This document shows, piece after piece, positions 1 to 64,000 of a stretch of DNA of 64,000 nucleotides. Made by a program: the position numbers and the translations under genes. Numbering within the stretch: the stretch's first letter is position 1; each line of letters opens with the position of its first letter. The notes under the pieces were generated by a model. It was not told where the DNA came from and did no database searches. It saw only the letters and a program-made list of their open reading frames with translations. This DNA comes from Escherichia phage ECML-183-2. The stretch lies in the sequence record OL631481.1; one strand, given 5' to 3'.

Positions 1-422
1 AGGATCTCGTCCGTGTCGTAAGTATAACCTGGAACACCAAGTTCACATTTCTTAAGATAGCTTTCTAACCAGCGGTGATAATTCTTAACCCATTCATACT
101 GTGCTACCTTTTCTTTTACCCAATCTACACGATCTTTATCATAATGTTGAGTGCCAAGGAAAAAACCATTGTGGAAACTTTCCTCACCGAAAGGATAAAT
201 TGGATCTAAACCATCTTCTTCAAATAACATTTTTAATCTGTTTGATGTAGATTTCTTAGTTTCTGAATTGTAGTTTGTGGTTATAAGCCAATCTTCCAAA
301 CAACGACACAAACCTTGACGAGAATCCCAAGGAAAAACACAATCTCCGACAGGAGCTTGTTTCGCCCATTTCAACCAGCCTTTAAAAAAGTTATACAGTA
401 TGTAGTCTTCAGTGTAATACAT
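1..422 (-). CDS. paralog family A protein, partial (continues beyond window start)
   Basis: ATG at 422 preceded by AAAGGAGGAG; frame checked open down to position 3; N-terminus shares W/Y-L-W..AP and GLC..L motifs with five other copies in window. Confidence 0.5.
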   Translation of the reverse strand, partial: MYYTEDYILYNFFKGWLKWAKQAPVGDCVFPWDSRQGLCRCLEDWLITTNYNSETKKSTSNRLKMLFEEDGLDPIYPFGEESFHNGFFLGTQHYDKDRVDWVKEKVAQYEWVKNYHRWLESYLKKCELGVPGYTYDTDEI

Positions 423-473
423 TATCTCCTCCTTTACGTATACAATAACACCCCGAAGAACGGGGTGCAACTG

Positions 474-1085
474 TTATTTAATCTGTTTGAAAATTTCGTT
501 TGGAACGGTACCGTTTAAAATACCTTCTACGATCTCTTGTGCAGATGTGTAAGAGAGTCCAAAAGAAGCTACGCCTAAAATTGCCTCCTTCAAAGGATCT
601 GGCAGGGGTTCAAAATTACCTGCAACAAAGCCACCTGCACAAGCAGCGCCTTCATCATCCCAGAAAACAACTGCTACATCGTTACCATGCGAAGTTGTGC
701 GATGTGCAATAACTTCAACTTCGGTGCCTTCTTTAGGAACAGAATAAGAACTGTCCCAAGAATATCTTTCCAAGTCAGGAACAAAGATAACCTTTTCACC
801 TACTGGCGGCAGTTCACAACGATAATACCAAGAATTTTTTTCGTTCATTGCTTTATTTTCCTCCACGTCTTCAAAAGTAACGATCCAATCGTAGCCGTAA
901 GAAAACGGATATTTTAGATCTAAAGAATAAGTTTGACCTAGATCGTCCTCAACAAGAACCATCCTGTCAAAGTTTGCGATGTTAGGATTATGTTTAATGA
1001 CAGGGTATGTTTCCCCTACAGTAAATTGTCCTAAATGGTAAAGTTCATCTCTCCAAGTAATTTGGACATAAGTGCATTGAATCAT
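474..1085 (-). CDS. hypothetical protein (203 aa)
   Basis: long ORF in minus-strand block; GGGGGTG upstream of ATG. Confidence 0.5.
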   Translation of the reverse strand: MIQCTYVQITWRDELYHLGQFTVGETYPVIKHNPNIANFDRMVLVEDDLGQTYSLDLKYPFSYGYDWIVTFEDVEENKAMNEKNSWYYRCELPPVGEKVIFVPDLERYSWDSSYSVPKEGTEVEVIAHRTTSHGNDVAVVFWDDEGAACAGGFVAGNFEPLPDPLKEAILGVASFGLSYTSAQEIVEGILNGTVPNEIFKQIK

Positions 1086-1089
1086 AAAA

Positions 1090-1362
1090 TCACCCCCAAG
1101 AAATATTTATATATCTTACAATGTTTGCACTGTCTAAAGCCATGTTTGCACCACACCCACGCTCGCGCCAGTAACTAACAATACCTTCACAGATACTCTC
1201 TTGTATCTTCTTATCACTTGGCATTTCTAGTATAAGACTTGGGTTGTGGATGTTTATGTTATAATATCCTTCCTCTGCGGCTTGAGCTACCAATTTACTT
1301 ACTTTTTCAAAGTACGGGGAATTAGTGGCATCTGCTATTGTTTTTAAGGTTTGTCTATCCAT
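1090..1362 (-). CDS. hypothetical protein (90 aa)
   Basis: ORF tightly packed in minus-strand block. Confidence 0.45.
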   Translation of the reverse strand: MDRQTLKTIADATNSPYFEKVSKLVAQAAEEGYYNINIHNPSLILEMPSDKKIQESICEGIVSYWRERGCGANMALDSANIVRYINISWG

Positions 1363-1727
1363 TATTCTGCCTCATCATAGAAGAAATCCAACTCTTGTTC
1401 CAGTTGTTTAACTTGATCCTTAACCCACTGTACACGTTTTTCATTAAACATGCAACGTTTTTCCTTACACTCTTGCTCAAAAGATTTTGCTGTGTTAAAC
1501 GGGAAAGTTGTATCTAAACCAGCATTTTCAAAACTGGCTAATTGCATACCATAAACAGAATATGCTAAAGAATGATCGGCTCGAAATTCATCACTTATAT
1601 ACATACGTAGACCTCGGCATAAGCCAACATCAGCGTAACCACTTTCTCTTGGAAAGAGACGGAGGTGTTCTAACCAATTATTATAGAAATCTAAAAGAAT
1701 CCTCTTACACTTCAAATCGATTGTCAT
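1362..1727 (-). CDS. paralog family A protein
   Basis: start moved to internal ATG (MTIDL) with GAAGGAGA RBS; motifs DFY..WL, GLC..L, FPFN, WVKDQ. Confidence 0.5.
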   Translation of the reverse strand: MTIDLKCKRILLDFYNNWLEHLRLFPRESGYADVGLCRGLRMYISDEFRADHSLAYSVYGMQLASFENAGLDTTFPFNTAKSFEQECKEKRCMFNEKRVQWVKDQVKQLEQELDFFYDEAE

Positions 1728-2127
1728 AAAAAGTTTCTCCTTCATCGAACAAGTTGGCAAGATTGTTCACGGCAATCTGGGTGGAAAGAAGACAACTGTT
1801 TGCAGACACATAAGCACGAGCTATTTTGTAAACATAGGCTTTCGTATTACAATTGTCTAGGATCGGAAGACTTTCGTCGATAGCATCTATAACACTAAAC
1901 ATCACATCTAAAACTTTAATTGTAAGTATTGTATCTATATCTTCGTAACCTTTTTCAATCCGACCTGAATAGAAAGCATAGTCCTCAACAGTTCGTCGTT
2001 TAAACTGGCGCATAAAATCGGAACCATCTGTAGTAGAATTGAACAAATTTTCAAAAAATACCTCCCATCCGGCAAAAAGGGCTGACAGCATGATTAAGTG
2101 ATCTACAGATTCATTTTCTTGTTTCAT
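1705..2127 (-). CDS. hypothetical protein (140 aa)
   Basis: ORF with AGGAGAGG RBS. Confidence 0.5.
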   Translation of the reverse strand: MKQENESVDHLIMLSALFAGWEVFFENLFNSTTDGSDFMRQFKRRTVEDYAFYSGRIEKGYEDIDTILTIKVLDVMFSVIDAIDESLPILDNCNTKAYVYKIARAYVSANSCLLSTQIAVNNLANLFDEGETFYDNRFEV

Positions 2128-2135
2128 ATCCTCTC

Positions 2136-2807
2136 CTATTTAATGTTCAATCTAGCACACAAGCGAGAAACAGTTTTAGCATCCCACTTACCACCACGTG
2201 CTGTTGCGATTTTCTTACTATTGAATTTTTCAGCAATAGTTTTGTAAGGTGTATTTAAATCTCTAAGGATCTCCAAGCGTTCACGAAATGTCTCTGCAAA
2301 AGCGTCTGCTTTAACAGAATTGTATTCCATTTTTCCTTTTCTACGTGCAGCGGCAGTTTTAGGATTAGCACTGCCTAACAAAACACCTTTGCTTTTTGCT
2401 ACAGCAAGACCCTTTTTAATACGATCAGCAATACCTCTAACTTCTTGTTCAGCCAGAACAGACAGAAGCTGTATAACCATTTTATCTGCGTCTGGCATGA
2501 TGGCTATCTTAACATCGATCATTTCTAGAAGAGTTGCTACGGAGGCGTTGTTACGACCCAAGCGGTCAACTTTAGCTACCAATAAAGTTGCTCCGGTAGC
2601 TTTACACATTTCAACCGCTTTAACCAGTTCCTTACGTTGCTTCCAATCGCCCTTACCAGAATAGTATTCAGAAAATTGACCAATAACTTCAGCATCAGGC
2701 ACAGAGTCTAAGAAGTAACGGATATCGTTCTCTTGGCTCTCCATACCATATTGTGCCTCACCTTTTTTCTGTTTAGAAAGACGACTGTAAACAACAAACT
2801 TTTTCAT
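2136..2807 (-). CDS. serine recombinase (resolvase/invertase family)
   Basis: N-terminal YSRLSKQ serine-nucleophile motif, DRLGRN motif, C-terminal HTH-like region; AGGAG RBS before ATG 2807. Confidence 0.7.
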   Translation of the reverse strand: MKKFVVYSRLSKQKKGEAQYGMESQENDIRYFLDSVPDAEVIGQFSEYYSGKGDWKQRKELVKAVEMCKATGATLLVAKVDRLGRNNASVATLLEMIDVKIAIMPDADKMVIQLLSVLAEQEVRGIADRIKKGLAVAKSKGVLLGSANPKTAAARRKGKMEYNSVKADAFAETFRERLEILRDLNTPYKTIAEKFNSKKIATARGGKWDAKTVSRLCARLNIK

Positions 2808-2836
2808 AACCACTCCTAAACCATTGCTGTATTCTC

Positions 2837-2865
2837 ACTTTACAAAACGAATAAACACTTGTCAA
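2837..2865 (-). promoter_or_regulatory. sigma70-like promoter for recombinase gene
   Basis: minus strand TTGACA-N17-TAAAGT. Confidence 0.5.
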
Positions 2866-2877
2866 GGTATTTATTAT

Positions 2878-3090
2878 TTACAGCCATTCTACTTTTAAGC
2901 AGTATTCTTCGACATGTTGTTTACGCTTGTTTTTGTCTATGTAAGTGTATTCAACAAATGTCCCAAGATAATCCTTGTCCACATTGTGTTGGCTATTAAT
3001 TGGACATTTAGTACGACAAACCCGTTGCCACTGACGAAGAATTACGGCTTTGTTTTTAGGATCAAAGGGATGAGGGTAATGTGCCTTCAT
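2878..3090 (-). CDS. hypothetical protein (70 aa)
   Basis: ORF with GGAGG RBS. Confidence 0.4.
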   Translation of the reverse strand: MKAHYPHPFDPKNKAVILRQWQRVCRTKCPINSQHNVDKDYLGTFVEYTYIDKNKRKQHVEEYCLKVEWL

Positions 3091-3414
3091 TCACGCCTCC
3101 TGTTTTAGTCGAAAAATATTTTGAATAACGAGAGATGTATAGTTATCACTTAGTCCCATAAGTTCTACTTCCAAGTTTCGAATATCTTCCACCGTAGGAG
3201 GATATGTTGGTAAAAATGCTTGAGCATTGCCAGATCCAACCTCATTGCTGTAAGCAGTTGTAAAATTGTAAGATACAAAACATGAAACACCTTTTTGTCG
3301 GTACCCGATTAATCGACGAATACACCAGATAAGAGCCAAACCTATGAGAACACCTCCTAAACCAGCTAACAAGAAGGATAAGTTCATAATAGCTTCGTTA
3401 ACAACTGCTTGCAT
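3091..3414 (-). CDS. hypothetical membrane protein (107 aa)
   Basis: hydrophobic N-terminal helix; AAGGAGA RBS. Confidence 0.5.
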   Translation of the reverse strand: MQAVVNEAIMNLSFLLAGLGGVLIGLALIWCIRRLIGYRQKGVSCFVSYNFTTAYSNEVGSGNAQAFLPTYPPTVEDIRNLEVELMGLSDNYTSLVIQNIFRLKQEA

Positions 3415-3424
3415 TCTTTTCTCC

Positions 3425-3724
3425 TTAGTTATGTAAACCCAAATGTGCTACAACTTCTCTACGATAAGATAACTGCATAGCGATTTTATAGCCAGGATGA
3501 AAACCATTTACATCAATGTCATCAAACCAAACCTCAAACGAACCGTGCTTAAGAGTCATTAAGTTGATATACCATTCGATAATATAATGATCGTCAGCAA
3601 TACCTTCGATGTAAAATTCTCGGCAACAGTGAGATAGGTCTTCACTTGTTTCACGTTTCCAGTCTTTGATAGCACCCTTCTCTTTGGCTTTATTCAGAAT
3701 CTTGATCAGGTCTTCAACTTGCAT
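3425..3724 (-). CDS. hypothetical protein (99 aa)
   Basis: ORF with GGAGAGA RBS. Confidence 0.5.
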   Translation of the reverse strand: MQVEDLIKILNKAKEKGAIKDWKRETSEDLSHCCREFYIEGIADDHYIIEWYINLMTLKHGSFEVWFDDIDVNGFHPGYKIAMQLSYRREVVAHLGLHN

Positions 3725-3753
3725 GTTTCTCTCCTTTTGTGGTTAATCTTTAT

Positions 3754-3782
3754 ATTTTAAATATTGTACCGTCTTCTGTCAA
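3754..3782 (-). promoter_or_regulatory. sigma70-like promoter
   Basis: minus strand TTGACA-N17-TAAAAT upstream of 3425-3724. Confidence 0.45.
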
Positions 3783-4192
3783 ATAGCCTCTTTCTCTAAA
3801 ACAACTCTTTGGATCACAACATCTTCAATGTTTGCCAAACAATGACCCAAAGTCAATCCTGCCTTGAAAGGTGCTTGTAGTTTGGATTCGGCTTCTACGC
3901 GAACAGAATGTTCCGCTCCGCACATGGTGTAATCTACACGGTAAACATTTAAACCTAAGAACATAGATTCTTCTTCTTCACAACAAGGATTGAGTTCAGC
4001 CCATTCCCAAGCATCTCCTTCTAAAGCAAATGGAGTGTTGTAATTGAAGAAAGTGCAGCGCGGATATTCCCCGTTGAAAGAATCTTTCAACAGGATATAT
4101 TTCTTACCATTTGCATGGAAGAGTTCTCCTTTGATAACCTTACCTACAAGGATATCACTGTTAGTGGAACGGGTGCAAATAAATTTTTTCAT
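3779..4192 (-). CDS. hypothetical protein (137 aa)
   Basis: ORF with GAGGAGA RBS. Confidence 0.5.
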   Translation of the reverse strand: MKKFICTRSTNSDILVGKVIKGELFHANGKKYILLKDSFNGEYPRCTFFNYNTPFALEGDAWEWAELNPCCEEEESMFLGLNVYRVDYTMCGAEHSVRVEAESKLQAPFKAGLTLGHCLANIEDVVIQRVVLEKEAI

Positions 4193-4221
4193 GATTTTCT
4201 CCTCTCTGTTTCGATGAGATG

Positions 4222-4250
4222 ATTATGACAAAGACAGATCCTTCTGTCAA
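4222..4250 (-). promoter_or_regulatory. sigma70-like promoter
   Basis: minus strand TTGACA-N17-CATAAT upstream of 3779-4192. Confidence 0.4.
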
Positions 4251-4567
4251 CCAATTATTTCTTCTGCTACACGTTCTTTTACCCAGTTCACACGATCCAC
4301 ATTCAAATGACAACGGCTTTTTTCCGCTTCTAAGGTGTACTTTCCAAAATTACTGTTGAAAGGCAACACCATAACCAAACCTTTGAGGTAGAACTGCTCA
4401 TGCATTTCATCCAGTACAGGTTCGTATCGTTCGCTTTCTCCTATGTCGTAAAAATCATAGAGGTTCGTGCACAAACCTGTGCAACGGGTGAACGGTTCAC
4501 CTTCAGGAGCACCAGCTTCCAACCATGCCAAATACGTGCGGTAAAATGTTAATAGTTCTTCGCTCAT
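4247..4567 (-). CDS. paralog family A protein
   Basis: AAGGAGA RBS before ATG 4567; motifs FY..YL.WL..GAP, GLC.NL, PFN, R.NWVK.R. Confidence 0.5.
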   Translation of the reverse strand: MSEELLTFYRTYLAWLEAGAPEGEPFTRCTGLCTNLYDFYDIGESERYEPVLDEMHEQFYLKGLVMVLPFNSNFGKYTLEAEKSRCHLNVDRVNWVKERVAEEIIG

Positions 4568-4776
4568 TTCCACTCTCCTTCGTGATAGTAAACCTCAAAA
4601 GAATAGTAAGTGAACATGCTCATTGTAACACCTGCCATTTCTGGATCAAAGGGGGTGTTGTTATACATGTCAACTACTGCCTGACCCGCTGCTTTGGCAT
4701 GTGCTGCTGAATCACAGGCACAAACATCTTTCTCCCACGGAAACTTGCCATCATACTTAAGACGGACAATCCACAT
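4564..4776 (-). CDS. hypothetical protein (70 aa)
   Basis: ORF with GGAGG RBS. Confidence 0.45.
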   Translation of the reverse strand: MWIVRLKYDGKFPWEKDVCACDSAAHAKAAGQAVVDMYNNTPFDPEMAGVTMSMFTYYSFEVYYHEGEWK

Positions 4777-4778
4777 GC

Positions 4779-5006
4779 TTATTCCTCCATCTCAAACCAT
4801 TCAGGGAACACTTTATGGAAGACACGGGTTGTTTCCAAAAGGAATTCCAATTCTTTTTCCAGATCTGCGTTCCAATCGTGCACTTTAACATTGATTGCCA
4901 ATGCACTTGCACGGCGACTTAATTCTTGACAGATTGGATCACGCAGAACTATTGAGTCGTAAAACTGACAAACAGCTTCAAGTTCATACCAGTTATAATC
5001 CGACAT
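4779..5006 (-). CDS. hypothetical protein (75 aa)
   Basis: ORF with GAGGAGG RBS. Confidence 0.45.
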   Translation of the reverse strand: MSDYNWYELEAVCQFYDSIVLRDPICQELSRRASALAINVKVHDWNADLEKELEFLLETTRVFHKVFPEWFEMEE

Positions 5007-5332
5007 TATTCATCCTCCTCTGCAATACGATCTCTTACCCAATTAATTCTGTCCACGTTCAGGTGACAGGCATCTGCATCTGACTCTAAGACATATGCAT
5101 CGTAGTTCTCATTGAAAGGGAGTTCTTGATTCAACACTTTATGGTAAAACTGTGCGTGCATTTCATCTGACAAGGTTGTTATAATGGGGTTGTAATTACC
5201 TCTGTGCACATAATCGAACAAGTTGGCACACAAACCACAATCCCGCCGAAAAGGTTTACCATCAGGAGCACCAACATCAATCCATGCTAGATAAATTTTA
5301 TAAAACTCCATCAACCTTGCGCTTGTTTTCAT
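5006..5332 (-). CDS. paralog family A protein
   Basis: GAGGTGG RBS; same motif set as other family A copies. Confidence 0.5.
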   Translation of the reverse strand: MKTSARLMEFYKIYLAWIDVGAPDGKPFRRDCGLCANLFDYVHRGNYNPIITTLSDEMHAQFYHKVLNQELPFNENYDAYVLESDADACHLNVDRINWVRDRIAEEDE

Positions 5333-5570
5333 TTAGCCACCTCGTTAGTTTTTCTTGCTCTTTGTTTGCGCGTTCTAAGCTTCTGAACTTTAAACAGAGG
5401 GAACGAGAATCCCTACCCATGCACAAGCTTTCATCTAAGCTGTGCTCCCCAACCAACCAAAGAGAGTATGTTTGAACATCTAACCCATAGTTTCTGTCTT
5501 TCCATAATCTCACCCCAAGAACATCAAAAGGAGCTTCCGCGACTAAAGAAAGGAACCGATCTTTATTCAT
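5298..5570 (-). CDS. hypothetical protein (90 aa)
   Basis: ORF with AAGGTGG RBS. Confidence 0.45.
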   Translation of the reverse strand: MNKDRFLSLVAEAPFDVLGVRLWKDRNYGLDVQTYSLWLVGEHSLDESLCMGRDSRSLCLKFRSLERANKEQEKLTRWLNENKRKVDGVL

Positions 5571-5601
5571 ATTACACCACCTTACTCACGTTGATAATGT
5601 A

Positions 5602-5629
5602 TGTATACCATACATAAAATAAATGTCAA
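5602..5629 (-). promoter_or_regulatory. sigma70-like promoter
   Basis: minus strand TTGACA-N16-TATACA upstream of 5298-5570. Confidence 0.4.
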
Positions 5630-5632
5630 GGC

Positions 5633-5833
5633 TTATCGACACAGATAGTTGTAACGATCTGCTTTATCCTCTGCTTCAGCAAAGTCAGCAATCAAGGAAG
5701 TTTTAAGTTCTTCCAACTCTTTCACCCAAGAGTCGTAATCGTTCTGTGTTTCTCCAATAGTTTGGAGAAAACAATCGTCGTAGCCAATAGACATGGCTAA
5801 CTCGATAATACGTTCCAGTTTTTCTTCCATCAC
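5633..5833 (-). CDS. hypothetical protein (66 aa)
   Basis: ORF with AAGGAGAG RBS. Confidence 0.45.
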   Translation of the reverse strand: MMEEKLERIIELAMSIGYDDCFLQTIGETQNDYDSWVKELEELKTSLIADFAEAEDKADRYNYLCR

Positions 5834-6192
5834 TTCTCTCCTTCTACAGACTTCTGTTTAACATAGAAGTAAGCACCACGAGCAAGATACAAATCATGTT
5901 CAATATCGCTCACAGGAAAACCATTTGGATTTTTAAAACCATCTTCTACAGCCAAAATGAGAGATCGTAAACTGATAGCTAACAACTCCATTTGATCTTG
6001 TAGTTTTCTATTTTCTGCGTAAAGGTTTTTGCATTTTTGTTCTGCATTTTTCCATTGTTCTAATGCATGATCATAGCGGTGCATAAGAATAGCTTTTTCT
6101 TGTTCACGCTTAAAAGTTTCTTCACAAATGAAACCTGTGCCTAAACCAGTTTCTTCGTCTTTGACAAACACTTCAACAAAATCTTTAGACAT
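5830..6192 (-). CDS. hypothetical protein (120 aa)
   Basis: start moved to internal ATG (MSKDF) with AGGAGA RBS, removing overlap with upstream ORF. Confidence 0.45.
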   Translation of the reverse strand: MSKDFVEVFVKDEETGLGTGFICEETFKREQEKAILMHRYDHALEQWKNAEQKCKNLYAENRKLQDQMELLAISLRSLILAVEDGFKNPNGFPVSDIEHDLYLARGAYFYVKQKSVEGEK

Positions 6193-6193
6193 A

Positions 6194-6484
6194 TTATCTC
6201 CTATTTGCTTTCGGATACTCCCAACCCTCTGGGAGATCTTCTTTACACATCCACTCAAAAGGCCAGCGACAATAACTGTGCCACTTTCCATCGAGATACA
6301 AACAATCTTCATCTACTGGTCCACAAGGGTTGATAACTACAACACACCCTTTCGCTCGCCAATATTGAACTATTTCAGGGTAAAAACAAGAAACGTCGGT
6401 CCACTCCCAAATACGTTCATCATTCAGACGGTAGGCTGCTGGTAATGTTTCTTTCATAGTATTAAACCTGAGCCAAGGAGTCAC
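6194..6484 (-). CDS. hypothetical Cys/Trp-rich protein
   Basis: ORF; start codon uncertain (GTG at 6484 or ATG at 6457). Confidence 0.4.
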   Translation of the reverse strand: MTPWLRFNTMKETLPAAYRLNDERIWEWTDVSCFYPEIVQYWRAKGCVVVINPCGPVDEDCLYLDGKWHSYCRWPFEWMCKEDLPEGWEYPKANRR

Positions 6485-6698
6485 GCCAATTACGGCTATC
6501 TCCTTCTCCTAAATACCAGTAATCCGCAGCATTAAAAACTTGATAAGGAATACGCCACGCATAAGCGAAATCTGGAATCTCCGGTTTATGACTGTAACCA
6601 TAACGCTCGCCACTCGAATCTGTTGCAATATAATTAACAAATTCAGGAACCTCTAAAATTTCACCTTGATACTCTACACGCTTGAAGCCATCTTCCAC
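6462..6698 (-). CDS. hypothetical protein (78 aa)
   Basis: GTG start with GGGGGAGG RBS. Confidence 0.45.
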   Translation of the reverse strand: MEDGFKRVEYQGEILEVPEFVNYIATDSSGERYGYSHKPEIPDFAYAWRIPYQVFNAADYWYLGEGDSRNWRDSLAQV

Positions 6699-6918
6699 TT
6701 GTTCCTCCCCCTTCTACCAGAAGGGCAAGAAGTTTGATGTGAGGGCAAGTGAAATCTTGTCCTGGATAACGTGAACGGATATCAGTTAACAATGCGATCA
6801 CAGCATCCGATAACTCTTTATAATCCTCATATCTTACAAATGTGCCTTCTGTCGGATCATCAGGACACAAACGCCAAACATCGTTGCAGTTTACAGCATA
6901 ATGTCGCACTTTAGTCAT
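6661..6918 (-). CDS. hypothetical protein (85 aa)
   Basis: ORF with AAGGGG RBS. Confidence 0.45.
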   Translation of the reverse strand: MTKVRHYAVNCNDVWRLCPDDPTEGTFVRYEDYKELSDAVIALLTDIRSRYPGQDFTCPHIKLLALLVEGGGTSGRWLQACRVSR

Positions 6919-6927
6919 AAATACCCC

Positions 6928-7326
6928 TTATCGTTGCGTACAATCAGCTTCTAGAGTAAGAACATTCGTTATTGTTTTATCATTTTTTAGAAATGCAAAC
7001 CAAGCCAAAGTGTCTCGATACTCTGTGCGCATCATTACTACTTCAGTAGTGCCAATAAATTGTTGTGAACCGTACATAGCACTACCATCTTTACTTTTTT
7101 CTCCTGTGTATTGCAGAATGCCACTCATCAAAGCACCGCCTGAATTTTTAAGGATAAAGGAGTTATCTTTATTAATGACAACAGAAGCCATTTTCTTAGG
7201 ACCAGAAATCACTTCACCTTTCAGATTTTTAACAACCACATCTGACACACACTCATAAACTTGAGACGCACTTGCTGTTCCAAGTGATGCAATGAGTAAC
7301 AACAAACCTACGATGATCTTTTTCAT
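6928..7326 (-). CDS. secreted protein with N-terminal signal peptide (132 aa)
   Basis: MKKIIVGLLLLIASLGTASA signal-like N-terminus; AGAGGAGAG RBS. Confidence 0.5.
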   Translation of the reverse strand: MKKIIVGLLLLIASLGTASASQVYECVSDVVVKNLKGEVISGPKKMASVVINKDNSFILKNSGGALMSGILQYTGEKSKDGSAMYGSQQFIGTTEVVMMRTEYRDTLAWFAFLKNDKTITNVLTLEADCTQR

Positions 7327-7422
7327 ATAAACTCTCCTCTTTGTTTACCCGATGCGCCCCCTGTTGGGCGGAAAGGGTTGTACGCAAAATTTTTAGCTCC
7401 AATCGTCGGGTGTCCCGACTCC

Positions 7423-7629
7423 TTACGCTTTTAATGTTTTAACAGAATGACAAGCTTTGCAAACAATAACCGGAACAAGTTCATCTCCATTATCCGCATA
7501 AATCACTGTTTTCTTCATTCTGCCACCACATGAACAATACTCTGTATGATCCGCTGGAATATTAAATATTCCGTAATCACTTTCATACTGTTTCTTACAT
7601 ATGGACACTGCTTTCGTAAAACAAGACAT
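7423..7629 (-). CDS. small zinc-ribbon-like protein (68 aa)
   Basis: two Cys pairs (C..C.....C..C); GGAGTAGG RBS. Confidence 0.45.
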   Translation of the reverse strand: MSCFTKAVSICKKQYESDYGIFNIPADHTEYCSCGGRMKKTVIYADNGDELVPVIVCKACHSVKTLKA

Positions 7630-7631
7630 GC

Positions 7632-7853
7632 CTACTCCGCAAGAACCTTCACTTCGTCAGAGAAGAATACGTAATCACAACCTTCCCAAACATCTTCTTC
7701 AAACCACTCCCATCCCTCGACTTTGGACATTTCTTCTATCGTAACAAAGAATGTTGTCATATCCTCACTAACAAGATGTGCTTCAACAACAAAAGGAATC
7801 TGAACATTCTCAAAACCAACATAACCCAATACATCACAAACTCTAATTTTCAT
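7632..7853 (-). CDS. paralog family C protein (73 aa)
   Basis: shares W.WFEEDV.EG.DYVFF motif with 11967-12188. Confidence 0.45.
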   Translation of the reverse strand: MKIRVCDVLGYVGFENVQIPFVVEAHLVSEDMTTFFVTIEEMSKVEGWEWFEEDVWEGCDYVFFSDEVKVLAE

Positions 7854-7854
7854 A

Positions 7855-8043
7855 TTATGCTCCTCTGTAGATTATGTTGGTGCGTTCACACTCTGCTACC
7901 AGCAAGCGATTAGCAATGTTATCCATAGGAACATCAATCTCTACACTCCAGGCATTGATACACACTTCTTCAATCTTTGCTCCCAACGTTTGTGCGATCA
8001 GAGCAACAGCCCCAGCATATTCAAGTTTAATCTCAATTACCAT
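7855..8043 (-). CDS. hypothetical protein (62 aa)
   Basis: start moved to ATG with GAGGTG RBS. Confidence 0.4.
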   Translation of the reverse strand: MVIEIKLEYAGAVALIAQTLGAKIEEVCINAWSVEIDVPMDNIANRLLVAECERTNIIYRGA

Positions 8044-8057
8044 TTTGCACCTCAAGG

Positions 8058-8288
8058 TTATTTGTCTTGCTTGTATCTTACAAGGCGATCACACTCCAGG
8101 TCAAGAAATTTCTCCGCATTTCGTTCATGTTTGAGCACAATACATTGTTCTTTCCAGTCTGTAGCTCTTTGCTGCGCTGCTCCTGGGTCAAAATCCCAAA
8201 GCCATGCCGCGAAAAGAACAACTACCCAAAGCCATACCGCGAAAAGAACAACTATAACAATTACTAAGAAACTAAACACTATTGGCAT
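8058..8288 (-). CDS. small membrane protein with internal tandem repeat
   Basis: hydrophobic; AGGAGG RBS before ATG 8288; contains about 30-bp tandem duplication. Confidence 0.4.
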   Translation of the reverse strand: MPIVFSFLVIVIVVLFAVWLWVVVLFAAWLWDFDPGAAQQRATDWKEQCIVLKHERNAEKFLDLECDRLVRYKQDK

Positions 8289-8593
8289 TGCACATCCTCC
8301 TGTGTAGCATGATCTTTTACCCATTTTATACGGGCAGCATTCAAATGCAATAGCCCGTTTCTTTGTGCAAAATCATATTTAAACCAGTCTCCGTCATCAA
8401 ACGGGTATTCTTCAGACAACCCTGCTTCTCGAAATTGCATTTGCATTTCATAATTTAGATCATCGTAACCACCAGTCCAAAGGTAGAGGCAACTGCACAA
8501 ACCTTTATCGTGCCAGAAAGGATTATTATCTGGAGCACCAGCTAACAGCCAATTATGATAGGCTTGATAAAATTCTTTAAGTTCTTCTGACAT
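8279..8593 (-). CDS. paralog family A protein
   Basis: AGGGGGT RBS; motifs FY..Y..WL.AGAP, GLC, PFD, WVKD. Confidence 0.5.
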   Translation of the reverse strand: MSEELKEFYQAYHNWLLAGAPDNNPFWHDKGLCSCLYLWTGGYDDLNYEMQMQFREAGLSEEYPFDDGDWFKYDFAQRNGLLHLNAARIKWVKDHATQEDVQCQ

Positions 8594-8770
8594 TTAACCC
8601 CCTGTGTACAGTGTTGAAAGATACACAGCAAAAGCATTCTCGGCTGTTTTAACCTCCTCTTCAAGATCTTCACGCTCTGTTGGCGTTAGCGCATTTCGCA
8701 CAGCAGCGTCTGCTTCTCGGATTTTTCTTACTAAACGTGAAACATCTTTCAGTTGTTGAAAAGTAGCCAT
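8594..8770 (-). CDS. hypothetical protein (58 aa)
   Basis: start moved to ATG after AAAGGAGG RBS. Confidence 0.4.
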   Translation of the reverse strand: MATFQQLKDVSRLVRKIREADAAVRNALTPTEREDLEEEVKTAENAFAVYLSTLYTGG

Positions 8771-8783
8771 AATCTTCCTCCTT

Positions 8784-9017
8784 TTAGTCAAACCAGTTGT
8801 ATTCGGAAGGGTAACGAGCGTAGTTTGGCTTGTACCCCAGTCTTTTCATCTTAACAGACATACGAGTGAAGCCAAAGGTTGTTTTGCCCTTAGACATAAA
8901 CTTCTTCCCACTCTTCATTGGCTTCTTAGGGTTTTTGATCGTCTGGTGTAACGCTCGCGCAAGCCACAGAGTGTATGCGCTCGGCACTTGATTAACTTTC
9001 ATCTTGTTACCTTTCAT
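8784..9017 (-). CDS. small basic protein (77 aa)
   Basis: start moved to ATG after AAGGAGG RBS; K/R-rich. Confidence 0.4.
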   Translation of the reverse strand: MKGNKMKVNQVPSAYTLWLARALHQTIKNPKKPMKSGKKFMSKGKTTFGFTRMSVKMKRLGYKPNYARYPSEYNWFD

Positions 9018-9027
9018 CGAAACCTCC

Positions 9028-9237
9028 TTAGTGAACTTCGTGCCAAGTGCCAAACTCTTCTGCTGATACTTTAGGAACGGCATGAGTTTCTCGATATTTG
9101 TTTAAAGCTTTCTCAATGGCTGTAGCAAAAACATCTTGTGATTTATAAGGCATATAATAAGAGCGTCCCATGTATGCCACTGCATCACGTAATTCTTCTG
9201 CTTGCTCTTGTGTAACTGTCAATGTGATAGTAACCAT
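9028..9237 (-). CDS. hypothetical protein (69 aa)
   Basis: start moved to ATG after GGAGGTG RBS. Confidence 0.4.
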   Translation of the reverse strand: MVTITLTVTQEQAEELRDAVAYMGRSYYMPYKSQDVFATAIEKALNKYRETHAVPKVSAEEFGTWHEVH

Positions 9238-9536
9238 TATTTCACCTCCGACCAATCAATAGTGATCCACTCGTATGCCCCGTTCAGATCCATTTCTTTA
9301 TAAACAATAAGCCCACGCTCACGAAGAATTGCTACTGCTTCATCCATCCACTTCACCTGATTGTAGATCGCCCCTGGGTGGGTAGGGGAATTATCTAGAC
9401 CAAAATCAGATGGCGTGAAATTTCTTGAAGAGTTTCCCGCTCGTGCTTCAGCAAAACATGTCTCGATCACTTCTTCAACAGGGAAGTTGAAGGAAGCTTC
9501 TTTTGCAATACGGCGTAACTGTTCAGTCAGATTCAT
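9237..9536 (-). CDS. hypothetical protein (99 aa)
   Basis: ORF with AAAGGAGA RBS. Confidence 0.45.
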   Translation of the reverse strand: MNLTEQLRRIAKEASFNFPVEEVIETCFAEARAGNSSRNFTPSDFGLDNSPTHPGAIYNQVKWMDEAVAILRERGLIVYKEMDLNGAYEWITIDWSEVK

Positions 9537-9563
9537 CTTATTCTCCTTTCGTTGTGTGAAACA

Positions 9564-10001
9564 TTACAGCAGATCTAATGCTTTCAACTCTTCTTTCAAT
9601 GATTCAGGCAGGTCACATTCAATGTCAATCAGAGATAACAAGTGACCAACAATGCCTTCCAGATGTTGATACTCACTATAACTTATAAATTCAGAATTGT
9701 AAACAGAAACATCCTTAGTTTCTTTCACAACTTCCCCCGCAGACACACACATAAAAAAGTTACGCTCTCCGCGAGCTAACAATATCTCCCAACTCCTGAA
9801 CGGATACTGTCCAGCTTCAATAATATCTCCGCTGTCCAATAAAGTCAATGAGCAAACAGACCCTGATTCACTAACATCTTCGACGCGGAAACAAGACCCT
9901 TCAATCAAAGCTGCCATTTTGAAATTTTCATCAGAAATCATAGAGAAAGCTTCACATGCAGCTTTGCTTTTGAAACAGTAAACAGCATTAACTTTGAACA
10001 T
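9564..10001 (-). CDS. paralog family B protein (145 aa)
   Basis: N-terminus MFKV..Y.FKS shared with 10011-10796 and 10809-11264; AAGGAG RBS. Confidence 0.5.
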   Translation of the reverse strand: MFKVNAVYCFKSKAACEAFSMISDENFKMAALIEGSCFRVEDVSESGSVCSLTLLDSGDIIEAGQYPFRSWEILLARGERNFFMCVSAGEVVKETKDVSVYNSEFISYSEYQHLEGIVGHLLSLIDIECDLPESLKEELKALDLL

Positions 10002-10010
10002 AATAGCTCC

Positions 10011-10796
10011 TTATTTTATTACCGCAGTAGGCTCAATACTAACAACACCAATACGCTCATAGATCTCAACAGTAGAAATTGGATATTCTTCCTTCATCTT
10101 TTTTGCTTCCGTGGCGATCTCTTCATAAGAATGTGACACCAATTGGACATTCATGCCTTTAACAATAGCATAGTGTTTAAAATTCGCTGCGGATTCCTCT
10201 TGTTTAGGCTCAACAACATCTTTAATATTTTTAAAATAAGGGTTATCGCTTTTGATTAGCAGTGCACAAGCTTCCTTGAACCAGCCTTCACCTGCTACAT
10301 GATTTGTATTACATACAAGCCTACGGATTGCTGTTACATCTTGTCCAACCATCTTTGTGATCACGAAAGGATCATCGCCAATAAGATCGGAAATTTTTCG
10401 GTTTACATTGTTTGTCGTTTGTCCTCCGTCAATATAATTGGCGAAAAGCTTACGATCTTGTTCACTTGCAAACTTATAGACACCACCTTCTACAAAGACA
10501 CAGCCTCCTGTAGGAGAATCTTCATAATCTTCAGGAGTATGTTCTTCAAAACGAGCATAATCCATACAACTTACAAGCTTATAACCTTCAGGGAAAAGCC
10601 CAGAACCAGCTTCGATGATTTTATTTGTGTCTAATACCTTCACCTTAGATACAGAACCAAGAAAATCAACATCCAAAACTTTAAACTTGCTATCTTGAAT
10701 GCAACCTACAAAGAAAGCGTTACCAATACTAGCTTTACCAAAATTCTTTTTGGTATCTTCCGATTTGAAATTATAAATAAAACCTACTTTAAACAT
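10011..10796 (-). CDS. paralog family B protein (261 aa)
   Basis: MFKVGFIYNFKSED N-terminus and IIEAG motif shared with family members; AAGGGG RBS. Confidence 0.5.
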   Translation of the reverse strand: MFKVGFIYNFKSEDTKKNFGKASIGNAFFVGCIQDSKFKVLDVDFLGSVSKVKVLDTNKIIEAGSGLFPEGYKLVSCMDYARFEEHTPEDYEDSPTGGCVFVEGGVYKFASEQDRKLFANYIDGGQTTNNVNRKISDLIGDDPFVITKMVGQDVTAIRRLVCNTNHVAGEGWFKEACALLIKSDNPYFKNIKDVVEPKQEESAANFKHYAIVKGMNVQLVSHSYEEIATEAKKMKEEYPISTVEIYERIGVVSIEPTAVIK

Positions 10797-10808
10797 AACA
10801 TTCCCCTT

Positions 10809-11264
10809 TTAAACAAAAGATACGCCGATGGTAGCAACAACCATACGTTTATAAACTTCAACCTCTTCTGTAGGATTAGCCATTTTATGCTCTGCTGCTT
10901 CTTTCAAAGCTTCTTCATAACTTTCAAATCCAGAAATACAGGTGTCATCAGTCATTACAACATACCACTCTTCTTTTGTTGTATCAACAGGTTCTTCTTG
11001 GGGTTTTCCACGACCACCACGAACACCACCGTCAACAAAATAATCTATATGAGCAGAATTGATTATGTAACGATCCCCATCACTAGCAGTGATAATACCG
11101 TCTCTCCCTATCACAACAATTGACAAGATATTACCATTTGCATCAGTGCTCAACACCTCGAAAAAATTCTCTCCAATGATAGCAGCAATACTGTTATCAA
11201 AGGTAGAATATAATCGCATATAGTCTTCATCCTGGAAACGGTAGACATGACCTTCTTTAAACAT
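10809..11264 (-). CDS. paralog family B protein (151 aa)
   Basis: MFKEGHVYRFQDED N-terminus; AGGAGGAGAG RBS. Confidence 0.5.
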   Translation of the reverse strand: MFKEGHVYRFQDEDYMRLYSTFDNSIAAIIGENFFEVLSTDANGNILSIVVIGRDGIITASDGDRYIINSAHIDYFVDGGVRGGRGKPQEEPVDTTKEEWYVVMTDDTCISGFESYEEALKEAAEHKMANPTEEVEVYKRMVVATIGVSFV

Positions 11265-11718
11265 TGCTCTCTCCTCCTAGTTCATCATACCATTTCAAAG
11301 CGTCTTTTGGAAGCATACCAAAATCTTCTTTTAGTTCTTTTTCAATCTCTTCTTGCATTTCCATCAGCATTTTCAATTGACGAACTTTTTTGTGCATAGC
11401 CACATTTCTTTCATTAAGATTTGTCACTACATTATTTGCACGACTTGGTGGAAATGACAAAGGTTTCACGGGAAGATAATCTTCAATATTATCTAGTGCG
11501 TTACGAAAATTATGATCCAAGAAACGCACATCTACACGATTGTAATCGGCAGCTACAACAGTGAACACTTTAAACGGCACATTGGATAAAGTATGTTGCA
11601 CACAGACAGTACCCATATTACCTTCAATTTTACTGGTAACTTCCAGCAAACCTGTATGAGCACTAACATAATCGTGAACACATTGCACATAAGCTGCCAG
11701 TATAGTGAATTGTCTCAT
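11257..11718 (-). CDS. hypothetical protein (153 aa)
   Basis: ORF with GGGGAGG RBS. Confidence 0.5.
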   Translation of the reverse strand: MRQFTILAAYVQCVHDYVSAHTGLLEVTSKIEGNMGTVCVQHTLSNVPFKVFTVVAADYNRVDVRFLDHNFRNALDNIEDYLPVKPLSFPPSRANNVVTNLNERNVAMHKKVRQLKMLMEMQEEIEKELKEDFGMLPKDALKWYDELGGESNV

Positions 11719-11963
11719 TTTCTACCTCCCCATAATGCTAACATTTTATTGAAAATGGAAACGCGTCGTGCGCGAGATGCCATATCATAATTCATTCTTT
11801 CCGTCTCTGCAAGAAATTGATCTACGGTAATCAACGCTTCTGTCTTCTCTTTCAGAGTTTGCATATTCATCCATTCACATTCAGAGTACCAATTATCGAA
11901 ATACAAACTATCAAGAAGATCCATTGCTGCTTCATTCTGTTGTGGTGTGATCATTGCACACAA
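11715..11963 (-). CDS. hypothetical protein (82 aa)
   Basis: ORF overlapping neighbours by 4 nt. Confidence 0.45.
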   Translation of the reverse strand: MCAMITPQQNEAAMDLLDSLYFDNWYSECEWMNMQTLKEKTEALITVDQFLAETERMNYDMASRARRVSIFNKMLALWGGRK

Positions 11964-11966
11964 CCC

Positions 11967-12188
11967 TTAATAGACAATTTCATATTCGTGAGGAAAGAAA
12001 ACATAATCTTCCCCTTCTCGTGCATCTATCTCGTCCCAAAACCATTCCTGCACTTCCATCATCTTCGAGAATCGCACATGAGCAAGCCCACTGTATTCCA
12101 CAGTAGCTTCCAACACAAGTGGAAATTTTGCATGGACAAGTCCTTTATAACCACCATCATTCTCAATACGAATTTTCATGCGTTTCAT
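11967..12188 (-). CDS. paralog family C protein
   Basis: W.WF..E.D..EGEDYVFF motif shared with 7632-7853; start position approximate. Confidence 0.4.
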   Translation of the reverse strand: MKRMKIRIENDGGYKGLVHAKFPLVLEATVEYSGLAHVRFSKMMEVQEWFWDEIDAREGEDYVFFPHEYEIVY

Positions 12189-12189
12189 G

Positions 12190-12399
12190 TTATGCATCCT
12201 TCAGACCCTTAATAAAGTAACGACCAACCGGATTCCCTCGGAAGTATTCGTTAATGAAATCGATAACACACGTTTCACTGCCTGTCACAACGGACGGCTT
12301 AAAGTTTTGGAATTCTACAGCTACACGGCTGGCTTTAGCCAGTGCTTGCACACGTGTAGGATCAGTCAAGAACATTGTGACAGTTTTCAAATTCTTCAT
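12190..12399 (-). CDS. hypothetical protein (69 aa)
   Basis: ORF with GAGGAGA RBS. Confidence 0.45.
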   Translation of the reverse strand: MKNLKTVTMFLTDPTRVQALAKASRVAVEFQNFKPSVVTGSETCVIDFINEYFRGNPVGRYFIKGLKDA

Positions 12400-12448
12400 T
12401 TCATCTCCTCATTGGCTATCTGTTATGTCGTCCATTATACAAACATCT

Positions 12449-12787
12449 TTATTCAATGCAAGCATTATTTGCATCTTCAATGCGATCTTTCACCCACTGA
12501 AGACGTAACTCGTTGGTATGACACGCTAAACCTATGCACTCTGAAAGGTAATCCATGCAATCTGCATTAAACGGGAAATTGTAATCTAGTCCTGCACCAA
12601 TAAACTGGGATTTCATCTCTTGTTGTAGACGAGGTAACAGTTCATCAGGGTATGTTCCCTCTACATACTTAATCAAACATATGCACAAACCACTCGTTGT
12701 GTGACCTTCTACCTCACCAGCAAGCCAAGCTTTGTAAAACTTCATTAGACGTAAACTACTTAACGGAACATTTTTACTCTCTTGCAT
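12449..12787 (-). CDS. paralog family A protein
   Basis: GAGGAG RBS; motifs FYKAWL, GLC.CL, FPFN, WVKDR. Confidence 0.5.
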   Translation of the reverse strand: MQESKNVPLSSLRLMKFYKAWLAGEVEGHTTSGLCICLIKYVEGTYPDELLPRLQQEMKSQFIGAGLDYNFPFNADCMDYLSECIGLACHTNELRLQWVKDRIEDANNACIE

Positions 12788-13130
12788 GACAATCTCCTCT
12801 CATCGTTAGCCATCTTTCATGGCAATCATCAATCACCAACATCATACGATCAATCTTAAGGAATTACAATCGAATTATCATAGGGGATTCCTATCAATTA
12901 TCCCATATATACCGATTATTTTTGACACCCCATTCTTGTATAAAAAGTAACCCAAAATATCCACGGGGAGAGATTATTTCGACACACCCTGTTTCATGGC
13001 AATCATGGCAAGAATATCTAATAGAATCAATATCATATGGCAAAAATCATGGCGCATACGTAAGAAGTGCTTAACGCGAATTTTCGGGCCGTCAGGTCCA
13101 CGCAGCGACAATTCCCAAATATCATGCGAA

Positions 13131-13149
13131 TGAGAATAATTATCATTCG
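13131..13149. promoter_or_regulatory. Fur-box-like palindromic site
   Basis: GAGAATAATTATCATTCGT, 12 of 19 matches to GATAATGATAATCATTATC. Confidence 0.25.
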
Positions 13150-13310
13150 TATTCAATGACTTATGCAAGGCTCATGCCAACATAGCGACAAGGTGGGCCA
13201 CCTGATTATAAATCACACAAACACTTATTTATCAATGGTTTGGCAACTTCATCATATGACGGAACAATGTCAACTAATCCCGCTCATGACAGACGGACTA
13301 TTATTTATAT

Positions 13311-13329
13311 GAGAATGATTATTATTTAA
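13311..13329. promoter_or_regulatory. Fur-box-like palindromic site
   Basis: GAGAATGATTATTATTTAA. Confidence 0.25.
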
Positions 13330-14363
13330 ACGTTTATTAACATATAAACTAAAATAAATCAAGAATTTTCTGATTTTATTTACGTTTAAGAGAAGGTGCT
13401 CAACATCCTACCGGATCGCCGTTGGCAATCCTCGGATATTTACGCCCCCATGATTAAGGTTTATCTCTTTTATAGCTCAACATTCCCGCCTGTGGCGGTA
13501 ACATTTCGCCCCCAAAATTATTGACTTTTATTCTATTATGTGCATAGTGTGCAATGTATCGGAATGATGATAATCATCCTCCCATTGCCCCCATAATTAT
13601 TGCCATGCTAATTGTTTCATTACGTAATTATTACAATGACTATTGTTATTGCGCTAATGTTATGATCTTGGTAATTACATATAATGCTAATAATAAGCCA
13701 GCGCAATAAGTGTAAGCGTCATTACGCTTGCAATTATTGCAAGCTACGCAGTAACAAGAAATAACCATCACCGATGGTTATGATTGTTGGGGTGTAGTTG
13801 GCTTATTATTAGCTCGCTATGTGTCCGGCATAGCGTGCTAATGATGACTCTGTGAATGATTCGTTTTGTAATGATTTCATTCAGGCACTATTTTGCTAAT
13901 AGTTATTATTTTAATGGTTTCGTTTGTTATTGTTCGTTAGTTGGTTGTTTTGTCGTGTTATCGTTATTTTGCTTAGTATTTATCATGGTTTGATTGTTTG
14001 TCGTTATCAATCATCTTGCTATTATTCCTTTGATTATGATTAGTTTGCTTATTGTTTTATGTTGTTTGTTGGTTAGTTGTTGCGAACTATTATCAACATT
14101 ATAATTATGCGCTTATATTGCATAGATAATCATGGGTAGATGATAATGGTTATCATTGCACTAGAAAGGAGGTAAAAGGGTGTTTTTGATGGTTTGTTGT
14201 TGGTTGTTGATCGATTTTAACCGCTCTAAATAGCTCTCTAACAGCCTGTTGCCCTGGGATGTATGGTTATTCGTTTAATGGTCGATTAGCTCGATACCGT
14301 GATTTATTCAGTTTTGTTCTGTGTCGGTTTTTCATAGGCGAAAGCTATCAACATTGTTCGGGC

Positions 14364-14390
14364 AAAAAGAAAGGGCGCTTTGTGCGCCCT
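14364..14390 (-). terminator. rho-independent terminator closing the minus-strand array
   Basis: hairpin AGGGCGC-tttgt-GCGCCCT followed on the minus strand by TTTCTTTTT. Confidence 0.55.
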
Positions 14391-14405
14391 GGTATGAAAT
14401 GTTAT

Positions 14406-14788
14406 TTACTGATAAGCTGGATCGTTTGTTATATCAATCCAATGAGATAAATTAATTTTATTTTTTGCTTTCATTTTCTCGATCAAACGTTCGGCTAATG
14501 TCTCGGAACGAATATAAACGTTTTCGCTAAAATCTTGCCCCGTTTCTTCGTCGATCATCTCACGATATTCGATTTTTCCGATAAACGCGTGATTCAGCGC
14601 ATAAGTTTTACCCGTGTACCAGTTATGCAAATGGATCTCACATTTATAATCATCGCTATACCCTTCGGTTGTTCTAACTTCAACCAGGTCGCCTTTAAAC
14701 ACTGATAAGCACCACATAGGATCACGGTCTACAGCGCCGTTAAAGTCTTTACCGTTTACAGTCGCTGCCAGGTTGATGATATTGCTCA
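14406..14788 (-). CDS. hypothetical protein (127 aa)
   Basis: start set at ATG downstream of promoter 14822-14864; GAGG RBS. Confidence 0.5.
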
Positions 14789-14821
14789 TGGTGATTCCTC
14801 GTTTACCGTTTAAAATGATTT

Positions 14822-14864
14822 GCCCTACGTGATAAATAATAATGCAAGCGTGATCCGGTGTCAA
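14822..14864 (-). promoter_or_regulatory. early promoter cassette (variant without GC hairpin)
   Basis: minus strand TTGACA-N17-TATTAT then conserved ttatcACGTAGGGC leader. Confidence 0.55.
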
Positions 14865-15038
14865 TAGGTAAAATTGTAAAGATTTGATAGTTTGTTCCTT
14901 TGATGTTTTGTTGTTTGATAGGCGTTAGTTATCAATATATAGCGGGGTCTTCCGGTGATTATCTTCCCCTGCTCCCAGGTGCCGCCCGTTCAATAAGTAT
15001 AACAAAAAATAGGACTATTGCAAGCCCTATTTATTATC

Positions 15039-15173
15039 TTAAAACCAGGTGCCAACCGTTTCCAATAGGTCACTGACTACAAGGACAACACTGATCAGCA
15101 CATGTTCAACCATGAAAGGGATAAGCGCCAGCGTTGCTACTACGATCCCCATTGTGATGATTACCTTTCTCAT
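15039..15173 (-). CDS. small hydrophobic peptide (44 aa)
   Basis: ATGA start/stop overlap with upstream gene; hand-translated, two hydrophobic segments. Confidence 0.3.
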   Translation of the reverse strand: MRKVIITMGIVVATLALIPFMVEHVLISVVLVVSDLLETVGTWF

Positions 15174-15460
15174 TGTTGGCGGTTTACGTAAGCTTTACCG
15201 TTTACGGTCATCGGTATGGCCTCAAGGTCTGGATCTTCCTTAAGGTCGCGTGCAAGCTCACCGCAGCGGATACCCTCGAATCCGTAGTACTCTGTTGTGC
15301 CGTCCTGGAAAGTTTTAGCGGCAAGGCATAGGCGATAATTAACGCCGATCCGGTTTATTGCGTTGATATCGGTTAGCGTGATGGATTCTGGCAACTCATT
15401 AGCCAGTACAGGCGCGTTAATACCAACAACCAGGGCAACTACTGCGATCATCTTTTTCAT
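15170..15460 (-). CDS. secreted protein with signal peptide (96 aa)
   Basis: MKKMIAVVALVVGINAPVLA N-terminus. Confidence 0.5.
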   Translation of the reverse strand: MKKMIAVVALVVGINAPVLANELPESITLTDINAINRIGVNYRLCLAAKTFQDGTTEYYGFEGIRCGELARDLKEDPDLEAIPMTVNGKAYVNRQQ

Positions 15461-15514
15461 GCGTCTATCCTCTTCCTATTGCGTTTAATGGGGCGTTACC
15501 GCCCCGCTTATGGT

Positions 15515-15751
15515 TTATTGATTGATGTTATGATGAAAGTTATTTTCTTCAATAGCTTTTAAAATAAAAGCCGTGATCGCTTTCGTGTCTACTTGTTCGA
15601 ACGTATCAGAATAAGCCCAATAATAATCATCCCCTACTTTCGGCGGGTAAACCTGGACAAGGAGATCGCCACCTGGTTGATCTATAAGCTCAACATGTAA
15701 GCCGGATGATTCAGCGGTTTTAACGGCGTTTAATACTGTTGCAATACTCAT
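15515..15751 (-). CDS. hypothetical protein (78 aa)
   Basis: AAAGGAAAAG RBS; preceded by GC hairpin. Confidence 0.5.
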   Translation of the reverse strand: MSIATVLNAVKTAESSGLHVELIDQPGGDLLVQVYPPKVGDDYYWAYSDTFEQVDTKAITAFILKAIEENNFHHNINQ

Positions 15752-15795
15752 AATCTTTTCCTTTCTGATGTGGGGCGTTGCCGCCCCTTTGTTGA

Positions 15796-16095
15796 TTAGA
15801 TCGCTGTTTCCAGTAGTTCGGCTAACGTCTTACCGCCTGATAGTTGGTCTAACGTTTGCTCTTCTGGCAAGAAATTAGCTGATATTAATCCGACTTGATT
15901 TCCTTTGTGCCAATTAGCTTGACGGATGATTCCATCCTTTAAAGATTTTACCGCCATTGTGCAACCGTCGCCAAATGATTCATTTTTATGATCCATTACT
16001 TCATAAGCGCCCAGCTTGCTGCTGTTAGGCACCATTAACGCGAATACATCACCAACAACCAGCTTTTCTACGGTAACAATAGCGATAGTTTCCAT
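15796..16095 (-). CDS. hypothetical protein (99 aa)
   Basis: first gene downstream of cassette 16115-16170. Confidence 0.5.
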   Translation of the reverse strand: METIAIVTVEKLVVGDVFALMVPNSSKLGAYEVMDHKNESFGDGCTMAVKSLKDGIIRQANWHKGNQVGLISANFLPEEQTLDQLSGGKTLAELLETAI

Positions 16096-16114
16096 TTTAC
16101 TTTCCTCATTATCG

Positions 16115-16170
16115 GCGGCACCATTGCCGCCCTACGCATTAAATATAAGTTATCTAAGAGATTAGATCAA
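16115..16170 (-). promoter_or_regulatory. promoter plus leader-hairpin cassette
   Basis: minus strand TTGATC-N16-TTATAT, leader GCGTAGGG and hairpin GCGGCAATGGTGCCGC. Confidence 0.55.
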
Positions 16171-16173
16171 GGA

Positions 16174-16365
16174 TTATTTTGTAAAGATTACAGCTTCATC
16201 AAAATTTTCAACATAGTAAGCAAGCTCTTCATTTGCTGCAACCATTCCTAAAAGTTGGCTATAAGATAAACCTTTGATCCCTTCCTCGTTGTTTAATGCT
16301 TCGATGATTTCATCAACGGGCGCAAAAAACATGTTATTCGATTCCAGGTAGGAGATGGTTTTCAT
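16174..16365 (-). CDS. hypothetical protein (63 aa)
   Basis: downstream of cassette 16387-16442. Confidence 0.5.
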   Translation of the reverse strand: MKTISYLESNNMFFAPVDEIIEALNNEEGIKGLSYSQLLGMVAANEELAYYVENFDEAVIFTK

Positions 16366-16386
16366 AATGTTTACCTTTTTCGGGGA

Positions 16387-16442
16387 GCGGCACCATTGCC
16401 GCCCTACGTGGTAAATATTAGCACACTGGCGATCTGTGTCAA
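16387..16442 (-). promoter_or_regulatory. promoter plus leader-hairpin cassette
   Basis: TTGACA-N16-TAATAT, ttaccACGTAGGG, hairpin GCGGCAATGGTGCCGC. Confidence 0.6.
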
Positions 16443-16448
16443 TACTTT

Positions 16449-16835
16449 TTATTCAATATAAATCAAATTATCTTCACCAATGTAAGCCGACACGTTCGGC
16501 ATAAACTTAGCTGCATTGGTTAGGCGGTTCGCCGTGTTAGTGGTGTATATTTCAGGGCGATCCCAAAAGCCTACGCCGTGACCGTTACGGGTAAAATGTA
16601 AATCATTCCCGATCTGGTTGGCTGTTGCGCCGTCGCTCATTGCCTCAGAGATAGCGGCAAGATTAGCATTAATAAAGGCTGTTACATCCTGGGCGATCCG
16701 TTGATGGGCTTGATCTGAAAAATCATAATCAGTCATGTCATCTATAAAATTACCTTCATGATCCCTTGCGGATTCAGCAAAAATAAAGGCTTCTTTATAA
16801 CCGTTGATGATTTCAATAATGATTTCTGTTTTCAT
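16449..16835 (-). CDS. hypothetical protein (128 aa)
   Basis: ATGA-coupled to upstream ORF. Confidence 0.5.
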   Translation of the reverse strand: MKTEIIIEIINGYKEAFIFAESARDHEGNFIDDMTDYDFSDQAHQRIAQDVTAFINANLAAISEAMSDGATANQIGNDLHFTRNGHGVGFWDRPEIYTTNTANRLTNAAKFMPNVSAYIGEDNLIYIE

Positions 16836-17056
16836 GCTGTACGCTCGACAATAATAATAGTTTGCGGGATCTCGTTTTCTACTACTAACAAGGCTTTTTT
16901 CTGTGTGATAGATATTTTAACACGTTGTAAAGTAGCGGTGAAATCTTTCATTTCATTATGCGCGGACTTCGTGCAATGCCAGATCTCAGGCTTACCAACT
17001 TGTAAGCCGCGTAAAAATTCCGTTTTGCCTGTTTTGTTCGTGATCATTTGTTTCAC
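16832..17056 (-). CDS. hypothetical protein (74 aa)
   Basis: AAGGTGA RBS. Confidence 0.5.
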   Translation of the reverse strand: MKQMITNKTGKTEFLRGLQVGKPEIWHCTKSAHNEMKDFTATLQRVKISITQKKALLVVENEIPQTIIIVERTA

Positions 17057-17057
17057 C

Positions 17058-17162
17058 TTAACCGATACCGTGGGAAGATAGGATCATGTTAGCCATAGTT
17101 GCAACCACTCCAACCGATAACGCCAGGCCCACTATTACAACCGTGAAAATTTTCTCTAACAT
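17058..17162 (-). CDS. small hydrophobic peptide (34 aa)
   Basis: track ORF trimmed to ATG downstream of the cassette; GAGGG RBS. Confidence 0.35.
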   Translation of the reverse strand: MLEKIFTVVIVGLALSVGVVATMANMILSSHGIG

Positions 17163-17180
17163 GATTCTACCCTCATTAAT

Positions 17181-17242
17181 GGGCGTTGCACCATTGCCCC
17201 GCCCTACGTAATACACTTTACCAGATAACAAATTATTGTCAA
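17181..17242 (-). promoter_or_regulatory. promoter plus leader-hairpin cassette
   Basis: TTGACA-N16-TAAAGT, ACGTAGGG, GC hairpin. Confidence 0.55.
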
Positions 17243-17306
17243 GGTTTATTTTACTTCCCAAACGGAAAATTCACTGCGTGGCGGGAAGTATTCCCCGCCT
17301 TATTAA

Positions 17307-17477
17307 TTACTCTTCATCGTCGCCGTTATAGTATTCAATGCCGTTTTCATCGGTTACGGTGATGTTAACGCCACCGATAGCAACACGATCACGGGCAAAC
17401 GTCATAGCTTCATTTAAATCTTCAGACCAAAAAATATTGTGACCTTTGCGCGATACATAAAACATAGTCGGGATCAT
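17307..17477 (-). CDS. hypothetical protein (56 aa)
   Basis: track ORF trimmed to ATG (MIPTMF) downstream of hairpin. Confidence 0.45.
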   Translation of the reverse strand: MIPTMFYVSRKGHNIFWSEDLNEAMTFARDRVAIGGVNITVTDENGIEYYNGDDEE

Positions 17478-17499
17478 GATTTGTTTCTCTTCTGTTGTG

Positions 17500-17561
17500 A
17501 GCGGTGGACCATTCCGCCGCCCTATGTGGTAAACTTTACTACGTTGTTTGCCTGTTGTCAA
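17500..17561 (-). promoter_or_regulatory. promoter plus leader-hairpin cassette
   Basis: TTGACA-N17-TAAAGT, ttaccACATAGGG, hairpin GGCGGCGGAATGGTCCACCGC. Confidence 0.6.
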
Positions 17562-17562
17562 A

Positions 17563-17847
17563 TTATTTTTTAATGTTTTGCCCTACAAAATTGATCACTT
17601 CCTTAAGCTGTCTCTCTGTCATGATCGTACCTGGTAACTCTTCTTTAATTTCTTCCGGTAAATAGATATTACCGCGCCAGGTTAACAAACAACCGTTTTG
17701 ATCTTCGCAGATAGAATAAGAAAACATCCACTCGCAATCATTTTCAAGCTCCCAAAAACACAAAAAGTCTTCTTTCCCTAAGTTTTCAACGGTTAAACAT
17801 AATCCGCGACGTGCTGCATAATTAGTCAGGCTTTTTGTGATTTTCAT
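17563..17847 (-). CDS. hypothetical Cys-rich protein (94 aa)
   Basis: track ORF trimmed to ATG (MKITKS) downstream of hairpin. Confidence 0.5.
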   Translation of the reverse strand: MKITKSLTNYAARRGLCLTVENLGKEDFLCFWELENDCEWMFSYSICEDQNGCLLTWRGNIYLPEEIKEELPGTIMTERQLKEVINFVGQNIKK

Positions 17848-17869
17848 GATTTTTCTCTCTTCTTGTGAG

Positions 17870-17924
17870 CGGCACCATTGCCGCCCTACAAGATACATAT
17901 TATCAGACTAGGCGGACTTGTCAA
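17870..17924 (-). promoter_or_regulatory. promoter plus leader-hairpin cassette
   Basis: TTGACA-N16-TAATAT, hairpin GCGGCAATGGTGCCGC. Confidence 0.6.
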
Positions 17925-17925
17925 A

Positions 17926-18036
17926 CTATTTTTTCTTTTTCTTTGCTTCCAACCGTCTAAGGTTACGGCTTGACTTATTTCGCAAGGCGCTTAGATCGTC
18001 GTACCCTTTCCATGCTTGCATATCTTTCGGATTCAT
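17926..18036 (-). CDS. small basic protein (36 aa)
   Basis: hand-translated MNPKDMQAWKGYDD...; AAGGGG RBS. Confidence 0.3.
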   Translation of the reverse strand: MNPKDMQAWKGYDDLSALRNKSSRNLRRLEAKKKKK

Positions 18037-18045
18037 GTTATCCCC

Positions 18046-18207
18046 TTACTTGTTAGCCGGATCATATACCAGGACCGCGCCGCTTGCTTTCACGCTTTCC
18101 GCTTCATAGTTGCGCAGATCGTTTTCTGTAAGGTTGAGCGCGATCACTTCCTCGATCTCAACGTCAGCGGCAAGGGCGATCTCTTTGATAATGTCTGTTG
18201 TTTTCAT
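18046..18207 (-). CDS. small protein (53 aa)
   Basis: hand-translated MKTTDIIKEIALAADVE...; AAGGTG RBS. Confidence 0.35.
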   Translation of the reverse strand: MKTTDIIKEIALAADVEIEEVIALNLTENDLRNYEAESVKASGAVLVYDPANK

Positions 18208-18217
18208 AGTACGCACC

Positions 18218-18337
18218 TTATAAGATGATTGATAAGATAGTGATAACGAAAGCGATTATACTGATGGCAAATGTCATCTTTTTACCTTCGGATACTGCCG
18301 GATTTTCTACCGTGTATTCTACTGTGTACTTGCTCAT
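18218..18337 (-). CDS. small membrane-anchored peptide (39 aa)
   Basis: hand-translated; GAGAGG RBS; C-terminal hydrophobic helix. Confidence 0.3.
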   Translation of the reverse strand: MSKYTVEYTVENPAVSEGKKMTFAISIIAFVITILSIIL

Positions 18338-18360
18338 CGTGTAATCCTCTCGTTTGCTTT

Positions 18361-18418
18361 GGGAACTATTCCCGCCGCCTTATGAATTAAATATACACTA
18401 TCTCAAAATGATTGCAAG
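18361..18418 (-). promoter_or_regulatory. promoter plus leader-hairpin cassette
   Basis: TTGCAA-N16-TATATT, hairpin GGCGGCGGGAATAGTTCCC. Confidence 0.5.
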
Positions 18419-18434
18419 CCTTTTTCTAAATTAT

Positions 18435-18719
18435 TTATGCAGTAAACAAACCATCATTTACAACGGCGGCGATGATCTCCCGTGCCATTGATTCAGGGAA
18501 AGGGGCGCTATAGTCCTGGCTTGTCTCATCGGTATCAGTGATCCAATGATAAGCTAACGAGTAAAAGCCTTTACTAACTGTTTTCAGTGAGATGATGATC
18601 ACTCGGTCAAGCTTATTGGTGAATGTTGCCGTTAATGTGTTACCCTCCTGCGTCATGTTGGACAAGTAAGCGGGATCATTAATCAGGGAAAACATTAGCA
18701 CGGTGTTAGCTTTACTCAT
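18435..18719 (-). CDS. hypothetical protein (94 aa)
   Basis: track ORF trimmed to ATG (MSKANTV) downstream of hairpin. Confidence 0.5.
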   Translation of the reverse strand: MSKANTVLMFSLINDPAYLSNMTQEGNTLTATFTNKLDRVIIISLKTVSKGFYSLAYHWITDTDETSQDYSAPFPESMAREIIAAVVNDGLFTA

Positions 18720-18737
18720 GATTGCATCCTCAAAGGG

Positions 18738-18794
18738 GCGCGGCACCATTGCCGCCCTACACGATAACTATAACACAATGTAAAACAGGATCAA
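18738..18794 (-). promoter_or_regulatory. promoter plus leader-hairpin cassette
   Basis: TTGATC-N16-TATAGT, hairpin GCGGCAATGGTGCCGC. Confidence 0.55.
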
Positions 18795-18997
18795 CCTTTA
18801 TTTTTCCACGGTGTCAGCTTGTTAATCATTGGTGATAAATAGCGTTTACCAACGTAAAACAGTACGCCAACTGATGCAACGGCGGCGATCTCATGTAAGG
18901 AGGAAGGTCGCGCGGTGTCATAATAGGTACCAATAATAGCAATAGCGGCTACTGCGGCAATGTCTGTAATAATTTTTTCTTGTTTTGCGGTGATCAT
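18791..18997 (-). CDS. small membrane protein (68 aa)
   Basis: track ORF trimmed to ATG (MITAKQ); two hydrophobic segments. Confidence 0.45.
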   Translation of the reverse strand: MITAKQEKIITDIAAVAAIAIIGTYYDTARPSSLHEIAAVASVGVLFYVGKRYLSPMINKLTPWKNKG

Positions 18998-19019
18998 AAT
19001 ATTTACCTTTTTGTATGGT

Positions 19020-19078
19020 GGGGGAACTATTCCCCGCCTGATGTAATACAGTTTAACAGGTCCGGTTATGGTGTCAAC
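19020..19078 (-). promoter_or_regulatory. promoter plus leader-hairpin cassette
   Basis: TTGACA-N16-TAAACT, hairpin GGCGGGGAATAGTTCCCC. Confidence 0.55.
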
Positions 19079-19083
19079 CACTT

Positions 19084-19269
19084 TTAAAGATATTTTATAT
19101 TGATAACGTTTTCAGGTTTAACCTTGTTGTGATGTGCATCAACATAGATCAAACCATCGTCAGAAAAGCCCAGGATCACGCCCTGCGCAATAAAACCGTA
19201 TTCGTCACGGTAACGCACGGCTATTTTTAACGTTGCGTTGTAGGCTGTTTTAAGCTCGTTTAAAGTCAT
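19084..19269 (-). CDS. hypothetical protein (61 aa)
   Basis: AGAGGA RBS. Confidence 0.45.
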   Translation of the reverse strand: MTLNELKTAYNATLKIAVRYRDEYGFIAQGVILGFSDDGLIYVDAHHNKVKPENVINIKYL

Positions 19270-19290
19270 TTTTGTTTATCCTCTACATGT

Positions 19291-19318
19291 AAAAAGAAAG
19301 GGCGCTTGGTGCGCCCTT
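19291..19318 (-). terminator. intra-array terminator or attenuator hairpin
   Basis: hairpin AAGGGCGC-accaa-GCGCCCTT followed by TTTCTTTTT on the minus strand. Confidence 0.4.
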
Positions 19319-19324
19319 GTTATG

Positions 19325-19471
19325 TTAATCCTCTAAATCCATCCAATTATATTTGTCACTCTTCCCGCGCTTTGTTTTATTACGCTTGTCGCCTTTTCGG
19401 ATCACTTCCTCGTTCCAGGCCTTGCGGATCTTGGAAGATTGAATTTTTTCTGCGCGATTAGATGTATTCAT
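19325..19471 (-). CDS. small basic protein (48 aa)
   Basis: hand-translated MNTSNRAEKIQSSKIRK...; AAGAGGA RBS. Confidence 0.35.
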   Translation of the reverse strand: MNTSNRAEKIQSSKIRKAWNEEVIRKGDKRNKTKRGKSDKYNWMDLED

Positions 19472-19491
19472 TTTGTTTCCTCTTTATATGA

Positions 19492-19544
19492 GCGGCACCA
19501 TTGCCGCTATATTATTAATTTAAACTGTTTTGTAAAATTGTCAA
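19492..19544 (-). promoter_or_regulatory. promoter plus leader-hairpin cassette
   Basis: TTGACA-N16-TAAATT, hairpin GCGGCAATGGTGCCGC. Confidence 0.5.
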
Positions 19545-19550
19545 GGTTTA

Positions 19551-19904
19551 TCATTGATAAGAGCAAGCAAGGATCACGCCTGCAATATAAAGCCAATAAT
19601 TTTCCCTTTCTCGTTGGATTTTATCATCGCTGCTATTCTCTTTAATGTATCCCCAGGATGTTAACAGGCGATCAATTTCCCAATATTCGAAAGCGATATT
19701 GATATCTGATGGCAAGCCTTGTAACCATGATGCAAGTGCTTTAACAATACTATAATTAAAACGTGATTGGTTATCAGGGTACCAGTACTCGGAATTAAAA
19801 CGGTGCATCAATTCCGCGATCTTCTCTTTTTCGGTTGTAATACCGTAATCATTAAAATCGATAGCGGCAAGGATGTACTCTTTAATTGCATTTTGTGCTT
19901 TCAT
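19551..19904 (-). CDS. hypothetical protein (117 aa)
   Basis: AAGAGAGAAAG RBS. Confidence 0.5.
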   Translation of the reverse strand: MKAQNAIKEYILAAIDFNDYGITTEKEKIAELMHRFNSEYWYPDNQSRFNYSIVKALASWLQGLPSDINIAFEYWEIDRLLTSWGYIKENSSDDKIQRERENYWLYIAGVILACSYQ

Positions 19905-19922
19905 GGTCTTTCTCTCTTTTTG

Positions 19923-19979
19923 AGCGGGAACTATTCCCGCCCTACGTGTAACAGTTTACTAAAAATTAAATCCGTGTCA
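19923..19979 (-). promoter_or_regulatory. promoter plus leader-hairpin cassette
   Basis: TTGACA-N16-TAAACT, ACGTAGGG, hairpin GCGGGAATAGTTCCCGC. Confidence 0.6.
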
Positions 19980-19983
19980 AGCT

Positions 19984-20205
19984 TTATTTTGTTACTACCA
20001 TTTGGTACCCTGTTTCAATGTTAGTAAATACTGTTATCCCGTCCTGGCGTTCACTCATTAGCATACAAGGCGCTAACATCCTTTCTACTGCCTTGCACTC
20101 ATTGTAAACGGCGGTTATGTCTCCTGCGGCCTTGTCTTCTGTGGTGAATGTATCGTTTACGTAAACCTGACCAGCGACAACGGCGACAATAGCGAAAGTG
20201 ATCAT
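19984..20205 (-). CDS. hypothetical protein (73 aa)
   Basis: starts MITFA; AAGGAA RBS. Confidence 0.45.
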   Translation of the reverse strand: MITFAIVAVVAGQVYVNDTFTTEDKAAGDITAVYNECKAVERMLAPCMLMSERQDGITVFTNIETGYQMVVTK

Positions 20206-20240
20206 GATGTTTCCTTGTTAGTAGTGGTTTCTCTTCTCTA

Positions 20241-20276
20241 TAGCGCCCATTGTAAGGCGCTATAACGAAAAGTCAA
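20241..20276 (-). promoter_or_regulatory. variant promoter with -10 inside a hairpin
   Basis: TTGACT-N16-TACAAT; hairpin TATAGCGCC....GGCGCTATA. Confidence 0.4.
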
Positions 20277-20279
20277 CGA

Positions 20280-20447
20280 TTATTTTTTAAGGCTTAAAGT
20301 ACCTAACTTGTCAGCATGACGCAGACCAGGGAAGATCCATTTGCCTGATTCATCTTTCACCGGGGCTTTAAGCGTAGCGCCCAGGTTGGCGGCGTTAACT
20401 TTACGTGCAACGTTGCGAGCGGCTTCACGGGTAGCGAAAGTGATCAT
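20280..20447 (-). CDS. small protein (55 aa)
   Basis: hand-translated MITFATREAARNVARK...; AGAGGA RBS. Confidence 0.35.
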   Translation of the reverse strand: MITFATREAARNVARKVNAANLGATLKAPVKDESGKWIFPGLRHADKLGTLSLKK

Positions 20448-20471
20448 GATATTTTCCTCTTCTCTTTGTTA

Positions 20472-20533
20472 GGCGGTGGACCATTCCGCCGCCTTGATGT
20501 AATACAGTTTACTTTATTTTTGCAGTATTGCAA
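20472..20533 (-). promoter_or_regulatory. promoter plus leader-hairpin cassette
   Basis: TTGCAA-N16-TAAACT, hairpin GGCGGCGGAATGGTCCACCGCC. Confidence 0.5.
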
Positions 20534-20539
20534 GCGGTT

Positions 20540-20752
20540 TTATGAAATAATCGTCAAAGTAAAATTGTAATCACCTGATTGATACAATACTTTATCACCG
20601 AACGTTCCAACACGTTTAACATTGCAATATATACCCATAACACTTTTTACATCTTTGATATTCTTCACGCCTGTAATATCTTTATTAAAATGATCGTGAT
20701 CAGAAAATAAAACTTGTTTTGCATTTTTCAACAAGGTGCGGATATTAGCCAT
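20540..20752 (-). CDS. hypothetical protein (70 aa)
   Basis: downstream of cassette. Confidence 0.5.
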   Translation of the reverse strand: MANIRTLLKNAKQVLFSDHDHFNKDITGVKNIKDVKSVMGIYCNVKRVGTFGDKVLYQSGDYNFTLTIIS

Positions 20753-20775
20753 CGTGATAATCTCTCTTCTGTTGT

Positions 20776-20833
20776 GAGCGGCACTATTGCCGCCCTACGT
20801 AATACAGTTTACTCTTTTTCTTTCCCGTGTCAA
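20776..20833 (-). promoter_or_regulatory. promoter plus leader-hairpin cassette
   Basis: TTGACA-N16-TAAACT, ACGTAGGG, hairpin GCGGCAATAGTGCCGC. Confidence 0.6.
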
Positions 20834-20842
20834 CAATCTTTT

Positions 20843-21070
20843 TCAGATTAATTCATCCAGGCATAACAGGCGATCAACGTTGAGATCGGTTAGGCTGATG
20901 GTTGGCACCTGGTAGGATTCGATGTACTCGACGCTCGCATATTCTCCAAAATTAGCAATAGCCCACTTATTCAAGATCTCACATACATCATTAATCTTTT
21001 TGTTTGTTACAACTGCTACAACCTGGGAACTGCCAACGGTGCCGGATACACGAACAATATTGATAGCCAT
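20843..21070 (-). CDS. hypothetical protein (75 aa)
   Basis: downstream of cassette. Confidence 0.5.
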   Translation of the reverse strand: MAINIVRVSGTVGSSQVVAVVTNKKINDVCEILNKWAIANFGEYASVEYIESYQVPTISLTDLNVDRLLCLDELI

Positions 21071-21092
21071 AATCTTTAATCTCTCTGTTGTT

Positions 21093-21152
21093 GGCGGGAA
21101 ACCATTTCCCGCCCTATGTGATACATCTTACACTAATTTTAAACGTTGTCAA
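21093..21152 (-). promoter_or_regulatory. promoter plus leader-hairpin cassette
   Basis: TTGACA-N16-TAAGAT, gtatcACATAGGG, hairpin GGCGGGAAATGGTTTCCCGCC. Confidence 0.6.
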
Positions 21153-21162
21153 CTGTTTTTTA

Positions 21163-21402
21163 TTACATTCCAACCATCGCGGCACGGATCGCAGTAGTGC
21201 TATATTTGAAACCGTCTGGAGTTTTATCTTGTCCAGTTTGTTCCAGAAAAAGCATCATATCCCGCGCCGCATCATTACGATTAGCATTAGCGTTAATAAA
21301 ATCCAAGGCCAACCGATACAATGATTCATCGTTATTAATCCAAAGGCTTACATTCCAATGAGTTTTGTTTTTGTGACCGTTGTACATTTTAGATTTAGCC
21401 AT
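21163..21402 (-). CDS. hypothetical protein (79 aa)
   Basis: downstream of cassette. Confidence 0.5.
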   Translation of the reverse strand: MAKSKMYNGHKNKTHWNVSLWINNDESLYRLALDFINANANRNDAARDMMLFLEQTGQDKTPDGFKYSTTAIRAAMVGM

Positions 21403-21426
21403 GATTTTTCTCTCTTTTTCAGTGAG

Positions 21427-21485
21427 GCGGGAAGTGTTCCCGCTCTCTATGTAATACAGTTTACTCTTTTTATTCGTGCTGTCAA
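21427..21485 (-). promoter_or_regulatory. promoter plus leader-hairpin cassette
   Basis: TTGACA-N16-TAAACT, hairpin GCGGGAACACTTCCCGC. Confidence 0.55.
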
Positions 21486-21491
21486 TGCTTT

Positions 21492-21857
21492 TTATAAATC
21501 TTTTTTACGTTTTACATCGCTTGCATGACTGTATACAGTGATCCCATTGTCACGGCAAAAACGGGAAAGATACGCGCCGCGTGAAAATTCCTTGCCCTCA
21601 AGGTTGATAACCTTGCTAAATTCTTCCAGGGCGACGGTATCAAAATGATCACCATAGCCATATTGAAACGGAACGTTAACCACCTCGATCAGTTTACCGC
21701 CGATCTCAACGTCAACCAGTAAAGAAAAATATGTGTTACCGTAGGACTGTTGAAACCAGCGACGGGCACTAATATGCACCGCCTCAATGCTGGATAATTC
21801 AATTTTAGCCGTGTTAGCCAGGGTAGCATAAGCGGAAACATTGATATTAATAGCCAT
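21492..21857 (-). CDS. hypothetical protein (121 aa)
   Basis: downstream of cassette. Confidence 0.5.
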   Translation of the reverse strand: MAININVSAYATLANTAKIELSSIEAVHISARRWFQQSYGNTYFSLLVDVEIGGKLIEVVNVPFQYGYGDHFDTVALEEFSKVINLEGKEFSRGAYLSRFCRDNGITVYSHASDVKRKKDL

Positions 21858-21883
21858 GGTGTCACTCTCTCTTTTTGGTTAGT

Positions 21884-21935
21884 GGGAAGTATTCCCGATA
21901 AAAGTTATTATGCTTATACTATCACTCATTGTCAA
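21884..21935 (-). promoter_or_regulatory. promoter plus leader-hairpin cassette
   Basis: TTGACA-N17-CATAAT, hairpin GGGAATACTTCCC. Confidence 0.5.
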
Positions 21936-21954
21936 TAGTATAAGACTAAAACTT

Positions 21955-22134
21955 TTAACGATAATCATTATAGGCTTTATTGACCTGGCGAATGTAACAT
22001 TCGAAAGCAAGATCAATGTATTCGTATTCACGCACATAATCACCATAGGTCACTACATACATTTTTAAAGTTTCCTCATAAGCCAGGAGGATCGAATCTA
22101 AACCTATAATCTCAGTTTTTGCAATGATAGCCAT
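21955..22134 (-). CDS. small protein (59 aa)
   Basis: hand-translated MAIIAKTEIIGLDS...; below the 60-aa cutoff of the supplied track. Confidence 0.4.
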   Translation of the reverse strand: MAIIAKTEIIGLDSILLAYEETLKMYVVTYGDYVREYEYIDLAFECYIRQVNKAYNDYR

Positions 22135-22155
22135 GATGTTAACCTTTTATTGTTG

Positions 22156-22211
22156 GCGGCACCATTGCCGCCCTACGTGATAAACTATACCAGAAGTTTA
22201 AACAGTGTCAA
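22156..22211 (-). promoter_or_regulatory. promoter plus leader-hairpin cassette
   Basis: TTGACA-N16-TATAGT, ttatcACGTAGGG, hairpin GCGGCAATGGTGCCGC. Confidence 0.6.
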
Positions 22212-22217
22212 CCGTTT

Positions 22218-22580
22218 TTATTCGTAAATTTTACCGCTTTCGGCCCATACCATAACGCGGCGCATACTATCCCAAGTGTTTTGATCCAGGTTTAAGCCGT
22301 GCAACTCTTCGGTACTTCCCAGACCAGGTACCGCTTTGTTGTAAGTCGCATATAAGCGCCCTTGATACTCATACGCCAGAGTAAGATCCGTTTGAATCAT
22401 CTTTTTAAGCATAGCATTAAGCATCATATTAGCGGCATGTTGATCACGTTTTAGCGGTAACATGTCAATAAGGGCGCGATAAGCTGAAACATGAATATCA
22501 ACCGTTTCACGTGGTAAATTTTTCATATCATCGCGGAAGGACACCAGGTTTAACATGATAGTATTGATTTGCTTGCTCAT
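22218..22580 (-). CDS. hypothetical protein (120 aa)
   Basis: downstream of cassette. Confidence 0.5.
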   Translation of the reverse strand: MSKQINTIMLNLVSFRDDMKNLPRETVDIHVSAYRALIDMLPLKRDQHAANMMLNAMLKKMIQTDLTLAYEYQGRLYATYNKAVPGLGSTEELHGLNLDQNTWDSMRRVMVWAESGKIYE

Positions 22581-22601
22581 TGTGTTACCCTTTTTTGTTT
22601 T

Positions 22602-22662
22602 GGCGGGGAAGTATTCCGCCGCCCTATGTGATACATCTTATCAGATTAAAAAACGTTGTCAA
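22602..22662 (-). promoter_or_regulatory. promoter plus leader-hairpin cassette
   Basis: TTGACA-N16-TAAGAT, gtatcACATAGGG, hairpin GGCGGCGGAATACTTCCCCGCC. Confidence 0.6.
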
Positions 22663-22670
22663 GAATATTT

Positions 22671-22766
22671 TTAGAAAATAATAGCCGCTACTACAATCCA
22701 AAATGGAACGGCTAGAATGATAGCGTTAATCGTTCCAACCGTCAAGCTATTTTCTTTATTAATCAT
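22671..22766 (-). CDS. micro membrane peptide (31 aa) with its own cassette
   Basis: hand-translated MINKENSLTVGTINAIILAVPFWIVVAAIIF; AAGAGG RBS. Confidence 0.25.
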   Translation of the reverse strand: MINKENSLTVGTINAIILAVPFWIVVAAIIF

Positions 22767-22795
22767 TGTAAGCCTCTTGCATAATTTCACTATGA

Positions 22796-22852
22796 GCGGC
22801 ACCATTGCCGCCCTACGTGGTAAATATTATGCCAGTGGCGGCGATATGTCAA
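22796..22852 (-). promoter_or_regulatory. promoter plus leader-hairpin cassette
   Basis: TTGACA-N17-TAATAT, ttaccACGTAGGG, hairpin GCGGCAATGGTGCCGC. Confidence 0.6.
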
Positions 22853-23406
22853 AGACTATTTTCAAAGTTTTCTAGTGCGATCCTTTTTTCTTCCTCTGTC
22901 GGCTGATAATCAGGAAAAGCATCAACACACAACAACGGCGGGATCTCTTCGTACTCTTCCTCTTCCGTTGTCTCCTCGTCTTCCTCCTGGGCTATGGCTG
23001 CAATTTTGGCTAATTTTCTTTCAGCTTGAATCAATTTACCATCAAGTACGTTTTTTGCCATGTTGTAAGCGGTCCAGGTGATGCGCTTACTTTCCAGTGC
23101 TTGATCAAGCGCCGCTATCTTGCTGGGGTATTCATCCAGGACACGAAAAGCCGGATCAACTTTGTACAAAGGATTATCTTTCGCGCCGTCGCTCGCATCT
23201 TCCGCACTGGATAAATCAGCGTTACCATTTGCCAGCCAGCCAGGGCGCACATAACGCGCTTTTACGTTGCCGTTACTACGTGCTAATCTGTTACCTATTT
23301 GCTCACCACTATATCCCGTGGATTCATCGATAAGATGATCGGGAATGATGCGCGGATCATCTGCTTCATGTTTTACCCAAGACTGGATCACATATTCGCG
23401 GCCCAT
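22849..23406 (-). CDS. hypothetical protein with acidic C-terminal tail (185 aa)
   Basis: start moved to ATG (MGREY) after GGTGG RBS. Confidence 0.5.
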   Translation of the reverse strand: MGREYVIQSWVKHEADDPRIIPDHLIDESTGYSGEQIGNRLARSNGNVKARYVRPGWLANGNADLSSAEDASDGAKDNPLYKVDPAFRVLDEYPSKIAALDQALESKRITWTAYNMAKNVLDGKLIQAERKLAKIAAIAQEEDEETTEEEEYEEIPPLLCVDAFPDYQPTEEEKRIALENFENSL

Positions 23407-23407
23407 A

Positions 23408-23665
23408 TTAACCACCTTTTTTCAACAATTGGCATACTTTAAAAAGACTTGCTGAATCCTTGCAAGGGTAGAAAGATGTACGATAATCACGTACGCCAAC
23501 CTTGCGGATCTCGATGTTCTCGCATGTTGTTTGATCAAAGATATTTATTTCATCACGCCCCCTTATATAAACATAGTGGGGATGTATTAACGCATATTTT
23601 GCTAATCTGTAAAAAGCGTTATCTTTGAACGCGATCACGTGACCTTTTAATTTGATGTAAAACAT
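23408..23665 (-). CDS. hypothetical protein (85 aa)
   Basis: GGTGG RBS; downstream of cassette. Confidence 0.5.
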   Translation of the reverse strand: MFYIKLKGHVIAFKDNAFYRLAKYALIHPHYVYIRGRDEINIFDQTTCENIEIRKVGVRDYRTSFYPCKDSASLFKVCQLLKKGG

Positions 23666-23683
23666 TCTACCACCTTACAAATA

Positions 23684-23738
23684 GCGGGAACTATTCCCGC
23701 TTTATGTAACATATTAACAAATTATTCGTTAATGTCAA
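23684..23738 (-). promoter_or_regulatory. promoter plus leader-hairpin cassette
   Basis: TTGACA-N16-TAATAT, hairpin GCGGGAATAGTTCCCGC. Confidence 0.55.
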
Positions 23739-23741
23739 ACC

Positions 23742-24014
23742 TTAAAGCAAAAACGCTACATCTTGCGCTTTTAGTGTAGTATCAACCATTTTCGGGCTTT
23801 TATAATCAACAAAGCGCGCGGTTTTTTCAATAGCGAAACCGAGATAATCTTGTTTATTGAATTTACATTCTTTCTTAAATGTTTCCCGCGCCACGGTGAT
23901 CGCTGCGTCCAGGGATAAACGCCCGTCAATGTTGATATTTGCGAAAGATCCGCCACCGCTCATAGGTTTACCAGTGGTGCCAGCTACGATCATTGTTGCG
24001 CTATATGATGCCAT
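23742..24014 (-). CDS. hypothetical protein (90 aa)
   Basis: track ORF trimmed to ATG (MASYSA) downstream of hairpin. Confidence 0.5.
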   Translation of the reverse strand: MASYSATMIVAGTTGKPMSGGGSFANINIDGRLSLDAAITVARETFKKECKFNKQDYLGFAIEKTARFVDYKSPKMVDTTLKAQDVAFLL

Positions 24015-24038
24015 GATTATAATCTCTCTTCTGTTGTG

Positions 24039-24100
24039 AGCGGCTGGACCATTCCGCCGCCCTATGTGATACATCTTATCAGGTTGTTGTTTGTTGTCAA
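24039..24100 (-). promoter_or_regulatory. promoter plus leader-hairpin cassette
   Basis: TTGACA-N16-TAAGAT, gtatcACATAGGG, hairpin GGCGGCGGAATGGTCCAGCCGC. Confidence 0.6.
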
Positions 24101-24106
24101 TACTTT

Positions 24107-24304
24107 TTATTCTATTCCTGCAATTTGATTAACGCGCTTGCATTTTGTAGCGTGCTGGTCTTCTGTAATGACTCCCATTTCTAACAGGGAATCAATGAAA
24201 GATAAAACCGTTTCATGATCATCCTGGGGATGACTGAACTCAGTAAAACCGTTTACCACGACGCTGATTTGTCCTGCTTTCGCTACTATGTGCAATGTTG
24301 CCAT
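24107..24304 (-). CDS. hypothetical protein (65 aa)
   Basis: track ORF trimmed to ATG (MATLHIV) downstream of hairpin. Confidence 0.5.
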   Translation of the reverse strand: MATLHIVAKAGQISVVVNGFTEFSHPQDDHETVLSFIDSLLEMGVITEDQHATKCKRVNQIAGIE

Positions 24305-24325
24305 GATTTTAACTCCAAATAATGA

Positions 24326-24382
24326 GCGGCACCATTGCCGCCCTACGTGGTAAATATTATGCCGCCACCTGGCGAACGTCAA
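24326..24382 (-). promoter_or_regulatory. promoter plus leader-hairpin cassette (first of array)
   Basis: TTGACG-N17-TAATAT, ttaccACGTAGGG, hairpin GCGGCAATGGTGCCGC. Confidence 0.55.
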
Positions 24383-24491
24383 TCACTTTTTCAATCTTTT
24401 TTATTTTCTTTTTGCTTGCTATATATAAAAGAAAGGGCTATCATCTTTCTACCGCGCCAACCAGGGCGCACATCAAAGAAAGGGCGATACC

Positions 24492-24758
24492 ATGACAAAT
24501 ACTACATTACACCTTATGCACTCATTGGGCTGGCAAGGCGGCACGGTGCACCAGGTAGCAAGCGCAACGGGCTTAAAGGTTGAAACAGTTCTCAACCTGG
24601 GCGATCATAAGGTGGAAGAAATAGATCATTTTGATACGTTCGCAAATGGTTATCTATGGGCTTGCAGTGGCGGCGGGGAAAGCAAGATACCACCAGGGGC
24701 GCGGGGCGATATGTATTTTTGGTTAGGTGTCCTATCCTGGCAAGAAAACAAAAAATAA
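24492..24758 (+). CDS. hypothetical protein (88 aa), possible small DNA-binding regulator
   Basis: only plus-strand ORF at the head of the array; AAGGG RBS; candidate extended -10 (TGcTATATA) upstream. Confidence 0.4.
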   Translation: MTNTTLHLMHSLGWQGGTVHQVASATGLKVETVLNLGDHKVEEIDHFDTFANGYLWACSGGGESKIPPGARGDMYFWLGVLSWQENKK

Positions 24759-24760
24759 TC

Positions 24761-24789
24761 TTGACAAGCCCAGGGATCGGGCTTATACT
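24761..24789 (+). promoter_or_regulatory. sigma70-like promoter with no CDS downstream
   Basis: TTGACA-N17-TATACT on the plus strand. Confidence 0.5.
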
Positions 24790-24795
24790 GTTTTA

Positions 24796-24900
24796 CATAC
24801 AGAAGAGGAAGCGCCACCCCACGGCGTAAAGGCGGGGCTAACATACCAGGGGGGGCACTGGTTGGAAGGTTGATCGCCGGTAGGCTGGGCGCTATATATT
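24796..24900 (+). ncRNA. candidate small structured RNA (GC-rich island)
   Basis: begins after promoter 24761-24789; GC-rich with paired GCGCC / GGCGC ends, followed by TATATATTT; no ORF with RBS. Confidence 0.3.
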
Positions 24901-25023
24901 TGTAAAGAAATGTAAAGATAAAATAATCGCTTGCTTTCCTGGCTGGATCTGTTATTCTTATTACATGGCGAGGGGACACGGGAGCGCGAGACAAACACCG
25001 CCCCTGCGCGTCATTCTCTAAAT

Positions 25024-25042
25024 GAGAATGATTATCATTTAC
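25024..25042. promoter_or_regulatory. Fur-box-like palindromic site
   Basis: GAGAATGATTATCATTTAC, 15 of 19 matches to Fur consensus; flanked by inverted repeat TCATTCTC / GAGAATGA. Confidence 0.3.
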
Positions 25043-25081
25043 CTTATCAAATAAGAATCAATCTCATTTATAAACCTAAAT

Positions 25082-25100
25082 GCGAATCATTATCATTTGC
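25082..25100. promoter_or_regulatory. Fur-box-like palindromic site
   Basis: GCGAATCATTATCATTTGC. Confidence 0.25.
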
Positions 25101-25145
25101 ATTTCCATATGAGAACTCTTCTCATTCCCATCTGCATAAATTTTT

Positions 25146-25328
25146 GTAAACTTTAAATTTTGCTTTTGTACTTTCATTTTTGTAAAAGCAAAAAAACTTT
25201 AAATACTGTGGGCGCGCAAAATTTTTAAAATTTTCCTTGACTTTTGAGTTTTGTTTTGTATCTAACATTTTAAGATAATTTTCCTAAACTTTAAATTTTG
25301 GTTTTCAACTTTCACTTTTGTAAATTCT
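25146..25328. repeat. AT-rich direct repeats (two copies of about 43 bp plus shorter reiterations)
   Basis: aactttaaattttgcttttgtactttcatttttgtaaaa repeated as aactttaaattttggttttcaactttcacttttgtaaat; tttgagata reiterated at 25350-25390. Confidence 0.5.
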
Positions 25329-25566
25329 TAAAAAGTTTAAATAATTTGAGGGATTTTTGAGATAATAGGTAGTGGGAATTTGAGATAACCTTTAATCTTA
25401 TTAGTAGACCTTCAGGAACCCACTCAGATCGAATCCTAGTGATGCAAACTGAAAAAGACAAGGGTTTGTATAGGACAAAATAACAGGCTCTCTACGGTGC
25501 TGTAGGAGCCTTATTTCTGTGCTACAAAGTGACACCTTTGTTCTAAAAATGAAAAAAGTTAAAATA

Positions 25567-26109
25567 TCACAAATATCGTCTTTGCGGTATTTTGTCTGGG
25601 AAAAGTATTTCGATCAGTTTGTTATGATATTTACCTAAAAGATTTTGCCCTTTCCAGTTGACCGGATTTAGCACCCCTGGTTCATACATTCCCATTCCAA
25701 TACCGTAAACCTTATCGTAAGGACTTGCTTCAACAAACGTTTTGTATTGGTAAAGGTGTAAGTCTGCATACAAATCTGGATTCTGTACATATTTCAAGCA
25801 TAAACCTCGCATAACAATACGCTCACGGTTCTCTTCCCATACGTTGTTATCAAAATCCGACACTGCCCTACCCATACGTTTGTAATAAGCTTGAATCTTC
25901 TCATCTTTCCGTATCAAACTATGAGTCAGAATAGCCTGTGCAGTGTTGTGATCATTAAAAAGCAAAGCTTTACGCCACATTATGTATTGTTCGACACAAT
26001 TAAATGTCTGATTGTAACCTGGTTCGGTTTCTGTAAAGGGTGCAATATACCAATTACTAAAAACATCTTTATGTGAAAAGAAGAATACATAATCATCAGT
26101 TATTCGCAT
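25567..26109 (-). CDS. NADAR-domain protein (YbiA-like, DUF1768)
   Basis: YVFFFSHKDVFSNWYIAPF and EQYIMWRKALLF motifs typical of NADAR N-glycosidase domain. Confidence 0.6.
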   Translation of the reverse strand: MRITDDYVFFFSHKDVFSNWYIAPFTETEPGYNQTFNCVEQYIMWRKALLFNDHNTAQAILTHSLIRKDEKIQAYYKRMGRAVSDFDNNVWEENRERIVMRGLCLKYVQNPDLYADLHLYQYKTFVEASPYDKVYGIGMGMYEPGVLNPVNWKGQNLLGKYHNKLIEILFPDKIPQRRYL

Positions 26110-26284
26110 TTTTCATACTCTCCAAAATTTCACGTTGCCCTTGCTGATAGGCTTTCATCAGAACTACTTTAAGGTTTGTCTCCAAGAGGTCTTCATTGTA
26201 ATTATACCGCTCCACAACATATGTCAATTCATCATAAAGATGAAGAACGGGGTAGAATACAGGGTTATCTGCTAAACGTGCCAT
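26096..26284 (-). CDS. hypothetical protein (62 aa)
   Basis: start moved to ATG (MARLAD) after AAAGGAGA RBS. Confidence 0.4.
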   Translation of the reverse strand: MARLADNPVFYPVLHLYDELTYVVERYNYNEDLLETNLKVVLMKAYQQGQREILESMKNANN

Positions 26285-26297
26285 AGTTTCTCCTTTG

Positions 26298-26663
26298 TTA
26301 ATCCATCCACCAGTAGCCATAAACTGCGTCTGCGTCGATGAGTTTGTGTTTGTTGTTCCGCATGTAGTCTAAGATAAGTAGACGTTTATTGTATCTGGAG
26401 AGATTATGACCCTCTTTTCCGCCATAGTCAAAATATTTTGCAAGATCTTTACACTCAAACAAAATCAGTTCGGGAGTTTCTTCACACTGGTCTGTCTGGT
26501 ACACTTGACGAATGATCATGTATACATCGTCGTCTTCCGCTAAATGCTCTACTGGTCCACATCCAGCAGGAACAAATTCATAGTCCCATCTGATCAGATG
26601 TTTCTCTACTGCTTCAAAGAAGTCCATTCTTTCGTTGCGCATAATTTGAACGTCAACTAACAT
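26298..26663 (-). CDS. hypothetical protein (121 aa)
   Basis: AGGAGG RBS. Confidence 0.5.
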   Translation of the reverse strand: MLVDVQIMRNERMDFFEAVEKHLIRWDYEFVPAGCGPVEHLAEDDDVYMIIRQVYQTDQCEETPELILFECKDLAKYFDYGGKEGHNLSRYNKRLLILDYMRNNKHKLIDADAVYGYWWMD

Positions 26664-27841
26664 GTTTCCTCCTGTAATGTTCCACCATAAAGTTTATAAA
26701 TGTTTTGTATTGATGCCATGCAAGATAACTCCGCTGTCTCTGTGTAGCCATCTGGCATAGCATATTTGCTCACTGCTTCCGTGTGAAGGACACGCTTACA
26801 ACGCTTTTCTGCATCTTTGCATTGCTTCACAGTAGGGAAGTGCCACACTTGGCCCTGTTTCATAGTAAACACATTACGACTATTTTGTTCTTTGATACGG
26901 CGATTACTATTATTAGCAATACCAAACTTCAGTGCACAGATAATATCTTGCTCATCGTAAATATAATTAATGTAGGCTTGTTGTTGATTTTTGTTAGCAC
27001 ACTGCGGACAACCTTGTCCTATGTTTAAAAGGTTGTTTGCAGTTCCTTTTTGTTCCCCATGACTCTTACATACGTATTTAAACTTACCTATAGAAGATGG
27101 TTTGGTAATCCATCCTATCCAAACATACCCTTTCTTTTCTATTTTCTTTCTTACTTTATACGTAATCTGTTCCGCTGTATACCTATAAGATGCAGAGCAA
27201 CGGCAGGGTAAGTGTCCATATTTAAGATTGCTACGCGTCATATAAAACTTACCATCACATAGTCCAGCTTTAACATATTCATCATGAGAACAAACAGGAC
27301 ACTGAACCATCCATACTGGATCACACCCTTTACGTTCCCCCGTGTTGGTGAAAATAGTGCCTTCCTTAAACTTCCCTGTAGAAAAGAAATCTGCAATATG
27401 TTGATCGTCGGGTATTGTTTGTGACCTCCTTGTGTTCTCATACCTACATATAAGACAACCACTGCCATGTTTAAAACTATCAAAACTACATGTATTCCAT
27501 TCATGACCATACCTACAACGTAGCATCATTTTCGTACGCGCACCTTTAAACGGTTCTACGATACCTATGATGGTAATCCCCTTAGCTTCCGCTATTGGTT
27601 TACATTCAGTAAGGTATGTTTTTAAATCTTTAATTTGACCTGCACACATAGGACAACCACTACCACGTTTAAAACTGTTAATACTTGTAGTATCCCATTT
27701 ATAACCACAATGACACAACAAATCAAGTTTTGTATTAACCCCTTTCCATTCTCCCGTCCATCCTAAGATTTGGATTTGCTTACTCTCTGCTATTGGTTGA
27801 CACTCTTCTTTATATTGTTCCCATGATTTTGGTGCTGCCAT
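26657..27841 (-). CDS. zinc-finger repeat protein with C-terminal GIY-YIG-like (T5orf172-type) domain
   Basis: three repeats of C.{2,3}G..W.T.S..SFK.GSGCP.C treble-clef-like units; C-terminal YINYIY...KFGIAN...R...E pattern; AGAGGAG RBS. Confidence 0.5.
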   Translation of the reverse strand: MAAPKSWEQYKEECQPIAESKQIQILGWTGEWKGVNTKLDLLCHCGYKWDTTSINSFKRGSGCPMCAGQIKDLKTYLTECKPIAEAKGITIIGIVEPFKGARTKMMLRCRYGHEWNTCSFDSFKHGSGCLICRYENTRRSQTIPDDQHIADFFSTGKFKEGTIFTNTGERKGCDPVWMVQCPVCSHDEYVKAGLCDGKFYMTRSNLKYGHLPCRCSASYRYTAEQITYKVRKKIEKKGYVWIGWITKPSSIGKFKYVCKSHGEQKGTANNLLNIGQGCPQCANKNQQQAYINYIYDEQDIICALKFGIANNSNRRIKEQNSRNVFTMKQGQVWHFPTVKQCKDAEKRCKRVLHTEAVSKYAMPDGYTETAELSCMASIQNIYKLYGGTLQEETC

Positions 27842-27916
27842 CTGTTGCTCCTCTTATTAATCTGATATCCATACAAGAGAAAACCCGCCGAAGCGGGTTT
27901 AATAAATCTCAACTTA

Positions 27917-29056
27917 TTAGAACACGCTACCTAATGTGGTGGAACGTTGTGTTACAGGCTCCAGCACCACTCGCAGAGTGTTTCCTGGTGTAGTGCTCAT
28001 CACCAGGATCTTACCACCTTCAATCAGATCACAAGTTAGACCATCAGCAGTTGCACATAGATCAATATGTGGATCACCATCTTCATCCAGGATAACATAA
28101 CTGTTGGTTTCCATTGCTTCAACTTCATCATCTTTCAAGCTTTGCAGATAGATGTTCAGGGAACAAGCACCCGACAAAAACTTAGTAGGGGTGAAGTCGT
28201 GCCAGTTATTGATCCAATTCACCTTCAGAGTTTTGCCATTAGCTACGATAGAAGCCACATTCCATTTAGCATCATTGCCTAAAGAAATACCCATCATTTC
28301 AAGGCATTCTTTAAAAGTCATTTTTGGATAGAAATTCAATTCTTCTACAATGCCTTGAATAACATCGAAAGACAACTCTGTGCTAACATCCCATAAACGT
28401 TGGAAGTTATCTACGTGTTTTTTATTTACCAAGTTCTTATCCAAGTAATCTAACATAGTTTCACTAGACAGTTTATCGTAATTGAAACTGTAATAGATAC
28501 GACTAGGACGGTTTACAAAATATTCCGAGATATAGCCGCTATTTTTAGTGAGGATGTAAAGTTTATTTCCACTTCCTGTTCCATCCAACAAGGTCAACAG
28601 TGCTTCCTGATCTTCTTTCTTAGCGTACACTTTATCAAATTCGTCAAATAAAACAACAGCACGATCTGTAATTTTACTCATAAATTCTAAGAATCCAGCA
28701 TCTGTGTAAGGCTGTGTCACCAAAATGGTTGGAATACCTAAACCTTCTGTGGACATTAGGGACATGCTAATTAGTTTAGCCAACATCGTCTTACCACTGC
28801 CTTTTGTCCCTGTCAGTAACACCCCAGTATTTTTACCTTCTTTACTACGACGAGCAAATGTTTTAATAACATGTGCGGCGCGATCTTTAGTTTCCCCATA
28901 AAGAGTGTTCGGAAGAGAGAAACTTTCACCACGCACTAAAGAGTAGTTACCGTGCGGATCGCAGTTGACAACCCAAACTCCAGCAGGAAGTTTATTAGCT
29001 TCAACGCCATATTCCTTATTTACAACAGCTACATCTCCAAAAATAGTGTATTTCAT
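27917..29056 (-). CDS. AAA+ family ATPase
   Basis: Walker A GTKGSGKT and Walker B VVLFDEFD. Confidence 0.65.
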   Translation of the reverse strand: MKYTIFGDVAVVNKEYGVEANKLPAGVWVVNCDPHGNYSLVRGESFSLPNTLYGETKDRAAHVIKTFARRSKEGKNTGVLLTGTKGSGKTMLAKLISMSLMSTEGLGIPTILVTQPYTDAGFLEFMSKITDRAVVLFDEFDKVYAKKEDQEALLTLLDGTGSGNKLYILTKNSGYISEYFVNRPSRIYYSFNYDKLSSETMLDYLDKNLVNKKHVDNFQRLWDVSTELSFDVIQGIVEELNFYPKMTFKECLEMMGISLGNDAKWNVASIVANGKTLKVNWINNWHDFTPTKFLSGACSLNIYLQSLKDDEVEAMETNSYVILDEDGDPHIDLCATADGLTCDLIEGGKILVMSTTPGNTLRVVLEPVTQRSTTLGSVF

Positions 29057-29412
29057 TAGAACGTTTCTCCTTTTAAAATAATTACTGTAAACTTTGCAGT
29101 TTTTTCACTCTTAATATTCTTGACTAATAAGTATTCTCCTCCAAGGGCATCTTTGTATTGTTTAATAGCTACTATTTCATTTTTGCAAGTAGCTATAATC
29201 GAATAAAAAGGACGTTCCGTGTTATCTTCTTTTCCTGTATATGCCTCAACATCTTTGCACTCTTCTAGAACACCATTCCCAGGTGTATAGTAAAACTTGT
29301 TGCCTGTGATCACAACATCTTTACCAATATCCGTTTTAACTGCTACAAATTTTTGAGCGTAAGTGGTGAAGCTTACGGTAGCCAGCAATGTGGCTAAGAT
29401 TAATTTTTTCAT
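29056..29412 (-). CDS. secreted protein with signal peptide
   Basis: start at ATG after AGGAGGG RBS; MKKLILATLLATVSFTTYAQ signal-like N-terminus. Confidence 0.5.
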   Translation of the reverse strand: MKKLILATLLATVSFTTYAQKFVAVKTDIGKDVVITGNKFYYTPGNGVLEECKDVEAYTGKEDNTERPFYSIIATCKNEIVAIKQYKDALGGEYLLVKNIKSEKTAKFTVIILKGETF

Positions 29413-29423
29413 AAACTTCCCTC

Positions 29424-29588
29424 CTATTCCCACAACATACAAATCGCAGCGACAAACATATTAGCAATAGCCGCACCAAGAACTATAAACATCGCCAGTT
29501 CAGAACAATATTCACCAACCAGAGGGGATACTATTGCACAAAGTAGTCCCAATGTCAAACACAAATTGATGATGAAGTTTAAAATCAT
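29424..29588 (-). CDS. small membrane protein (54 aa)
   Basis: hand-translated MILNFIINLCLTLGLLCAIV...; AAGGAGAG RBS. Confidence 0.35.
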   Translation of the reverse strand: MILNFIINLCLTLGLLCAIVSPLVGEYCSELAMFIVLGAAIANMFVAAICMLWE

Positions 29589-29597
29589 ATTCTCTCC

Positions 29598-29762
29598 TTA
29601 CAACCAACCCTTTGCCTGGTAGCCTTTAGAAAATCCATCTTCCCATTCTTCGAATTCCTTTTTGTGTGTCATTGGACAATATGGATTTACTTTATTAAAC
29701 ATACCAAACTTGAACCCTGCGGTATACCCCTTCTTAAAAGCTATTGATTCTAAAGAGATCAT
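29598..29762 (-). CDS. hypothetical protein (54 aa)
   Basis: start moved to ATG (MISLES) after AGAGGAGA RBS. Confidence 0.4.
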   Translation of the reverse strand: MISLESIAFKKGYTAGFKFGMFNKVNPYCPMTHKKEFEEWEDGFSKGYQAKGWL

Positions 29763-29775
29763 ATTCTTTCTCCTC

Positions 29776-30027
29776 TTAGAACTCGACAATTATTTTGTCT
29801 AAGTGTTCTGCTTCAACTTGGGATAATGTTAACACCTGCACCAAACCTCTGTCAATGCCTAATTTGATCACTTGCAAATAATCGCCAAAAAGATCAGAGA
29901 TTTCAATCTGGTGTTCAGTAACCACCACGACCTCGTTACCCTTGGTATACTCTCTCCAGATTCGTCCACACTTGTAAATGAAATCTTTCTGGTCTTCACT
30001 GATCATCTTAGGCTTAACGCTTAACAT
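29776..30027 (-). CDS. hypothetical protein (83 aa)
   Basis: TAATG stop-start overlap with upstream gene. Confidence 0.45.
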   Translation of the reverse strand: MLSVKPKMISEDQKDFIYKCGRIWREYTKGNEVVVVTEHQIEISDLFGDYLQVIKLGIDRGLVQVLTLSQVEAEHLDKIIVEF

Positions 30028-30365
30028 TACATACTCCCGTATTCTGGTTCAATATTATGTTTACGACAAATGGTATCCCAACGTTCATTACCAAAACTTC
30101 TTCCATGTAGAGCGTTAAATGCGAAATGCTCTGCCAACCACAATACTACATCATCAGGATCTGTGTCAAGAGGAATTCTAAACTCTCGATCATAACGCAT
30201 ACGCAGAATAAAATCCTTATCATCTTCAAGGAGATACATGTGACTTTTAGCCCGTGATGCCAAATCAAAGAAAGGAGGCTCGTCTTTCCAAACGTGACGC
30301 TCAACTTCAACACCATGATCAACTACCAGAGTAGCGATCACCTCTCTCATTTCTTTACTAAACAT
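30027..30365 (-). CDS. hypothetical protein (112 aa)
   Basis: start moved to ATG (MFSKEM) after GGAGGT RBS. Confidence 0.45.
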   Translation of the reverse strand: MFSKEMREVIATLVVDHGVEVERHVWKDEPPFFDLASRAKSHMYLLEDDKDFILRMRYDREFRIPLDTDPDDVVLWLAEHFAFNALHGRSFGNERWDTICRKHNIEPEYGSM

Positions 30366-30375
30366 ATTACCTCCA

Positions 30376-30552
30376 TTAACCAATTAGTTCAACCGATTTG
30401 CAAATGTAGATCCAAACTGGAGTGAGCATAAGAGTTATACCGAATGCACAATTCCACTTAATTCCCATTTCCTCTATTAGAGACATGATTAAGCCAACAG
30501 CACTAATAATCAGATAAATCCCTAAGAAAGCCATTGTGAAGAATTCAGACAT
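30376..30552 (-). CDS. small membrane protein (58 aa)
   Basis: start moved to ATG (MSEFFT) after GGAG RBS; hydrophobic. Confidence 0.4.
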   Translation of the reverse strand: MSEFFTMAFLGIYLIISAVGLIMSLIEEMGIKWNCAFGITLMLTPVWIYICKSVELIG

Positions 30553-30554
30553 AT

Positions 30555-30911
30555 TTAGCTCCAAAGATTATCAAAATAACTAGCGAATAAAAGACGGCCC
30601 TCTAACCGTGCCTTCCTTTGATCTTCAGCATACACGATTTCTGGATTACCACTATCAATAAAAGCATTCTCCATCTTTTCTAAAATATTTAACCACTCTC
30701 TTCTACCTGTCTCCTCTTCTTCATCTGTATACGGCGCACTTCTATTTGGATACAAAACACGCATCAGTTTAGTGGGGATCATGACAAACGTGCTATTGTT
30801 TGTCTTCTCACGGAAGGCTTTAATTCCTGCATAGATTACCTTCCCCAAAGCTGCATCCAAATCCATCAGGTCACTTTCTTCTATTTGAATTTCATCGTGT
30901 ACAATTTTCAT
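30555..30911 (-). CDS. hypothetical protein (118 aa)
   Basis: GGGAGAAGG RBS. Confidence 0.5.
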   Translation of the reverse strand: MKIVHDEIQIEESDLMDLDAALGKVIYAGIKAFREKTNNSTFVMIPTKLMRVLYPNRSAPYTDEEEETGRREWLNILEKMENAFIDSGNPEIVYAEDQRKARLEGRLLFASYFDNLWS

Positions 30912-31195
30912 CGTGCCTTCTCCCGATCTGCATCTAATTTCAACAAGAAAGCTGTATACTCTTCCGAACCTTGGTGTAAAAACATGTGATAAGAGCTTAC
31001 CAGTTTCTTCGTTGTCGTATAACGTTCCATTTCCCCAACAACACCTCCACCTAGTGTGTAGAGCACAATACCTTCAACTCCAACATGGGTTACTACTTCA
31101 ACCAAATCTCTGTTATCCCAATAGTAGTTAGGTGACACAATAAGATCTCCCACTGCCAGTTTAATGTTTGCTACTTCGTCTTGTGAATAGTACAT
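30908..31195 (-). CDS. hypothetical protein (95 aa)
   Basis: GAGAGGAGA RBS. Confidence 0.5.
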   Translation of the reverse strand: MYYSQDEVANIKLAVGDLIVSPNYYWDNRDLVEVVTHVGVEGIVLYTLGGGVVGEMERYTTTKKLVSSYHMFLHQGSEEYTAFLLKLDADREKAR

Positions 31196-31207
31196 TTTGT
31201 TCTCCTC

Positions 31208-31501
31208 TCACATTAAGACACGTTTTGTATCGATGGGTGCATTATCAAACATGTTAAGAACATTGTCAAGCAGTTTTACTAATTCATTTGTAATTTGTTC
31301 TTTTGAACGGGAGGAAGTGAGCACTTTGCTTTCACCAATGATATGCATAACTTTTATAGGGGCATCTAAAATAATGTTGTGTTGACGATCCTCTTCAAAA
31401 GAAGCCAACCATTTCTCATTGTTACCGTGCAAGGCTACAATCACACCAAAACCGTTAATTGTTTCAGAAATATTCTTAGTTGCTAAAGTAATGTTCATCA
31501 T
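31208..31501 (-). CDS. hypothetical protein (97 aa)
   Basis: AGAGGTAG RBS; first gene of minus-strand operon. Confidence 0.5.
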   Translation of the reverse strand: MMNITLATKNISETINGFGVIVALHGNNEKWLASFEEDRQHNIILDAPIKVMHIIGESKVLTSSRSKEQITNELVKLLDNVLNMFDNAPIDTKRVLM

Positions 31502-31557
31502 CTACCTCTCTTGTTAATGTTCATACATGATACCTGAAAATAATTTCAGATCAAGTA

Positions 31558-31585
31558 TTGACATACTTTTTAATCTTGTTAAGAT
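31558..31585 (+). promoter_or_regulatory. sigma70-like promoter opening the plus-strand module
   Basis: TTGACA-N16-TAAGAT then AAAAGGAG RBS and ATG 31616. Confidence 0.6.
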
Positions 31586-31615
31586 CAACTCCTACCAAAC
31601 AAAAGGAGAAAACAA

Positions 31616-32059
31616 ATGCAAAACATCCAAAACATCAAACTGACTTGGCCCGAAGCTAAAGAAGCAATGAAGGAAGGTAGACGTGTTGAGCACCGCCATT
31701 TTTGTGGTGGCGAATGGTTTGAGATGCGAGATGGTGTTATTCTCGACGAACAAGGTTATAACATGGAAACTTGGTTCAGAGGGGAAGCTTGGCAGGAAGA
31801 GGGTTGGTCTGTAATTGAAAAAGAAGACAGTAAGGAAGAAGGCGTGTTGTCTAATGTAGAACGCGAGATGAGGGAAACAAAGATACCTGCTTTGGATTTT
31901 GTATACCTGGAAGAACTTGTGGCAGCATCTTTTGTAGCAGGAAACCTTTGGAATACACCTGTTAGCCGACTGGAGAACCAAAATAACCCGTCTACTCGTA
32001 ATCACAAGCTTTATAAGGGTAAAGGTCACAACAAATTAAAGAAAGGAAAGAAGAAATGA
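31616..32059 (+). CDS. hypothetical protein with lysine-rich C-terminus (147 aa)
   Basis: first ORF after promoter. Confidence 0.55.
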   Translation: MQNIQNIKLTWPEAKEAMKEGRRVEHRHFCGGEWFEMRDGVILDEQGYNMETWFRGEAWQEEGWSVIEKEDSKEEGVLSNVEREMRETKIPALDFVYLEELVAASFVAGNLWNTPVSRLENQNNPSTRNHKLYKGKGHNKLKKGKKK

Positions 32060-32202
32060 TCTACAAAAACAAGTTCACTGGTTGTCTTCGTAAATTTATC
32101 GATAAGAAAGGGTATGTTTCTCTTGACAACGGGGCTACATGGATAGAGAATGGCGCTTCAGAACAATTGATTAAAGCTTTGCCTTACTACGAGGAGGTTT
32201 AA
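32056..32202 (+). CDS. small protein (48 aa)
   Basis: ATGA overlap with upstream gene; fills gap exactly to next gene. Confidence 0.35.
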   Translation: MIYKNKFTGCLRKFIDKKGYVSLDNGATWIENGASEQLIKALPYYEEV

Positions 32203-32526
32203 ATGTCAAACAGTCTGTTTAGCGTGTCAATTGCACCACGTGTCAATATCCGTTGTCAGTTTGTTACTTTACCTGGTGTAACGCATATCACATTAGAATA
32301 CGATCCTCGCTCACGAGACAACCCAATCACAGGGAAAATTGATTGTGCTTATGGAGACTTTGTTATGGATCACCAAACCCTCTTATGCTGTGTGCAACGC
32401 TTACAGGCAGGATCTTTATACATCTTTAAGAAAACAGTGTTCCAAGAGATTGCTCAAGCAGTTGAAAGCGGTATGGAGACTCTTAACGTTATGATTGAAG
32501 CAGCCAACAAGAAGGAGGTTTTATGA
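32203..32526 (+). CDS. hypothetical protein (107 aa)
   Basis: GAGGAGG RBS. Confidence 0.5.
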   Translation: MSNSLFSVSIAPRVNIRCQFVTLPGVTHITLEYDPRSRDNPITGKIDCAYGDFVMDHQTLLCCVQRLQAGSLYIFKKTVFQEIAQAVESGMETLNVMIEAANKKEVL

Positions 32527-32783
32527 CACTTTATCACGTAACTACAGAAGGCGACTGTGAAGGCCGCACTACAAAAGATTTGGGGTATGTTGAAGCAGAT
32601 TCACCTGAACATGCTATCAAATACCTGCATTCCATCGGGAAGTATGCGGGTTATGAGTATACTATCTACGAGGTTGAAATTATTAACCTTATACAAGTGG
32701 CAACTCCTATGGCAGAGTTGAAACATCTTAAGGCAAAAGTAAGACCTGGTATAGTGTCCGATTACAAAGGGGAAGTAAAGTGA
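32523..32783 (+). CDS. hypothetical protein (86 aa)
   Basis: GAAGGAGG RBS. Confidence 0.5.
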   Translation: MTLYHVTTEGDCEGRTTKDLGYVEADSPEHAIKYLHSIGKYAGYEYTIYEVEIINLIQVATPMAELKHLKAKVRPGIVSDYKGEVK

Positions 32784-32992
32784 GTGGATGGATTAAAGTA
32801 TCTGGTACCGAGGATGTTCCTATCGGAGAGTGGCTTGTAATCATGGCAAACGGCAAGAAGGGATTCTGTGAAGTTAACAAAACACGCAATGGCACGATAG
32901 CTGTTATCAATGGTCATTTTTATTTTGACTTGGCACCTGTGATCGCATACCATGCACTACCAACATATGAAGAGGAGATTAACAATGGCTAA
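32780..32992 (+). CDS. hypothetical protein (70 aa)
   Basis: GTG start after AAAGGGGAAG. Confidence 0.45.
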   Translation: MSGWIKVSGTEDVPIGEWLVIMANGKKGFCEVNKTRNGTIAVINGHFYFDLAPVIAYHALPTYEEEINNG

Positions 32993-33302
32993 CAAAGAAC
33001 CACATGTATATACTGCACTGGTAAAGCACTTGAACAAAGAACGTAACAGGATCATTGCAGATTATCGTAAATTTAAACGTAGTAGTCTAAATCGTAAATA
33101 CATGCCACATGCAGCTTTTGACGCTACACGTGCAGTATTTCGTGCAAAGATTGCGGAAATGGATAATCTGCTTAAGCTTGCACGATTATCTATTCATGCA
33201 TCCAAAGTAACAGGAGTCACTCACTTCTTTGACTTCGATACTAAAGCACTATATGCACCAGAAGCAGGTGAACAATTGATTTATCTACTTACCAAAAAAT
33301 AA
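32985..33302 (+). CDS. hypothetical basic protein (105 aa)
   Basis: start at ATG (MANKEP) after GAAGAGGAG RBS. Confidence 0.5.
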   Translation: MANKEPHVYTALVKHLNKERNRIIADYRKFKRSSLNRKYMPHAAFDATRAVFRAKIAEMDNLLKLARLSIHASKVTGVTHFFDFDTKALYAPEAGEQLIYLLTKK

Positions 33303-33304
33303 GT

Positions 33305-33478
33305 GTTGACTTTTTTCAAAAAATATGCTACCCTAACCCCGAAGGGTCGAGCGATAGCGAGTATAGATTATGTAATAGATTAATCTCTATCGTTAGATGT
33401 TCGAAGAACAGAGATTTAAGTACTTGTTCTTATCGGTAGATGATCGTAAGATCAAGAACAATAATAGGAGAGTGTGTT
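33305..33478 (+). promoter_or_regulatory. candidate promoter plus long structured leader
   Basis: TTGACT-N17-TACCCT; leader has AAGAACA (x3) / TGTTCTT complementary segments and GATCgtaaGATC palindrome. Confidence 0.35.
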
Positions 33479-33676
33479 ATGTTAGTCAGTGAAATACTAC
33501 CTGACTCTAATGGTAATCAGATCACTGTTGATTGGTTTCCTGGTACTGGTACACTAGATCTAACTGCTGAATGGTCTGGTGATATTTATGGAGAAGGTGT
33601 ATTATCATTGTCTACAGAACAAATGATCATCCTTCGTGACTTCTTAATTAGTTTAGATCTAGGAGAAAACAAATGA
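33479..33676 (+). CDS. hypothetical protein (65 aa)
   Basis: start at ATG after AGGAGAG RBS. Confidence 0.45.
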   Translation: MLVSEILPDSNGNQITVDWFPGTGTLDLTAEWSGDIYGEGVLSLSTEQMIILRDFLISLDLGENK

Positions 33677-33942
33677 GTAAAACTTCTGTTGAGTTTATCG
33701 AGAAATCCCCTGTTCCAAAGTTATACCGTTTATCTGAAATTGAACCTATGTCTGTTTTCTACTATTACATTGCAGAAGTAGATGAACAAGAACGGGAATA
33801 CTATTTGGCTACAGATACAGGTGCAGTGTGCTTAACAGGTTCTCGTGCAGGAGAATACATTGTGAATAGTCGTTTTAATGAAGCAGACTCCTGTTGGGCT
33901 AAGGTTGAAACTAAGATTGTCATCAACATCACCAATCATTAA
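33673..33942 (+). CDS. hypothetical protein (89 aa)
   Basis: AGGAGAAAA RBS. Confidence 0.5.
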   Translation: MSKTSVEFIEKSPVPKLYRLSEIEPMSVFYYYIAEVDEQEREYYLATDTGAVCLTGSRAGEYIVNSRFNEADSCWAKVETKIVINITNH

Positions 33943-33964
33943 GACTAATCTGACAAAGAGTTAC

Positions 33965-33994
33965 TTGACATGTGCAAAGCTCTTTGTGTAGAAT
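33965..33994 (+). promoter_or_regulatory. sigma70-like promoter
   Basis: TTGACA-N18-TAGAAT. Confidence 0.5.
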
Positions 33995-34024
33995 AAAGAT
34001 TCACTTACTAAGGAGATTTTATAA

Positions 34025-34222
34025 ATGGCTACAAAGAAACAGAAAATGAAATGTCTTACTCTCACTGAACTGGGTCAAGCTTCCAACTGCGTTACTGTTG
34101 GTAAGATTTATTCTACAGTTCTTGATAAAGACAACAACAGTTTTACTTTCAAAGATGATAACGGAAACCCTCAAGTTGGAATCTACCCTTCCTGTGCTTT
34201 TGGTACTTGGGAAAAAGTTTAA
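34025..34222 (+). CDS. hypothetical protein (65 aa)
   Basis: AAGGAGA RBS. Confidence 0.5.
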   Translation: MATKKQKMKCLTLTELGQASNCVTVGKIYSTVLDKDNNSFTFKDDNGNPQVGIYPSCAFGTWEKV

Positions 34223-34241
34223 TTAACTGATCGGAGGGAGT

Positions 34242-34415
34242 ATGCAAGACAAGAAAAACAATGTTCGTTATGCTTTGTACGGACGTATGGGCGTAGACTG
34301 TGAATGGAGACTTCTGTTACAGCGTATTCCCTCTTATCAAGAAGCTATGACGAAGCGAGAACATTATAAGAAGACGTGGAGACACGTTGTTTGCAAACAT
34401 TACGAGGAGGCATGA
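34242..34415 (+). CDS. small basic protein (57 aa)
   Basis: GGAGGGAG RBS; hand-translated MQDKKNNVRYALYGRMGVDCEWR... Confidence 0.4.
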   Translation: MQDKKNNVRYALYGRMGVDCEWRLLLQRIPSYQEAMTKREHYKKTWRHVVCKHYEEA

Positions 34416-34723
34416 TGAGCACATTATCAACAGCAGTCAAGTTCCACCAGGATTATGAAGAAGCTGTCAAAGATGCTGACAATCCTTCCTCATTAGTGTT
34501 TGAGGATCGTACAGGTTTGAAGTGGGTTAAATCTTTCGATGAGATCTATTTCTGGTATCCGCAGGGAGCCACAAGCGATAGTTCTCTGTATAGCTACGAA
34601 CTGGAATACCGTGGCCCTGTAGACGAAGATGAAAACTTTATCATGTATTTCGTAAATAATGGTTGCGGTGAAACGTTTAATGTTGTATTCTCTAAAGCAG
34701 ATGAGTCTGACGAGGAGGTGTAA
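34412..34723 (+). CDS. tandem-paralog protein 1 (103 aa)
   Basis: GAGGAGG RBS; shares FIM..VN.G.GE...VVF motif with 34723-35028. Confidence 0.5.
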   Translation: MMSTLSTAVKFHQDYEEAVKDADNPSSLVFEDRTGLKWVKSFDEIYFWYPQGATSDSSLYSYELEYRGPVDEDENFIMYFVNNGCGETFNVVFSKADESDEEV

Positions 34724-35028
34724 TGTTGTATAATCCGACTTTAAGCTTGGCAGTTGCAGCCCACATGCTGTACAATGATTCTGTGAAGGATGAGTTGTCG
34801 CCTGTGAGTTTAGCTTTCTATCTGATAGACAGGGATTGGATGTTCTCTGGTGAGGATGAAATCTACTACGTAAATTCACGAGGTTTTATTGAAAGTTTTG
34901 AACTTGAACATCGCGCACCAACAGCAGAAGATGATCGTTTTATTATGTTCTGTGTAAATGATGGTTACGGAGAGGTATATGACGTAGTATTCTTCAAAAA
35001 CCGACAGAAGACTGAAGAGGAATTCTAA
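34723..35028 (+). CDS. tandem-paralog protein 2 (101 aa)
   Basis: TAATG overlap; paralog of 34412-34723. Confidence 0.5.
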   Translation: MLYNPTLSLAVAAHMLYNDSVKDELSPVSLAFYLIDRDWMFSGEDEIYYVNSRGFIESFELEHRAPTAEDDRFIMFCVNDGYGEVYDVVFFKNRQKTEEEF

Positions 35029-35391
35029 ATGAAAAGGCTACTTTGTGTCCTGATGTTGATGATTGCCACCAATGCTACAGCCGCCCGTGATGGTTTCAAG
35101 ATTGGGGTGGAAGGTAGCCAATTCTTCACTTGGTATGGTGGTGAAGCTGTCTACCAGGTGGATGATAAAAAGTATAACTGCAAGTTTGATCGTATAGATC
35201 GTGGAGTGGATAATTGGGGTGACGCTTACAAAGCCACAGGTTTCTATTGCACAAAAGATTTATATATTACAGTCAAAGAACCACAAGACAATAGAAAGGT
35301 GTTGTTCATTGTGGTAAACCCTGCTAAATTTGAAGAACGTAAAGCTTACTATGCAGATATGTTCATTGAATACAAAAAGGAGGAAAAATGA
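35029..35391 (+). CDS. secreted protein with signal peptide (120 aa)
   Basis: MKRLLCVLMLMIATNATAA N-terminus. Confidence 0.5.
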   Translation: MKRLLCVLMLMIATNATAARDGFKIGVEGSQFFTWYGGEAVYQVDDKKYNCKFDRIDRGVDNWGDAYKATGFYCTKDLYITVKEPQDNRKVLFIVVNPAKFEERKAYYADMFIEYKKEEK

Positions 35392-35750
35392 GAGAAACAA
35401 TCGTAGATGTTGTTATTAATGGTCAACGTTATGTGCCTGTTGTAGAGAAAGCTGAACCAGACGCTTTAGATGTTGTTTTTGAAGACGATGATCTTGGAAC
35501 TGTTACTGTGCGTGAATATTTCAGACGACTGCTCTCTACACTTTGGGAAGAAGAAGATAGTTTCAGTGGTAAACGTCCATTCGGTAACTCTTGCTGGCAG
35601 TTTGATTTGATTATCGGTTTGATCGATGCTGGTTATCTGGAGGGTAAAGTTTATCGTGATGAAGATGGTGGTATAGAAGATACCGACTATGATCGTGAAG
35701 AAGCAGATAAACTCATCCAAGGTCTGATCGCACGTATGTGTTTAGGTTAA
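35388..35750 (+). CDS. hypothetical acidic protein (120 aa)
   Basis: AAAAGGAGGAAAA RBS. Confidence 0.5.
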   Translation: MRETIVDVVINGQRYVPVVEKAEPDALDVVFEDDDLGTVTVREYFRRLLSTLWEEEDSFSGKRPFGNSCWQFDLIIGLIDAGYLEGKVYRDEDGGIEDTDYDREEADKLIQGLIARMCLG

Positions 35751-35751
35751 T

Positions 35752-36120
35752 ATGAAGGTATTAAACTTTTACCATTTAGGCAAAACAATCCCAGAAGGTG
35801 CTGTTTATATTGGTAGAGCTATGCCTCACATGGGGCTAAAAGCCTCCAAGTTCGCAAATCCTTTTAAGTTAAAAGAGGATGAACCACGAGGATCAACTAT
35901 ACAAAGGTATAAAGAGTGGTTGTGGGAGCAAATTCGTTGTGGTAAGATCACTCTTGAAGATTTATTAGAGTTAGAAGGGAAAGATTTAGTTTGCTTCTGC
36001 TCACCTCAACCTTGTCATGGAGATGTATTGGTAGCAGCCGTAGCTTGGGCTAGAAAAGAGTGGGACAAAAGGCATCCTACTTATGTAGACAATTATTGGA
36101 TTTGGGAGGAGAATTTTTGA
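35752..36120 (+). CDS. hypothetical protein (122 aa)
   Basis: ORF in operon; no family assigned with confidence. Confidence 0.45.
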   Translation: MKVLNFYHLGKTIPEGAVYIGRAMPHMGLKASKFANPFKLKEDEPRGSTIQRYKEWLWEQIRCGKITLEDLLELEGKDLVCFCSPQPCHGDVLVAAVAWARKEWDKRHPTYVDNYWIWEENF

Positions 36121-36470
36121 AAAATATTATTGATGTAGATGTGTTTGGTATCACAACACTACAAGACAAACAAGCAACATTGTATTATCATAAAAAAGAG
36201 GACCAAGCTTACATCTACATCGGGGCAGAAAAGTTTGGTGTCGGAGATATGGTTTTAAATGTTGAAGGAGATCTTCCTTTAGAACAAAAGTTGAAAGTTT
36301 TTCGTTTCACAGGAGATGTTAAACTAGACGGCGTTATCGCAATCCTACAAGAAGACCATTATTATATGGTAACTTTCGTTACTCCTGCTTTCTCTGGCCT
36401 TAATGGAGAAGACGCTCTTAATGATGTTATTATCTTAAAGATTGGTAATGCTCTAAACGATGTAAACTAA
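36117..36470 (+). CDS. hypothetical protein (118 aa)
   Basis: TTG start after GGGAGGAG RBS, overlapping upstream stop. Confidence 0.4.
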   Translation: MKNIIDVDVFGITTLQDKQATLYYHKKEDQAYIYIGAEKFGVGDMVLNVEGDLPLEQKLKVFRFTGDVKLDGVIAILQEDHYYMVTFVTPAFSGLNGEDALNDVIILKIGNALNDVN

Positions 36471-36483
36471 AGGGGGAGTGAGT

Positions 36484-36993
36484 ATGTTCTTTGATGCAAA
36501 TTCTCTTTTTGTATCTACAGCAGGGCAGTCTGCTGTTAATGCAGAATTTGAGGAAAGAGAAGAATGGATTGATAATCACAACTACGATCCAGGTAATTTA
36601 AACTGGTGCAGTTTGGATGTTGGTAATCTTAGTCGAGATAATGCACTTAGAGCATACTACTCTGTATATACTGTTGACAATCTTTATCAATACTACGTGT
36701 TTCGTAGTCTTATTGTTAATCTTAATTTAGCTGGACGTTTAAAGAACAATAAGGCATTCACATTGGGACATTATATTCCCTTCCGTAAAGGGGGTGTGCA
36801 TTTTCCATGTAATTGGATCATTCAAACACGAAAAGAAAACAGTTTAGCAGGAGACACCATGCCAAGATTTAAAGATAAGTGGACATGGGAAAAACAAATG
36901 GGATACATTAATGCACATTTGCCACCTAATCTAAAAGAACCTTACGCCAGCAGAGCTAAGGAAATGATGAGGATTGTCAAGAGTTTTTATTAA
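36484..36993 (+). CDS. HNH endonuclease
   Basis: GHYIPFRKGGVHFPCNWIIQTRKEN fits the HNH H..P..GG...N....N pattern. Confidence 0.6.
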   Translation: MFFDANSLFVSTAGQSAVNAEFEEREEWIDNHNYDPGNLNWCSLDVGNLSRDNALRAYYSVYTVDNLYQYYVFRSLIVNLNLAGRLKNNKAFTLGHYIPFRKGGVHFPCNWIIQTRKENSLAGDTMPRFKDKWTWEKQMGYINAHLPPNLKEPYASRAKEMMRIVKSFY

Positions 36994-37007
36994 GAGAGGA
37001 GAAATAC

Positions 37008-38600
37008 GTGTCTACACAATTGAGTTTTACACCTACCGATGAACAATACGCTATTGAAAGTGGGTATCAAGAAAATCGTTTCGTTACAATTCAAGCTAAA
37101 TCTGGATCAGGTAAAACGTCAACACTGTATATGTTGGCTAATGGCACAAATGATAGTATTCTATACTTGGCGTTTAACAAAAGTATGGCAGAGGAAGCTC
37201 GACGTAAAATGCCGCCTAATGTTATGTGCCGAACGCTACATTCAATCTGTTACCAGCGTCTTCCACAAAACCTTCGACACAAATTGTCTCGTCCAGAAGG
37301 TCAATATGTTAACGTAGCTGGAACTGGTAGTGAGATTGCCAAAAAATTCAAGATTCAGAATTTGATTGATAAGAATGGTAAAGTGCTACTGACTCGTGCA
37401 ATGATCGGGTTAATGGTAAAACAAACTTTAGCTAAATATGAGTTTTCTGACGATGAACATATTGGACATAAACATTTTCCTAAAGTGCATATGTCAGATC
37501 TTAAACGTAAGAACATCAACGAACAAAAACTTATTAATGAAGTTGTTAAATATGCGAAGCAACTTTGGCGTGAGCGTATTGATCCTAAATCAGAAACCAT
37601 TATGACTCATGACACCTATGTGAAACTCTTTGAATTGAGTAAAGAAGATTTAGGATACGATATTATTTTTGGAGATGAATTCCAGGATGTTAACCCTGCA
37701 TTCCTGTCTATCCTTCGCAATGCTAAATCGGCTAAACGTATTGTTGTTGTGGGTGATGAATTTCAGAGTATTTATCAGTTCCGTGGAAGCCAGAACATGA
37801 TGAAGCAAACGGCTACATATGGGGTTGAGTTGCCTCTGACAGCTTGTTTTCGCTTTGGTCCTAAAGTTGCGGACATTGCCAATGCGATCCTTTCTGATCG
37901 CTCACCTCTGAAGCATCCGCTGGTAGGCAAAGGTTATGATACTGTCACTGGAAGTTTTCATTCTGATGTGGTAGATTATAGTAAACCTTACACCATTATT
38001 TTCCGTAAGAATTTGACCCTGTTGCTCGAAGCTATGGATCGAATCGCTAACGGAGAAGAGATTATTATTAACGTAGATACCAAAGATTTCATTTCTATGG
38101 TTGATAGTGTTAATGCTTTACGTAGAGGTGATTTGGACAAAGTTAAGCATGAGACAGTTCTACCTTACACTTCTTGGGAAGAATTTGTAGAGTGTGCAGA
38201 ATCAGATCCTGATGCAAAACGACTTTTAAACATTGTTGTTTCTGGTAAAGCTAATAATATTGCATACACTTTACGTATGCACCGTAACTCTCCAACGGCT
38301 AAAGTTACTTTAACTACGGCCCATAAATCAAAAGGTTTGGAGTGGGATCAGGTTATTGTTGCAAATGACTTTCCTTCTAATTATGATAAGAAGGGTGAGT
38401 GGGTAGGTCTTGAAGAATCAGAACGAAATCTTCTGTATGTTGCACATACACGTTGTATTAAATGTCTACAATGGAACCGGACTGTTCAAGAGATTCTAGA
38501 CATGCATCGTTTAGGTAAGAGCACGGCTCCTGTATCCGAAGAAGATAAACTTATAGCTGCCCTTGCTCGTAAGATTAATCAAATCAGAGAGGATCGTTAA
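37008..38600 (+). CDS. SF1 DNA helicase (UvrD/Rep-like)
   Basis: GTG start; Walker A GSGKTST, motif II IFGDEFQD, motif III VVGDEFQSIYQFRGS. Confidence 0.75.
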   Translation: MSTQLSFTPTDEQYAIESGYQENRFVTIQAKSGSGKTSTLYMLANGTNDSILYLAFNKSMAEEARRKMPPNVMCRTLHSICYQRLPQNLRHKLSRPEGQYVNVAGTGSEIAKKFKIQNLIDKNGKVLLTRAMIGLMVKQTLAKYEFSDDEHIGHKHFPKVHMSDLKRKNINEQKLINEVVKYAKQLWRERIDPKSETIMTHDTYVKLFELSKEDLGYDIIFGDEFQDVNPAFLSILRNAKSAKRIVVVGDEFQSIYQFRGSQNMMKQTATYGVELPLTACFRFGPKVADIANAILSDRSPLKHPLVGKGYDTVTGSFHSDVVDYSKPYTIIFRKNLTLLLEAMDRIANGEEIIINVDTKDFISMVDSVNALRRGDLDKVKHETVLPYTSWEEFVECAESDPDAKRLLNIVVSGKANNIAYTLRMHRNSPTAKVTLTTAHKSKGLEWDQVIVANDFPSNYDKKGEWVGLEESERNLLYVAHTRCIKCLQWNRTVQEILDMHRLGKSTAPVSEEDKLIAALARKINQIREDR

Positions 38601-38852
38601 ATGGCAGGGTATCACATAACAGACATTAAGAAACAACCTTATGGCAGCATAGAAAAGATTAAAGAGGAAGTAGAAGAACTTTTTGATGCTGTTGAACAGG
38701 ATTGCAAAATAATGCAACTTGTTGAATTATCAGATATTATAGGGGCTGTTGAAGGAGTTTTAGAACAACAGTTCCCAGATATGACTTTACAAGATTTAAT
38801 CATTATGTCCGGCATTACTAAACGCGCTTTCCGCACAGGAGGAAGATCATGA
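38601..38852 (+). CDS. MazG-like nucleotide pyrophosphohydrolase (small all-alpha type)
   Basis: EEVEEL...ELSDIIGAVEGVLEQ pattern; 83 aa. Confidence 0.45.
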   Translation: MAGYHITDIKKQPYGSIEKIKEEVEELFDAVEQDCKIMQLVELSDIIGAVEGVLEQQFPDMTLQDLIIMSGITKRAFRTGGRS

Positions 38853-39403
38853 ACGTAGCTGTTATTGCTCAAGCTATTGATTACTACGGGCGATTTGCGG
38901 AGATGTTGGAAGTCCCTTATCTTGTAGATGCGGATATCCTTGCATATACATTACCAGAAGGTAAAGAGGATCGCCCCTTGGGGCATCCTAATGGTAAGTT
39001 CTACGTAGCCAGTGCAGAGCAGTCTTTCCTCCAGATGGAGAAAGATGGGTTTGAATTTTCAACAGATCATCCTTATATGGCTCTAACACCTTGCTACCGA
39101 ACAGAAGAAGAGTTGGATGATGCTCATTTTAACATTTTCTTAAAGTTGGAAATTATTGAGTTTTATCCAGGAGCGTCCGTCAAAGAATATGCCGAAACTA
39201 TGCGCTATTTCTTTTGGACGTATTACAAAGTTCAAACTCAAATCATAGAGACAGATATTGGTCTTGACGTGGAAGATATGTATGGGTTAGAATTAGGTTC
39301 GTTTGGGATGAGAACTTCTCCACAAGGTCATCCATATTTATACGCCACTGGTATCGCAGAGCCTAGGGCATCTATTGCAATAAAACGAGGAGGGTTATTA
39401 TGA
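38849..39403 (+). CDS. hypothetical protein (184 aa)
   Basis: CAGGAGGAAG RBS. Confidence 0.5.
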   Translation: MNVAVIAQAIDYYGRFAEMLEVPYLVDADILAYTLPEGKEDRPLGHPNGKFYVASAEQSFLQMEKDGFEFSTDHPYMALTPCYRTEEELDDAHFNIFLKLEIIEFYPGASVKEYAETMRYFFWTYYKVQTQIIETDIGLDVEDMYGLELGSFGMRTSPQGHPYLYATGIAEPRASIAIKRGGLL

Positions 39404-40761
39404 ATGTATATGCACATAAGCAAGATTTGGTAACAGCGGCAAACAATCGGGGCTTGTTCGATAGGCTTTGCAAAGCTATTGAGATTGCATATGGTTGGAC
39501 TAAAGAGACAGATCCTAAACTTACAGGACAATATGCTCTTTTACACGGTTGCACAAATTTTCCATACATCTGTCACACAGTCGGGACCGATGAATTTTCT
39601 GGAGAGCCGACAATAGGAGATAATGAACTACGTTTTACAGGAGATGCAATGCTAGATTTAATTTTTAAGAAAACTAAAATGCTAAAAATTGAAGATGTTT
39701 ACACAGACACTAGTAACCTTTCTGAAGAAGAAATTGGAGAAATGATTACTACTTTCAATAATACAACAGGGAAGAGTTTTTGGACTAAAAGCGATGCTTC
39801 CCGTCTTAAACGAGTAGACCCTGCTATTCCAGAAGACGGTAAGAAGTATCGAAAAGTTATCTTTTACGATAAAATGGCAGGTCTGGATGCTCTACATCTT
39901 GAGTGTGGAAGCCTTGTGCCTCCGGCTGTTAGAGAACATGAATTTGCAGTTGAGGTTGAAGCACAGGAGTTTAAAGATATGTTTTATACTAAGCATGTAA
40001 GAAAAGTGGAAGATGTGGAACAACAAAAAGAGACTTTTGAACCAGAAGACACAGAGCCTACCTATATTCCTAATACAGGTGTTATGCCTTCAGAAGATTT
40101 CGTGCAGGTTCGCTTCAACAACGGTAAAACAGAGGTTGCTAAGGGGACAGTATTCAACTGGAGTGTTGACAATAATCACGATCTGGAAGAATGGGCGATT
40201 AAAGAATACTTCATTCTCCCGCGCACGGCAAAATACAACTATCATAATGGTGGACACCGCCCTTGTGGTGGTCACGTAGAAGTTCTCTTCCGTGACGGAA
40301 CTACGGATAGTGGATCGGCTACGCATTTCACTTGGGGTCATCATGAACAGGATCGGGATATTGTTGGTTGGCTTCCAACTAACAACCCTAAACCACGTTA
40401 CCGCAAGCGTCGTCAGAAGCCGCCAGTAGGTAAGAAGAGTGTCGTTCGTGTCCTCTACACTACACAACAGACCTACACATTTAAAAATGTGGTAGACGTG
40501 CAAGTGACTGAGGAGCGAGTTTATATCCAATATGATCGTGAAGTTACAGAGGGTATCAAAGAATCGGTTACTACCGAAATTGAAAATAAGCTTGTTATGG
40601 CGATCATTGTGGAAGAAAGTAAAGTAGAGAACGGTAAAGCCTACACTGTTCGTGATAGCTTCTTGCGTAATATCGATGGAACTTGGGATTATAATGGACA
40701 TGATGGGACCGCTGTAAAGAACGGTAAGATTATGGGAAGACAATTCCTCTCCAAACGATAA
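39400..40761 (+). CDS. hypothetical protein (453 aa)
   Basis: long ORF; GAGGAGGG RBS; no recognised motif. Confidence 0.55.
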   Translation: MNVYAHKQDLVTAANNRGLFDRLCKAIEIAYGWTKETDPKLTGQYALLHGCTNFPYICHTVGTDEFSGEPTIGDNELRFTGDAMLDLIFKKTKMLKIEDVYTDTSNLSEEEIGEMITTFNNTTGKSFWTKSDASRLKRVDPAIPEDGKKYRKVIFYDKMAGLDALHLECGSLVPPAVREHEFAVEVEAQEFKDMFYTKHVRKVEDVEQQKETFEPEDTEPTYIPNTGVMPSEDFVQVRFNNGKTEVAKGTVFNWSVDNNHDLEEWAIKEYFILPRTAKYNYHNGGHRPCGGHVEVLFRDGTTDSGSATHFTWGHHEQDRDIVGWLPTNNPKPRYRKRRQKPPVGKKSVVRVLYTTQQTYTFKNVVDVQVTEERVYIQYDREVTEGIKESVTTEIENKLVMAIIVEESKVENGKAYTVRDSFLRNIDGTWDYNGHDGTAVKNGKIMGRQFLSKR

Positions 40762-40767
40762 AACTTA

Positions 40768-40792
40768 AAGGCGCACTTTGCGCCTTTTTTTG
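40768..40792 (+). terminator. rho-independent terminator
   Basis: GGCGC-acttt-GCGCC hairpin followed by seven T. Confidence 0.7.
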
Positions 40793-40862
40793 ATTTTACT
40801 CAAAGCTTTTTTCGGTTGGAAGAGGTAGAATAATAGTTCTACTCACAAAATAAGGATTAATA

Positions 40863-42677
40863 ATGAAAGATTTGTACCAAGATGTTTTTTCTTTTTTAGA
40901 TCGTACTTCAGAAACATACACTAGAGAGAATGCAAACAAACCTTCCCACCTCGTTAACACGCATAGGGATCTCTTGGCGGGGATTTTAAGCAAACATATG
41001 GCAATGACACAGATACTGCCAAAAAACTTGTCAGAGTGGCATACAGAAGGTTTTGGACATATTCACGACTTGGATTATCTACTCTCTCCTCTTACAAACT
41101 GTTGTCTTGTTAATTATCAAGATATGTTAGAGAATGGTTTTAAGATCGGAGCCGCACAGATAGAAAAACCAAAATCTATTGGGGTAGCTACCACAGTACT
41201 AACTCAAATTATCCAAGCTGTTGCCTCCAGTCAGTATGGAGGTCAGACGTGTGCGCACATTGATAAAGGTCTTAGTCCTTATGTTGAAGCTAGTTTCCTT
41301 AAAAACATGGAGATAACCAAACGTCGCTACGGTTGTTATGCAAGGAAAGAAGCCCTAGAAATGACCGAACAAGATGTATATGATGCTATGCAAACTCTCT
41401 TGTATCAGGTTAATACTTTAATGAGTGTTAATGGACAATCTCCTTTTATTACAATCAGTATGGGTCTGGATACCTCTGTTTTTGGCAGAATGATCACAGC
41501 TAACTATCTTAAAGTGCATAGTAACGGTCTAGGCAAAGATCATGTAACACCTGTATTCCCTAAAGTTATTTTCTTTTTACAAGAAGGTGTTAACATGAAA
41601 CCTAGTGATCCTAATTATGACCTTAAGCAACAAGCTTTGGCATGTTGTGCTGATCGTATTTATCCAGATTTTATTTCTGTTCCTTTGAACAAAGAAGTTA
41701 CGGGATCAGCAGATGGTACTGTTACGAGTATGGGTTGTCGTTCCTTTTTGTCGTACTATGCCACCGAACAAGGAGAAAAATATGATGGACGATTCAACCT
41801 TGGAGTAGTTTCTATCAATTTACCTCTGATGGCTGCGGAAGCGAGAAGTAAAGGAGAATCTTTCACCGACCTCCTTAATAAACATATGGAGATAGCCTAC
41901 GATGCTCACATGTTACGTGTAAACCGTATTAGGCATACCAAAGCATCTGAAAACCCTATTCTTTTCATGGAAGGGGCTTTAGCGCGTTTAAATGCCAATG
42001 ATGAAATTGGTGTTTTGTTTGAAGGTGGTTATGCTTCTATTAGTATTGGTTATGTAGGTCTTGCCGAAGCTTTGGAAATCCTTTATCCAGAAGAAAAAGA
42101 TAAAAAGGAACTTGGTAAAAGCATTCTGCAACATATGAAAGATGTGTGTGCTGTGTTTAAAGAACGATCTAATTTGGCGTTTAGTCTTTATGGAACTCCA
42201 GCAGAATCCTTGTGCTATAAGTTTGCAACAGCTTTAAATGAAAAATACCCAGGTTTGGTAGAAAGAGACTATCTTACCAACTCTTTTCACCAACCTGTAT
42301 GGTTGGTAACAAATCCTTTTGAAAAATGGGATTATGAAGCAGGTTTTGCACAGATTAGCAATGGTGGTAACATAAGTTATGTCGAAACACCAAACTTAAA
42401 GAATAACTTAGAAGCTTTGGAGACTTTAGTGGACTACGCTTATGAACATATTCACTATTTTGGTATTAATCAGCCCGTGGATCAATGCTTTAAGTGTGGT
42501 TTTCATGGAGAATTTAAGGCAACGGCTAAAGGGTTTGAGTGTCCTGATTGTGGCAACCATGAAGAAGAAACTATTTCTGTAGTTAGACGTGTGTCAGGGT
42601 ATCTTTCTGCCCCTAATTCACGCCCTTACAACAAAGGTAAAATGCAGGAAGTTTTGCAAAGGGAGAAACATCTTTGA
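40863..42677 (+). CDS. nrdD: anaerobic ribonucleoside-triphosphate reductase (class III)
   Basis: 604 aa; C-terminal Zn-ribbon CFKCG...CPDCG and glycyl-radical motif RRVSGYLS; followed by activase gene. Confidence 0.8.
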   Translation: MKDLYQDVFSFLDRTSETYTRENANKPSHLVNTHRDLLAGILSKHMAMTQILPKNLSEWHTEGFGHIHDLDYLLSPLTNCCLVNYQDMLENGFKIGAAQIEKPKSIGVATTVLTQIIQAVASSQYGGQTCAHIDKGLSPYVEASFLKNMEITKRRYGCYARKEALEMTEQDVYDAMQTLLYQVNTLMSVNGQSPFITISMGLDTSVFGRMITANYLKVHSNGLGKDHVTPVFPKVIFFLQEGVNMKPSDPNYDLKQQALACCADRIYPDFISVPLNKEVTGSADGTVTSMGCRSFLSYYATEQGEKYDGRFNLGVVSINLPLMAAEARSKGESFTDLLNKHMEIAYDAHMLRVNRIRHTKASENPILFMEGALARLNANDEIGVLFEGGYASISIGYVGLAEALEILYPEEKDKKELGKSILQHMKDVCAVFKERSNLAFSLYGTPAESLCYKFATALNEKYPGLVERDYLTNSFHQPVWLVTNPFEKWDYEAGFAQISNGGNISYVETPNLKNNLEALETLVDYAYEHIHYFGINQPVDQCFKCGFHGEFKATAKGFECPDCGNHEEETISVVRRVSGYLSAPNSRPYNKGKMQEVLQREKHL

Positions 42678-43144
42678 ATTTTGCAGGATATGAACCTGTA
42701 GATCTTATTAATGGTGAGGGAGTTAGGTGCTCCCTCTGGGTTAGTGGTTGTAGCCACGGTTGTCGTGGCTGTTTTAACCAAAAAGCCTGGTCTTATTCTT
42801 ATGGGAAACCGTTTACTGACGAAAATGTAGAGCAAGTTTTAAAAGATTTGTCAAGACCGTTTGTAAAAGGTTTAACAATTTTAGGAGGAGAACCATTAGA
42901 TCCGCAGAATATTCACAATGTTAAAAGCCTTATAGAAAAGGTTAGAGACGTTTATGGGTCAAGCAAAGATATAATGGTGTATACAGGATATACTTTTGAG
43001 GAAGTGCCTTTGTATATTAAAAATCTTGTTGACATTATTGTAGACGGAAAGTACGAAATAAACAATCCAACTACAAAACCTTTCAGAGGGTCAGATAATC
43101 AAAGATTATGGACCAAAACGGCAAGTGGTTGGCAATCAGATTAA
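42674..43144 (+). CDS. nrdG: anaerobic RNR activating protein (radical SAM)
   Basis: CSHGCRGC radical-SAM cysteine motif; TTG start overlapping nrdD stop. Confidence 0.75.
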   Translation: MNFAGYEPVDLINGEGVRCSLWVSGCSHGCRGCFNQKAWSYSYGKPFTDENVEQVLKDLSRPFVKGLTILGGEPLDPQNIHNVKSLIEKVRDVYGSSKDIMVYTGYTFEEVPLYIKNLVDIIVDGKYEINNPTTKPFRGSDNQRLWTKTASGWQSD

Positions 43145-43157
43145 CTTAGGAGGTTTC

Positions 43158-43349
43158 ATGGTTACATATTTTGCTGTAGGAGATAGAGTAGGGACGGCAG
43201 GAGAACTGTTGAAGAACAGTAATCGGGACGTTAAGGAGATTCTTGCAACCCTTGTGGATATTTTACAAAGAAAAGAGTTGCTTTCTGATCGAGATGTTGC
43301 TAAATTACTTGATATCGGAGGAGATGAACTTCAAAGACTTCCATTTTAA
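43158..43349 (+). CDS. hypothetical protein (63 aa)
   Basis: AGGAGG RBS. Confidence 0.45.
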   Translation: MVTYFAVGDRVGTAGELLKNSNRDVKEILATLVDILQRKELLSDRDVAKLLDIGGDELQRLPF

Positions 43350-43364
43350 GTGAGGAGATAAGTA

Positions 43365-43970
43365 ATGCAACATAGTGTAGTAGTCAACATGCCGAACAGC
43401 GGGGATAAATCTTTTGGTGTCCCTGCTAAAAAAGTGTGGAAAGCCCATTTTCATCTTACTTTATCTAACGTTAGTTCTGAAGAGTTGATGAAAGCAGCTA
43501 AGATTATTGGTGCCAAATGCACAACAATTGATTTACATCGGGATACAAAGTCTCAACGTGATCGTATGTTAACAAAGTATCAAAGCGATTTCGACACTAC
43601 TTTAATGTTGCAGTGTGTAGAAAAACTTGAGAATGCAGGTTTCAATGTTGTTCGTTACAAACTGGAACGAATGTTTAAACATGTTGCCTGTGTTCTTTTC
43701 ATGGATCTAAGCAAAGAAAATTATGGAGAAGTTCACATTAAGACTTCAGCAAGTGATCCCGAAGTAGAAACAAACTTCTTCCGTATTTCTTCTAATGCTG
43801 AAGAAATTGATTACCGATTTTATAATGCTCGCTTATATTCCGCAGAAGACAAGTTGCGTTTCAATGAAGCATATGATATGCTCTTGAACAGTGGGATACA
43901 GATAAAAGGCTACCACATAGAACAAGTTGTGGTAGACAGTAATCTTAACTTAGACGCATGGTGGGCTTAA
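43365..43970 (+). CDS. hypothetical protein (201 aa); weak 2H-phosphoesterase-like hint
   Basis: GAGGAGA RBS; single H-x-T-x motif (HFHLTL) only. Confidence 0.5.
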   Translation: MQHSVVVNMPNSGDKSFGVPAKKVWKAHFHLTLSNVSSEELMKAAKIIGAKCTTIDLHRDTKSQRDRMLTKYQSDFDTTLMLQCVEKLENAGFNVVRYKLERMFKHVACVLFMDLSKENYGEVHIKTSASDPEVETNFFRISSNAEEIDYRFYNARLYSAEDKLRFNEAYDMLLNSGIQIKGYHIEQVVVDSNLNLDAWWA

Positions 43971-43971
43971 T

Positions 43972-44628
43972 ATGACTATTAAACATATCTCTTTTGATGT
44001 ATGGAACACACTGATCACAGCAAACTCCAATTACGCAGACATGCGAGCCTGGACTATCGCAAAATATGGAGATATTACGGAAGTGGAAGCAAGAGCAGCT
44101 TATAAGAAGATCAAAAAGGAACTGGATAATGCAGCACTTCAAGGCAAAGCCGAGTGTGCAGCATACGCTTGGGAAAGACTTGGTTCTGAACTTGGGATAA
44201 CGCCTTGGAAGTCTGCAAAACTTCGTTTCGAGTGTGAACAGTGGTTCCTTAAGTTTCCACCACACGTAGCCGTGGATCTGCCGATGTACTTGCTGTATCT
44301 TTCAGGGCGTTATGATTTGAGTATTAAGAGCAATACCAACTTCATATCAGGGGATATCCTGCGTCGTGCTTGTAAGTTTGATAGTTGGAATTGTTTTGAG
44401 TTCACCCATTTCTCGGATGAAGCTTTACTTTGTAAACCAGATCCGCGATTCTTTGCTCGCACGCTCACGTATTCTCCGATCCCTCTGTTAGGGCACGAAG
44501 TATTGCACGTAGGCGATAGTGAAGAATATGATGGAAAATGTGTTGACTTAGGATTTAACTTCTGTCATATTAAGAACCCTAACGACTTACTAGAGAAACT
44601 TAAAAGAGGAGAAATTGTAAATGCGTAA
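43972..44628 (+). CDS. HAD-superfamily hydrolase-like protein
   Basis: motif I-like ISFDVWNTLI, motif III KPDPRFF, motif IV HVGDSEEYDG. Confidence 0.55.
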   Translation: MTIKHISFDVWNTLITANSNYADMRAWTIAKYGDITEVEARAAYKKIKKELDNAALQGKAECAAYAWERLGSELGITPWKSAKLRFECEQWFLKFPPHVAVDLPMYLLYLSGRYDLSIKSNTNFISGDILRRACKFDSWNCFEFTHFSDEALLCKPDPRFFARTLTYSPIPLLGHEVLHVGDSEEYDGKCVDLGFNFCHIKNPNDLLEKLKRGEIVNA

Positions 44629-45448
44629 TCAAACTCAAATTTTTGCAAATAAATTTGATGACCTGGAAACTGCTACTTTTGATATCCAAGATTATTCAAA
44701 ATTGAAATTTGGTAGTAACCAAGCTGCGCGTCGTATGGGTAAAGAATTGGCACTTCAGTTTTTTGCTCAAGTGGCAATGAAACATATTGGGGAACAATTT
44801 GTTATCATCCCTTCTCCTTATAACCATGTGCATAATGCTGCAACAATGATGACAGATCATTTTATTAATTACTTTAATATGTTGCAAGCACAATATGATC
44901 AAGGTCGTTCAGCAGAACTGGATATTATTCATCGTAAAGTTAGCTATATCAACGATTATGGTTTCTTGGATAAAGCTAGTCGTAAGAAACTTATTGATGG
45001 GGATACATTCTACTGCAACAAAGAATTCTGGGGTGATAAGAAGCTTGTGTTCATTGATGATGTAAATATCACCGGAACTCATGAAGACAAACTGATTGAG
45101 ATTCTTGATGAAAATCAAGTTAAAAATGATGTTTACTTCTTGTATTTTGCAAAATATGAAGGTAATCAAGCAGATACTGAAGCTAAACTGAATTTTAACT
45201 ACATCAATACACCAGAAGCGTTTGTTAAAATGATTAATGAAGAACGTGATGCACAGTGTCTTGTTCGTCCTATTAAGTATCTTATGGGCCAAAATCACGA
45301 AGACTTCAAAATCATTCTTAGCCAATTGCCACACTACTATGTAGAGCAACTTTTCTTCGGATGTTTGGGAGAAGGCTATAATCGAATTGCAAAGTATACT
45401 GAAAACTTTGAGTTCTTGGATCGCTACACAAAACAACATATTCTATAA
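44621..45448 (+). CDS. phosphoribosyltransferase (PRTase type I)-like protein
   Basis: KLVFIDDVNITGTH matches the PRPP-binding loop pattern of type I PRTases. Confidence 0.5.
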   Translation: MRNQTQIFANKFDDLETATFDIQDYSKLKFGSNQAARRMGKELALQFFAQVAMKHIGEQFVIIPSPYNHVHNAATMMTDHFINYFNMLQAQYDQGRSAELDIIHRKVSYINDYGFLDKASRKKLIDGDTFYCNKEFWGDKKLVFIDDVNITGTHEDKLIEILDENQVKNDVYFLYFAKYEGNQADTEAKLNFNYINTPEAFVKMINEERDAQCLVRPIKYLMGQNHEDFKIILSQLPHYYVEQLFFGCLGEGYNRIAKYTENFEFLDRYTKQHIL

Positions 45449-45457
45449 GGAGGAAAA

Positions 45458-45940
45458 ATGTTGAAGGTTGTTACTGGGAATCTGATCGATGCAGCGAAGA
45501 ATGGGGAAGTGAACGTTATAGCCCACTGTTGTAACTGTATGTGTAATATGGGTGCAGGGATTGCTCCGCAAATTAAACGAGCATTTCCTTATGCATATGC
45601 AGCCGACTTGGACACATCCGCAGGTGATCAAAGTAAGCTGGGTTCTTTTAGTTTAGGTGTGCCGGAGGAGGTGTCTGGCCCACTGGTTTATAACCTATAC
45701 GGACAGTACCGTTACGGGTATAACGGTAAAGGTCGTCAGTTGGACTATGATGCGCTGTATGATGCTCTTGAGGCTATGGCAAAGGATCTCCACAAATGGG
45801 TGAACACATCTGCCGAACATAAGATTGGTTTACCTATGATCGGAGCAGGGTTGGCAGGAGGTAATTGGGCTATCATCGAAGTGATGATTGAAGAAACTTT
45901 AGTAAAAGCAGGTCACGATGTGACTATTTATAAACTTTAA
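45458..45940 (+). CDS. macro-domain protein (ADP-ribose binding/processing)
   Basis: VNVIAHCCNCMCNMGAGIA and IGLPMIGAGLAGGNW resemble macro-domain ligand-binding loops. Confidence 0.65.
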   Translation: MLKVVTGNLIDAAKNGEVNVIAHCCNCMCNMGAGIAPQIKRAFPYAYAADLDTSAGDQSKLGSFSLGVPEEVSGPLVYNLYGQYRYGYNGKGRQLDYDALYDALEAMAKDLHKWVNTSAEHKIGLPMIGAGLAGGNWAIIEVMIEETLVKAGHDVTIYKL

Positions 45941-45952
45941 GAGGAGATTAGT

Positions 45953-46174
45953 ATGGGTGTTTTTGCAGGTATTGTTGCAGTGGTAAGCTTTTTTGTTATT
46001 GCTTTTATGCTTAGTTTGATTCCAGCTTGGTTACTGTTGCTGGCTTACAACTATGTTGCTGAAGTTATGGGTCATGCAGATATCACTGTCCCAGTAACCT
46101 TCTGGACCGTGGTTTGTGTTTCGTTTATTCTGGCGGTATTACGAGGAATCTTTTCCTCTCATTCAACAAAATAA
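45953..46174 (+). CDS. small membrane protein (73 aa, two TM helices)
   Basis: AAGAGGAGA RBS; hydrophobic. Confidence 0.5.
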   Translation: MGVFAGIVAVVSFFVIAFMLSLIPAWLLLLAYNYVAEVMGHADITVPVTFWTVVCVSFILAVLRGIFSSHSTK

Positions 46175-46177
46175 GTG

Positions 46178-46236
46178 TTGACATAGTTCTTAAAAAGAGT
46201 AAGATATATCACATGAAGCGGGGAATAGTTCCCCGC
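46178..46236 (+). promoter_or_regulatory. promoter plus leader-hairpin cassette (plus-strand copy) in front of TerC gene
   Basis: TTGACA-N16-TAAGAT, atatcACATGAAG, hairpin GCGGGGAATAGTTCCCCGC; same architecture as minus-strand array. Confidence 0.6.
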
Positions 46237-46253
46237 AAAGAGAGGAGAAAAGA

Positions 46254-47228
46254 ATGCAACTTGGTTTCCCAATTATCGATGTAGTTGTTTTAGTTGGTAT
46301 TTTGGCATTGTCTATTGGTATCGATTTCTTTGGTCATAAAGAGAATAAAGAAATTGGAATTAAATCTGCTTTGCTTTGGTCTGTTTTTTGGATTGCTTTA
46401 GCTTTAGGATATTACGCATTCATTTGGGTAGAACATGGTAAAGAGTTTGCCGCGCTTTTCCTAAGTGGCTATGTGTTGGAAAAGAGTCTTTCTGTAGATA
46501 ACCTAATGGTGTTCATGGCAATTTTTGCAAGCTTTGGAATTAAGAGCACACATCTCCAACATAAGATTTTACTTTGGGGTATTGCAGGTGCCATTGTCTT
46601 CCGAGGTGTTTTTGTTGCAGCAGGGACAGCTTTGTTTAACCTGCATTGGTCGGTCCAAGTGTTGTTCGGTTTGATTGTAGCTTGGTCTGCCGTTGCTATT
46701 ATCAAAGGTGGTGACGAAGAAGAGGATATTGATTACTCTAAGCATTGGGCTGTTCGTTTAGTAGGTAAAGTTCTGCCTGTTCACAATGCACTGGATGGGG
46801 AAAAGTTCATCACCATTAAGAATGGTATTAAATATGCAACTCCTGCTCTTCTTTGTGTGTTTGTTATCGAGCTTACAGATATTGTCTTCTCTTTTGATTC
46901 AGTTCCGGCTGTGATCGGTGTGACACAAGAACCTCTGCTAGTTTATTCTGCAATGCTGATGGCTGTTCTTGGTTTACGTGCACTTTTCTTTGTGTTAAGT
47001 GTAGCTGTGAAATATCTGGTTCACTTAGAGAAAGCTGTTGCTGTGGTTCTGGTGTTTGTTGGTGCTAAACTTATGTATCACCCGTTCGGTGAAACACTTC
47101 ATGCCAAGTGGTCATTCCTCCCGCATGATATTTCCCCTAACGTAAGTCTGATGATTGTTCTAGGCACATTAGCTCTTGGTGTTATTGCAAGCTTTATCTT
47201 CCCTGAAAAAGAAGAAGCTGCTGTTTAA
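46254..47228 (+). CDS. TerC-family integral membrane protein
   Basis: multiple TM helices; EKSLSVDN and ELTDIVFSFDSVPAV motifs. Confidence 0.75.
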   Translation: MQLGFPIIDVVVLVGILALSIGIDFFGHKENKEIGIKSALLWSVFWIALALGYYAFIWVEHGKEFAALFLSGYVLEKSLSVDNLMVFMAIFASFGIKSTHLQHKILLWGIAGAIVFRGVFVAAGTALFNLHWSVQVLFGLIVAWSAVAIIKGGDEEEDIDYSKHWAVRLVGKVLPVHNALDGEKFITIKNGIKYATPALLCVFVIELTDIVFSFDSVPAVIGVTQEPLLVYSAMLMAVLGLRALFFVLSVAVKYLVHLEKAVAVVLVFVGAKLMYHPFGETLHAKWSFLPHDISPNVSLMIVLGTLALGVIASFIFPEKEEAAV

Positions 47229-47234
47229 TAGATG

Positions 47235-47259
47235 AGCCTCCTTCGGGAGGCTATTTTAT
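47235..47259 (+). terminator. rho-independent terminator
   Basis: AGCCTCC-ttcg-GGAGGCT hairpin followed by ATTTTAT. Confidence 0.6.
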
Positions 47260-47270
47260 AGGAGAGACTT

Positions 47271-47621
47271 ATGAATAATTTTGATGAAATTCAAGAACTT
47301 GTTTGGGATTTATCTGGTGATGTGGATTACGTTTTAGATTATCTTTCAAAAGTTTACCCTGGGGTAAGCGTTATGATCGTGACCAAAGATCCAATTAATT
47401 TGCCTCCTAATGTTGTAGCTTGTTGTGGAAGTGGTTCAGGAGAAGTAGAGCCTGTATCTCGTTGGGAATTAACTAAAGCTGTTTCAAAACGAAACGGTGA
47501 AGTTTTGAATATTGATATCGAACAAATATGGACTTCTCCAGCAGCCAAATGGAACGATCCAAATGGTTGGGATTTGTTCTTCTGGGATAATGAAACTGAT
47601 GATGAGGTATTTTTAAAATGA
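47271..47621 (+). CDS. hypothetical protein (116 aa)
   Basis: AGGAGAGA RBS. Confidence 0.5.
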   Translation: MNNFDEIQELVWDLSGDVDYVLDYLSKVYPGVSVMIVTKDPINLPPNVVACCGSGSGEVEPVSRWELTKAVSKRNGEVLNIDIEQIWTSPAAKWNDPNGWDLFFWDNETDDEVFLK

Positions 47622-47863
47622 AATACTTGTTGGTTGTGTTTGAAAATATCTGTTTTGCAATAGGGTTGTTTGTTGTAATTTTTGTATTGACAAGCGTAAT
47701 CAACGGCAGTAAAGTGAGTTTATACCGAGATGGAGAGCAACTTTATTGCTTCTCTGGAGATTTCAAACACAGATGTATTAATAGCCAAAACGAGGAAAGC
47801 AAATATGAAAAAACTAGCCCTGATTTTAATTGGTTGTATCTTTTTAACAGCTTGCGAGGATGA
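47618..47863 (+). CDS. small membrane protein (81 aa), overlaps next gene
   Basis: N-terminal TM helix; weak RBS; 59-nt overlap with lipoprotein gene. Confidence 0.3.
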   Translation: MKYLLVVFENICFAIGLFVVIFVLTSVINGSKVSLYRDGEQLYCFSGDFKHRCINSQNEESKYEKTSPDFNWLYLFNSLRG

Positions 47864-48242
47864 AACAAATCCTGCACAATACCAACAACCTCCTCAACAA
47901 TACGCTCAACAAGGATCTGACGGAGATACAACTATTATCAACAATGGTGGCGGTTCTAGTAGTAGCGGTGTTGGTGAGTTTGCTACAGGTATGTTGTTAG
48001 GGCATATGATGAGTGGCGGTAGTAATCGTAGCAGTGGGGATTATAACGATAACAGAACGATTATTAATAAGCATTATAATACACCTAAACCGAAAACTAA
48101 TTTTTATAGTAAGCCTAAACAAGAGATAAAAACTTATGAAAAGCCGAGACAAACTTTTAAAACAAATAGTAGCTATACAACTCGTAAATCTTACAATAGC
48201 CCTTTAAGTAAAAAGAGTTCATCTCGTAGCAAGCGACGTTAA
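47805..48242 (+). CDS. lipoprotein, low-complexity Q/S/G-rich with basic C-terminus
   Basis: MKKLALILIGCIFLTAC signal peptide with lipobox LTAC; GAGGAAAG RBS. Confidence 0.6.
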   Translation: MKKLALILIGCIFLTACEDETNPAQYQQPPQQYAQQGSDGDTTIINNGGGSSSSGVGEFATGMLLGHMMSGGSNRSSGDYNDNRTIINKHYNTPKPKTNFYSKPKQEIKTYEKPRQTFKTNSSYTTRKSYNSPLSKKSSSRSKRR

Positions 48243-48256
48243 TAAGGAGAAAAACA

Positions 48257-48850
48257 ATGACAATTTCTATTCGTACTTCCATTACAGGTGTTAAAAGTTT
48301 GCCTAATGCTTTGCAAATCACACGTGCTTTGAGGGATACGTTCTCTGCTGTGGATGAGCATAAGATGCTCGATAATCTCTCAAATTGGCCCTATTTTCAT
48401 TATTTTAAAAATGAAGACGACGAGTTTATAGACGCTGTTTCTTACGGTTATGATTTCGGTAAGGAGGTTTCTCCTGAAGAATTTGTAGCTACGGTATTTC
48501 CAAACGGTTTGCCTACTCGCAGTAAACGTAAAAAAGGACCAAAAAACAAGAAACGTGCTACTAATAAAGCTACCATTTTCTTTACTGATGGCACACAATA
48601 TACGATTAAAGATTTTGAAGAGGTATCTTATACAGCAGGTGGGAGTCTTTCTTTCTACACCATCAAAAAACAAAACTATACGTTCAGCCATGTTTCTAAC
48701 ATGATTGAAATGTTAGTAGAAGATATTGAAAGCGTGGCTGTGTTAGGTATGCATAAAAGCTTTTTAATTACAAATATTTCAGATTTCAGTGCAAGTTTAT
48801 CTGGCCCTGATTTTGAAGCCACGACCACGTATTTCGCTTTTAAGGTGTAA
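48257..48850 (+). CDS. hypothetical protein (197 aa)
   Basis: AAGGAGAAA RBS. Confidence 0.5.
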   Translation: MTISIRTSITGVKSLPNALQITRALRDTFSAVDEHKMLDNLSNWPYFHYFKNEDDEFIDAVSYGYDFGKEVSPEEFVATVFPNGLPTRSKRKKGPKNKKRATNKATIFFTDGTQYTIKDFEEVSYTAGGSLSFYTIKKQNYTFSHVSNMIEMLVEDIESVAVLGMHKSFLITNISDFSASLSGPDFEATTTYFAFKV

Positions 48851-48853
48851 GTT

Positions 48854-49444
48854 ATGCATACCGAGAGAGACTTGCAACTCTTGTGGTGGGAAGTGATGCA
48901 GGAAATAAAAGAAGATTTTCCTGTTTACTACAACATGTTACGTGAAGCAGGATATAAAGCTTGTGTTAGAAACAAAGTTAATAACTCTTTCGGTTGGTGC
49001 AACTACCGAGATAAAATTGTTGTTGTAAATTGGCACTTGCATAAGAACTCTACAAGAGATATGATCGTGGATACAATGAAGCACGAAATTGCTCATGCTA
49101 TTGATGGTTGTATGGGTAAGTTTAGTCGGCACGGTGCTCATTGGCAAAAACTGGCAGCAGAATTAGGAGCTAATCCTAAAGCCACTTCCAAAGAGCCGTT
49201 GAACCACGAATATAAATATGTTCTTGTTCTGGTAGATAGGTTTGCGACAAGATGTGTTAGAGGTTATAATCGTAAACCTAATCGCATGTACCCAGGCAAG
49301 CAACCTAACATGTGGTTGAAATCAGATAAAGAAGGAACTGAAGGAAAATTATGGTTGTATAAATGGGATGATTGGGTTAAAGTAGCTAAAGAGTACGGTG
49401 TTTCACCATATATAAGAGATGCAGAAGAGGAGAATGAAGAATGA
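48854..49444 (+). CDS. SprT-like zinc metallopeptidase-domain protein
   Basis: HEIAHAI HExxH motif followed by GAHWQKL. Confidence 0.55.
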   Translation: MHTERDLQLLWWEVMQEIKEDFPVYYNMLREAGYKACVRNKVNNSFGWCNYRDKIVVVNWHLHKNSTRDMIVDTMKHEIAHAIDGCMGKFSRHGAHWQKLAAELGANPKATSKEPLNHEYKYVLVLVDRFATRCVRGYNRKPNRMYPGKQPNMWLKSDKEGTEGKLWLYKWDDWVKVAKEYGVSPYIRDAEEENEE

Positions 49445-50553
49445 CAAGTCCATTTTTAAAAGCAGCTACTGGTGGTCAGAAGAAGTCTGAAATGAGTGTA
49501 TTCGCTGCAACAACAGATGCAAGTAAATCTGTATTTGCTCCAAGTGTGTTAGATGCCAGTCCTGTTTATGCACCAGCAGCACCGCAAGAAGTTCCAGTTT
49601 TACCTTCTATGACCCGACAAGAGATCGAAGAGATTGGGGCAGAGGCAGGCACAACCTTGCGTTCCTTGAATGCCGAGGTATTAAAACATCAACGTAGTAA
49701 TCAAGGCGATCAGATGAGTGAACGACTCACAGCTTTGATTAAACAGGCAAAACAACTTGATCCAAACTCTATTAAACAAAGCAAAGGTATTACTAAACTC
49801 ATTAAAAAAGTTATGGGTATGAAAGAAGACCTGTTTGGGGAGTTTGATAATGTTAATAACCGTATTGAAGAGTTGGTAAAGAACCTTCAAATGGATATTC
49901 GCAAAGAAGAAGATTCCTTGGTATATCTTGAAAAACTACATCAAGCTATTGGACAATATGCTGCAAGTTTGAACCGAGATATGCAGCTTCTAACAGCAAC
50001 CTATGAAAAAGAAGAACAAGCTTTAGCTGCTCTTCCAGAAGATGCAGTAGAACAGCGACAAGTGATCCGAGACACTTTGGATCTTCTGGAGATTCGTATT
50101 GCAGATTTAAAGGCATTGCGTCTACTGTGTGTCCAAATGGGACCGCGTGTACAAGGTATGCAAAAAGTTTCTGCAAGCTTAATGCGATCTGCGCGTAACA
50201 TAGTAAATAATGTTATTCCTGCTTACTCTGCTAACTTCTCAATGTATATTGAAAGCTTACGTCAAATGAAAGCCGCAGAGACGCAGAATAACGTTCTTGA
50301 TGAATTTAACCTGGCAATTAAACTGGGTAGCGATCTTGCCACACAGAATCAGATCGAAGCAGCAGCCCTGGCTAACCGTCAAGTGCTCGATATTGAAACT
50401 CTGCGTCACGATCAGGAAAACTTGGTTAAAATGTTGGAAGAAACTAACCGCATCAATACGGAAGCCCGTGCTGCTCGTGTTGATTATATTAATGAAGTTC
50501 AATCTCTGGAAGACGGGATGGTAGCTGCTGTGAAACGAGGGCTTGGTAAATGA
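49441..50553 (+). CDS. TelA-like (toxic anion resistance family) protein
   Basis: 370 aa, all-helical; conserved-looking RQVLDIETLR segment; neighbours TerC/TerD/vWA genes. Confidence 0.5.
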   Translation: MTSPFLKAATGGQKKSEMSVFAATTDASKSVFAPSVLDASPVYAPAAPQEVPVLPSMTRQEIEEIGAEAGTTLRSLNAEVLKHQRSNQGDQMSERLTALIKQAKQLDPNSIKQSKGITKLIKKVMGMKEDLFGEFDNVNNRIEELVKNLQMDIRKEEDSLVYLEKLHQAIGQYAASLNRDMQLLTATYEKEEQALAALPEDAVEQRQVIRDTLDLLEIRIADLKALRLLCVQMGPRVQGMQKVSASLMRSARNIVNNVIPAYSANFSMYIESLRQMKAAETQNNVLDEFNLAIKLGSDLATQNQIEAAALANRQVLDIETLRHDQENLVKMLEETNRINTEARAARVDYINEVQSLEDGMVAAVKRGLGK

Positions 50554-50744
50554 GAATCCGTATCTATATAATTGATGAAGACATTGGTGTCCGTTATGAT
50601 GACGAAAAACGATTCGCACCGATGGGAGGTATATATCCCCCAAGTGTTCTAGCAGTTTGTCGTGATTGTTATATTTATGAAGGTTGTCGTAACTTCCGTA
50701 AATTCCAACTCCTTGCAGATATTGACTTCAATGAGGAGGAGTAA
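50550..50744 (+). CDS. hypothetical Cys-containing protein (64 aa)
   Basis: ORF overlapping neighbours. Confidence 0.45.
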   Translation: MRIRIYIIDEDIGVRYDDEKRFAPMGGIYPPSVLAVCRDCYIYEGCRNFRKFQLLADIDFNEEE

Positions 50745-50917
50745 TGAAAATATTACGAGTGAATATTGAAACTGCTTGGTGTGGATGCAATGAGGTTGTG
50801 GATATCGAAATTGAAGATGATATGTCTCAAGAGGATATAGAAGATCTTGCGCACGAAACCTTTCAGGACTATTGTAATTACGGGTTCCATATTTTAGAGG
50901 AGGAAGAGGATGTTTAA
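50744..50917 (+). CDS. small acidic protein (57 aa)
   Basis: GAGGAGGAG RBS; below the track cutoff. Confidence 0.4.
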   Translation: MKILRVNIETAWCGCNEVVDIEIEDDMSQEDIEDLAHETFQDYCNYGFHILEEEEDV

Positions 50918-51113
50918 CTACGATAACGACCCTAATATTATCCAGTTAACCCGACAAGAACTGATCACAATCATTGAAGATGCTTTTATTGATGGCTGGA
51001 ATACACAAGACAATGATTGGGGTGGACCCGAAGCTTTTCTGGAACATCATAAAGCTTATGGAGAATTTTGTGAAACCACTGTAGCTCTTGATAATCTGAA
51101 GGAGGGTTTGTAA
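50910..51113 (+). CDS. hypothetical protein (67 aa)
   Basis: AGAGGAGGAAGAGG RBS. Confidence 0.5.
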   Translation: MFNYDNDPNIIQLTRQELITIIEDAFIDGWNTQDNDWGGPEAFLEHHKAYGEFCETTVALDNLKEGL

Positions 51114-51676
51114 TGGGTTGTTTTAGTTTTTTGTGCAAAGAATCGGGCAAAGCTGCCCTTTCTACTTCTTTCGACGGATCACCTTGCTACCTCTTTCTTT
51201 TGAAGGACGGTGTTGTTATTGAAGAGATGTATGGCAACTATGATAGTTATGGTTGTGTTTTCTCTGGGAAGGAGGATGAAAATGGTGTTCGTGAACGATT
51301 TGAATGGGCTATGGATTGGAGTAAGGTTTGTGATTTGATGCATTCCTCAAATCCAAGGGACGGTATCGCTATGGTGCTGGAAGAGTACTTTACAGGTGAA
51401 ATCCCTACAGAACAATCTGACGGAGATCCTAACCAAGGTTGGGGTGATGGTGAAGAAGATCCAGATTGTTTTTTCAGCACAGAAAAGAATAAGTTTAAAC
51501 GTGTTGACAACCCTTATCACAAAGTGCATAATACTCTCATTGAAACAGAAGATGACAAGATGGAAATTGAAGAAGATGATCCTCTTGTAACACTTCCTAT
51601 AAGTGAGTTACAAAAGATCACTAAGGAAGCTTACGATTTGGGCTTCAAAATTGGTAGAGGAGGTATGCGTGTTTAG
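51113..51676 (+). CDS. hypothetical acidic protein (187 aa)
   Basis: GAAGGAGGG RBS. Confidence 0.5.
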   Translation: MGCFSFLCKESGKAALSTSFDGSPCYLFLLKDGVVIEEMYGNYDSYGCVFSGKEDENGVRERFEWAMDWSKVCDLMHSSNPRDGIAMVLEEYFTGEIPTEQSDGDPNQGWGDGEEDPDCFFSTEKNKFKRVDNPYHKVHNTLIETEDDKMEIEEDDPLVTLPISELQKITKEAYDLGFKIGRGGMRV

Positions 51677-51947
51677 ATTCAATATTCAAGAAGAAAAAAG
51701 TCAGGATTTACCTATTGCTTTCGAAGATCTTGACGTAGGGGCCACATTTATGTATTATGATGCCTATGAAGACGCAGGGTTGGATACCTACCGTAACTTG
51801 GTGTTCATTAAAAATTCCACAAACAGTGCGATTTGTATTAATGGATCACTAGCACAACGAGGCTATACTCATTGCATCCCACCAGATACAAATATGGTGG
51901 AAGTAGATTTAGAAGTTACCAATATTACACTTAAGAAGGAGAAATAA
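51669..51947 (+). CDS. small paralog protein preceding vWA gene
   Basis: GTG start after AGAGGAGG; shares DLDVG.TF.Y..A..E.GLD motif with 52969-53238. Confidence 0.45.
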   Translation: MFRFNIQEEKSQDLPIAFEDLDVGATFMYYDAYEDAGLDTYRNLVFIKNSTNSAICINGSLAQRGYTHCIPPDTNMVEVDLEVTNITLKKEK

Positions 51948-51948
51948 T

Positions 51949-52743
51949 ATGTCCGAGAAAATCAGCCTGAAAAAACGTCAAGAAAACCTTGCTTTCTCTC
52001 TGAAAAAGAATAAGAACCTGAATGAAGGTAAGATTGTTCTTCGTGTAGCATGTGCTCTAGATATTTCTGGTAGTATGCACGGTCTATATTCTAGTGGGGT
52101 AGTGAGTGATTTTGTAGGTAAACTGCTTCCTTTTGGTATGCTGTTCGACGATAATCAACAAATTGATATGTGGGCCTTCAATACGAGTTCCCAAGAGCTT
52201 ACTCCAGCAACAGCAGACGTTTACGATGACTATGTTGGTAAATGTATGCGTAATGTTCGTATCGGAGGTGGAACAAATTACGCCCCTGTAATGGCAGATA
52301 TCTACGATGAGTATTTTGGCACTGTTACCAAATATATTACCACTAAACAAGTGGTACAAGAGGAGGCTCCAAAGAAAGGCTTCTTTAATCGTCTGCTTGG
52401 TAAAACTGAAACAGTGTCTGTAGAGCGTGAAAAAGTTGTAGCTGTATCTGAACCAGGTGCTGATGTTACCCCTGGTGTTGTATTCTTCCAGACGGATGGT
52501 GAGAATGGTGATCCTAGTGCTGTTCGTCGTCTTATTGAAGAGAATAAGAATAAACCTATTTATTGGTTCATGGTTGGCGTTGGTAATGAGAAGTTTGGCT
52601 TCCTGAAAGAACTGGCAAATGCTTATGATAATGTTGGTTTTATTGGCATTAAAGATTTAGACTTGACAGATTCAGAACTTTATGACAAACTCTTATCTGA
52701 GGAGTTCGGAGAGTGGGTTGTTAAAGTAGGTGCTAAAAAATGA
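51949..52743 (+). CDS. vWA-domain protein (TerY-like)
   Basis: MIDAS motif DISGSM; GGTNYAPVM; sits in ter-like cluster. Confidence 0.65.
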   Translation: MSEKISLKKRQENLAFSLKKNKNLNEGKIVLRVACALDISGSMHGLYSSGVVSDFVGKLLPFGMLFDDNQQIDMWAFNTSSQELTPATADVYDDYVGKCMRNVRIGGGTNYAPVMADIYDEYFGTVTKYITTKQVVQEEAPKKGFFNRLLGKTETVSVEREKVVAVSEPGADVTPGVVFFQTDGENGDPSAVRRLIEENKNKPIYWFMVGVGNEKFGFLKELANAYDNVGFIGIKDLDLTDSELYDKLLSEEFGEWVVKVGAKK

Positions 52744-52988
52744 TCGACGAGCTTGCCTCTCAAGTCGTAGAAAATTATTGGCGCGAGAGAGAAGCTTTCA
52801 TTATGCGCAGTCTCAAAGAGTATTTCATTGGGACTGTGCGAATGGAAGATATTGTAAGTAGAGTAGAGATTCATGTATGGCCCGATTATGAAGAATGGGT
52901 TGACAAAGAAAATGAAAATGCTATAATTCTTCGTATATACAAACCGGAGATAACATTAGGAGGAAGAAGTGTTAAACTTCGAAATTGA
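52740..52988 (+). CDS. hypothetical protein (82 aa)
   Basis: AGGTG RBS. Confidence 0.45.
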   Translation: MIDELASQVVENYWREREAFIMRSLKEYFIGTVRMEDIVSRVEIHVWPDYEEWVDKENENAIILRIYKPEITLGGRSVKLRN

Positions 52989-53238
52989 TGAGCAAAAAGT
53001 AAATAAACGATGCCTTACCATTAAAGATTTGGATGTAGGAGATACTTTCGTCTATGAAAATGCATTTGACGAAAATGGTTTAGACCTTAGTGAAATCATT
53101 GTTTATTTAAAAGTAGATGATGGGGAAAATGATTATTCTGCTGTAGAACTAAACCATCATGCACAATTAGTATCAATCCAAAACACATCTAAGCTTTTGG
53201 AAGTAGAATTGACTGTAACTGGTATTACACTTAAATAA
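52969..53238 (+). CDS. small paralog protein preceding TerD gene
   Basis: GTG start after AGGAGG; paralog of 51669-51947. Confidence 0.45.
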   Translation: MLNFEIDEQKVNKRCLTIKDLDVGDTFVYENAFDENGLDLSEIIVYLKVDDGENDYSAVELNHHAQLVSIQNTSKLLEVELTVTGITLK

Positions 53239-53253
53239 TAGAGGAGACAAAAG

Positions 53254-53856
53254 ATGACTGATAAAATTTCCCTGAAAAAAGGCTCTAGCGAAAAAATTTC
53301 CCTGAAGAAAGTTGCTCCGGCTCTGAAAGAACTGCGCCTGGAATTCTCTTGGAAATCTGATTCTAAACTGGATCTGGATGTAAGTGCACTGGTTTGTCGT
53401 CATAATGCCGCTGGCAATCCTGAAATGCTGTCCGCACGTCATCTGGTTTGCTATGCTAACAAGTTTGATCCTGAACGTTCTACCTTCGCTGGTGACGATG
53501 TTCGTGATGGAACTGGGAGCATGGAGCAGATTGATATTACTCTGGCTAAAATCTCTCCTGATGCACAAGAGATTGCCTTTGTTCTGACCATTGATGATGA
53601 TACAGGTCTGAAACGTTTTGGTCATGCTTCTGAAGGTATGCTTAAAATCTTCGATTCCGAGCGCAATGTGGAAATTCTGGATTTTGACTTCCTGGCTCCT
53701 GAAGTAGCTGGCAACACAATCTGCCACGTGGCTTCCCTGGTTCGTGAAGATGGGGAATGGAAGCTGAAAGCATATGGTGTAGGTAAAGCTGGTCTGGATA
53801 TTTGCGATGTGGTGATGGCCTTCGGTGGTAAAAAAGAATGGTATGAATGTCCATAA
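53254..53856 (+). CDS. TerD-domain protein
   Basis: ISLKK...LDLDVSALV...GDDVRDGTG...FVLTIDD pattern typical of TerD; strongly host-like codon usage (CTG, AAA, GAA). Confidence 0.75.
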   Translation: MTDKISLKKGSSEKISLKKVAPALKELRLEFSWKSDSKLDLDVSALVCRHNAAGNPEMLSARHLVCYANKFDPERSTFAGDDVRDGTGSMEQIDITLAKISPDAQEIAFVLTIDDDTGLKRFGHASEGMLKIFDSERNVEILDFDFLAPEVAGNTICHVASLVREDGEWKLKAYGVGKAGLDICDVVMAFGGKKEWYECP

Positions 53857-53874
53857 TAATTAACAAATGATTTT

Positions 53875-53894
53875 GAGGGGGAGAAATCCCCCTC
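53875..53894 (+). terminator. strong hairpin, probable terminator
   Basis: GAGGGGG-agaaat-CCCCCTC followed by TTGCAAT (imperfect U-tract). Confidence 0.4.
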
Positions 53895-53923
53895 TTGCAA
53901 TAAAGCCTCTATCGTGTTATACT
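53895..53923 (+). promoter_or_regulatory. extended -10 promoter
   Basis: TTGCAA ... TGtTATACT upstream of cell-wall hydrolase gene. Confidence 0.45.
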
Positions 53924-53955
53924 AGAAGTTCGTTAACTTAAAAAGGAGGCAAAAT

Positions 53956-54477
53956 TTGCTGATAAAAAACTTTGTAACAGTTGCGTTACTATCCTTAACT
54001 GCTTTTACATTTACACCTGTTGTGGCGAAAGCCGAAGCTGCAAACGTAAAAACCGCTAAAGTAGTTCACAAATGTACAAAGCAATATAATGATAAAATTC
54101 TATTAGCTTGTGCAATTTACGCAGAAGGTCGTGGTCTGGGTAAAAAAGGAATGAATGCCGTTGGGAATGTGGTAATCAACAGAAGAAATGATGCCTACTT
54201 CCCTAACACAGTCAAGGGAGTCTTGTTCCAGAAAGGGCAATTCTCATATGCGAAAACTTTTAACGTAACAGAGAAAGATAAGTGGCAGGAAGCAAAAGCA
54301 ATAGCGGAGCGTTTACTTTATTTAGAGAAACATTTTCCTGAATTGCGGTCTGTTTTAGATGTTACTAAAGGTGCTCTATACTTCAAGAAACGGAATATAA
54401 GGACACACTGGGAACGTGATATGCGTCTTGTTTATCGAGATAAAGTGCATGGTTTCTATCTACCAAAGGGGAGTTAA
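53956..54477 (+). CDS. secreted cell-wall hydrolase (SleB-like)
   Basis: TTG start after AAGGAGG; signal peptide; CAIYAEGRG...VVINRRND...FQKGQFSY pattern. Confidence 0.6.
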   Translation: MLIKNFVTVALLSLTAFTFTPVVAKAEAANVKTAKVVHKCTKQYNDKILLACAIYAEGRGLGKKGMNAVGNVVINRRNDAYFPNTVKGVLFQKGQFSYAKTFNVTEKDKWQEAKAIAERLLYLEKHFPELRSVLDVTKGALYFKKRNIRTHWERDMRLVYRDKVHGFYLPKGS

Positions 54478-54478
54478 A

Positions 54479-54763
54479 ATGCAAGAAGATAATACTGTTG
54501 TTGTAGCAAGTTACCTGGTTGTCGGTCTTACCGAAGAGGATGTATACTACACCCGTAAGCATTTAGAAGCATACGCTACTTTGTTTATGGAAGATGAAAA
54601 GGATGTAGATAAATATAGCATTGATATGATCAACGACAGTATTTATCCTTGTATGGTTCTTAAAGTAGATGCTGTATTGTGGGAGCGTTTTGCAAGGACT
54701 CATGATGCTGTAGAATGCTCCGCAGTAATGTCTCAAAACAATATTTTAGGGGAGATTCACTGA
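54479..54763 (+). CDS. hypothetical protein (94 aa)
   Basis: start at ATG after AAAGGGGAG RBS. Confidence 0.45.
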   Translation: MQEDNTVVVASYLVVGLTEEDVYYTRKHLEAYATLFMEDEKDVDKYSIDMINDSIYPCMVLKVDAVLWERFARTHDAVECSAVMSQNNILGEIH

Positions 54764-54993
54764 TGGGAGAAGTCATTGAAGTCAATTTTCGCACTAAACA
54801 GAAAGTGCAAAAATATGTCGTTATTAAAAACATTTGCGTTGTCTGCTTCAATACAGTAATATACGATTCACGACGCGGAGAAAACGAAAATGAACCTTAC
54901 ATTGAAATTTCTAAAAACAAAGGTCAATGTATTTGTAAGAACTGTGCAGTAGCTATTAAGGAGGTTGTAAATGAAAACGCTTGGGACCAATGA
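54763..54993 (+). CDS. small zinc-ribbon-like protein (76 aa)
   Basis: ATGA overlap; CVVC ... CKNC pairs. Confidence 0.45.
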   Translation: MGEVIEVNFRTKQKVQKYVVIKNICVVCFNTVIYDSRRGENENEPYIEISKNKGQCICKNCAVAIKEVVNENAWDQ

Positions 54994-55162
54994 AACTGGC
55001 GAAATCTCTCTTCAAGAAGTGACAAACGACAAACTGATTAAGCTACGAGACGTAGCTCGTGACCATCTTCAAGAATCTTTTAAAGAATACATGGAAGCAC
55101 GAGATCGTGTCATCCAGATTCAACAAGAAATGATTAAACGTGGGATTGTAGCCGACAGTTAA
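54971..55162 (+). CDS. hypothetical protein (63 aa)
   Basis: AAGGAGG RBS. Confidence 0.45.
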   Translation: MKTLGTNETGEISLQEVTNDKLIKLRDVARDHLQESFKEYMEARDRVIQIQQEMIKRGIVADS

Positions 55163-55178
55163 TATAACGGAGGGGAGA

Positions 55179-55742
55179 ATGATTTATTATATTACTCCCT
55201 ATCTGACAGGAAATATCGGCAAGGCTATCAATGAAGCCATTGCCGTTCTTCCAGATGATAGTTGGGTGTGTTTAAGAGATACCGATACAATGTTCCTCCT
55301 ACCTGATCAACCATCTATGCTTGAAGAGCTTGTTATGTCAAACCCGCCTTTTGATGTAATAGGTGCAACTTGTAACAGGTTAGGTAGTGGTTATCAGCTT
55401 TTCTCTAACCAAATTAACGATGATCCAGATATTCTAAACCATATAGAATATGCTAAGATTGCAAGAGAATATCATAAAGTGAGTGTTGAAGAAGTTCCTT
55501 TCGGAACACCTCTGGCAGGTTTCTTTTTGCTTTTTAGAAAATCATTGTGGAATGAAATTCCTTTCGAAGAAAAATCTATCCAATTCGACTTAATTTTCTC
55601 TCGCACTTTACATGAAAAAGGAAAGAGGTTAGGATTGATGCGGGGAATGTATCTGTTTCACATTTACAGATTAGGTCAAACAAATCCTCAACGGTCTATA
55701 CATCATTTATTACACTGTCATGATCACAGTAAAACTATTTAG
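55179..55742 (+). CDS. putative glycosyltransferase (GT-A-like)
   Basis: LRDTDTMF DxD-like motif; GGGGAGA RBS. Confidence 0.4.
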   Translation: MIYYITPYLTGNIGKAINEAIAVLPDDSWVCLRDTDTMFLLPDQPSMLEELVMSNPPFDVIGATCNRLGSGYQLFSNQINDDPDILNHIEYAKIAREYHKVSVEEVPFGTPLAGFFLLFRKSLWNEIPFEEKSIQFDLIFSRTLHEKGKRLGLMRGMYLFHIYRLGQTNPQRSIHHLLHCHDHSKTI

Positions 55743-55750
55743 GAGAGAAA

Positions 55751-56434
55751 ATGGAAAATATTAAAATCGGAGTGGGTGTTATCACTGTAGGTGTCCGTCC
55801 GCTTAAAGACTACCTTGTAACAGATCCACGTGCAGATTTTCGAGTATTCAACGATCCAGATCGTAAAGGTGTAGCTTATGCCAGGAATGAACTTATGCAC
55901 CAGTTTTATGAAGAAGGTTATGATTATTGGTTTATTTTTGACGACGATTGCTACCCAGTCATGGAAGGATGGGAAACATACTTTGTAGATCAAGCTGTTT
56001 CTGGAGGATGGGATTTCTTTGGTATGCCGGAGTACTTCAAAGATAAAGTTGTTGGAAGCAAAGGAGAAGTTATTCTCTGGGAACTTGCAATGTGTCAATT
56101 TGCAATGTATTCTCGTGCCGTTGTTGAGAAGATGGGTTATTTCCGCCCTTACACTCACGGTTATGGTTTTGAAGATGCCGAATGGGGACACCGTTTGAAA
56201 GCTGCTGGTTTGAATCATGGTATTCAGGCAACACCTTGTCCGCTTCGTATCATGGCTTATATCCACCCAGACGATGTTTTTGGAAACAATCCTATGCCTT
56301 TTGCTAATCTGACAAAAGAAGAGAAAGAAGCTGCTATTGGGATTAACTGGGAAGAATATAAAGCATCTTTAGAGGATATTAAAAATGGGAAAATCCGAAT
56401 TTCTTATGAGGAGGCACTAGCACATGTCAAATAA
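55751..56434 (+). CDS. glycosyltransferase family 2-like protein
   Basis: FIFDDDCYP (DxD) and GYGFEDAEWGHRL motifs. Confidence 0.6.
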   Translation: MENIKIGVGVITVGVRPLKDYLVTDPRADFRVFNDPDRKGVAYARNELMHQFYEEGYDYWFIFDDDCYPVMEGWETYFVDQAVSGGWDFFGMPEYFKDKVVGSKGEVILWELAMCQFAMYSRAVVEKMGYFRPYTHGYGFEDAEWGHRLKAAGLNHGIQATPCPLRIMAYIHPDDVFGNNPMPFANLTKEEKEAAIGINWEEYKASLEDIKNGKIRISYEEALAHVK

Positions 56435-57371
56435 AAAATGGACTAAACTGAAAATTGATGCAAAACCCCACAGTGGTTGTGATTATCATCGTATTGTTAT
56501 ACCATTTAACAACAATAATTTTCAGCCTAAGAAAGATGTTGTCGTGTTTAACCGTATTCATTCTAAAGGGGCAGAATACGTTCTGTCCCTGAAACGTCAA
56601 GGTGTTAAGATTGTTGTAGATTTAGATGATTTCTACCAACTTAATCCAGAACATTATTTAGCAAGTTTATATGAGTCAAACACTCGTGCTATTGTAGCTA
56701 TGGTTAAGCTTGCCGATGTGGTCATTGTGACTACGGAATATTTGGCATATAAGATCCGTCACTTAAATAGGAATGTTGTTGTAATCCGAAATGCACTTCC
56801 TTTTGATAGCGGACAATTTACTTTGTCAAATGACCGTTCATCCGGTACCCCTATTGTATGGGCTGGAGGTGCTAGTCATGAACCTGATTTACGACTAGTC
56901 TCTAACACTTTTGATGATGAACTTCTTACTATTGCGGGGTATGAAGCTTCGCAGAGTATCACAGGGCAAGAGTGGATTAAGATCCGTAGAAATTTACCAA
57001 ATGCCAAATATAAAGCTGCTGTAAAAGATTTAGATAATTACATGAGTGTTTACGAAAGTCATGCTATTGCTATAGCTCCTTTGGTAGACAATGATTTTAA
57101 TAATTGTAAAAGTAATCTCAAAATCCTTGAAGCTGGGGCAAAAGGTATTCCGATTGTTTGTTCTAAGGTATTACCTTATTTTAACCCTGTAGATGCTCGC
57201 GCTGTTGCTTATGCAGAGAATAAAGCAGAATGGCATTACGAAATTGTTAAGCTTCTTCGCAATCCGAACTATCGGGAAGATCGCGGCTTGTTCTTAGCGG
57301 AACATGTTCGAACACATTATAATCTGGCAGATGCAAACGAATTGCGACGCCAGGTTATTGAAAGTTTGTAG
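56424..57371 (+). CDS. GT-B fold glycosyltransferase (paralog 1)
   Basis: C-terminal NNCKSNLKILEAGAKGIPIV motif; paralog of 57379-58323. Confidence 0.55.
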   Translation: MSNKKWTKLKIDAKPHSGCDYHRIVIPFNNNNFQPKKDVVVFNRIHSKGAEYVLSLKRQGVKIVVDLDDFYQLNPEHYLASLYESNTRAIVAMVKLADVVIVTTEYLAYKIRHLNRNVVVIRNALPFDSGQFTLSNDRSSGTPIVWAGGASHEPDLRLVSNTFDDELLTIAGYEASQSITGQEWIKIRRNLPNAKYKAAVKDLDNYMSVYESHAIAIAPLVDNDFNNCKSNLKILEAGAKGIPIVCSKVLPYFNPVDARAVAYAENKAEWHYEIVKLLRNPNYREDRGLFLAEHVRTHYNLADANELRRQVIESL

Positions 57372-57378
57372 GTGAAGT

Positions 57379-58323
57379 ATGGGACAAATAATTCTTGACA
57401 ATCGTAACGGAATCAATTATAGTGTCTGCGATTTCCATAGGGTATTGCTGCCTTACTCAAGGCAGTTCTCTTCACAACCTAAACACAACGTTTTCGTTTT
57501 TAACGGAGTGCCAACAAAAGGTAAAGAGGGCTTTTTAGCCCTTAAAAACCTAGGTTTTAAAATGGTTATGGATTTGGATGACTCGTTAGTTATTCCAAAA
57601 GGACACATGTTAGAAGGTATTTTTGAATCAGGTATTCGTGAACATTTAAAATGGTTTTTAGAGCACAGCGATCTTGTTACAACTACGACACCTGCTTTGC
57701 AAGTTGAACTTTCACAATACAATGATAATGTGCACATAATCCCTAATGGACTTCCTTACGATGAAGGTCAATTTGTGTTGACCCGTGATCGCTACTCCAA
57801 AACTCCATTAGTCTGGGCTGGAAGTGAAACACATAAACAAGATTTGGCTATCTTGCCCGATTTTGGTAAAGATCTTACAATATGTGGTTTTCGTAGGGAT
57901 TCTGAAGTTTTAAGTAGTCGTGAATGGTCTGTAATCAGAGAAAATGTAGCACCAACTTGTGTTTATGAAGGTGTAAGACCATATGCCAACTACATGGAAT
58001 CTTACGATGGTCATCAAATCAGTCTTGCACCATTGATCGATAACGTGTTTAATAATGCAAAAAGCAATCTTAAAATTCTTGAGGCAGGTGCTAAGGGTTT
58101 ACCTTTAATCTGCTCTCCTCGTGAGAATTATCATACACAAGAGTTTAAAGATTTGTTATTCTTTGCTGAAACACCTTCCGAGTGGAAAGATATTACGGAA
58201 TACTTATTAAGTGCTCCCGATGTTTGCATGGAGAAAGGATTAGCATTAGCTAAGTATGTCAGGACTCATTATCACATTGATGTGTTGAATGAGCGTCGTA
58301 GACTTTTATTTGAGGAGCTATAA
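57379..58323 (+). CDS. GT-B fold glycosyltransferase (paralog 2)
   Basis: NNAKSNLKILEAGAKGLPLI motif; collinear similarity with 56424-57371. Confidence 0.55.
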   Translation: MGQIILDNRNGINYSVCDFHRVLLPYSRQFSSQPKHNVFVFNGVPTKGKEGFLALKNLGFKMVMDLDDSLVIPKGHMLEGIFESGIREHLKWFLEHSDLVTTTTPALQVELSQYNDNVHIIPNGLPYDEGQFVLTRDRYSKTPLVWAGSETHKQDLAILPDFGKDLTICGFRRDSEVLSSREWSVIRENVAPTCVYEGVRPYANYMESYDGHQISLAPLIDNVFNNAKSNLKILEAGAKGLPLICSPRENYHTQEFKDLLFFAETPSEWKDITEYLLSAPDVCMEKGLALAKYVRTHYHIDVLNERRRLLFEEL

Positions 58324-58601
58324 TGATTAACACTTTTGATTTTGAATACACCACTCGTAACGGGAAAGCCTTGGTTGTGGAGGTGGATTACTATTATGAA
58401 GAACCTAATCCACTTTCTCGTGAAAGCGATTGGGATTACCACGGAGGGCTTTTAATTGACGGTATTCGTTTTTATGAAGGATCTACAGAAGTTTTTGAAA
58501 AAGATTTAAATGTAACTGTAGCAGAAATTGCTTTCCAATTTAGAAAGCACATGGAAGAACTAGAAGCAGAATATATGATGGAGACTAACGAACCATTTTA
58601 A
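58323..58601 (+). CDS. hypothetical protein (92 aa)
   Basis: GAGGAG RBS. Confidence 0.5.
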   Translation: MINTFDFEYTTRNGKALVVEVDYYYEEPNPLSRESDWDYHGGLLIDGIRFYEGSTEVFEKDLNVTVAEIAFQFRKHMEELEAEYMMETNEPF

Positions 58602-58613
58602 CAGGAGAACAAA

Positions 58614-60392
58614 GTGTCGCACATTATAACTAAATATGGATTTGATGTTGATCTTAGCAAGGAAGGGCATACAGGTTGTCCGCGCTGCATGAAAAATGGC
58701 AAGGATCGCTCTCGTAATAACCTGATGGTTTATGGATTAGATTCTAATGGAGAGCATAAAGGTGCTAAGTGCTTTGCGTGTGAATACACTATTCCTAGCG
58801 TAGAATGGTTACGAGAAAATGGTGAAGTTTTAGAAGAAGAGGAGGAGATTGTGGGTTCGGAATTTAATAAACAGATTCATCGTAAAATTGTTCAAGAAAC
58901 ATCAACCAACCCACGTGGTTATCGAGGCATTAAAGAAAAAGTTTCATCTTTCTATGGTGTTCGTTATGAATATCGTCAGGAAGGGGATCAGATGGTAGTA
59001 GAAAGTTGTTTATATCCAACTACTATCGGTAAAGAATTGGTTGGTTTTAAGCGTCGTATTCATCCTAAAGATTTCAGTAAACCTATTGGTCAAGTAGGTA
59101 AAGATGTAGATCTTTTTGGACAAATTCGTTTTGCAGACCGTTCTCATACTGTGGTAATTACAGGTGGTGAACACGATGCTCTGGCAGCTTATCAAATGCT
59201 GTCTGAAAACTTGGACAACAAATATGAACTTCCAGCAGTAGTTAGTGGCACAACTGGTGAAACCAGTATGTATAAACAAGTTCAGGCACAATACCCTTTC
59301 TTTGAAAAATTTAAGAAGATTATTGTTTGCATGGATAATGACAAAGCAGGTAATGAGGCATTTGAAAATATTGTTAAGGTGCTGCCTCGTAACAAAGTCT
59401 ACCGTATGCAGATGGATCTTAAGGATGCCAATCAGTATCTGGAAGAAGGTCGTGCAAAAGATTTCGTAAAAGCTTTTTGGAGTGCTCGTCTATACACCCC
59501 AGCAGGTGTTTATGCTTCTAATGTCTTGTATGAAGCTGCATTAGAATGCTTGGAATCCAAGATGATTACCTTGCCTCCTTTTATGCGTGTTGCTGCAAAT
59601 ATGCTGGGTGGTGGTTTAGTAGAGGAAGAGATTACAGTCATCCTGGCAAAGACCAGTATCGGTAAAACTTTGATGGTGAACGAGATCACCAAACATATTA
59701 TCGTTGCACACCCAGAACATACCCTCGGTATTCTGTCATTGGAAGCAACTTATAAGAAATATTCTCGTAACCTGTTGTCCTCGTTCCTGCATATTCCTCT
59801 ACACAGGAAAACACCGGAAGAGAAATTTCAAATCTTGGAAGAGAATAAAGAAAAAATCCTAGATTTTTACGAAAGAGAAGATGGATCACCACGTTTTTAT
59901 GTGTGTGATGATCGTGGAGCAGATGTGGAGTCTATCAAAGAAAAAGTTTTGGAGATGATCATCTATTTTGGAGTAACAATTCTTGTTATCGACCCTTATT
60001 CTGATTTGCTTTCTGGTATGGATGTTCAAGCCCAGGAAGAGTTAGCAACATGGTTGAAGCGCATCATGAAAGAGTATGCTATAACTATTATCGTCATCTC
60101 ACACGTTAAGAAATCGGCTAATGGTGGCAATGAACACTTAACAGAGGACGATGCAATGGGTAGTAGTTTCTTGGCTAAAGGTGCTGGTATTACCTTGGCT
60201 TTGGAACGAGATAAAGCCGCTGAAGACCCTGTAGAACGCAATACGACTCATTGCTTTATCCTAAAAAACCGTGAGTTCTCGGAAACGGGTCCGGCAGGGC
60301 AGTTTTACTATGATATTAGAACTGCAACTCTGCATGACAAAGAGCAGTATTTCAACAATCCTGCTAATTTGCCTACGGATAGCAATTATTAA
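58614..60392 (+). CDS. bifunctional DNA primase-helicase (T7 gp4-like)
   Basis: GTG start; N-terminal CPRC...CFAC zinc ribbon, TOPRIM-like TGGEHDALAA, helicase Walker A AKTSIGKT and Walker B VLVIDPYSD. Confidence 0.8.
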   Translation: MSHIITKYGFDVDLSKEGHTGCPRCMKNGKDRSRNNLMVYGLDSNGEHKGAKCFACEYTIPSVEWLRENGEVLEEEEEIVGSEFNKQIHRKIVQETSTNPRGYRGIKEKVSSFYGVRYEYRQEGDQMVVESCLYPTTIGKELVGFKRRIHPKDFSKPIGQVGKDVDLFGQIRFADRSHTVVITGGEHDALAAYQMLSENLDNKYELPAVVSGTTGETSMYKQVQAQYPFFEKFKKIIVCMDNDKAGNEAFENIVKVLPRNKVYRMQMDLKDANQYLEEGRAKDFVKAFWSARLYTPAGVYASNVLYEAALECLESKMITLPPFMRVAANMLGGGLVEEEITVILAKTSIGKTLMVNEITKHIIVAHPEHTLGILSLEATYKKYSRNLLSSFLHIPLHRKTPEEKFQILEENKEKILDFYEREDGSPRFYVCDDRGADVESIKEKVLEMIIYFGVTILVIDPYSDLLSGMDVQAQEELATWLKRIMKEYAITIIVISHVKKSANGGNEHLTEDDAMGSSFLAKGAGITLALERDKAAEDPVERNTTHCFILKNREFSETGPAGQFYYDIRTATLHDKEQYFNNPANLPTDSNY

Positions 60393-60412
60393 GGGCTTCG
60401 GCCCTTTTATTA
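60392..60412 (+). terminator. rho-independent terminator
   Basis: AAGGGC-ttcg-GCCCTT followed by TTTATT. Confidence 0.6.
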
Positions 60413-60423
60413 AAAAATACCTG

Positions 60424-60452
60424 TTGACAACTTTACGGAAGGGACTTATACT
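60424..60452 (+). promoter_or_regulatory. sigma70-like promoter
   Basis: TTGACA-N17-TATACT. Confidence 0.6.
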
Positions 60453-60485
60453 TGTCTCATCAACCAAACAAGAGGAGAAGTAAAA

Positions 60486-60917
60486 ATGCGTATGACAATC
60501 GATCTGAATGCAAAAGTTAAAGCTGCTGGTGCTCTGGGTGCTGGTGTTATTAAACACAAACAAGCGTTGGCATTTGCCATCCCACATATGATTGTTGAGG
60601 ATCATCCTGAAGAGTTTGCTGTAAAAGTTGTTGAGAACAATGTCTCTGTTATTGAACATCTTCCAACTGGACGTTCTTACCGTGTTGTTTCTTCTAAAGG
60701 TTTCCGTTTCGATGTAAGCCCTTCTTTCACAAAAGGTGCTGGTCGTAGTAAAGTGGGTATTCTTTCTTACAAATATTATATCGATAAAGTTGCAGATGGT
60801 GTTGCATTCTGTCGTGTAAGTGAAGGTAAAGTAGATATCATCTTTAAAAATACCAAAAACATGGTTATTTCTGACGATGGTAAAGTTGACCTCACTATTG
60901 AGTTCGCTAACAACTAA
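60486..60917 (+). CDS. hypothetical protein (143 aa) with host-optimised codon usage, probably abundant
   Basis: dedicated promoter and upstream terminator; AGAGGAGAAG RBS; CTG/GGT/AAA-biased codons. Confidence 0.6.
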   Translation: MRMTIDLNAKVKAAGALGAGVIKHKQALAFAIPHMIVEDHPEEFAVKVVENNVSVIEHLPTGRSYRVVSSKGFRFDVSPSFTKGAGRSKVGILSYKYYIDKVADGVAFCRVSEGKVDIIFKNTKNMVISDDGKVDLTIEFANN

Positions 60918-60926
60918 GGAGGACTA

Positions 60927-61721
60927 TTGAGCAAGTTGAACACACTTGATCAATATTACACTAACCCCGCTTATGCGGGGTTCTTATGTGATAAGATCAA
61001 AGAAATTTTTGGAGAGGAAGCTAACTACGTAGAACCATCTGCGGGAGAAGGAGCTTTCTCTTCTTGTTTTAAAAACATAACTTCTTTTGATATTGACCCT
61101 AAGTTTGAAGATTGTATTGAGGCAGATTTTTTAGCTCAATCTGTTGAGTCTGTTGGTAGTGTAACTGCTTTTGTCGGTAATCCTCCGTTTGGAAAAAATG
61201 CTAGTCTTGCCATTAAGTTCTTTAACCATTGTGCTGAAATGTTGGATAACGAAGGTGGTATTTGTTTTATCTTGCCTCGCACATTTCAAAAAATCTTTTT
61301 TGCACACAAATTAAATCCCCATATGCATCTTCTTTACGAAGAAGAATGTCCAAAAGGATCTTTTATTCTTCATGGAGAACCTTGGGATGTTCCTTGTGTA
61401 TTCCAGATATGGATTAAACGCAATGAGAAGCGTTCTCCTGTTGTTTTAGGAGAGAATCGACTATTCGTATTAGGCAACAGTAAAGACTACGACATAGCCG
61501 TTAGGAGAGCGGGAGCAAGTGCAGGTAAAGTGTTATCAGAAGAAGATTCTTTATCTGAAGCATCTACCTATTTTTTAAAAGCCTTGACTTCTGATCTTAA
61601 AACGCGTATCATTGAGGCTTACCCGTTACTTAAAGCTGAAGCTAGTAAAACTGCGGGAGTAAGAAGTTTAAGTTTAAAAGAACTTCAGTGGGTTCTGGAG
61701 AACATTAGAAAGGAGGAATAG
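60927..61721 (+). CDS. DNA methyltransferase (amino-methyltransferase with NPPF motif, probably N6-adenine)
   Basis: TTG start after AAGGAGG; motif I EPSAGEGAF and motif IV NPPF. Confidence 0.7.
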   Translation: MSKLNTLDQYYTNPAYAGFLCDKIKEIFGEEANYVEPSAGEGAFSSCFKNITSFDIDPKFEDCIEADFLAQSVESVGSVTAFVGNPPFGKNASLAIKFFNHCAEMLDNEGGICFILPRTFQKIFFAHKLNPHMHLLYEEECPKGSFILHGEPWDVPCVFQIWIKRNEKRSPVVLGENRLFVLGNSKDYDIAVRRAGASAGKVLSEEDSLSEASTYFLKALTSDLKTRIIEAYPLLKAEASKTAGVRSLSLKELQWVLENIRKEE

Positions 61722-64000
61722 TGAGTAAGTTTACATGGGATATTGAAGCAAACGGATTGTTGAATAATGACACTATCGATTATTTAGCTAGTCCTTATCG
61801 TCTCAAAGATACATTTCAAATGCACTGTATTGTCTTAGAGAACCATGAAACAGGAGAAATAGTAGCTTTCCACGATGGCCCTAAATACATCTTTGATGGG
61901 CGTCCTTATGAAGAGTCAGATGGTAAATACACATATGTTCTTAAAGAGTATGTGGCGCAGGATTACACGCATTTTCAACTAAAAGATTTCCCAGACTTTA
62001 TTAATCATGAAGGTTATTTTAAAGACAAGCCTGAATATCTGGTTGAAATGGCTGTGGCTCACAACGGTATCAACTACGACTGGTTGGCTACAAAACTGTT
62101 TTATGGATTAGATTACAGTGTTAAATATAATACGTGGGGCAAAAATAAGGTAAAACTTATTGACTCCTTGATTTTGAGTAAAGTGTTAAACCCAGATCGA
62201 AAGATTGAGGGCAAATCAGGACATAGCTTGGCAGCACTTTCTCGAAAAGCAGGTGGTGATGTAAAAATAGATTTCCGTAAAGAGATTCCAGAAGAAGATC
62301 GATTTAAGACTTTTGCTGCGGATATGCTTTATTACTGTATCTATGACAACAAAGCTAATACGAGCGTATATAATTACCTTATGGAAGAATGGGGCGATTA
62401 TCACAAATGGGAAGGTCCATTTGAACTTGAACAACGTGTAGCAGACATTATTACACGCCAGGAACACCGTGGGTTTGCTTTTAACATGAAACAAGCAGAA
62501 GAGAACCTTGCTTTTTTGGATGCAGAAATGGAGCGTCTTCGTTTACTCGTTGAGCCTATTTTGCCACCTAAACCAGCAACAAAAGGTTATCTTAAAGCTT
62601 TTATTCCACCTAAGTTGCAAATTAAAAAGAACTTAGAGCCAACTAACCATATGATCAATTTTGCTAAAAAACATGATGGTCGTTTGGAAGAGAGGGATGG
62701 AGATTGGTGGTTAGTTATGCTGGGGAAAGAGTGGAAACTGCCAGTTGCAGCAGATGAACCTCTATGTGATCCTCACATCCCTGCAACATTGAACGATACA
62801 ACCCATATTAAAAACTGGCTTGTAGGATTAGGTTGGGTACCGTCTGAATATAAAGATAAAGACTTGACTCTTAAATCTGGCACCAAGATTAAAAAGAGCG
62901 AGGAAGAACTTCAGAAAGGTATTCGAGCTTACGTTGAGCAAACTTTATCTTCTAATTTTTGTCAGGACCGTTGTGATCATCTGGAGTGCACACCGGAAAC
63001 CTTGGAAAGGAAGATTCAAGAGCGTATAGCAAAAGGTAAAGGTCGCGGTCTTAAAGTATTGACTAACCCATGTTTTACCAAAGGTCAGGAAAAAGAAATC
63101 TGTCCTAACCTGCAAGCTTTGGGTGAGAAATTCCCTTATGCTACACAGATTGTAGAATACTTAACGTATAAGCATCGTAGGAACTCTATTTTAGGTGGCG
63201 GTGCTGATTGGGAAGAAGATGAAGAAGATCAAGAATACGATAAAGGTTTCTTAGCCGCAGTAAGGGCGGATGGTCGTATTCCTACCCCAGCAGCTACATG
63301 TGATGCTGCAACCTCTCGTATGAAGCATAGGTCTGTAGCTAACATTCCTCGTGTCACATCTTTGTTTGGATGGGAGATGCGTAACTTGTTTGGTGTAGAG
63401 GTTCCTAAATACTTCCAGATCGGCTACGACTTCGACTCTTTGGAAGCAAAAATTGAATCACACTACTGTTGGCGGTACGAGCCGGAGCCACATGAATATT
63501 GTAACGCTCTGTTGTTAGAGAAACCTAACGATGTTCACACAATGATGGCAAAACGTATCACTGAAACTATTGGACGTAAATTTGAACGTAGTCCTGCTAA
63601 ATCTGTTAAGTATGGTATTACCTATGGTGCACAAGCCGACAAGGTTGCTAAAACAATTGGTAGCGATAAGTTTACAGGTCAATTGGTGTTTGATGCTTTC
63701 TGGGAAGCTGCATTCCCACTGGCACGTCTTAAAGAACGTTTAAACGATTTCTGGGTTAAGACTGGTAAACAGTATGTTTTGGGTATTGACGGTCGTAAGG
63801 TTCCTACTCGTTCTGCTCACGCGATTCTTAACTCTCTGTTCCAAAGTGGTGGGGTTATCTGCGCTAAACGTGCAATGGTTATTTATGACGACATGATCGA
63901 AGAAGAAGGGCTAAGTGTTGACTTCTTTAAAGATGACTGGAAGAATAAAGACTTCGTGCAACAAATGATTGCATACCACGATGAAGCCCAGCTTGAAGTT
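61721..64000 (+). CDS. family A DNA polymerase (T7-like), partial, continues beyond window
   Basis: GTG start overlapping methyltransferase stop; exonuclease motif WDIEANGL; motif B-like RSPAKSVKYGITYG; no stop before window end. Confidence 0.8.
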   Translation, partial: MSKFTWDIEANGLLNNDTIDYLASPYRLKDTFQMHCIVLENHETGEIVAFHDGPKYIFDGRPYEESDGKYTYVLKEYVAQDYTHFQLKDFPDFINHEGYFKDKPEYLVEMAVAHNGINYDWLATKLFYGLDYSVKYNTWGKNKVKLIDSLILSKVLNPDRKIEGKSGHSLAALSRKAGGDVKIDFRKEIPEEDRFKTFAADMLYYCIYDNKANTSVYNYLMEEWGDYHKWEGPFELEQRVADIITRQEHRGFAFNMKQAEENLAFLDAEMERLRLLVEPILPPKPATKGYLKAFIPPKLQIKKNLEPTNHMINFAKKHDGRLEERDGDWWLVMLGKEWKLPVAADEPLCDPHIPATLNDTTHIKNWLVGLGWVPSEYKDKDLTLKSGTKIKKSEEELQKGIRAYVEQTLSSNFCQDRCDHLECTPETLERKIQERIAKGKGRGLKVLTNPCFTKGQEKEICPNLQALGEKFPYATQIVEYLTYKHRRNSILGGGADWEEDEEDQEYDKGFLAAVRADGRIPTPAATCDAATSRMKHRSVANIPRVTSLFGWEMRNLFGVEVPKYFQIGYDFDSLEAKIESHYCWRYEPEPHEYCNALLLEKPNDVHTMMAKRITETIGRKFERSPAKSVKYGITYGAQADKVAKTIGSDKFTGQLVFDAFWEAAFPLARLKERLNDFWVKTGKQYVLGIDGRKVPTRSAHAILNSLFQSGGVICAKRAMVIYDDMIEEEGLSVDFFKDDWKNKDFVQQMIAYHDEAQLEV

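Follow-up and report, generated by a model that had tools for sequence, protein, structure and literature searches.

What is the product of the small ORF that lies next to a methyltransferase gene in Escherichia phage ECML-183-2 (OL631481.1), and why should it be made in large amounts? The window, which here means the whole 64,000-nucleotide stretch analysed, belongs to a Phapecoctavirus and is 99% identical to phAPEC8. The ORF encodes 143 aa, corresponds to phAPEC8_00189, and is "hypothetical" in every record examined. An initial annotation regarded it as an insulated and probably highly expressed gene, coding for an early DNA-binding or DNA-mimic factor or recently acquired from the host. 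Our analysis indicates that the product is very probably a DNA-acting protein. Most likely, it is a small type II restriction endonuclease of the PD-(D/E)xK class, remotely related to R.RsaI, which would act as a homodimer and would recognise and cleave GTAC.

Results

Expression signals and codon adaptation

The ORF was present as the initial annotation had described it, and all of the sequence signals agree with an insulated gene whose probably abundant product is made from a host-type promoter (Table 1). The proposed promoter was confirmed. It is among the two best sites between 56 and 64 kb, and the phAPEC8 GenBank record already labels it "putative host dependent promoter". Over this region, sites resembling promoters show no general enrichment (26 found, 20.9 expected). 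The ribosome binding site is strong, as had been claimed. In the relative L042, with a coding sequence that is 18% different, the 17-nt spacer has diverged while the two hexamers are kept, as are the hairpin and the ribosome site. Therefore, the function of the promoter is supported. Analogous promoters are found 5' of the small gene in L004 and L020. The terminator claimed just upstream stood in part. A conserved hairpin is located there with a fold energy of –9.3 kcal/mol, but its z value against shuffles is only –1.0, and it was not among the sites called by the terminator scan, the T-run behind the full stem being short. It is plausible that this hairpin works as a terminator insulating the unit from upstream transcription. 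The gene is under purifying selection (dN/dS of about 0.10 against L042).

Table 1. Coordinates of the small gene, the adjoining methyltransferase gene and their signals in the window
Feature	Position	Strand	Remarks
Candidate intrinsic terminator, hairpin AAGGGC-TTCG-GCCCTT with T-rich tail TTATT	60391..60411	+	From sequence; directly 3' of the primase-helicase stop codon
Sigma-70-type promoter, TTGACA, 17 nt, TATACT	60424..60452	+	Matches 11/12 positions; hexamers at 60424-60429 and 60447-60452
Shine-Dalgarno GAGGAG	60472..60477	+	8 nt before ATG; same motif in L004, L020 and L042
Candidate nuclease gene (143 aa, ATG; phAPEC8_00189 homologue, phrog_9938)	60486..60917	+	Candidate endonuclease, RsaI-like, predicted PD-(D/E)xK fold
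Ribosome site AAGGAGG of the methyltransferase gene	60916..60922	+	Overlaps the stop codon of the 143-aa gene; TTG start 10 nt past the stop
Gamma-class type II DNA N6-adenine methyltransferase, 264 aa	60927..61721	+	Motif I EPSAGEGAF, motif IV NPPFG; phrog_5172/799

The codon adaptation index (CAI) was calculated for all ORFs with the Sharp-Li weights for E. coli. The mean over the window is 0.276 (sd 0.068) and the 143-aa gene reaches 0.509, which makes it an outlier (z = 3.4, rank 2 of 122 ORFs) and distinguishes its codon usage from that of the adjoining genes (0.21–0.33), in agreement with the initial annotation. The sole ORF above it is the TerD-like ORF at 53254-53856 (CAI 0.535), for which the same shift had been noticed. 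The bias towards codons favoured by E. coli comes from GGT (10/11), CGT (6/6), AAA (14/14), TCT (7/10) and GTT (12/18). However, the proposed preference for CTG is weak, with two of six leucine codons against 18 of 19 in TerD. High adaptation of the small gene is specific to lineages. Its CAI is 0.50–0.53 in the window, L042 and the L004 lineage, and 0.20 in rV5, where it falls below the mean of the rV5 stretch. A recent acquisition from the host is not supported: blastn with settings for distant matches found nothing in 5,426 E. coli genomes, the GC3 of the gene (0.26) is phage-like, and its homologues are all in phage contigs.

Predicted fold and possible relation to RsaI

The AlphaFold model of the 143-aa protein has a pLDDT of 88.6 and presents a restriction-endonuclease PD-(D/E)xK fold, with the alpha-beta-beta-beta-alpha-beta nuclease core in place. 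This confident model shows a nuclease and not an acidic mimic, and the suggested DNA mimic is not supported. Outside the orthologues of the protein itself, the sole named viral structure matched by Foldseek was the "R.RsaI endonuclease" of cyanophage Syn19 (E 3.8e-3, probability 1.0, TM 0.66). RsaI cuts GTAC. A profile-profile comparison with the RsaI-like family by hhalign gave an E value of 6e-4 with a probability of 28% (range 21–28%), confined to the C-terminal 57 columns. The alignment pairs an F-x-x-PS-x-x-x-G-x-GR loop, then a helix and a hairpin, in both families. In the 143-aa protein, this signature loop is F75-D76-x-x-P79-S80-x-x-K83-G84-x-x-R87.

Among the 17 sequences of the family, only P33, P79, S80, G84, R87 and G132 are invariant. 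None of the acidic residues is invariant; D/E50 and E57 are only mostly acidic, and D76 is replaced by asparagine in four members including rV5. K/R66 and K83 are largely conserved, with leucine in place of K83 in one member. When the two families were aligned by hand, the E-x-K motif (VEGK) of the RsaI-like proteins fell on [R/S]-[Y/W]-[K/R] of the 143-aa family. The AF2 model of the RsaI-like family is poor (pLDDT 50.9) and insufficient to place catalytic residues.

The nuclease models of Pfam, NCBIfam and PADLOC did not match the protein, and among PHROGs it matched phrog_9938 alone, which is described as "unknown function". Sequence searches of the PDB with the single protein and with a profile gave nothing useful, a CheX match being dismissed at E 0.5, and Foldseek found no significant match for the model in the PDB. 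A profile search of a set of 5.8 billion proteins added one new family member. When bacterial genomes were scanned with the signature motif, just a mis-binned phage contig (L041) and a chance match in a Sphingomonas epimerase-like ORF appeared. For phages of the rV5 and phAPEC8 types, the literature search found no paper that reports a connection with GTAC, RsaI or a restriction enzyme, and neither a transcriptome nor a proteome of infected cells.

Other identities were considered and rejected. An archaeal-type Holliday junction resolvase (Hjc) does not agree with the family, which shows neither the invariant E-D-E-K set nor a phage-resolvase role. An SSB or replication accessory protein, suggested by the gene position, was ruled out by the fold and the methylase pairing. 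The PabI/HpyAXII type of GTAC glycosylase was discarded as the model does not have a half-pipe fold. A virion protein was also dismissed, for the "predominant" gp133 in the proteome paper of rV5 is not the homologue, which is rv5_gp097 (ORF 101).

The adjoining methyltransferase

The 143-aa gene and the adjoining methyltransferase gene form a conserved two-gene module, which the first reading had overlooked. The methylase is recognised by the PADLOC model MTase_II PDLC03255 (E 1.6e-36) and has ordinary codon usage (CAI 0.254). The small gene directly abuts the same type II methylase in at least seven divergent phage lineages. Methylase orthologues of 37–54% identity adjoin it in L007, L009, L012, L013, L016, L017, L019, L042 and the rV5-like phages, and every distant homologue of the small gene adjoins one. 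The two genes often overlap, and their order is reversed in rV5. In Syn19, the "R.RsaI" gene also overlaps a methyltransferase gene. In two lineages (L026-29 and L030-32), the nuclease gene stands alone with its own promoter and terminator, although a methylase may lie elsewhere in those genomes. The methylase-less lineages come from the samples ERZ28638501, SRR29074720 and DRR804242. The addiction logic, by which the nuclease is never kept without its methylase, does not fit these two lineages.

The methylase is most likely the cognate N6-adenine methyltransferase acting on GTAC, and its product is probably GTm6AC. Since GTm6AC blocks RsaI (PMC2588503), adenine methylation is able to give protection from enzymes of the RsaI type. 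In the cyanophages S-CAM7 and P-SSM2, the genes 3' of the methylase homologues turned out to be N-terminal halves of split methylases and not relatives of the small protein.

Depletion of GTAC

The depletion of GTAC follows the gene content. The observed to expected ratios of the relatives having neither gene are 0.84 for EmilieFrey, 0.78 for PVP-SE1 and 0.65 for phiWec181. Where both genes are present, the ratio is 0.37 in the window (73/196) and 0.51 in rV5 (77/152), GTAC being the most depleted of the 256 4-mers in each, and it ranges from 0.10 to 0.63 in the metagenomic loci. Syn19 shows values of 0.41–0.54. Where the nuclease gene stands alone, GTAC is the sole absent 4-mer: none was found in the 20.4 kb of L026 (89.8 expected) or in the 11.1 kb of L030 (33.3 expected). 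Synonymous-codon shuffles of the L026 genes gave 48.4 ± 5.1 GTAC against 0 observed, and those of the window gave 62.5 ± 5.3 against 17 observed. The sample of E. coli K-12 contains 139 GTAC against 155 expected, about 2.8 sites per kb, with no depletion. Therefore, the host is full of targets. Extrapolation of this density gives about 13,000 sites for the host chromosome.

Discussion

We consider it likely that the 143-aa protein is a GTAC-specific restriction nuclease which is used against host or competitor DNA. The host RNA polymerase would transcribe the pair of genes from the strong promoter. The nuclease would be made in bulk owing to its strong ribosome site and optimal codons, and the methylase at a lower level owing to its TTG start and ordinary codons. 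Unmethylated GTAC in the E. coli chromosome would then be cut, and co-infecting DNA would be equally exposed. The phage genome would escape by methylation and by its few GTAC sites, and the relatives that lost the methylase would escape by having no site at all. The analysis shows the fold, the conserved pairing of the genes, the expression signals, the purifying selection and a GTAC depletion that goes with gene content; we infer cleavage itself, GTAC as the exact target, the methylated base, dimerisation, the timing of expression and the biological purpose of the protein. Several points weigh against this reading. No acidic residue is invariant in the family, and homology to RsaI at the level of sequence is weak. 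Very high expression is unusual for a restriction enzyme of multiple turnover, and a host GTAC restriction system, instead of the phage protein, could in principle drive complete site loss, as in other phages.

The lineages differ in a manner that allows a more tentative proposal. In the phAPEC8 clade, the restriction enzyme may have been freed from its methylase to act by itself, at very high expression, as a weapon against the DNA of the host or of competitors, with the elimination of every GTAC as the sole self-protection. The window phage, in which the methylase and roughly one third of the expected sites are still present, might be an intermediate.

The high expression could also be explained by a descendant of a restriction enzyme that binds GTAC specifically without cleaving the DNA. 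Such a protein would coat the GTAC sites of the host in stoichiometric amounts, and thereby block host transcription or replication or mark the host DNA. From the codon adaptation and the promoter strength, an enzyme is less expected than an abundant protein with a structural or stoichiometric role. In the family, a basic Ser/Lys/Arg loop is invariant, in contrast to the canonical acidic residues of catalysis. The phage would be harmed if its own DNA were bound, which would explain methylation or site loss, and harmful binding accounts for the depletion of GTAC just as well as cutting does. However, an active site is possible, since the clade nearest the window keeps E38, D/E39, D/E50, D76, K/R66 and K83. 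The methylase pairing, the complete loss of sites and the resemblance to RsaI are what cleavage would classically lead one to expect, and no such binding system is known. We regard this explanation as unlikely.

It is quite unlikely that the methylase is an anti-restriction device against host GTAC systems, with depletion driven by the host and the small protein an unrelated nuclease-fold protein of replication or recombination, such as a junction resolvase or a structure-specific nuclease. The small gene does sit between the primase-helicase and DNA polymerase I genes, and complete avoidance of the site of a host enzyme is known in other phages, as with GATC in staphylococcal phage K. However, the relatives without the genes grow on the same E. 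coli hosts and are barely depleted (0.65–0.84). The depletion tracks the small gene and is total where it alone remains. Besides, rV5 and PVP-SE1 already encode an endonuclease VII resolvase. In rV5, the methylase, the small gene and gp098 form a cassette which is missing from the syntenic PVP-SE1; therefore, it does not belong to the core machinery of replication. On this reading, the structural similarity to RsaI, whose target is GTAC, would have to be fortuitous. A free-standing homing endonuclease of the I-Ssp6803I type, inserted between conserved replication genes, is very improbable: the small gene has its own promoter and is present or absent at the primase-polymerase junction of close relatives (phiWec181 and EmilieFrey are without it), but homing enzymes have long and rare targets, and removal of a 4-bp word from a whole genome would not be expected of them. 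Their expression and codon adaptation are usually low, and here the CAI is the second highest of the window. Neither the stable pairing with a methylase over distant lineages nor the dN/dS of 0.1 is like a decaying selfish element.

A restriction nuclease acting on GTAC can be compared with known systems. The Syn19 pair (gp153-gp154) resembles the module of the window in the small size of the nuclease (171 aa in Syn19), the common loop, the methylase of about 265–270 aa whose gene overlaps or abuts, and the GTAC depletion of the carrier genome. The RsaI family was itself predicted to have the PD-(D/E)xK fold (PMC2441816). On the other hand, the sequence similarity to the 143-aa protein is below ordinary detection limits, and the E-x-K of the RsaI-like family is not conserved. 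The methylase partners are unrelated: that of Syn19 belongs to the beta class (N6_N4) and has the motif SPPY, and that of the window is gamma-class with NPPF. M.RsaI makes m4C (PMC6256690). Unlike in R.RsaI and Syn19, a strong promoter of its own precedes the small gene here, its codon adaptation is high, and some lineages lack the methylase. The HpyAXII and PabI systems share the inferred GTAC target and a gamma-type adenine methylase as protector (GTm6AC). However, R.PabI and R.HpyAXII are DNA glycosylases of the "half-pipe" fold (PMC2588503, PMC5059719) from cellular systems, in contrast to the predicted PD-(D/E)xK fold in a phage.

Among coliphages, Phapecoctavirus and rV5-like phages belong to those most frequently isolated, and they are therapy candidates. 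If our reading is right, these lytic phages carry a restriction system of their own that shreds host DNA, and probably co-infecting phages and plasmids. This would bear on cocktail design through mutual exclusion between phages, on the risk of transduction and on nucleotide scavenging. The structurally uncharacterised RsaI-type enzymes would gain a confident fold model. The phages would also offer a natural series that begins with nuclease and methylase together, passes over a partly purged genome and ends with the nuclease by itself in a genome free of sites, and in which self/non-self discrimination shifts from epigenetic marking to sequence avoidance.

Offensive nucleases are familiar in lytic viruses. 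Chloroviruses encode CviQI (G^TAC) with M.CviQI (GTm6AC), and soon after infection their nucleases break down the DNA of the host. PMC2588503 mentions M.CviQI. The likeness consists of a lytic virus having a 4-bp-specific nuclease and an adenine methylase for use against host DNA; however, chloroviruses infect eukaryotic algae, and we know of no form among them that has lost the methylase and has a genome free of sites. EndoII and EndoIV of T4 and endonuclease I of T7 are also early or middle phage nucleases which destroy host DNA and exempt phage DNA. T7 endonuclease I has about 150 aa, and its gene likewise adjoins those for the primase-helicase and the polymerase. The self-protection differs: in T4 it depends on modified cytosine, in T7 it depends on timing and on specificity for structure, whereas here it would be the methylation or the absence of a 4-bp site.

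Results

Across 4.5 kb around the small gene, the window is 98.8–99.3% identical to phAPEC8 and other Phapecoctavirus phages (Stephanstirmvirinae), and the phAPEC8 counterpart, phAPEC8_00189, is annotated as 'hypothetical protein'. The small gene is one half of a conserved gene pair. In distant metagenomic phages, whose small protein is 27–35% identical to that of the window, a methylase orthologue (37–44% identical) lies directly 3' of it, and the small-gene stop and methylase start often overlap. The order is reversed in rV5-like phages, with an overlap of 38 nt. At the syntenic position in PVP-SE1, methylase, small gene and gp098 are all absent. The 264-aa window methylase carries the motifs EPSAGEGAF and NPPFG, and type II methyltransferase models matched it with E 1.6e-36. 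Its homologues in the cyanophages S-CAM7 and P-SSM2 are split: an ORF from NPPF to the C-terminus is followed by an overlapping ORF with the N-terminal SAM-binding motifs (DNSAGSGNF), an arrangement suggestive of a permuted or two-piece methyltransferase.

Coordinates of the small gene and of related features
Feature	Sequence	Position	Remark
TerD-like ORF	window	53254-53856	
Three consecutive ORFs	window	55751-58323	5' of primase-helicase
Primase/helicase	window	58614-60392	directly 5' of small gene
Promoter TTGACA-17-TATACT	window	60424-60452	11/12 positions matched
Small gene	window	60486-60917	143 aa
'Putative DNA N6-adenine methyltransferase'	window	60927-61721	3' of small gene; DNA polymerase I comes next
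Split methylase homologues	S-CAM7, P-SSM2	L022 3034-3435; L023 3054-3452	
Small ORF, 112 aa	L004	6475-6813	after small gene
Small ORFs, 116-130 aa (L020/L021)	L020	5173-5933	before small gene

Sequence searches with the small protein against Pfam, NCBIfam, PADLOC and the PDB gave no match, and its PHROGs match, phrog_9938, is of 'unknown function'. The few homologues all lie on phage contigs. On one of these contigs, JAEZZU010000159.1 ('MAG: Proteobacteria bacterium'), the small protein matches that of the window at 100% identity and the methylase gene comes next; the contig is that of a phAPEC8-like phage and was binned with a bacterial MAG. About 20 'Campylobacter phage' records (MG0656xx) carry rV5- or phAPEC8-type sequence 98–100% identical to coliphage genes; mislabelling or contamination is the probable cause.

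A Foldseek search of predicted viral structures returned the protein's own orthologues, two more matches (one unnamed, one rV5-like) and then 'R.RsaI endonuclease' of Synechococcus phage Syn19 (E 3.8e-3, probability 1.0, TM 0.66). RsaI cleaves at GTAC. The profile-profile match to the Syn19 R.RsaI family was weak (E 6e-4, probability 28%), and its alignment pairs the loop that is best conserved in each family, F-(D/N)-x-x-P-S-x-x-x-G-x-G-R, along with the next helix and hairpin. The RsaI-like gene of Syn19 likewise overlaps a methylase gene; however, that methylase is of the beta class and unrelated to the window methylase. The RsaI family was previously predicted to have a PD-(D/E)xK fold at the lowest confidence level (PMC2441816). 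No acidic residue is invariant across the small-protein family: D76 is Asn in the rV5-like and three other members, and where the RsaI-like family has E-x-K, hand alignment places [R/S]-[Y/W]-[K/R] in the small protein. At pLDDT 50.9, the structure model of the RsaI-like family was of too low quality to be informative.

A protein acting on GTAC should leave an effect in the genomes that carry it, and on this rationale GTAC was counted on both strands against a maximal-order Markov model. Among carriers of the small gene, GTAC disappears altogether in precisely the loci that lack the methylase.

GTAC counts in relation to gene content
Gene content	Genome or locus	Observed/expected	Remark
Both genes	window, 64 kb	73/196 (0.37)	most depleted of 256 4-mers
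Both genes	rV5, 50 kb	77/152 (0.51)	most depleted of 256 4-mers
Both genes	metagenomic loci	0.10-0.63	
Both genes (its own pair)	Syn19	0.41-0.54	
Neither gene	EmilieFrey (phi92-like)	0.84	rank 24
Neither gene	PVP-SE1	0.78	
Neither gene	phiWec181	0.65	
Small gene only	L026, 20.4 kb	0/89.8	sole absent 4-mer
Small gene only	L027	0/80.6	
Small gene only	L030, 11.1 kb	0/33.3	sole absent 4-mer

The loci with the small gene only represent two lineages of close relatives, with primase-helicases 66% and 77% identical to that of the window. When synonymous codons were shuffled within genes, 48.4 ± 5.1 sites were expected in L026 against none observed, and 62.5 ± 5.3 in the plus-strand genes of the window against 17. 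A sample of E. coli K-12 is not depleted (139 observed, 155 expected, 2.8 sites per kb). The gene-content series and the undepleted E. coli indicate that GTAC depletion tracks the small gene rather than the host.

The remaining sites of the window are uneven: 21, near expectation, fall in 16001-24000 amid small minus-strand ORFs, none in 36001-40000 and only 6 in 52001-64000. The accessory early region may be of more recent origin, or selection against GTAC may be weaker there. In the Phapecoctavirus phiWec181 (LC739534.1, 60001-110000), where the primase-polymerase junction holds neither gene, CTAG is absent from 50 kb, which hints at another site-specific pressure. Across the 150 kb of Syn19 that were analysed, CCGG does not occur and AGCT counts fall far below expectation (23–46 observed against 115–146 expected per 50 kb), in addition to the GTAC depletion.

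The initial annotation had described an insulated, probably highly expressed gene, and its signals are present: the promoter, which the phAPEC8 record already marks as host-dependent, a strong ribosome site (GAGGAG, 8 nt before ATG) and a hairpin (AAGGGC-TTCG-GCCCTT with a T-rich tail) immediately after the primase-helicase stop codon. The hairpin is of moderate stability (-9.3 kcal/mol, z -1.0), and the terminator scan did not call it. In L042, a relative carrying both genes, the small-gene coding sequence is 82% identical (dN/dS about 0.10); hairpin, both promoter hexamers and ribosome site are kept while the spacer has diverged, a phylogenetic footprint supporting function.

With Sharp-Li E. 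coli weights, the small gene has a CAI of 0.509, second of 122 window ORFs (mean 0.276, sd 0.068). The proposed codon shift thus holds, with GGT and AAA among its drivers together with CGT, TCT and GTT, but CTG, also named, adds little. The TerD-like ORF shares the shift, as had been claimed (CAI 0.535, rank 1/122). There CTG encodes 18 of 19 leucines, and in L026 and L030 the gene belongs to a TelA/vWA-TerF-like/TerD cluster; it looks like a second gene of this phage tuned for very high expression. Predicted expression level of the small gene is a lineage trait. Its CAI is 0.53 in L004, 0.50 in L042 and only 0.35 in the L030 lineage; the rV5 homologue, at 0.20, lies under the mean of its stretch (0.25) and has no promoter of its own. 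In the methylase-less lineages the small gene stands as a self-contained unit: in L004 and L020 it has a promoter and a GAGGAG site, and a terminator comes right behind the stop codon. The slots beside it in these lineages hold unrelated small ORFs that match nothing in Pfam.

Discussion

A GTAC-specific endonuclease of the restriction type is the most likely identity of the small protein. The host-type promoter would provide the nuclease in quantity; it would cleave the DNA of the host and probably that of competitors, and phage DNA would escape through adenine methylation and few sites, or by having no sites at all. Although the product of M.RsaI is m4C (PMC6256690), an adenine methylase beside an RsaI-type nuclease is chemically reasonable because GTm6AC blocks RsaI (PMC2588503). 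Codon usage is optimal and the ribosome site strong in the candidate nuclease gene, whereas the methylase gene starts with TTG and its CAI is 0.25. Such an imbalance would put newly replicated DNA at risk, and this could be why GTAC is strongly depleted despite the methylase.

A GTAC-binding protein that does not cleave is a real alternative, because no acidic residue is invariant in the family, hand alignment does not show the E-x-K in it, and the RsaI-like model is poor; very high expression would fit it as well. Avoidance of GTAC driven by the host, with an unrelated role for the small protein, is less likely, as the controls and the RsaI link count against it. A homing endonuclease is unlikely.

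Type II restriction-modification genes occur in chloroviruses. Together with the annotated Syn19 pair, they mean that viral systems of this kind are not new. The literature search found no paper tying GTAC or a restriction enzyme to these rV5- or phAPEC8-type coliphages. What appears to be new is the recognition of the small-gene family (185 records with a match, 'hypothetical' in the phage records examined), its presence in common therapeutic coliphages, and a series ending in a methylase-less, highly expressed candidate nuclease within a target-purged genome.

In relatives, the counterparts of the three ORFs 5' of the primase-helicase are glycosyltransferase or 'disaccharide synthase' genes, judging from the EmilieFrey annotation and weak matches to Glyco_trans_1_2, and the phage group may possess a sugar-based modification pathway.
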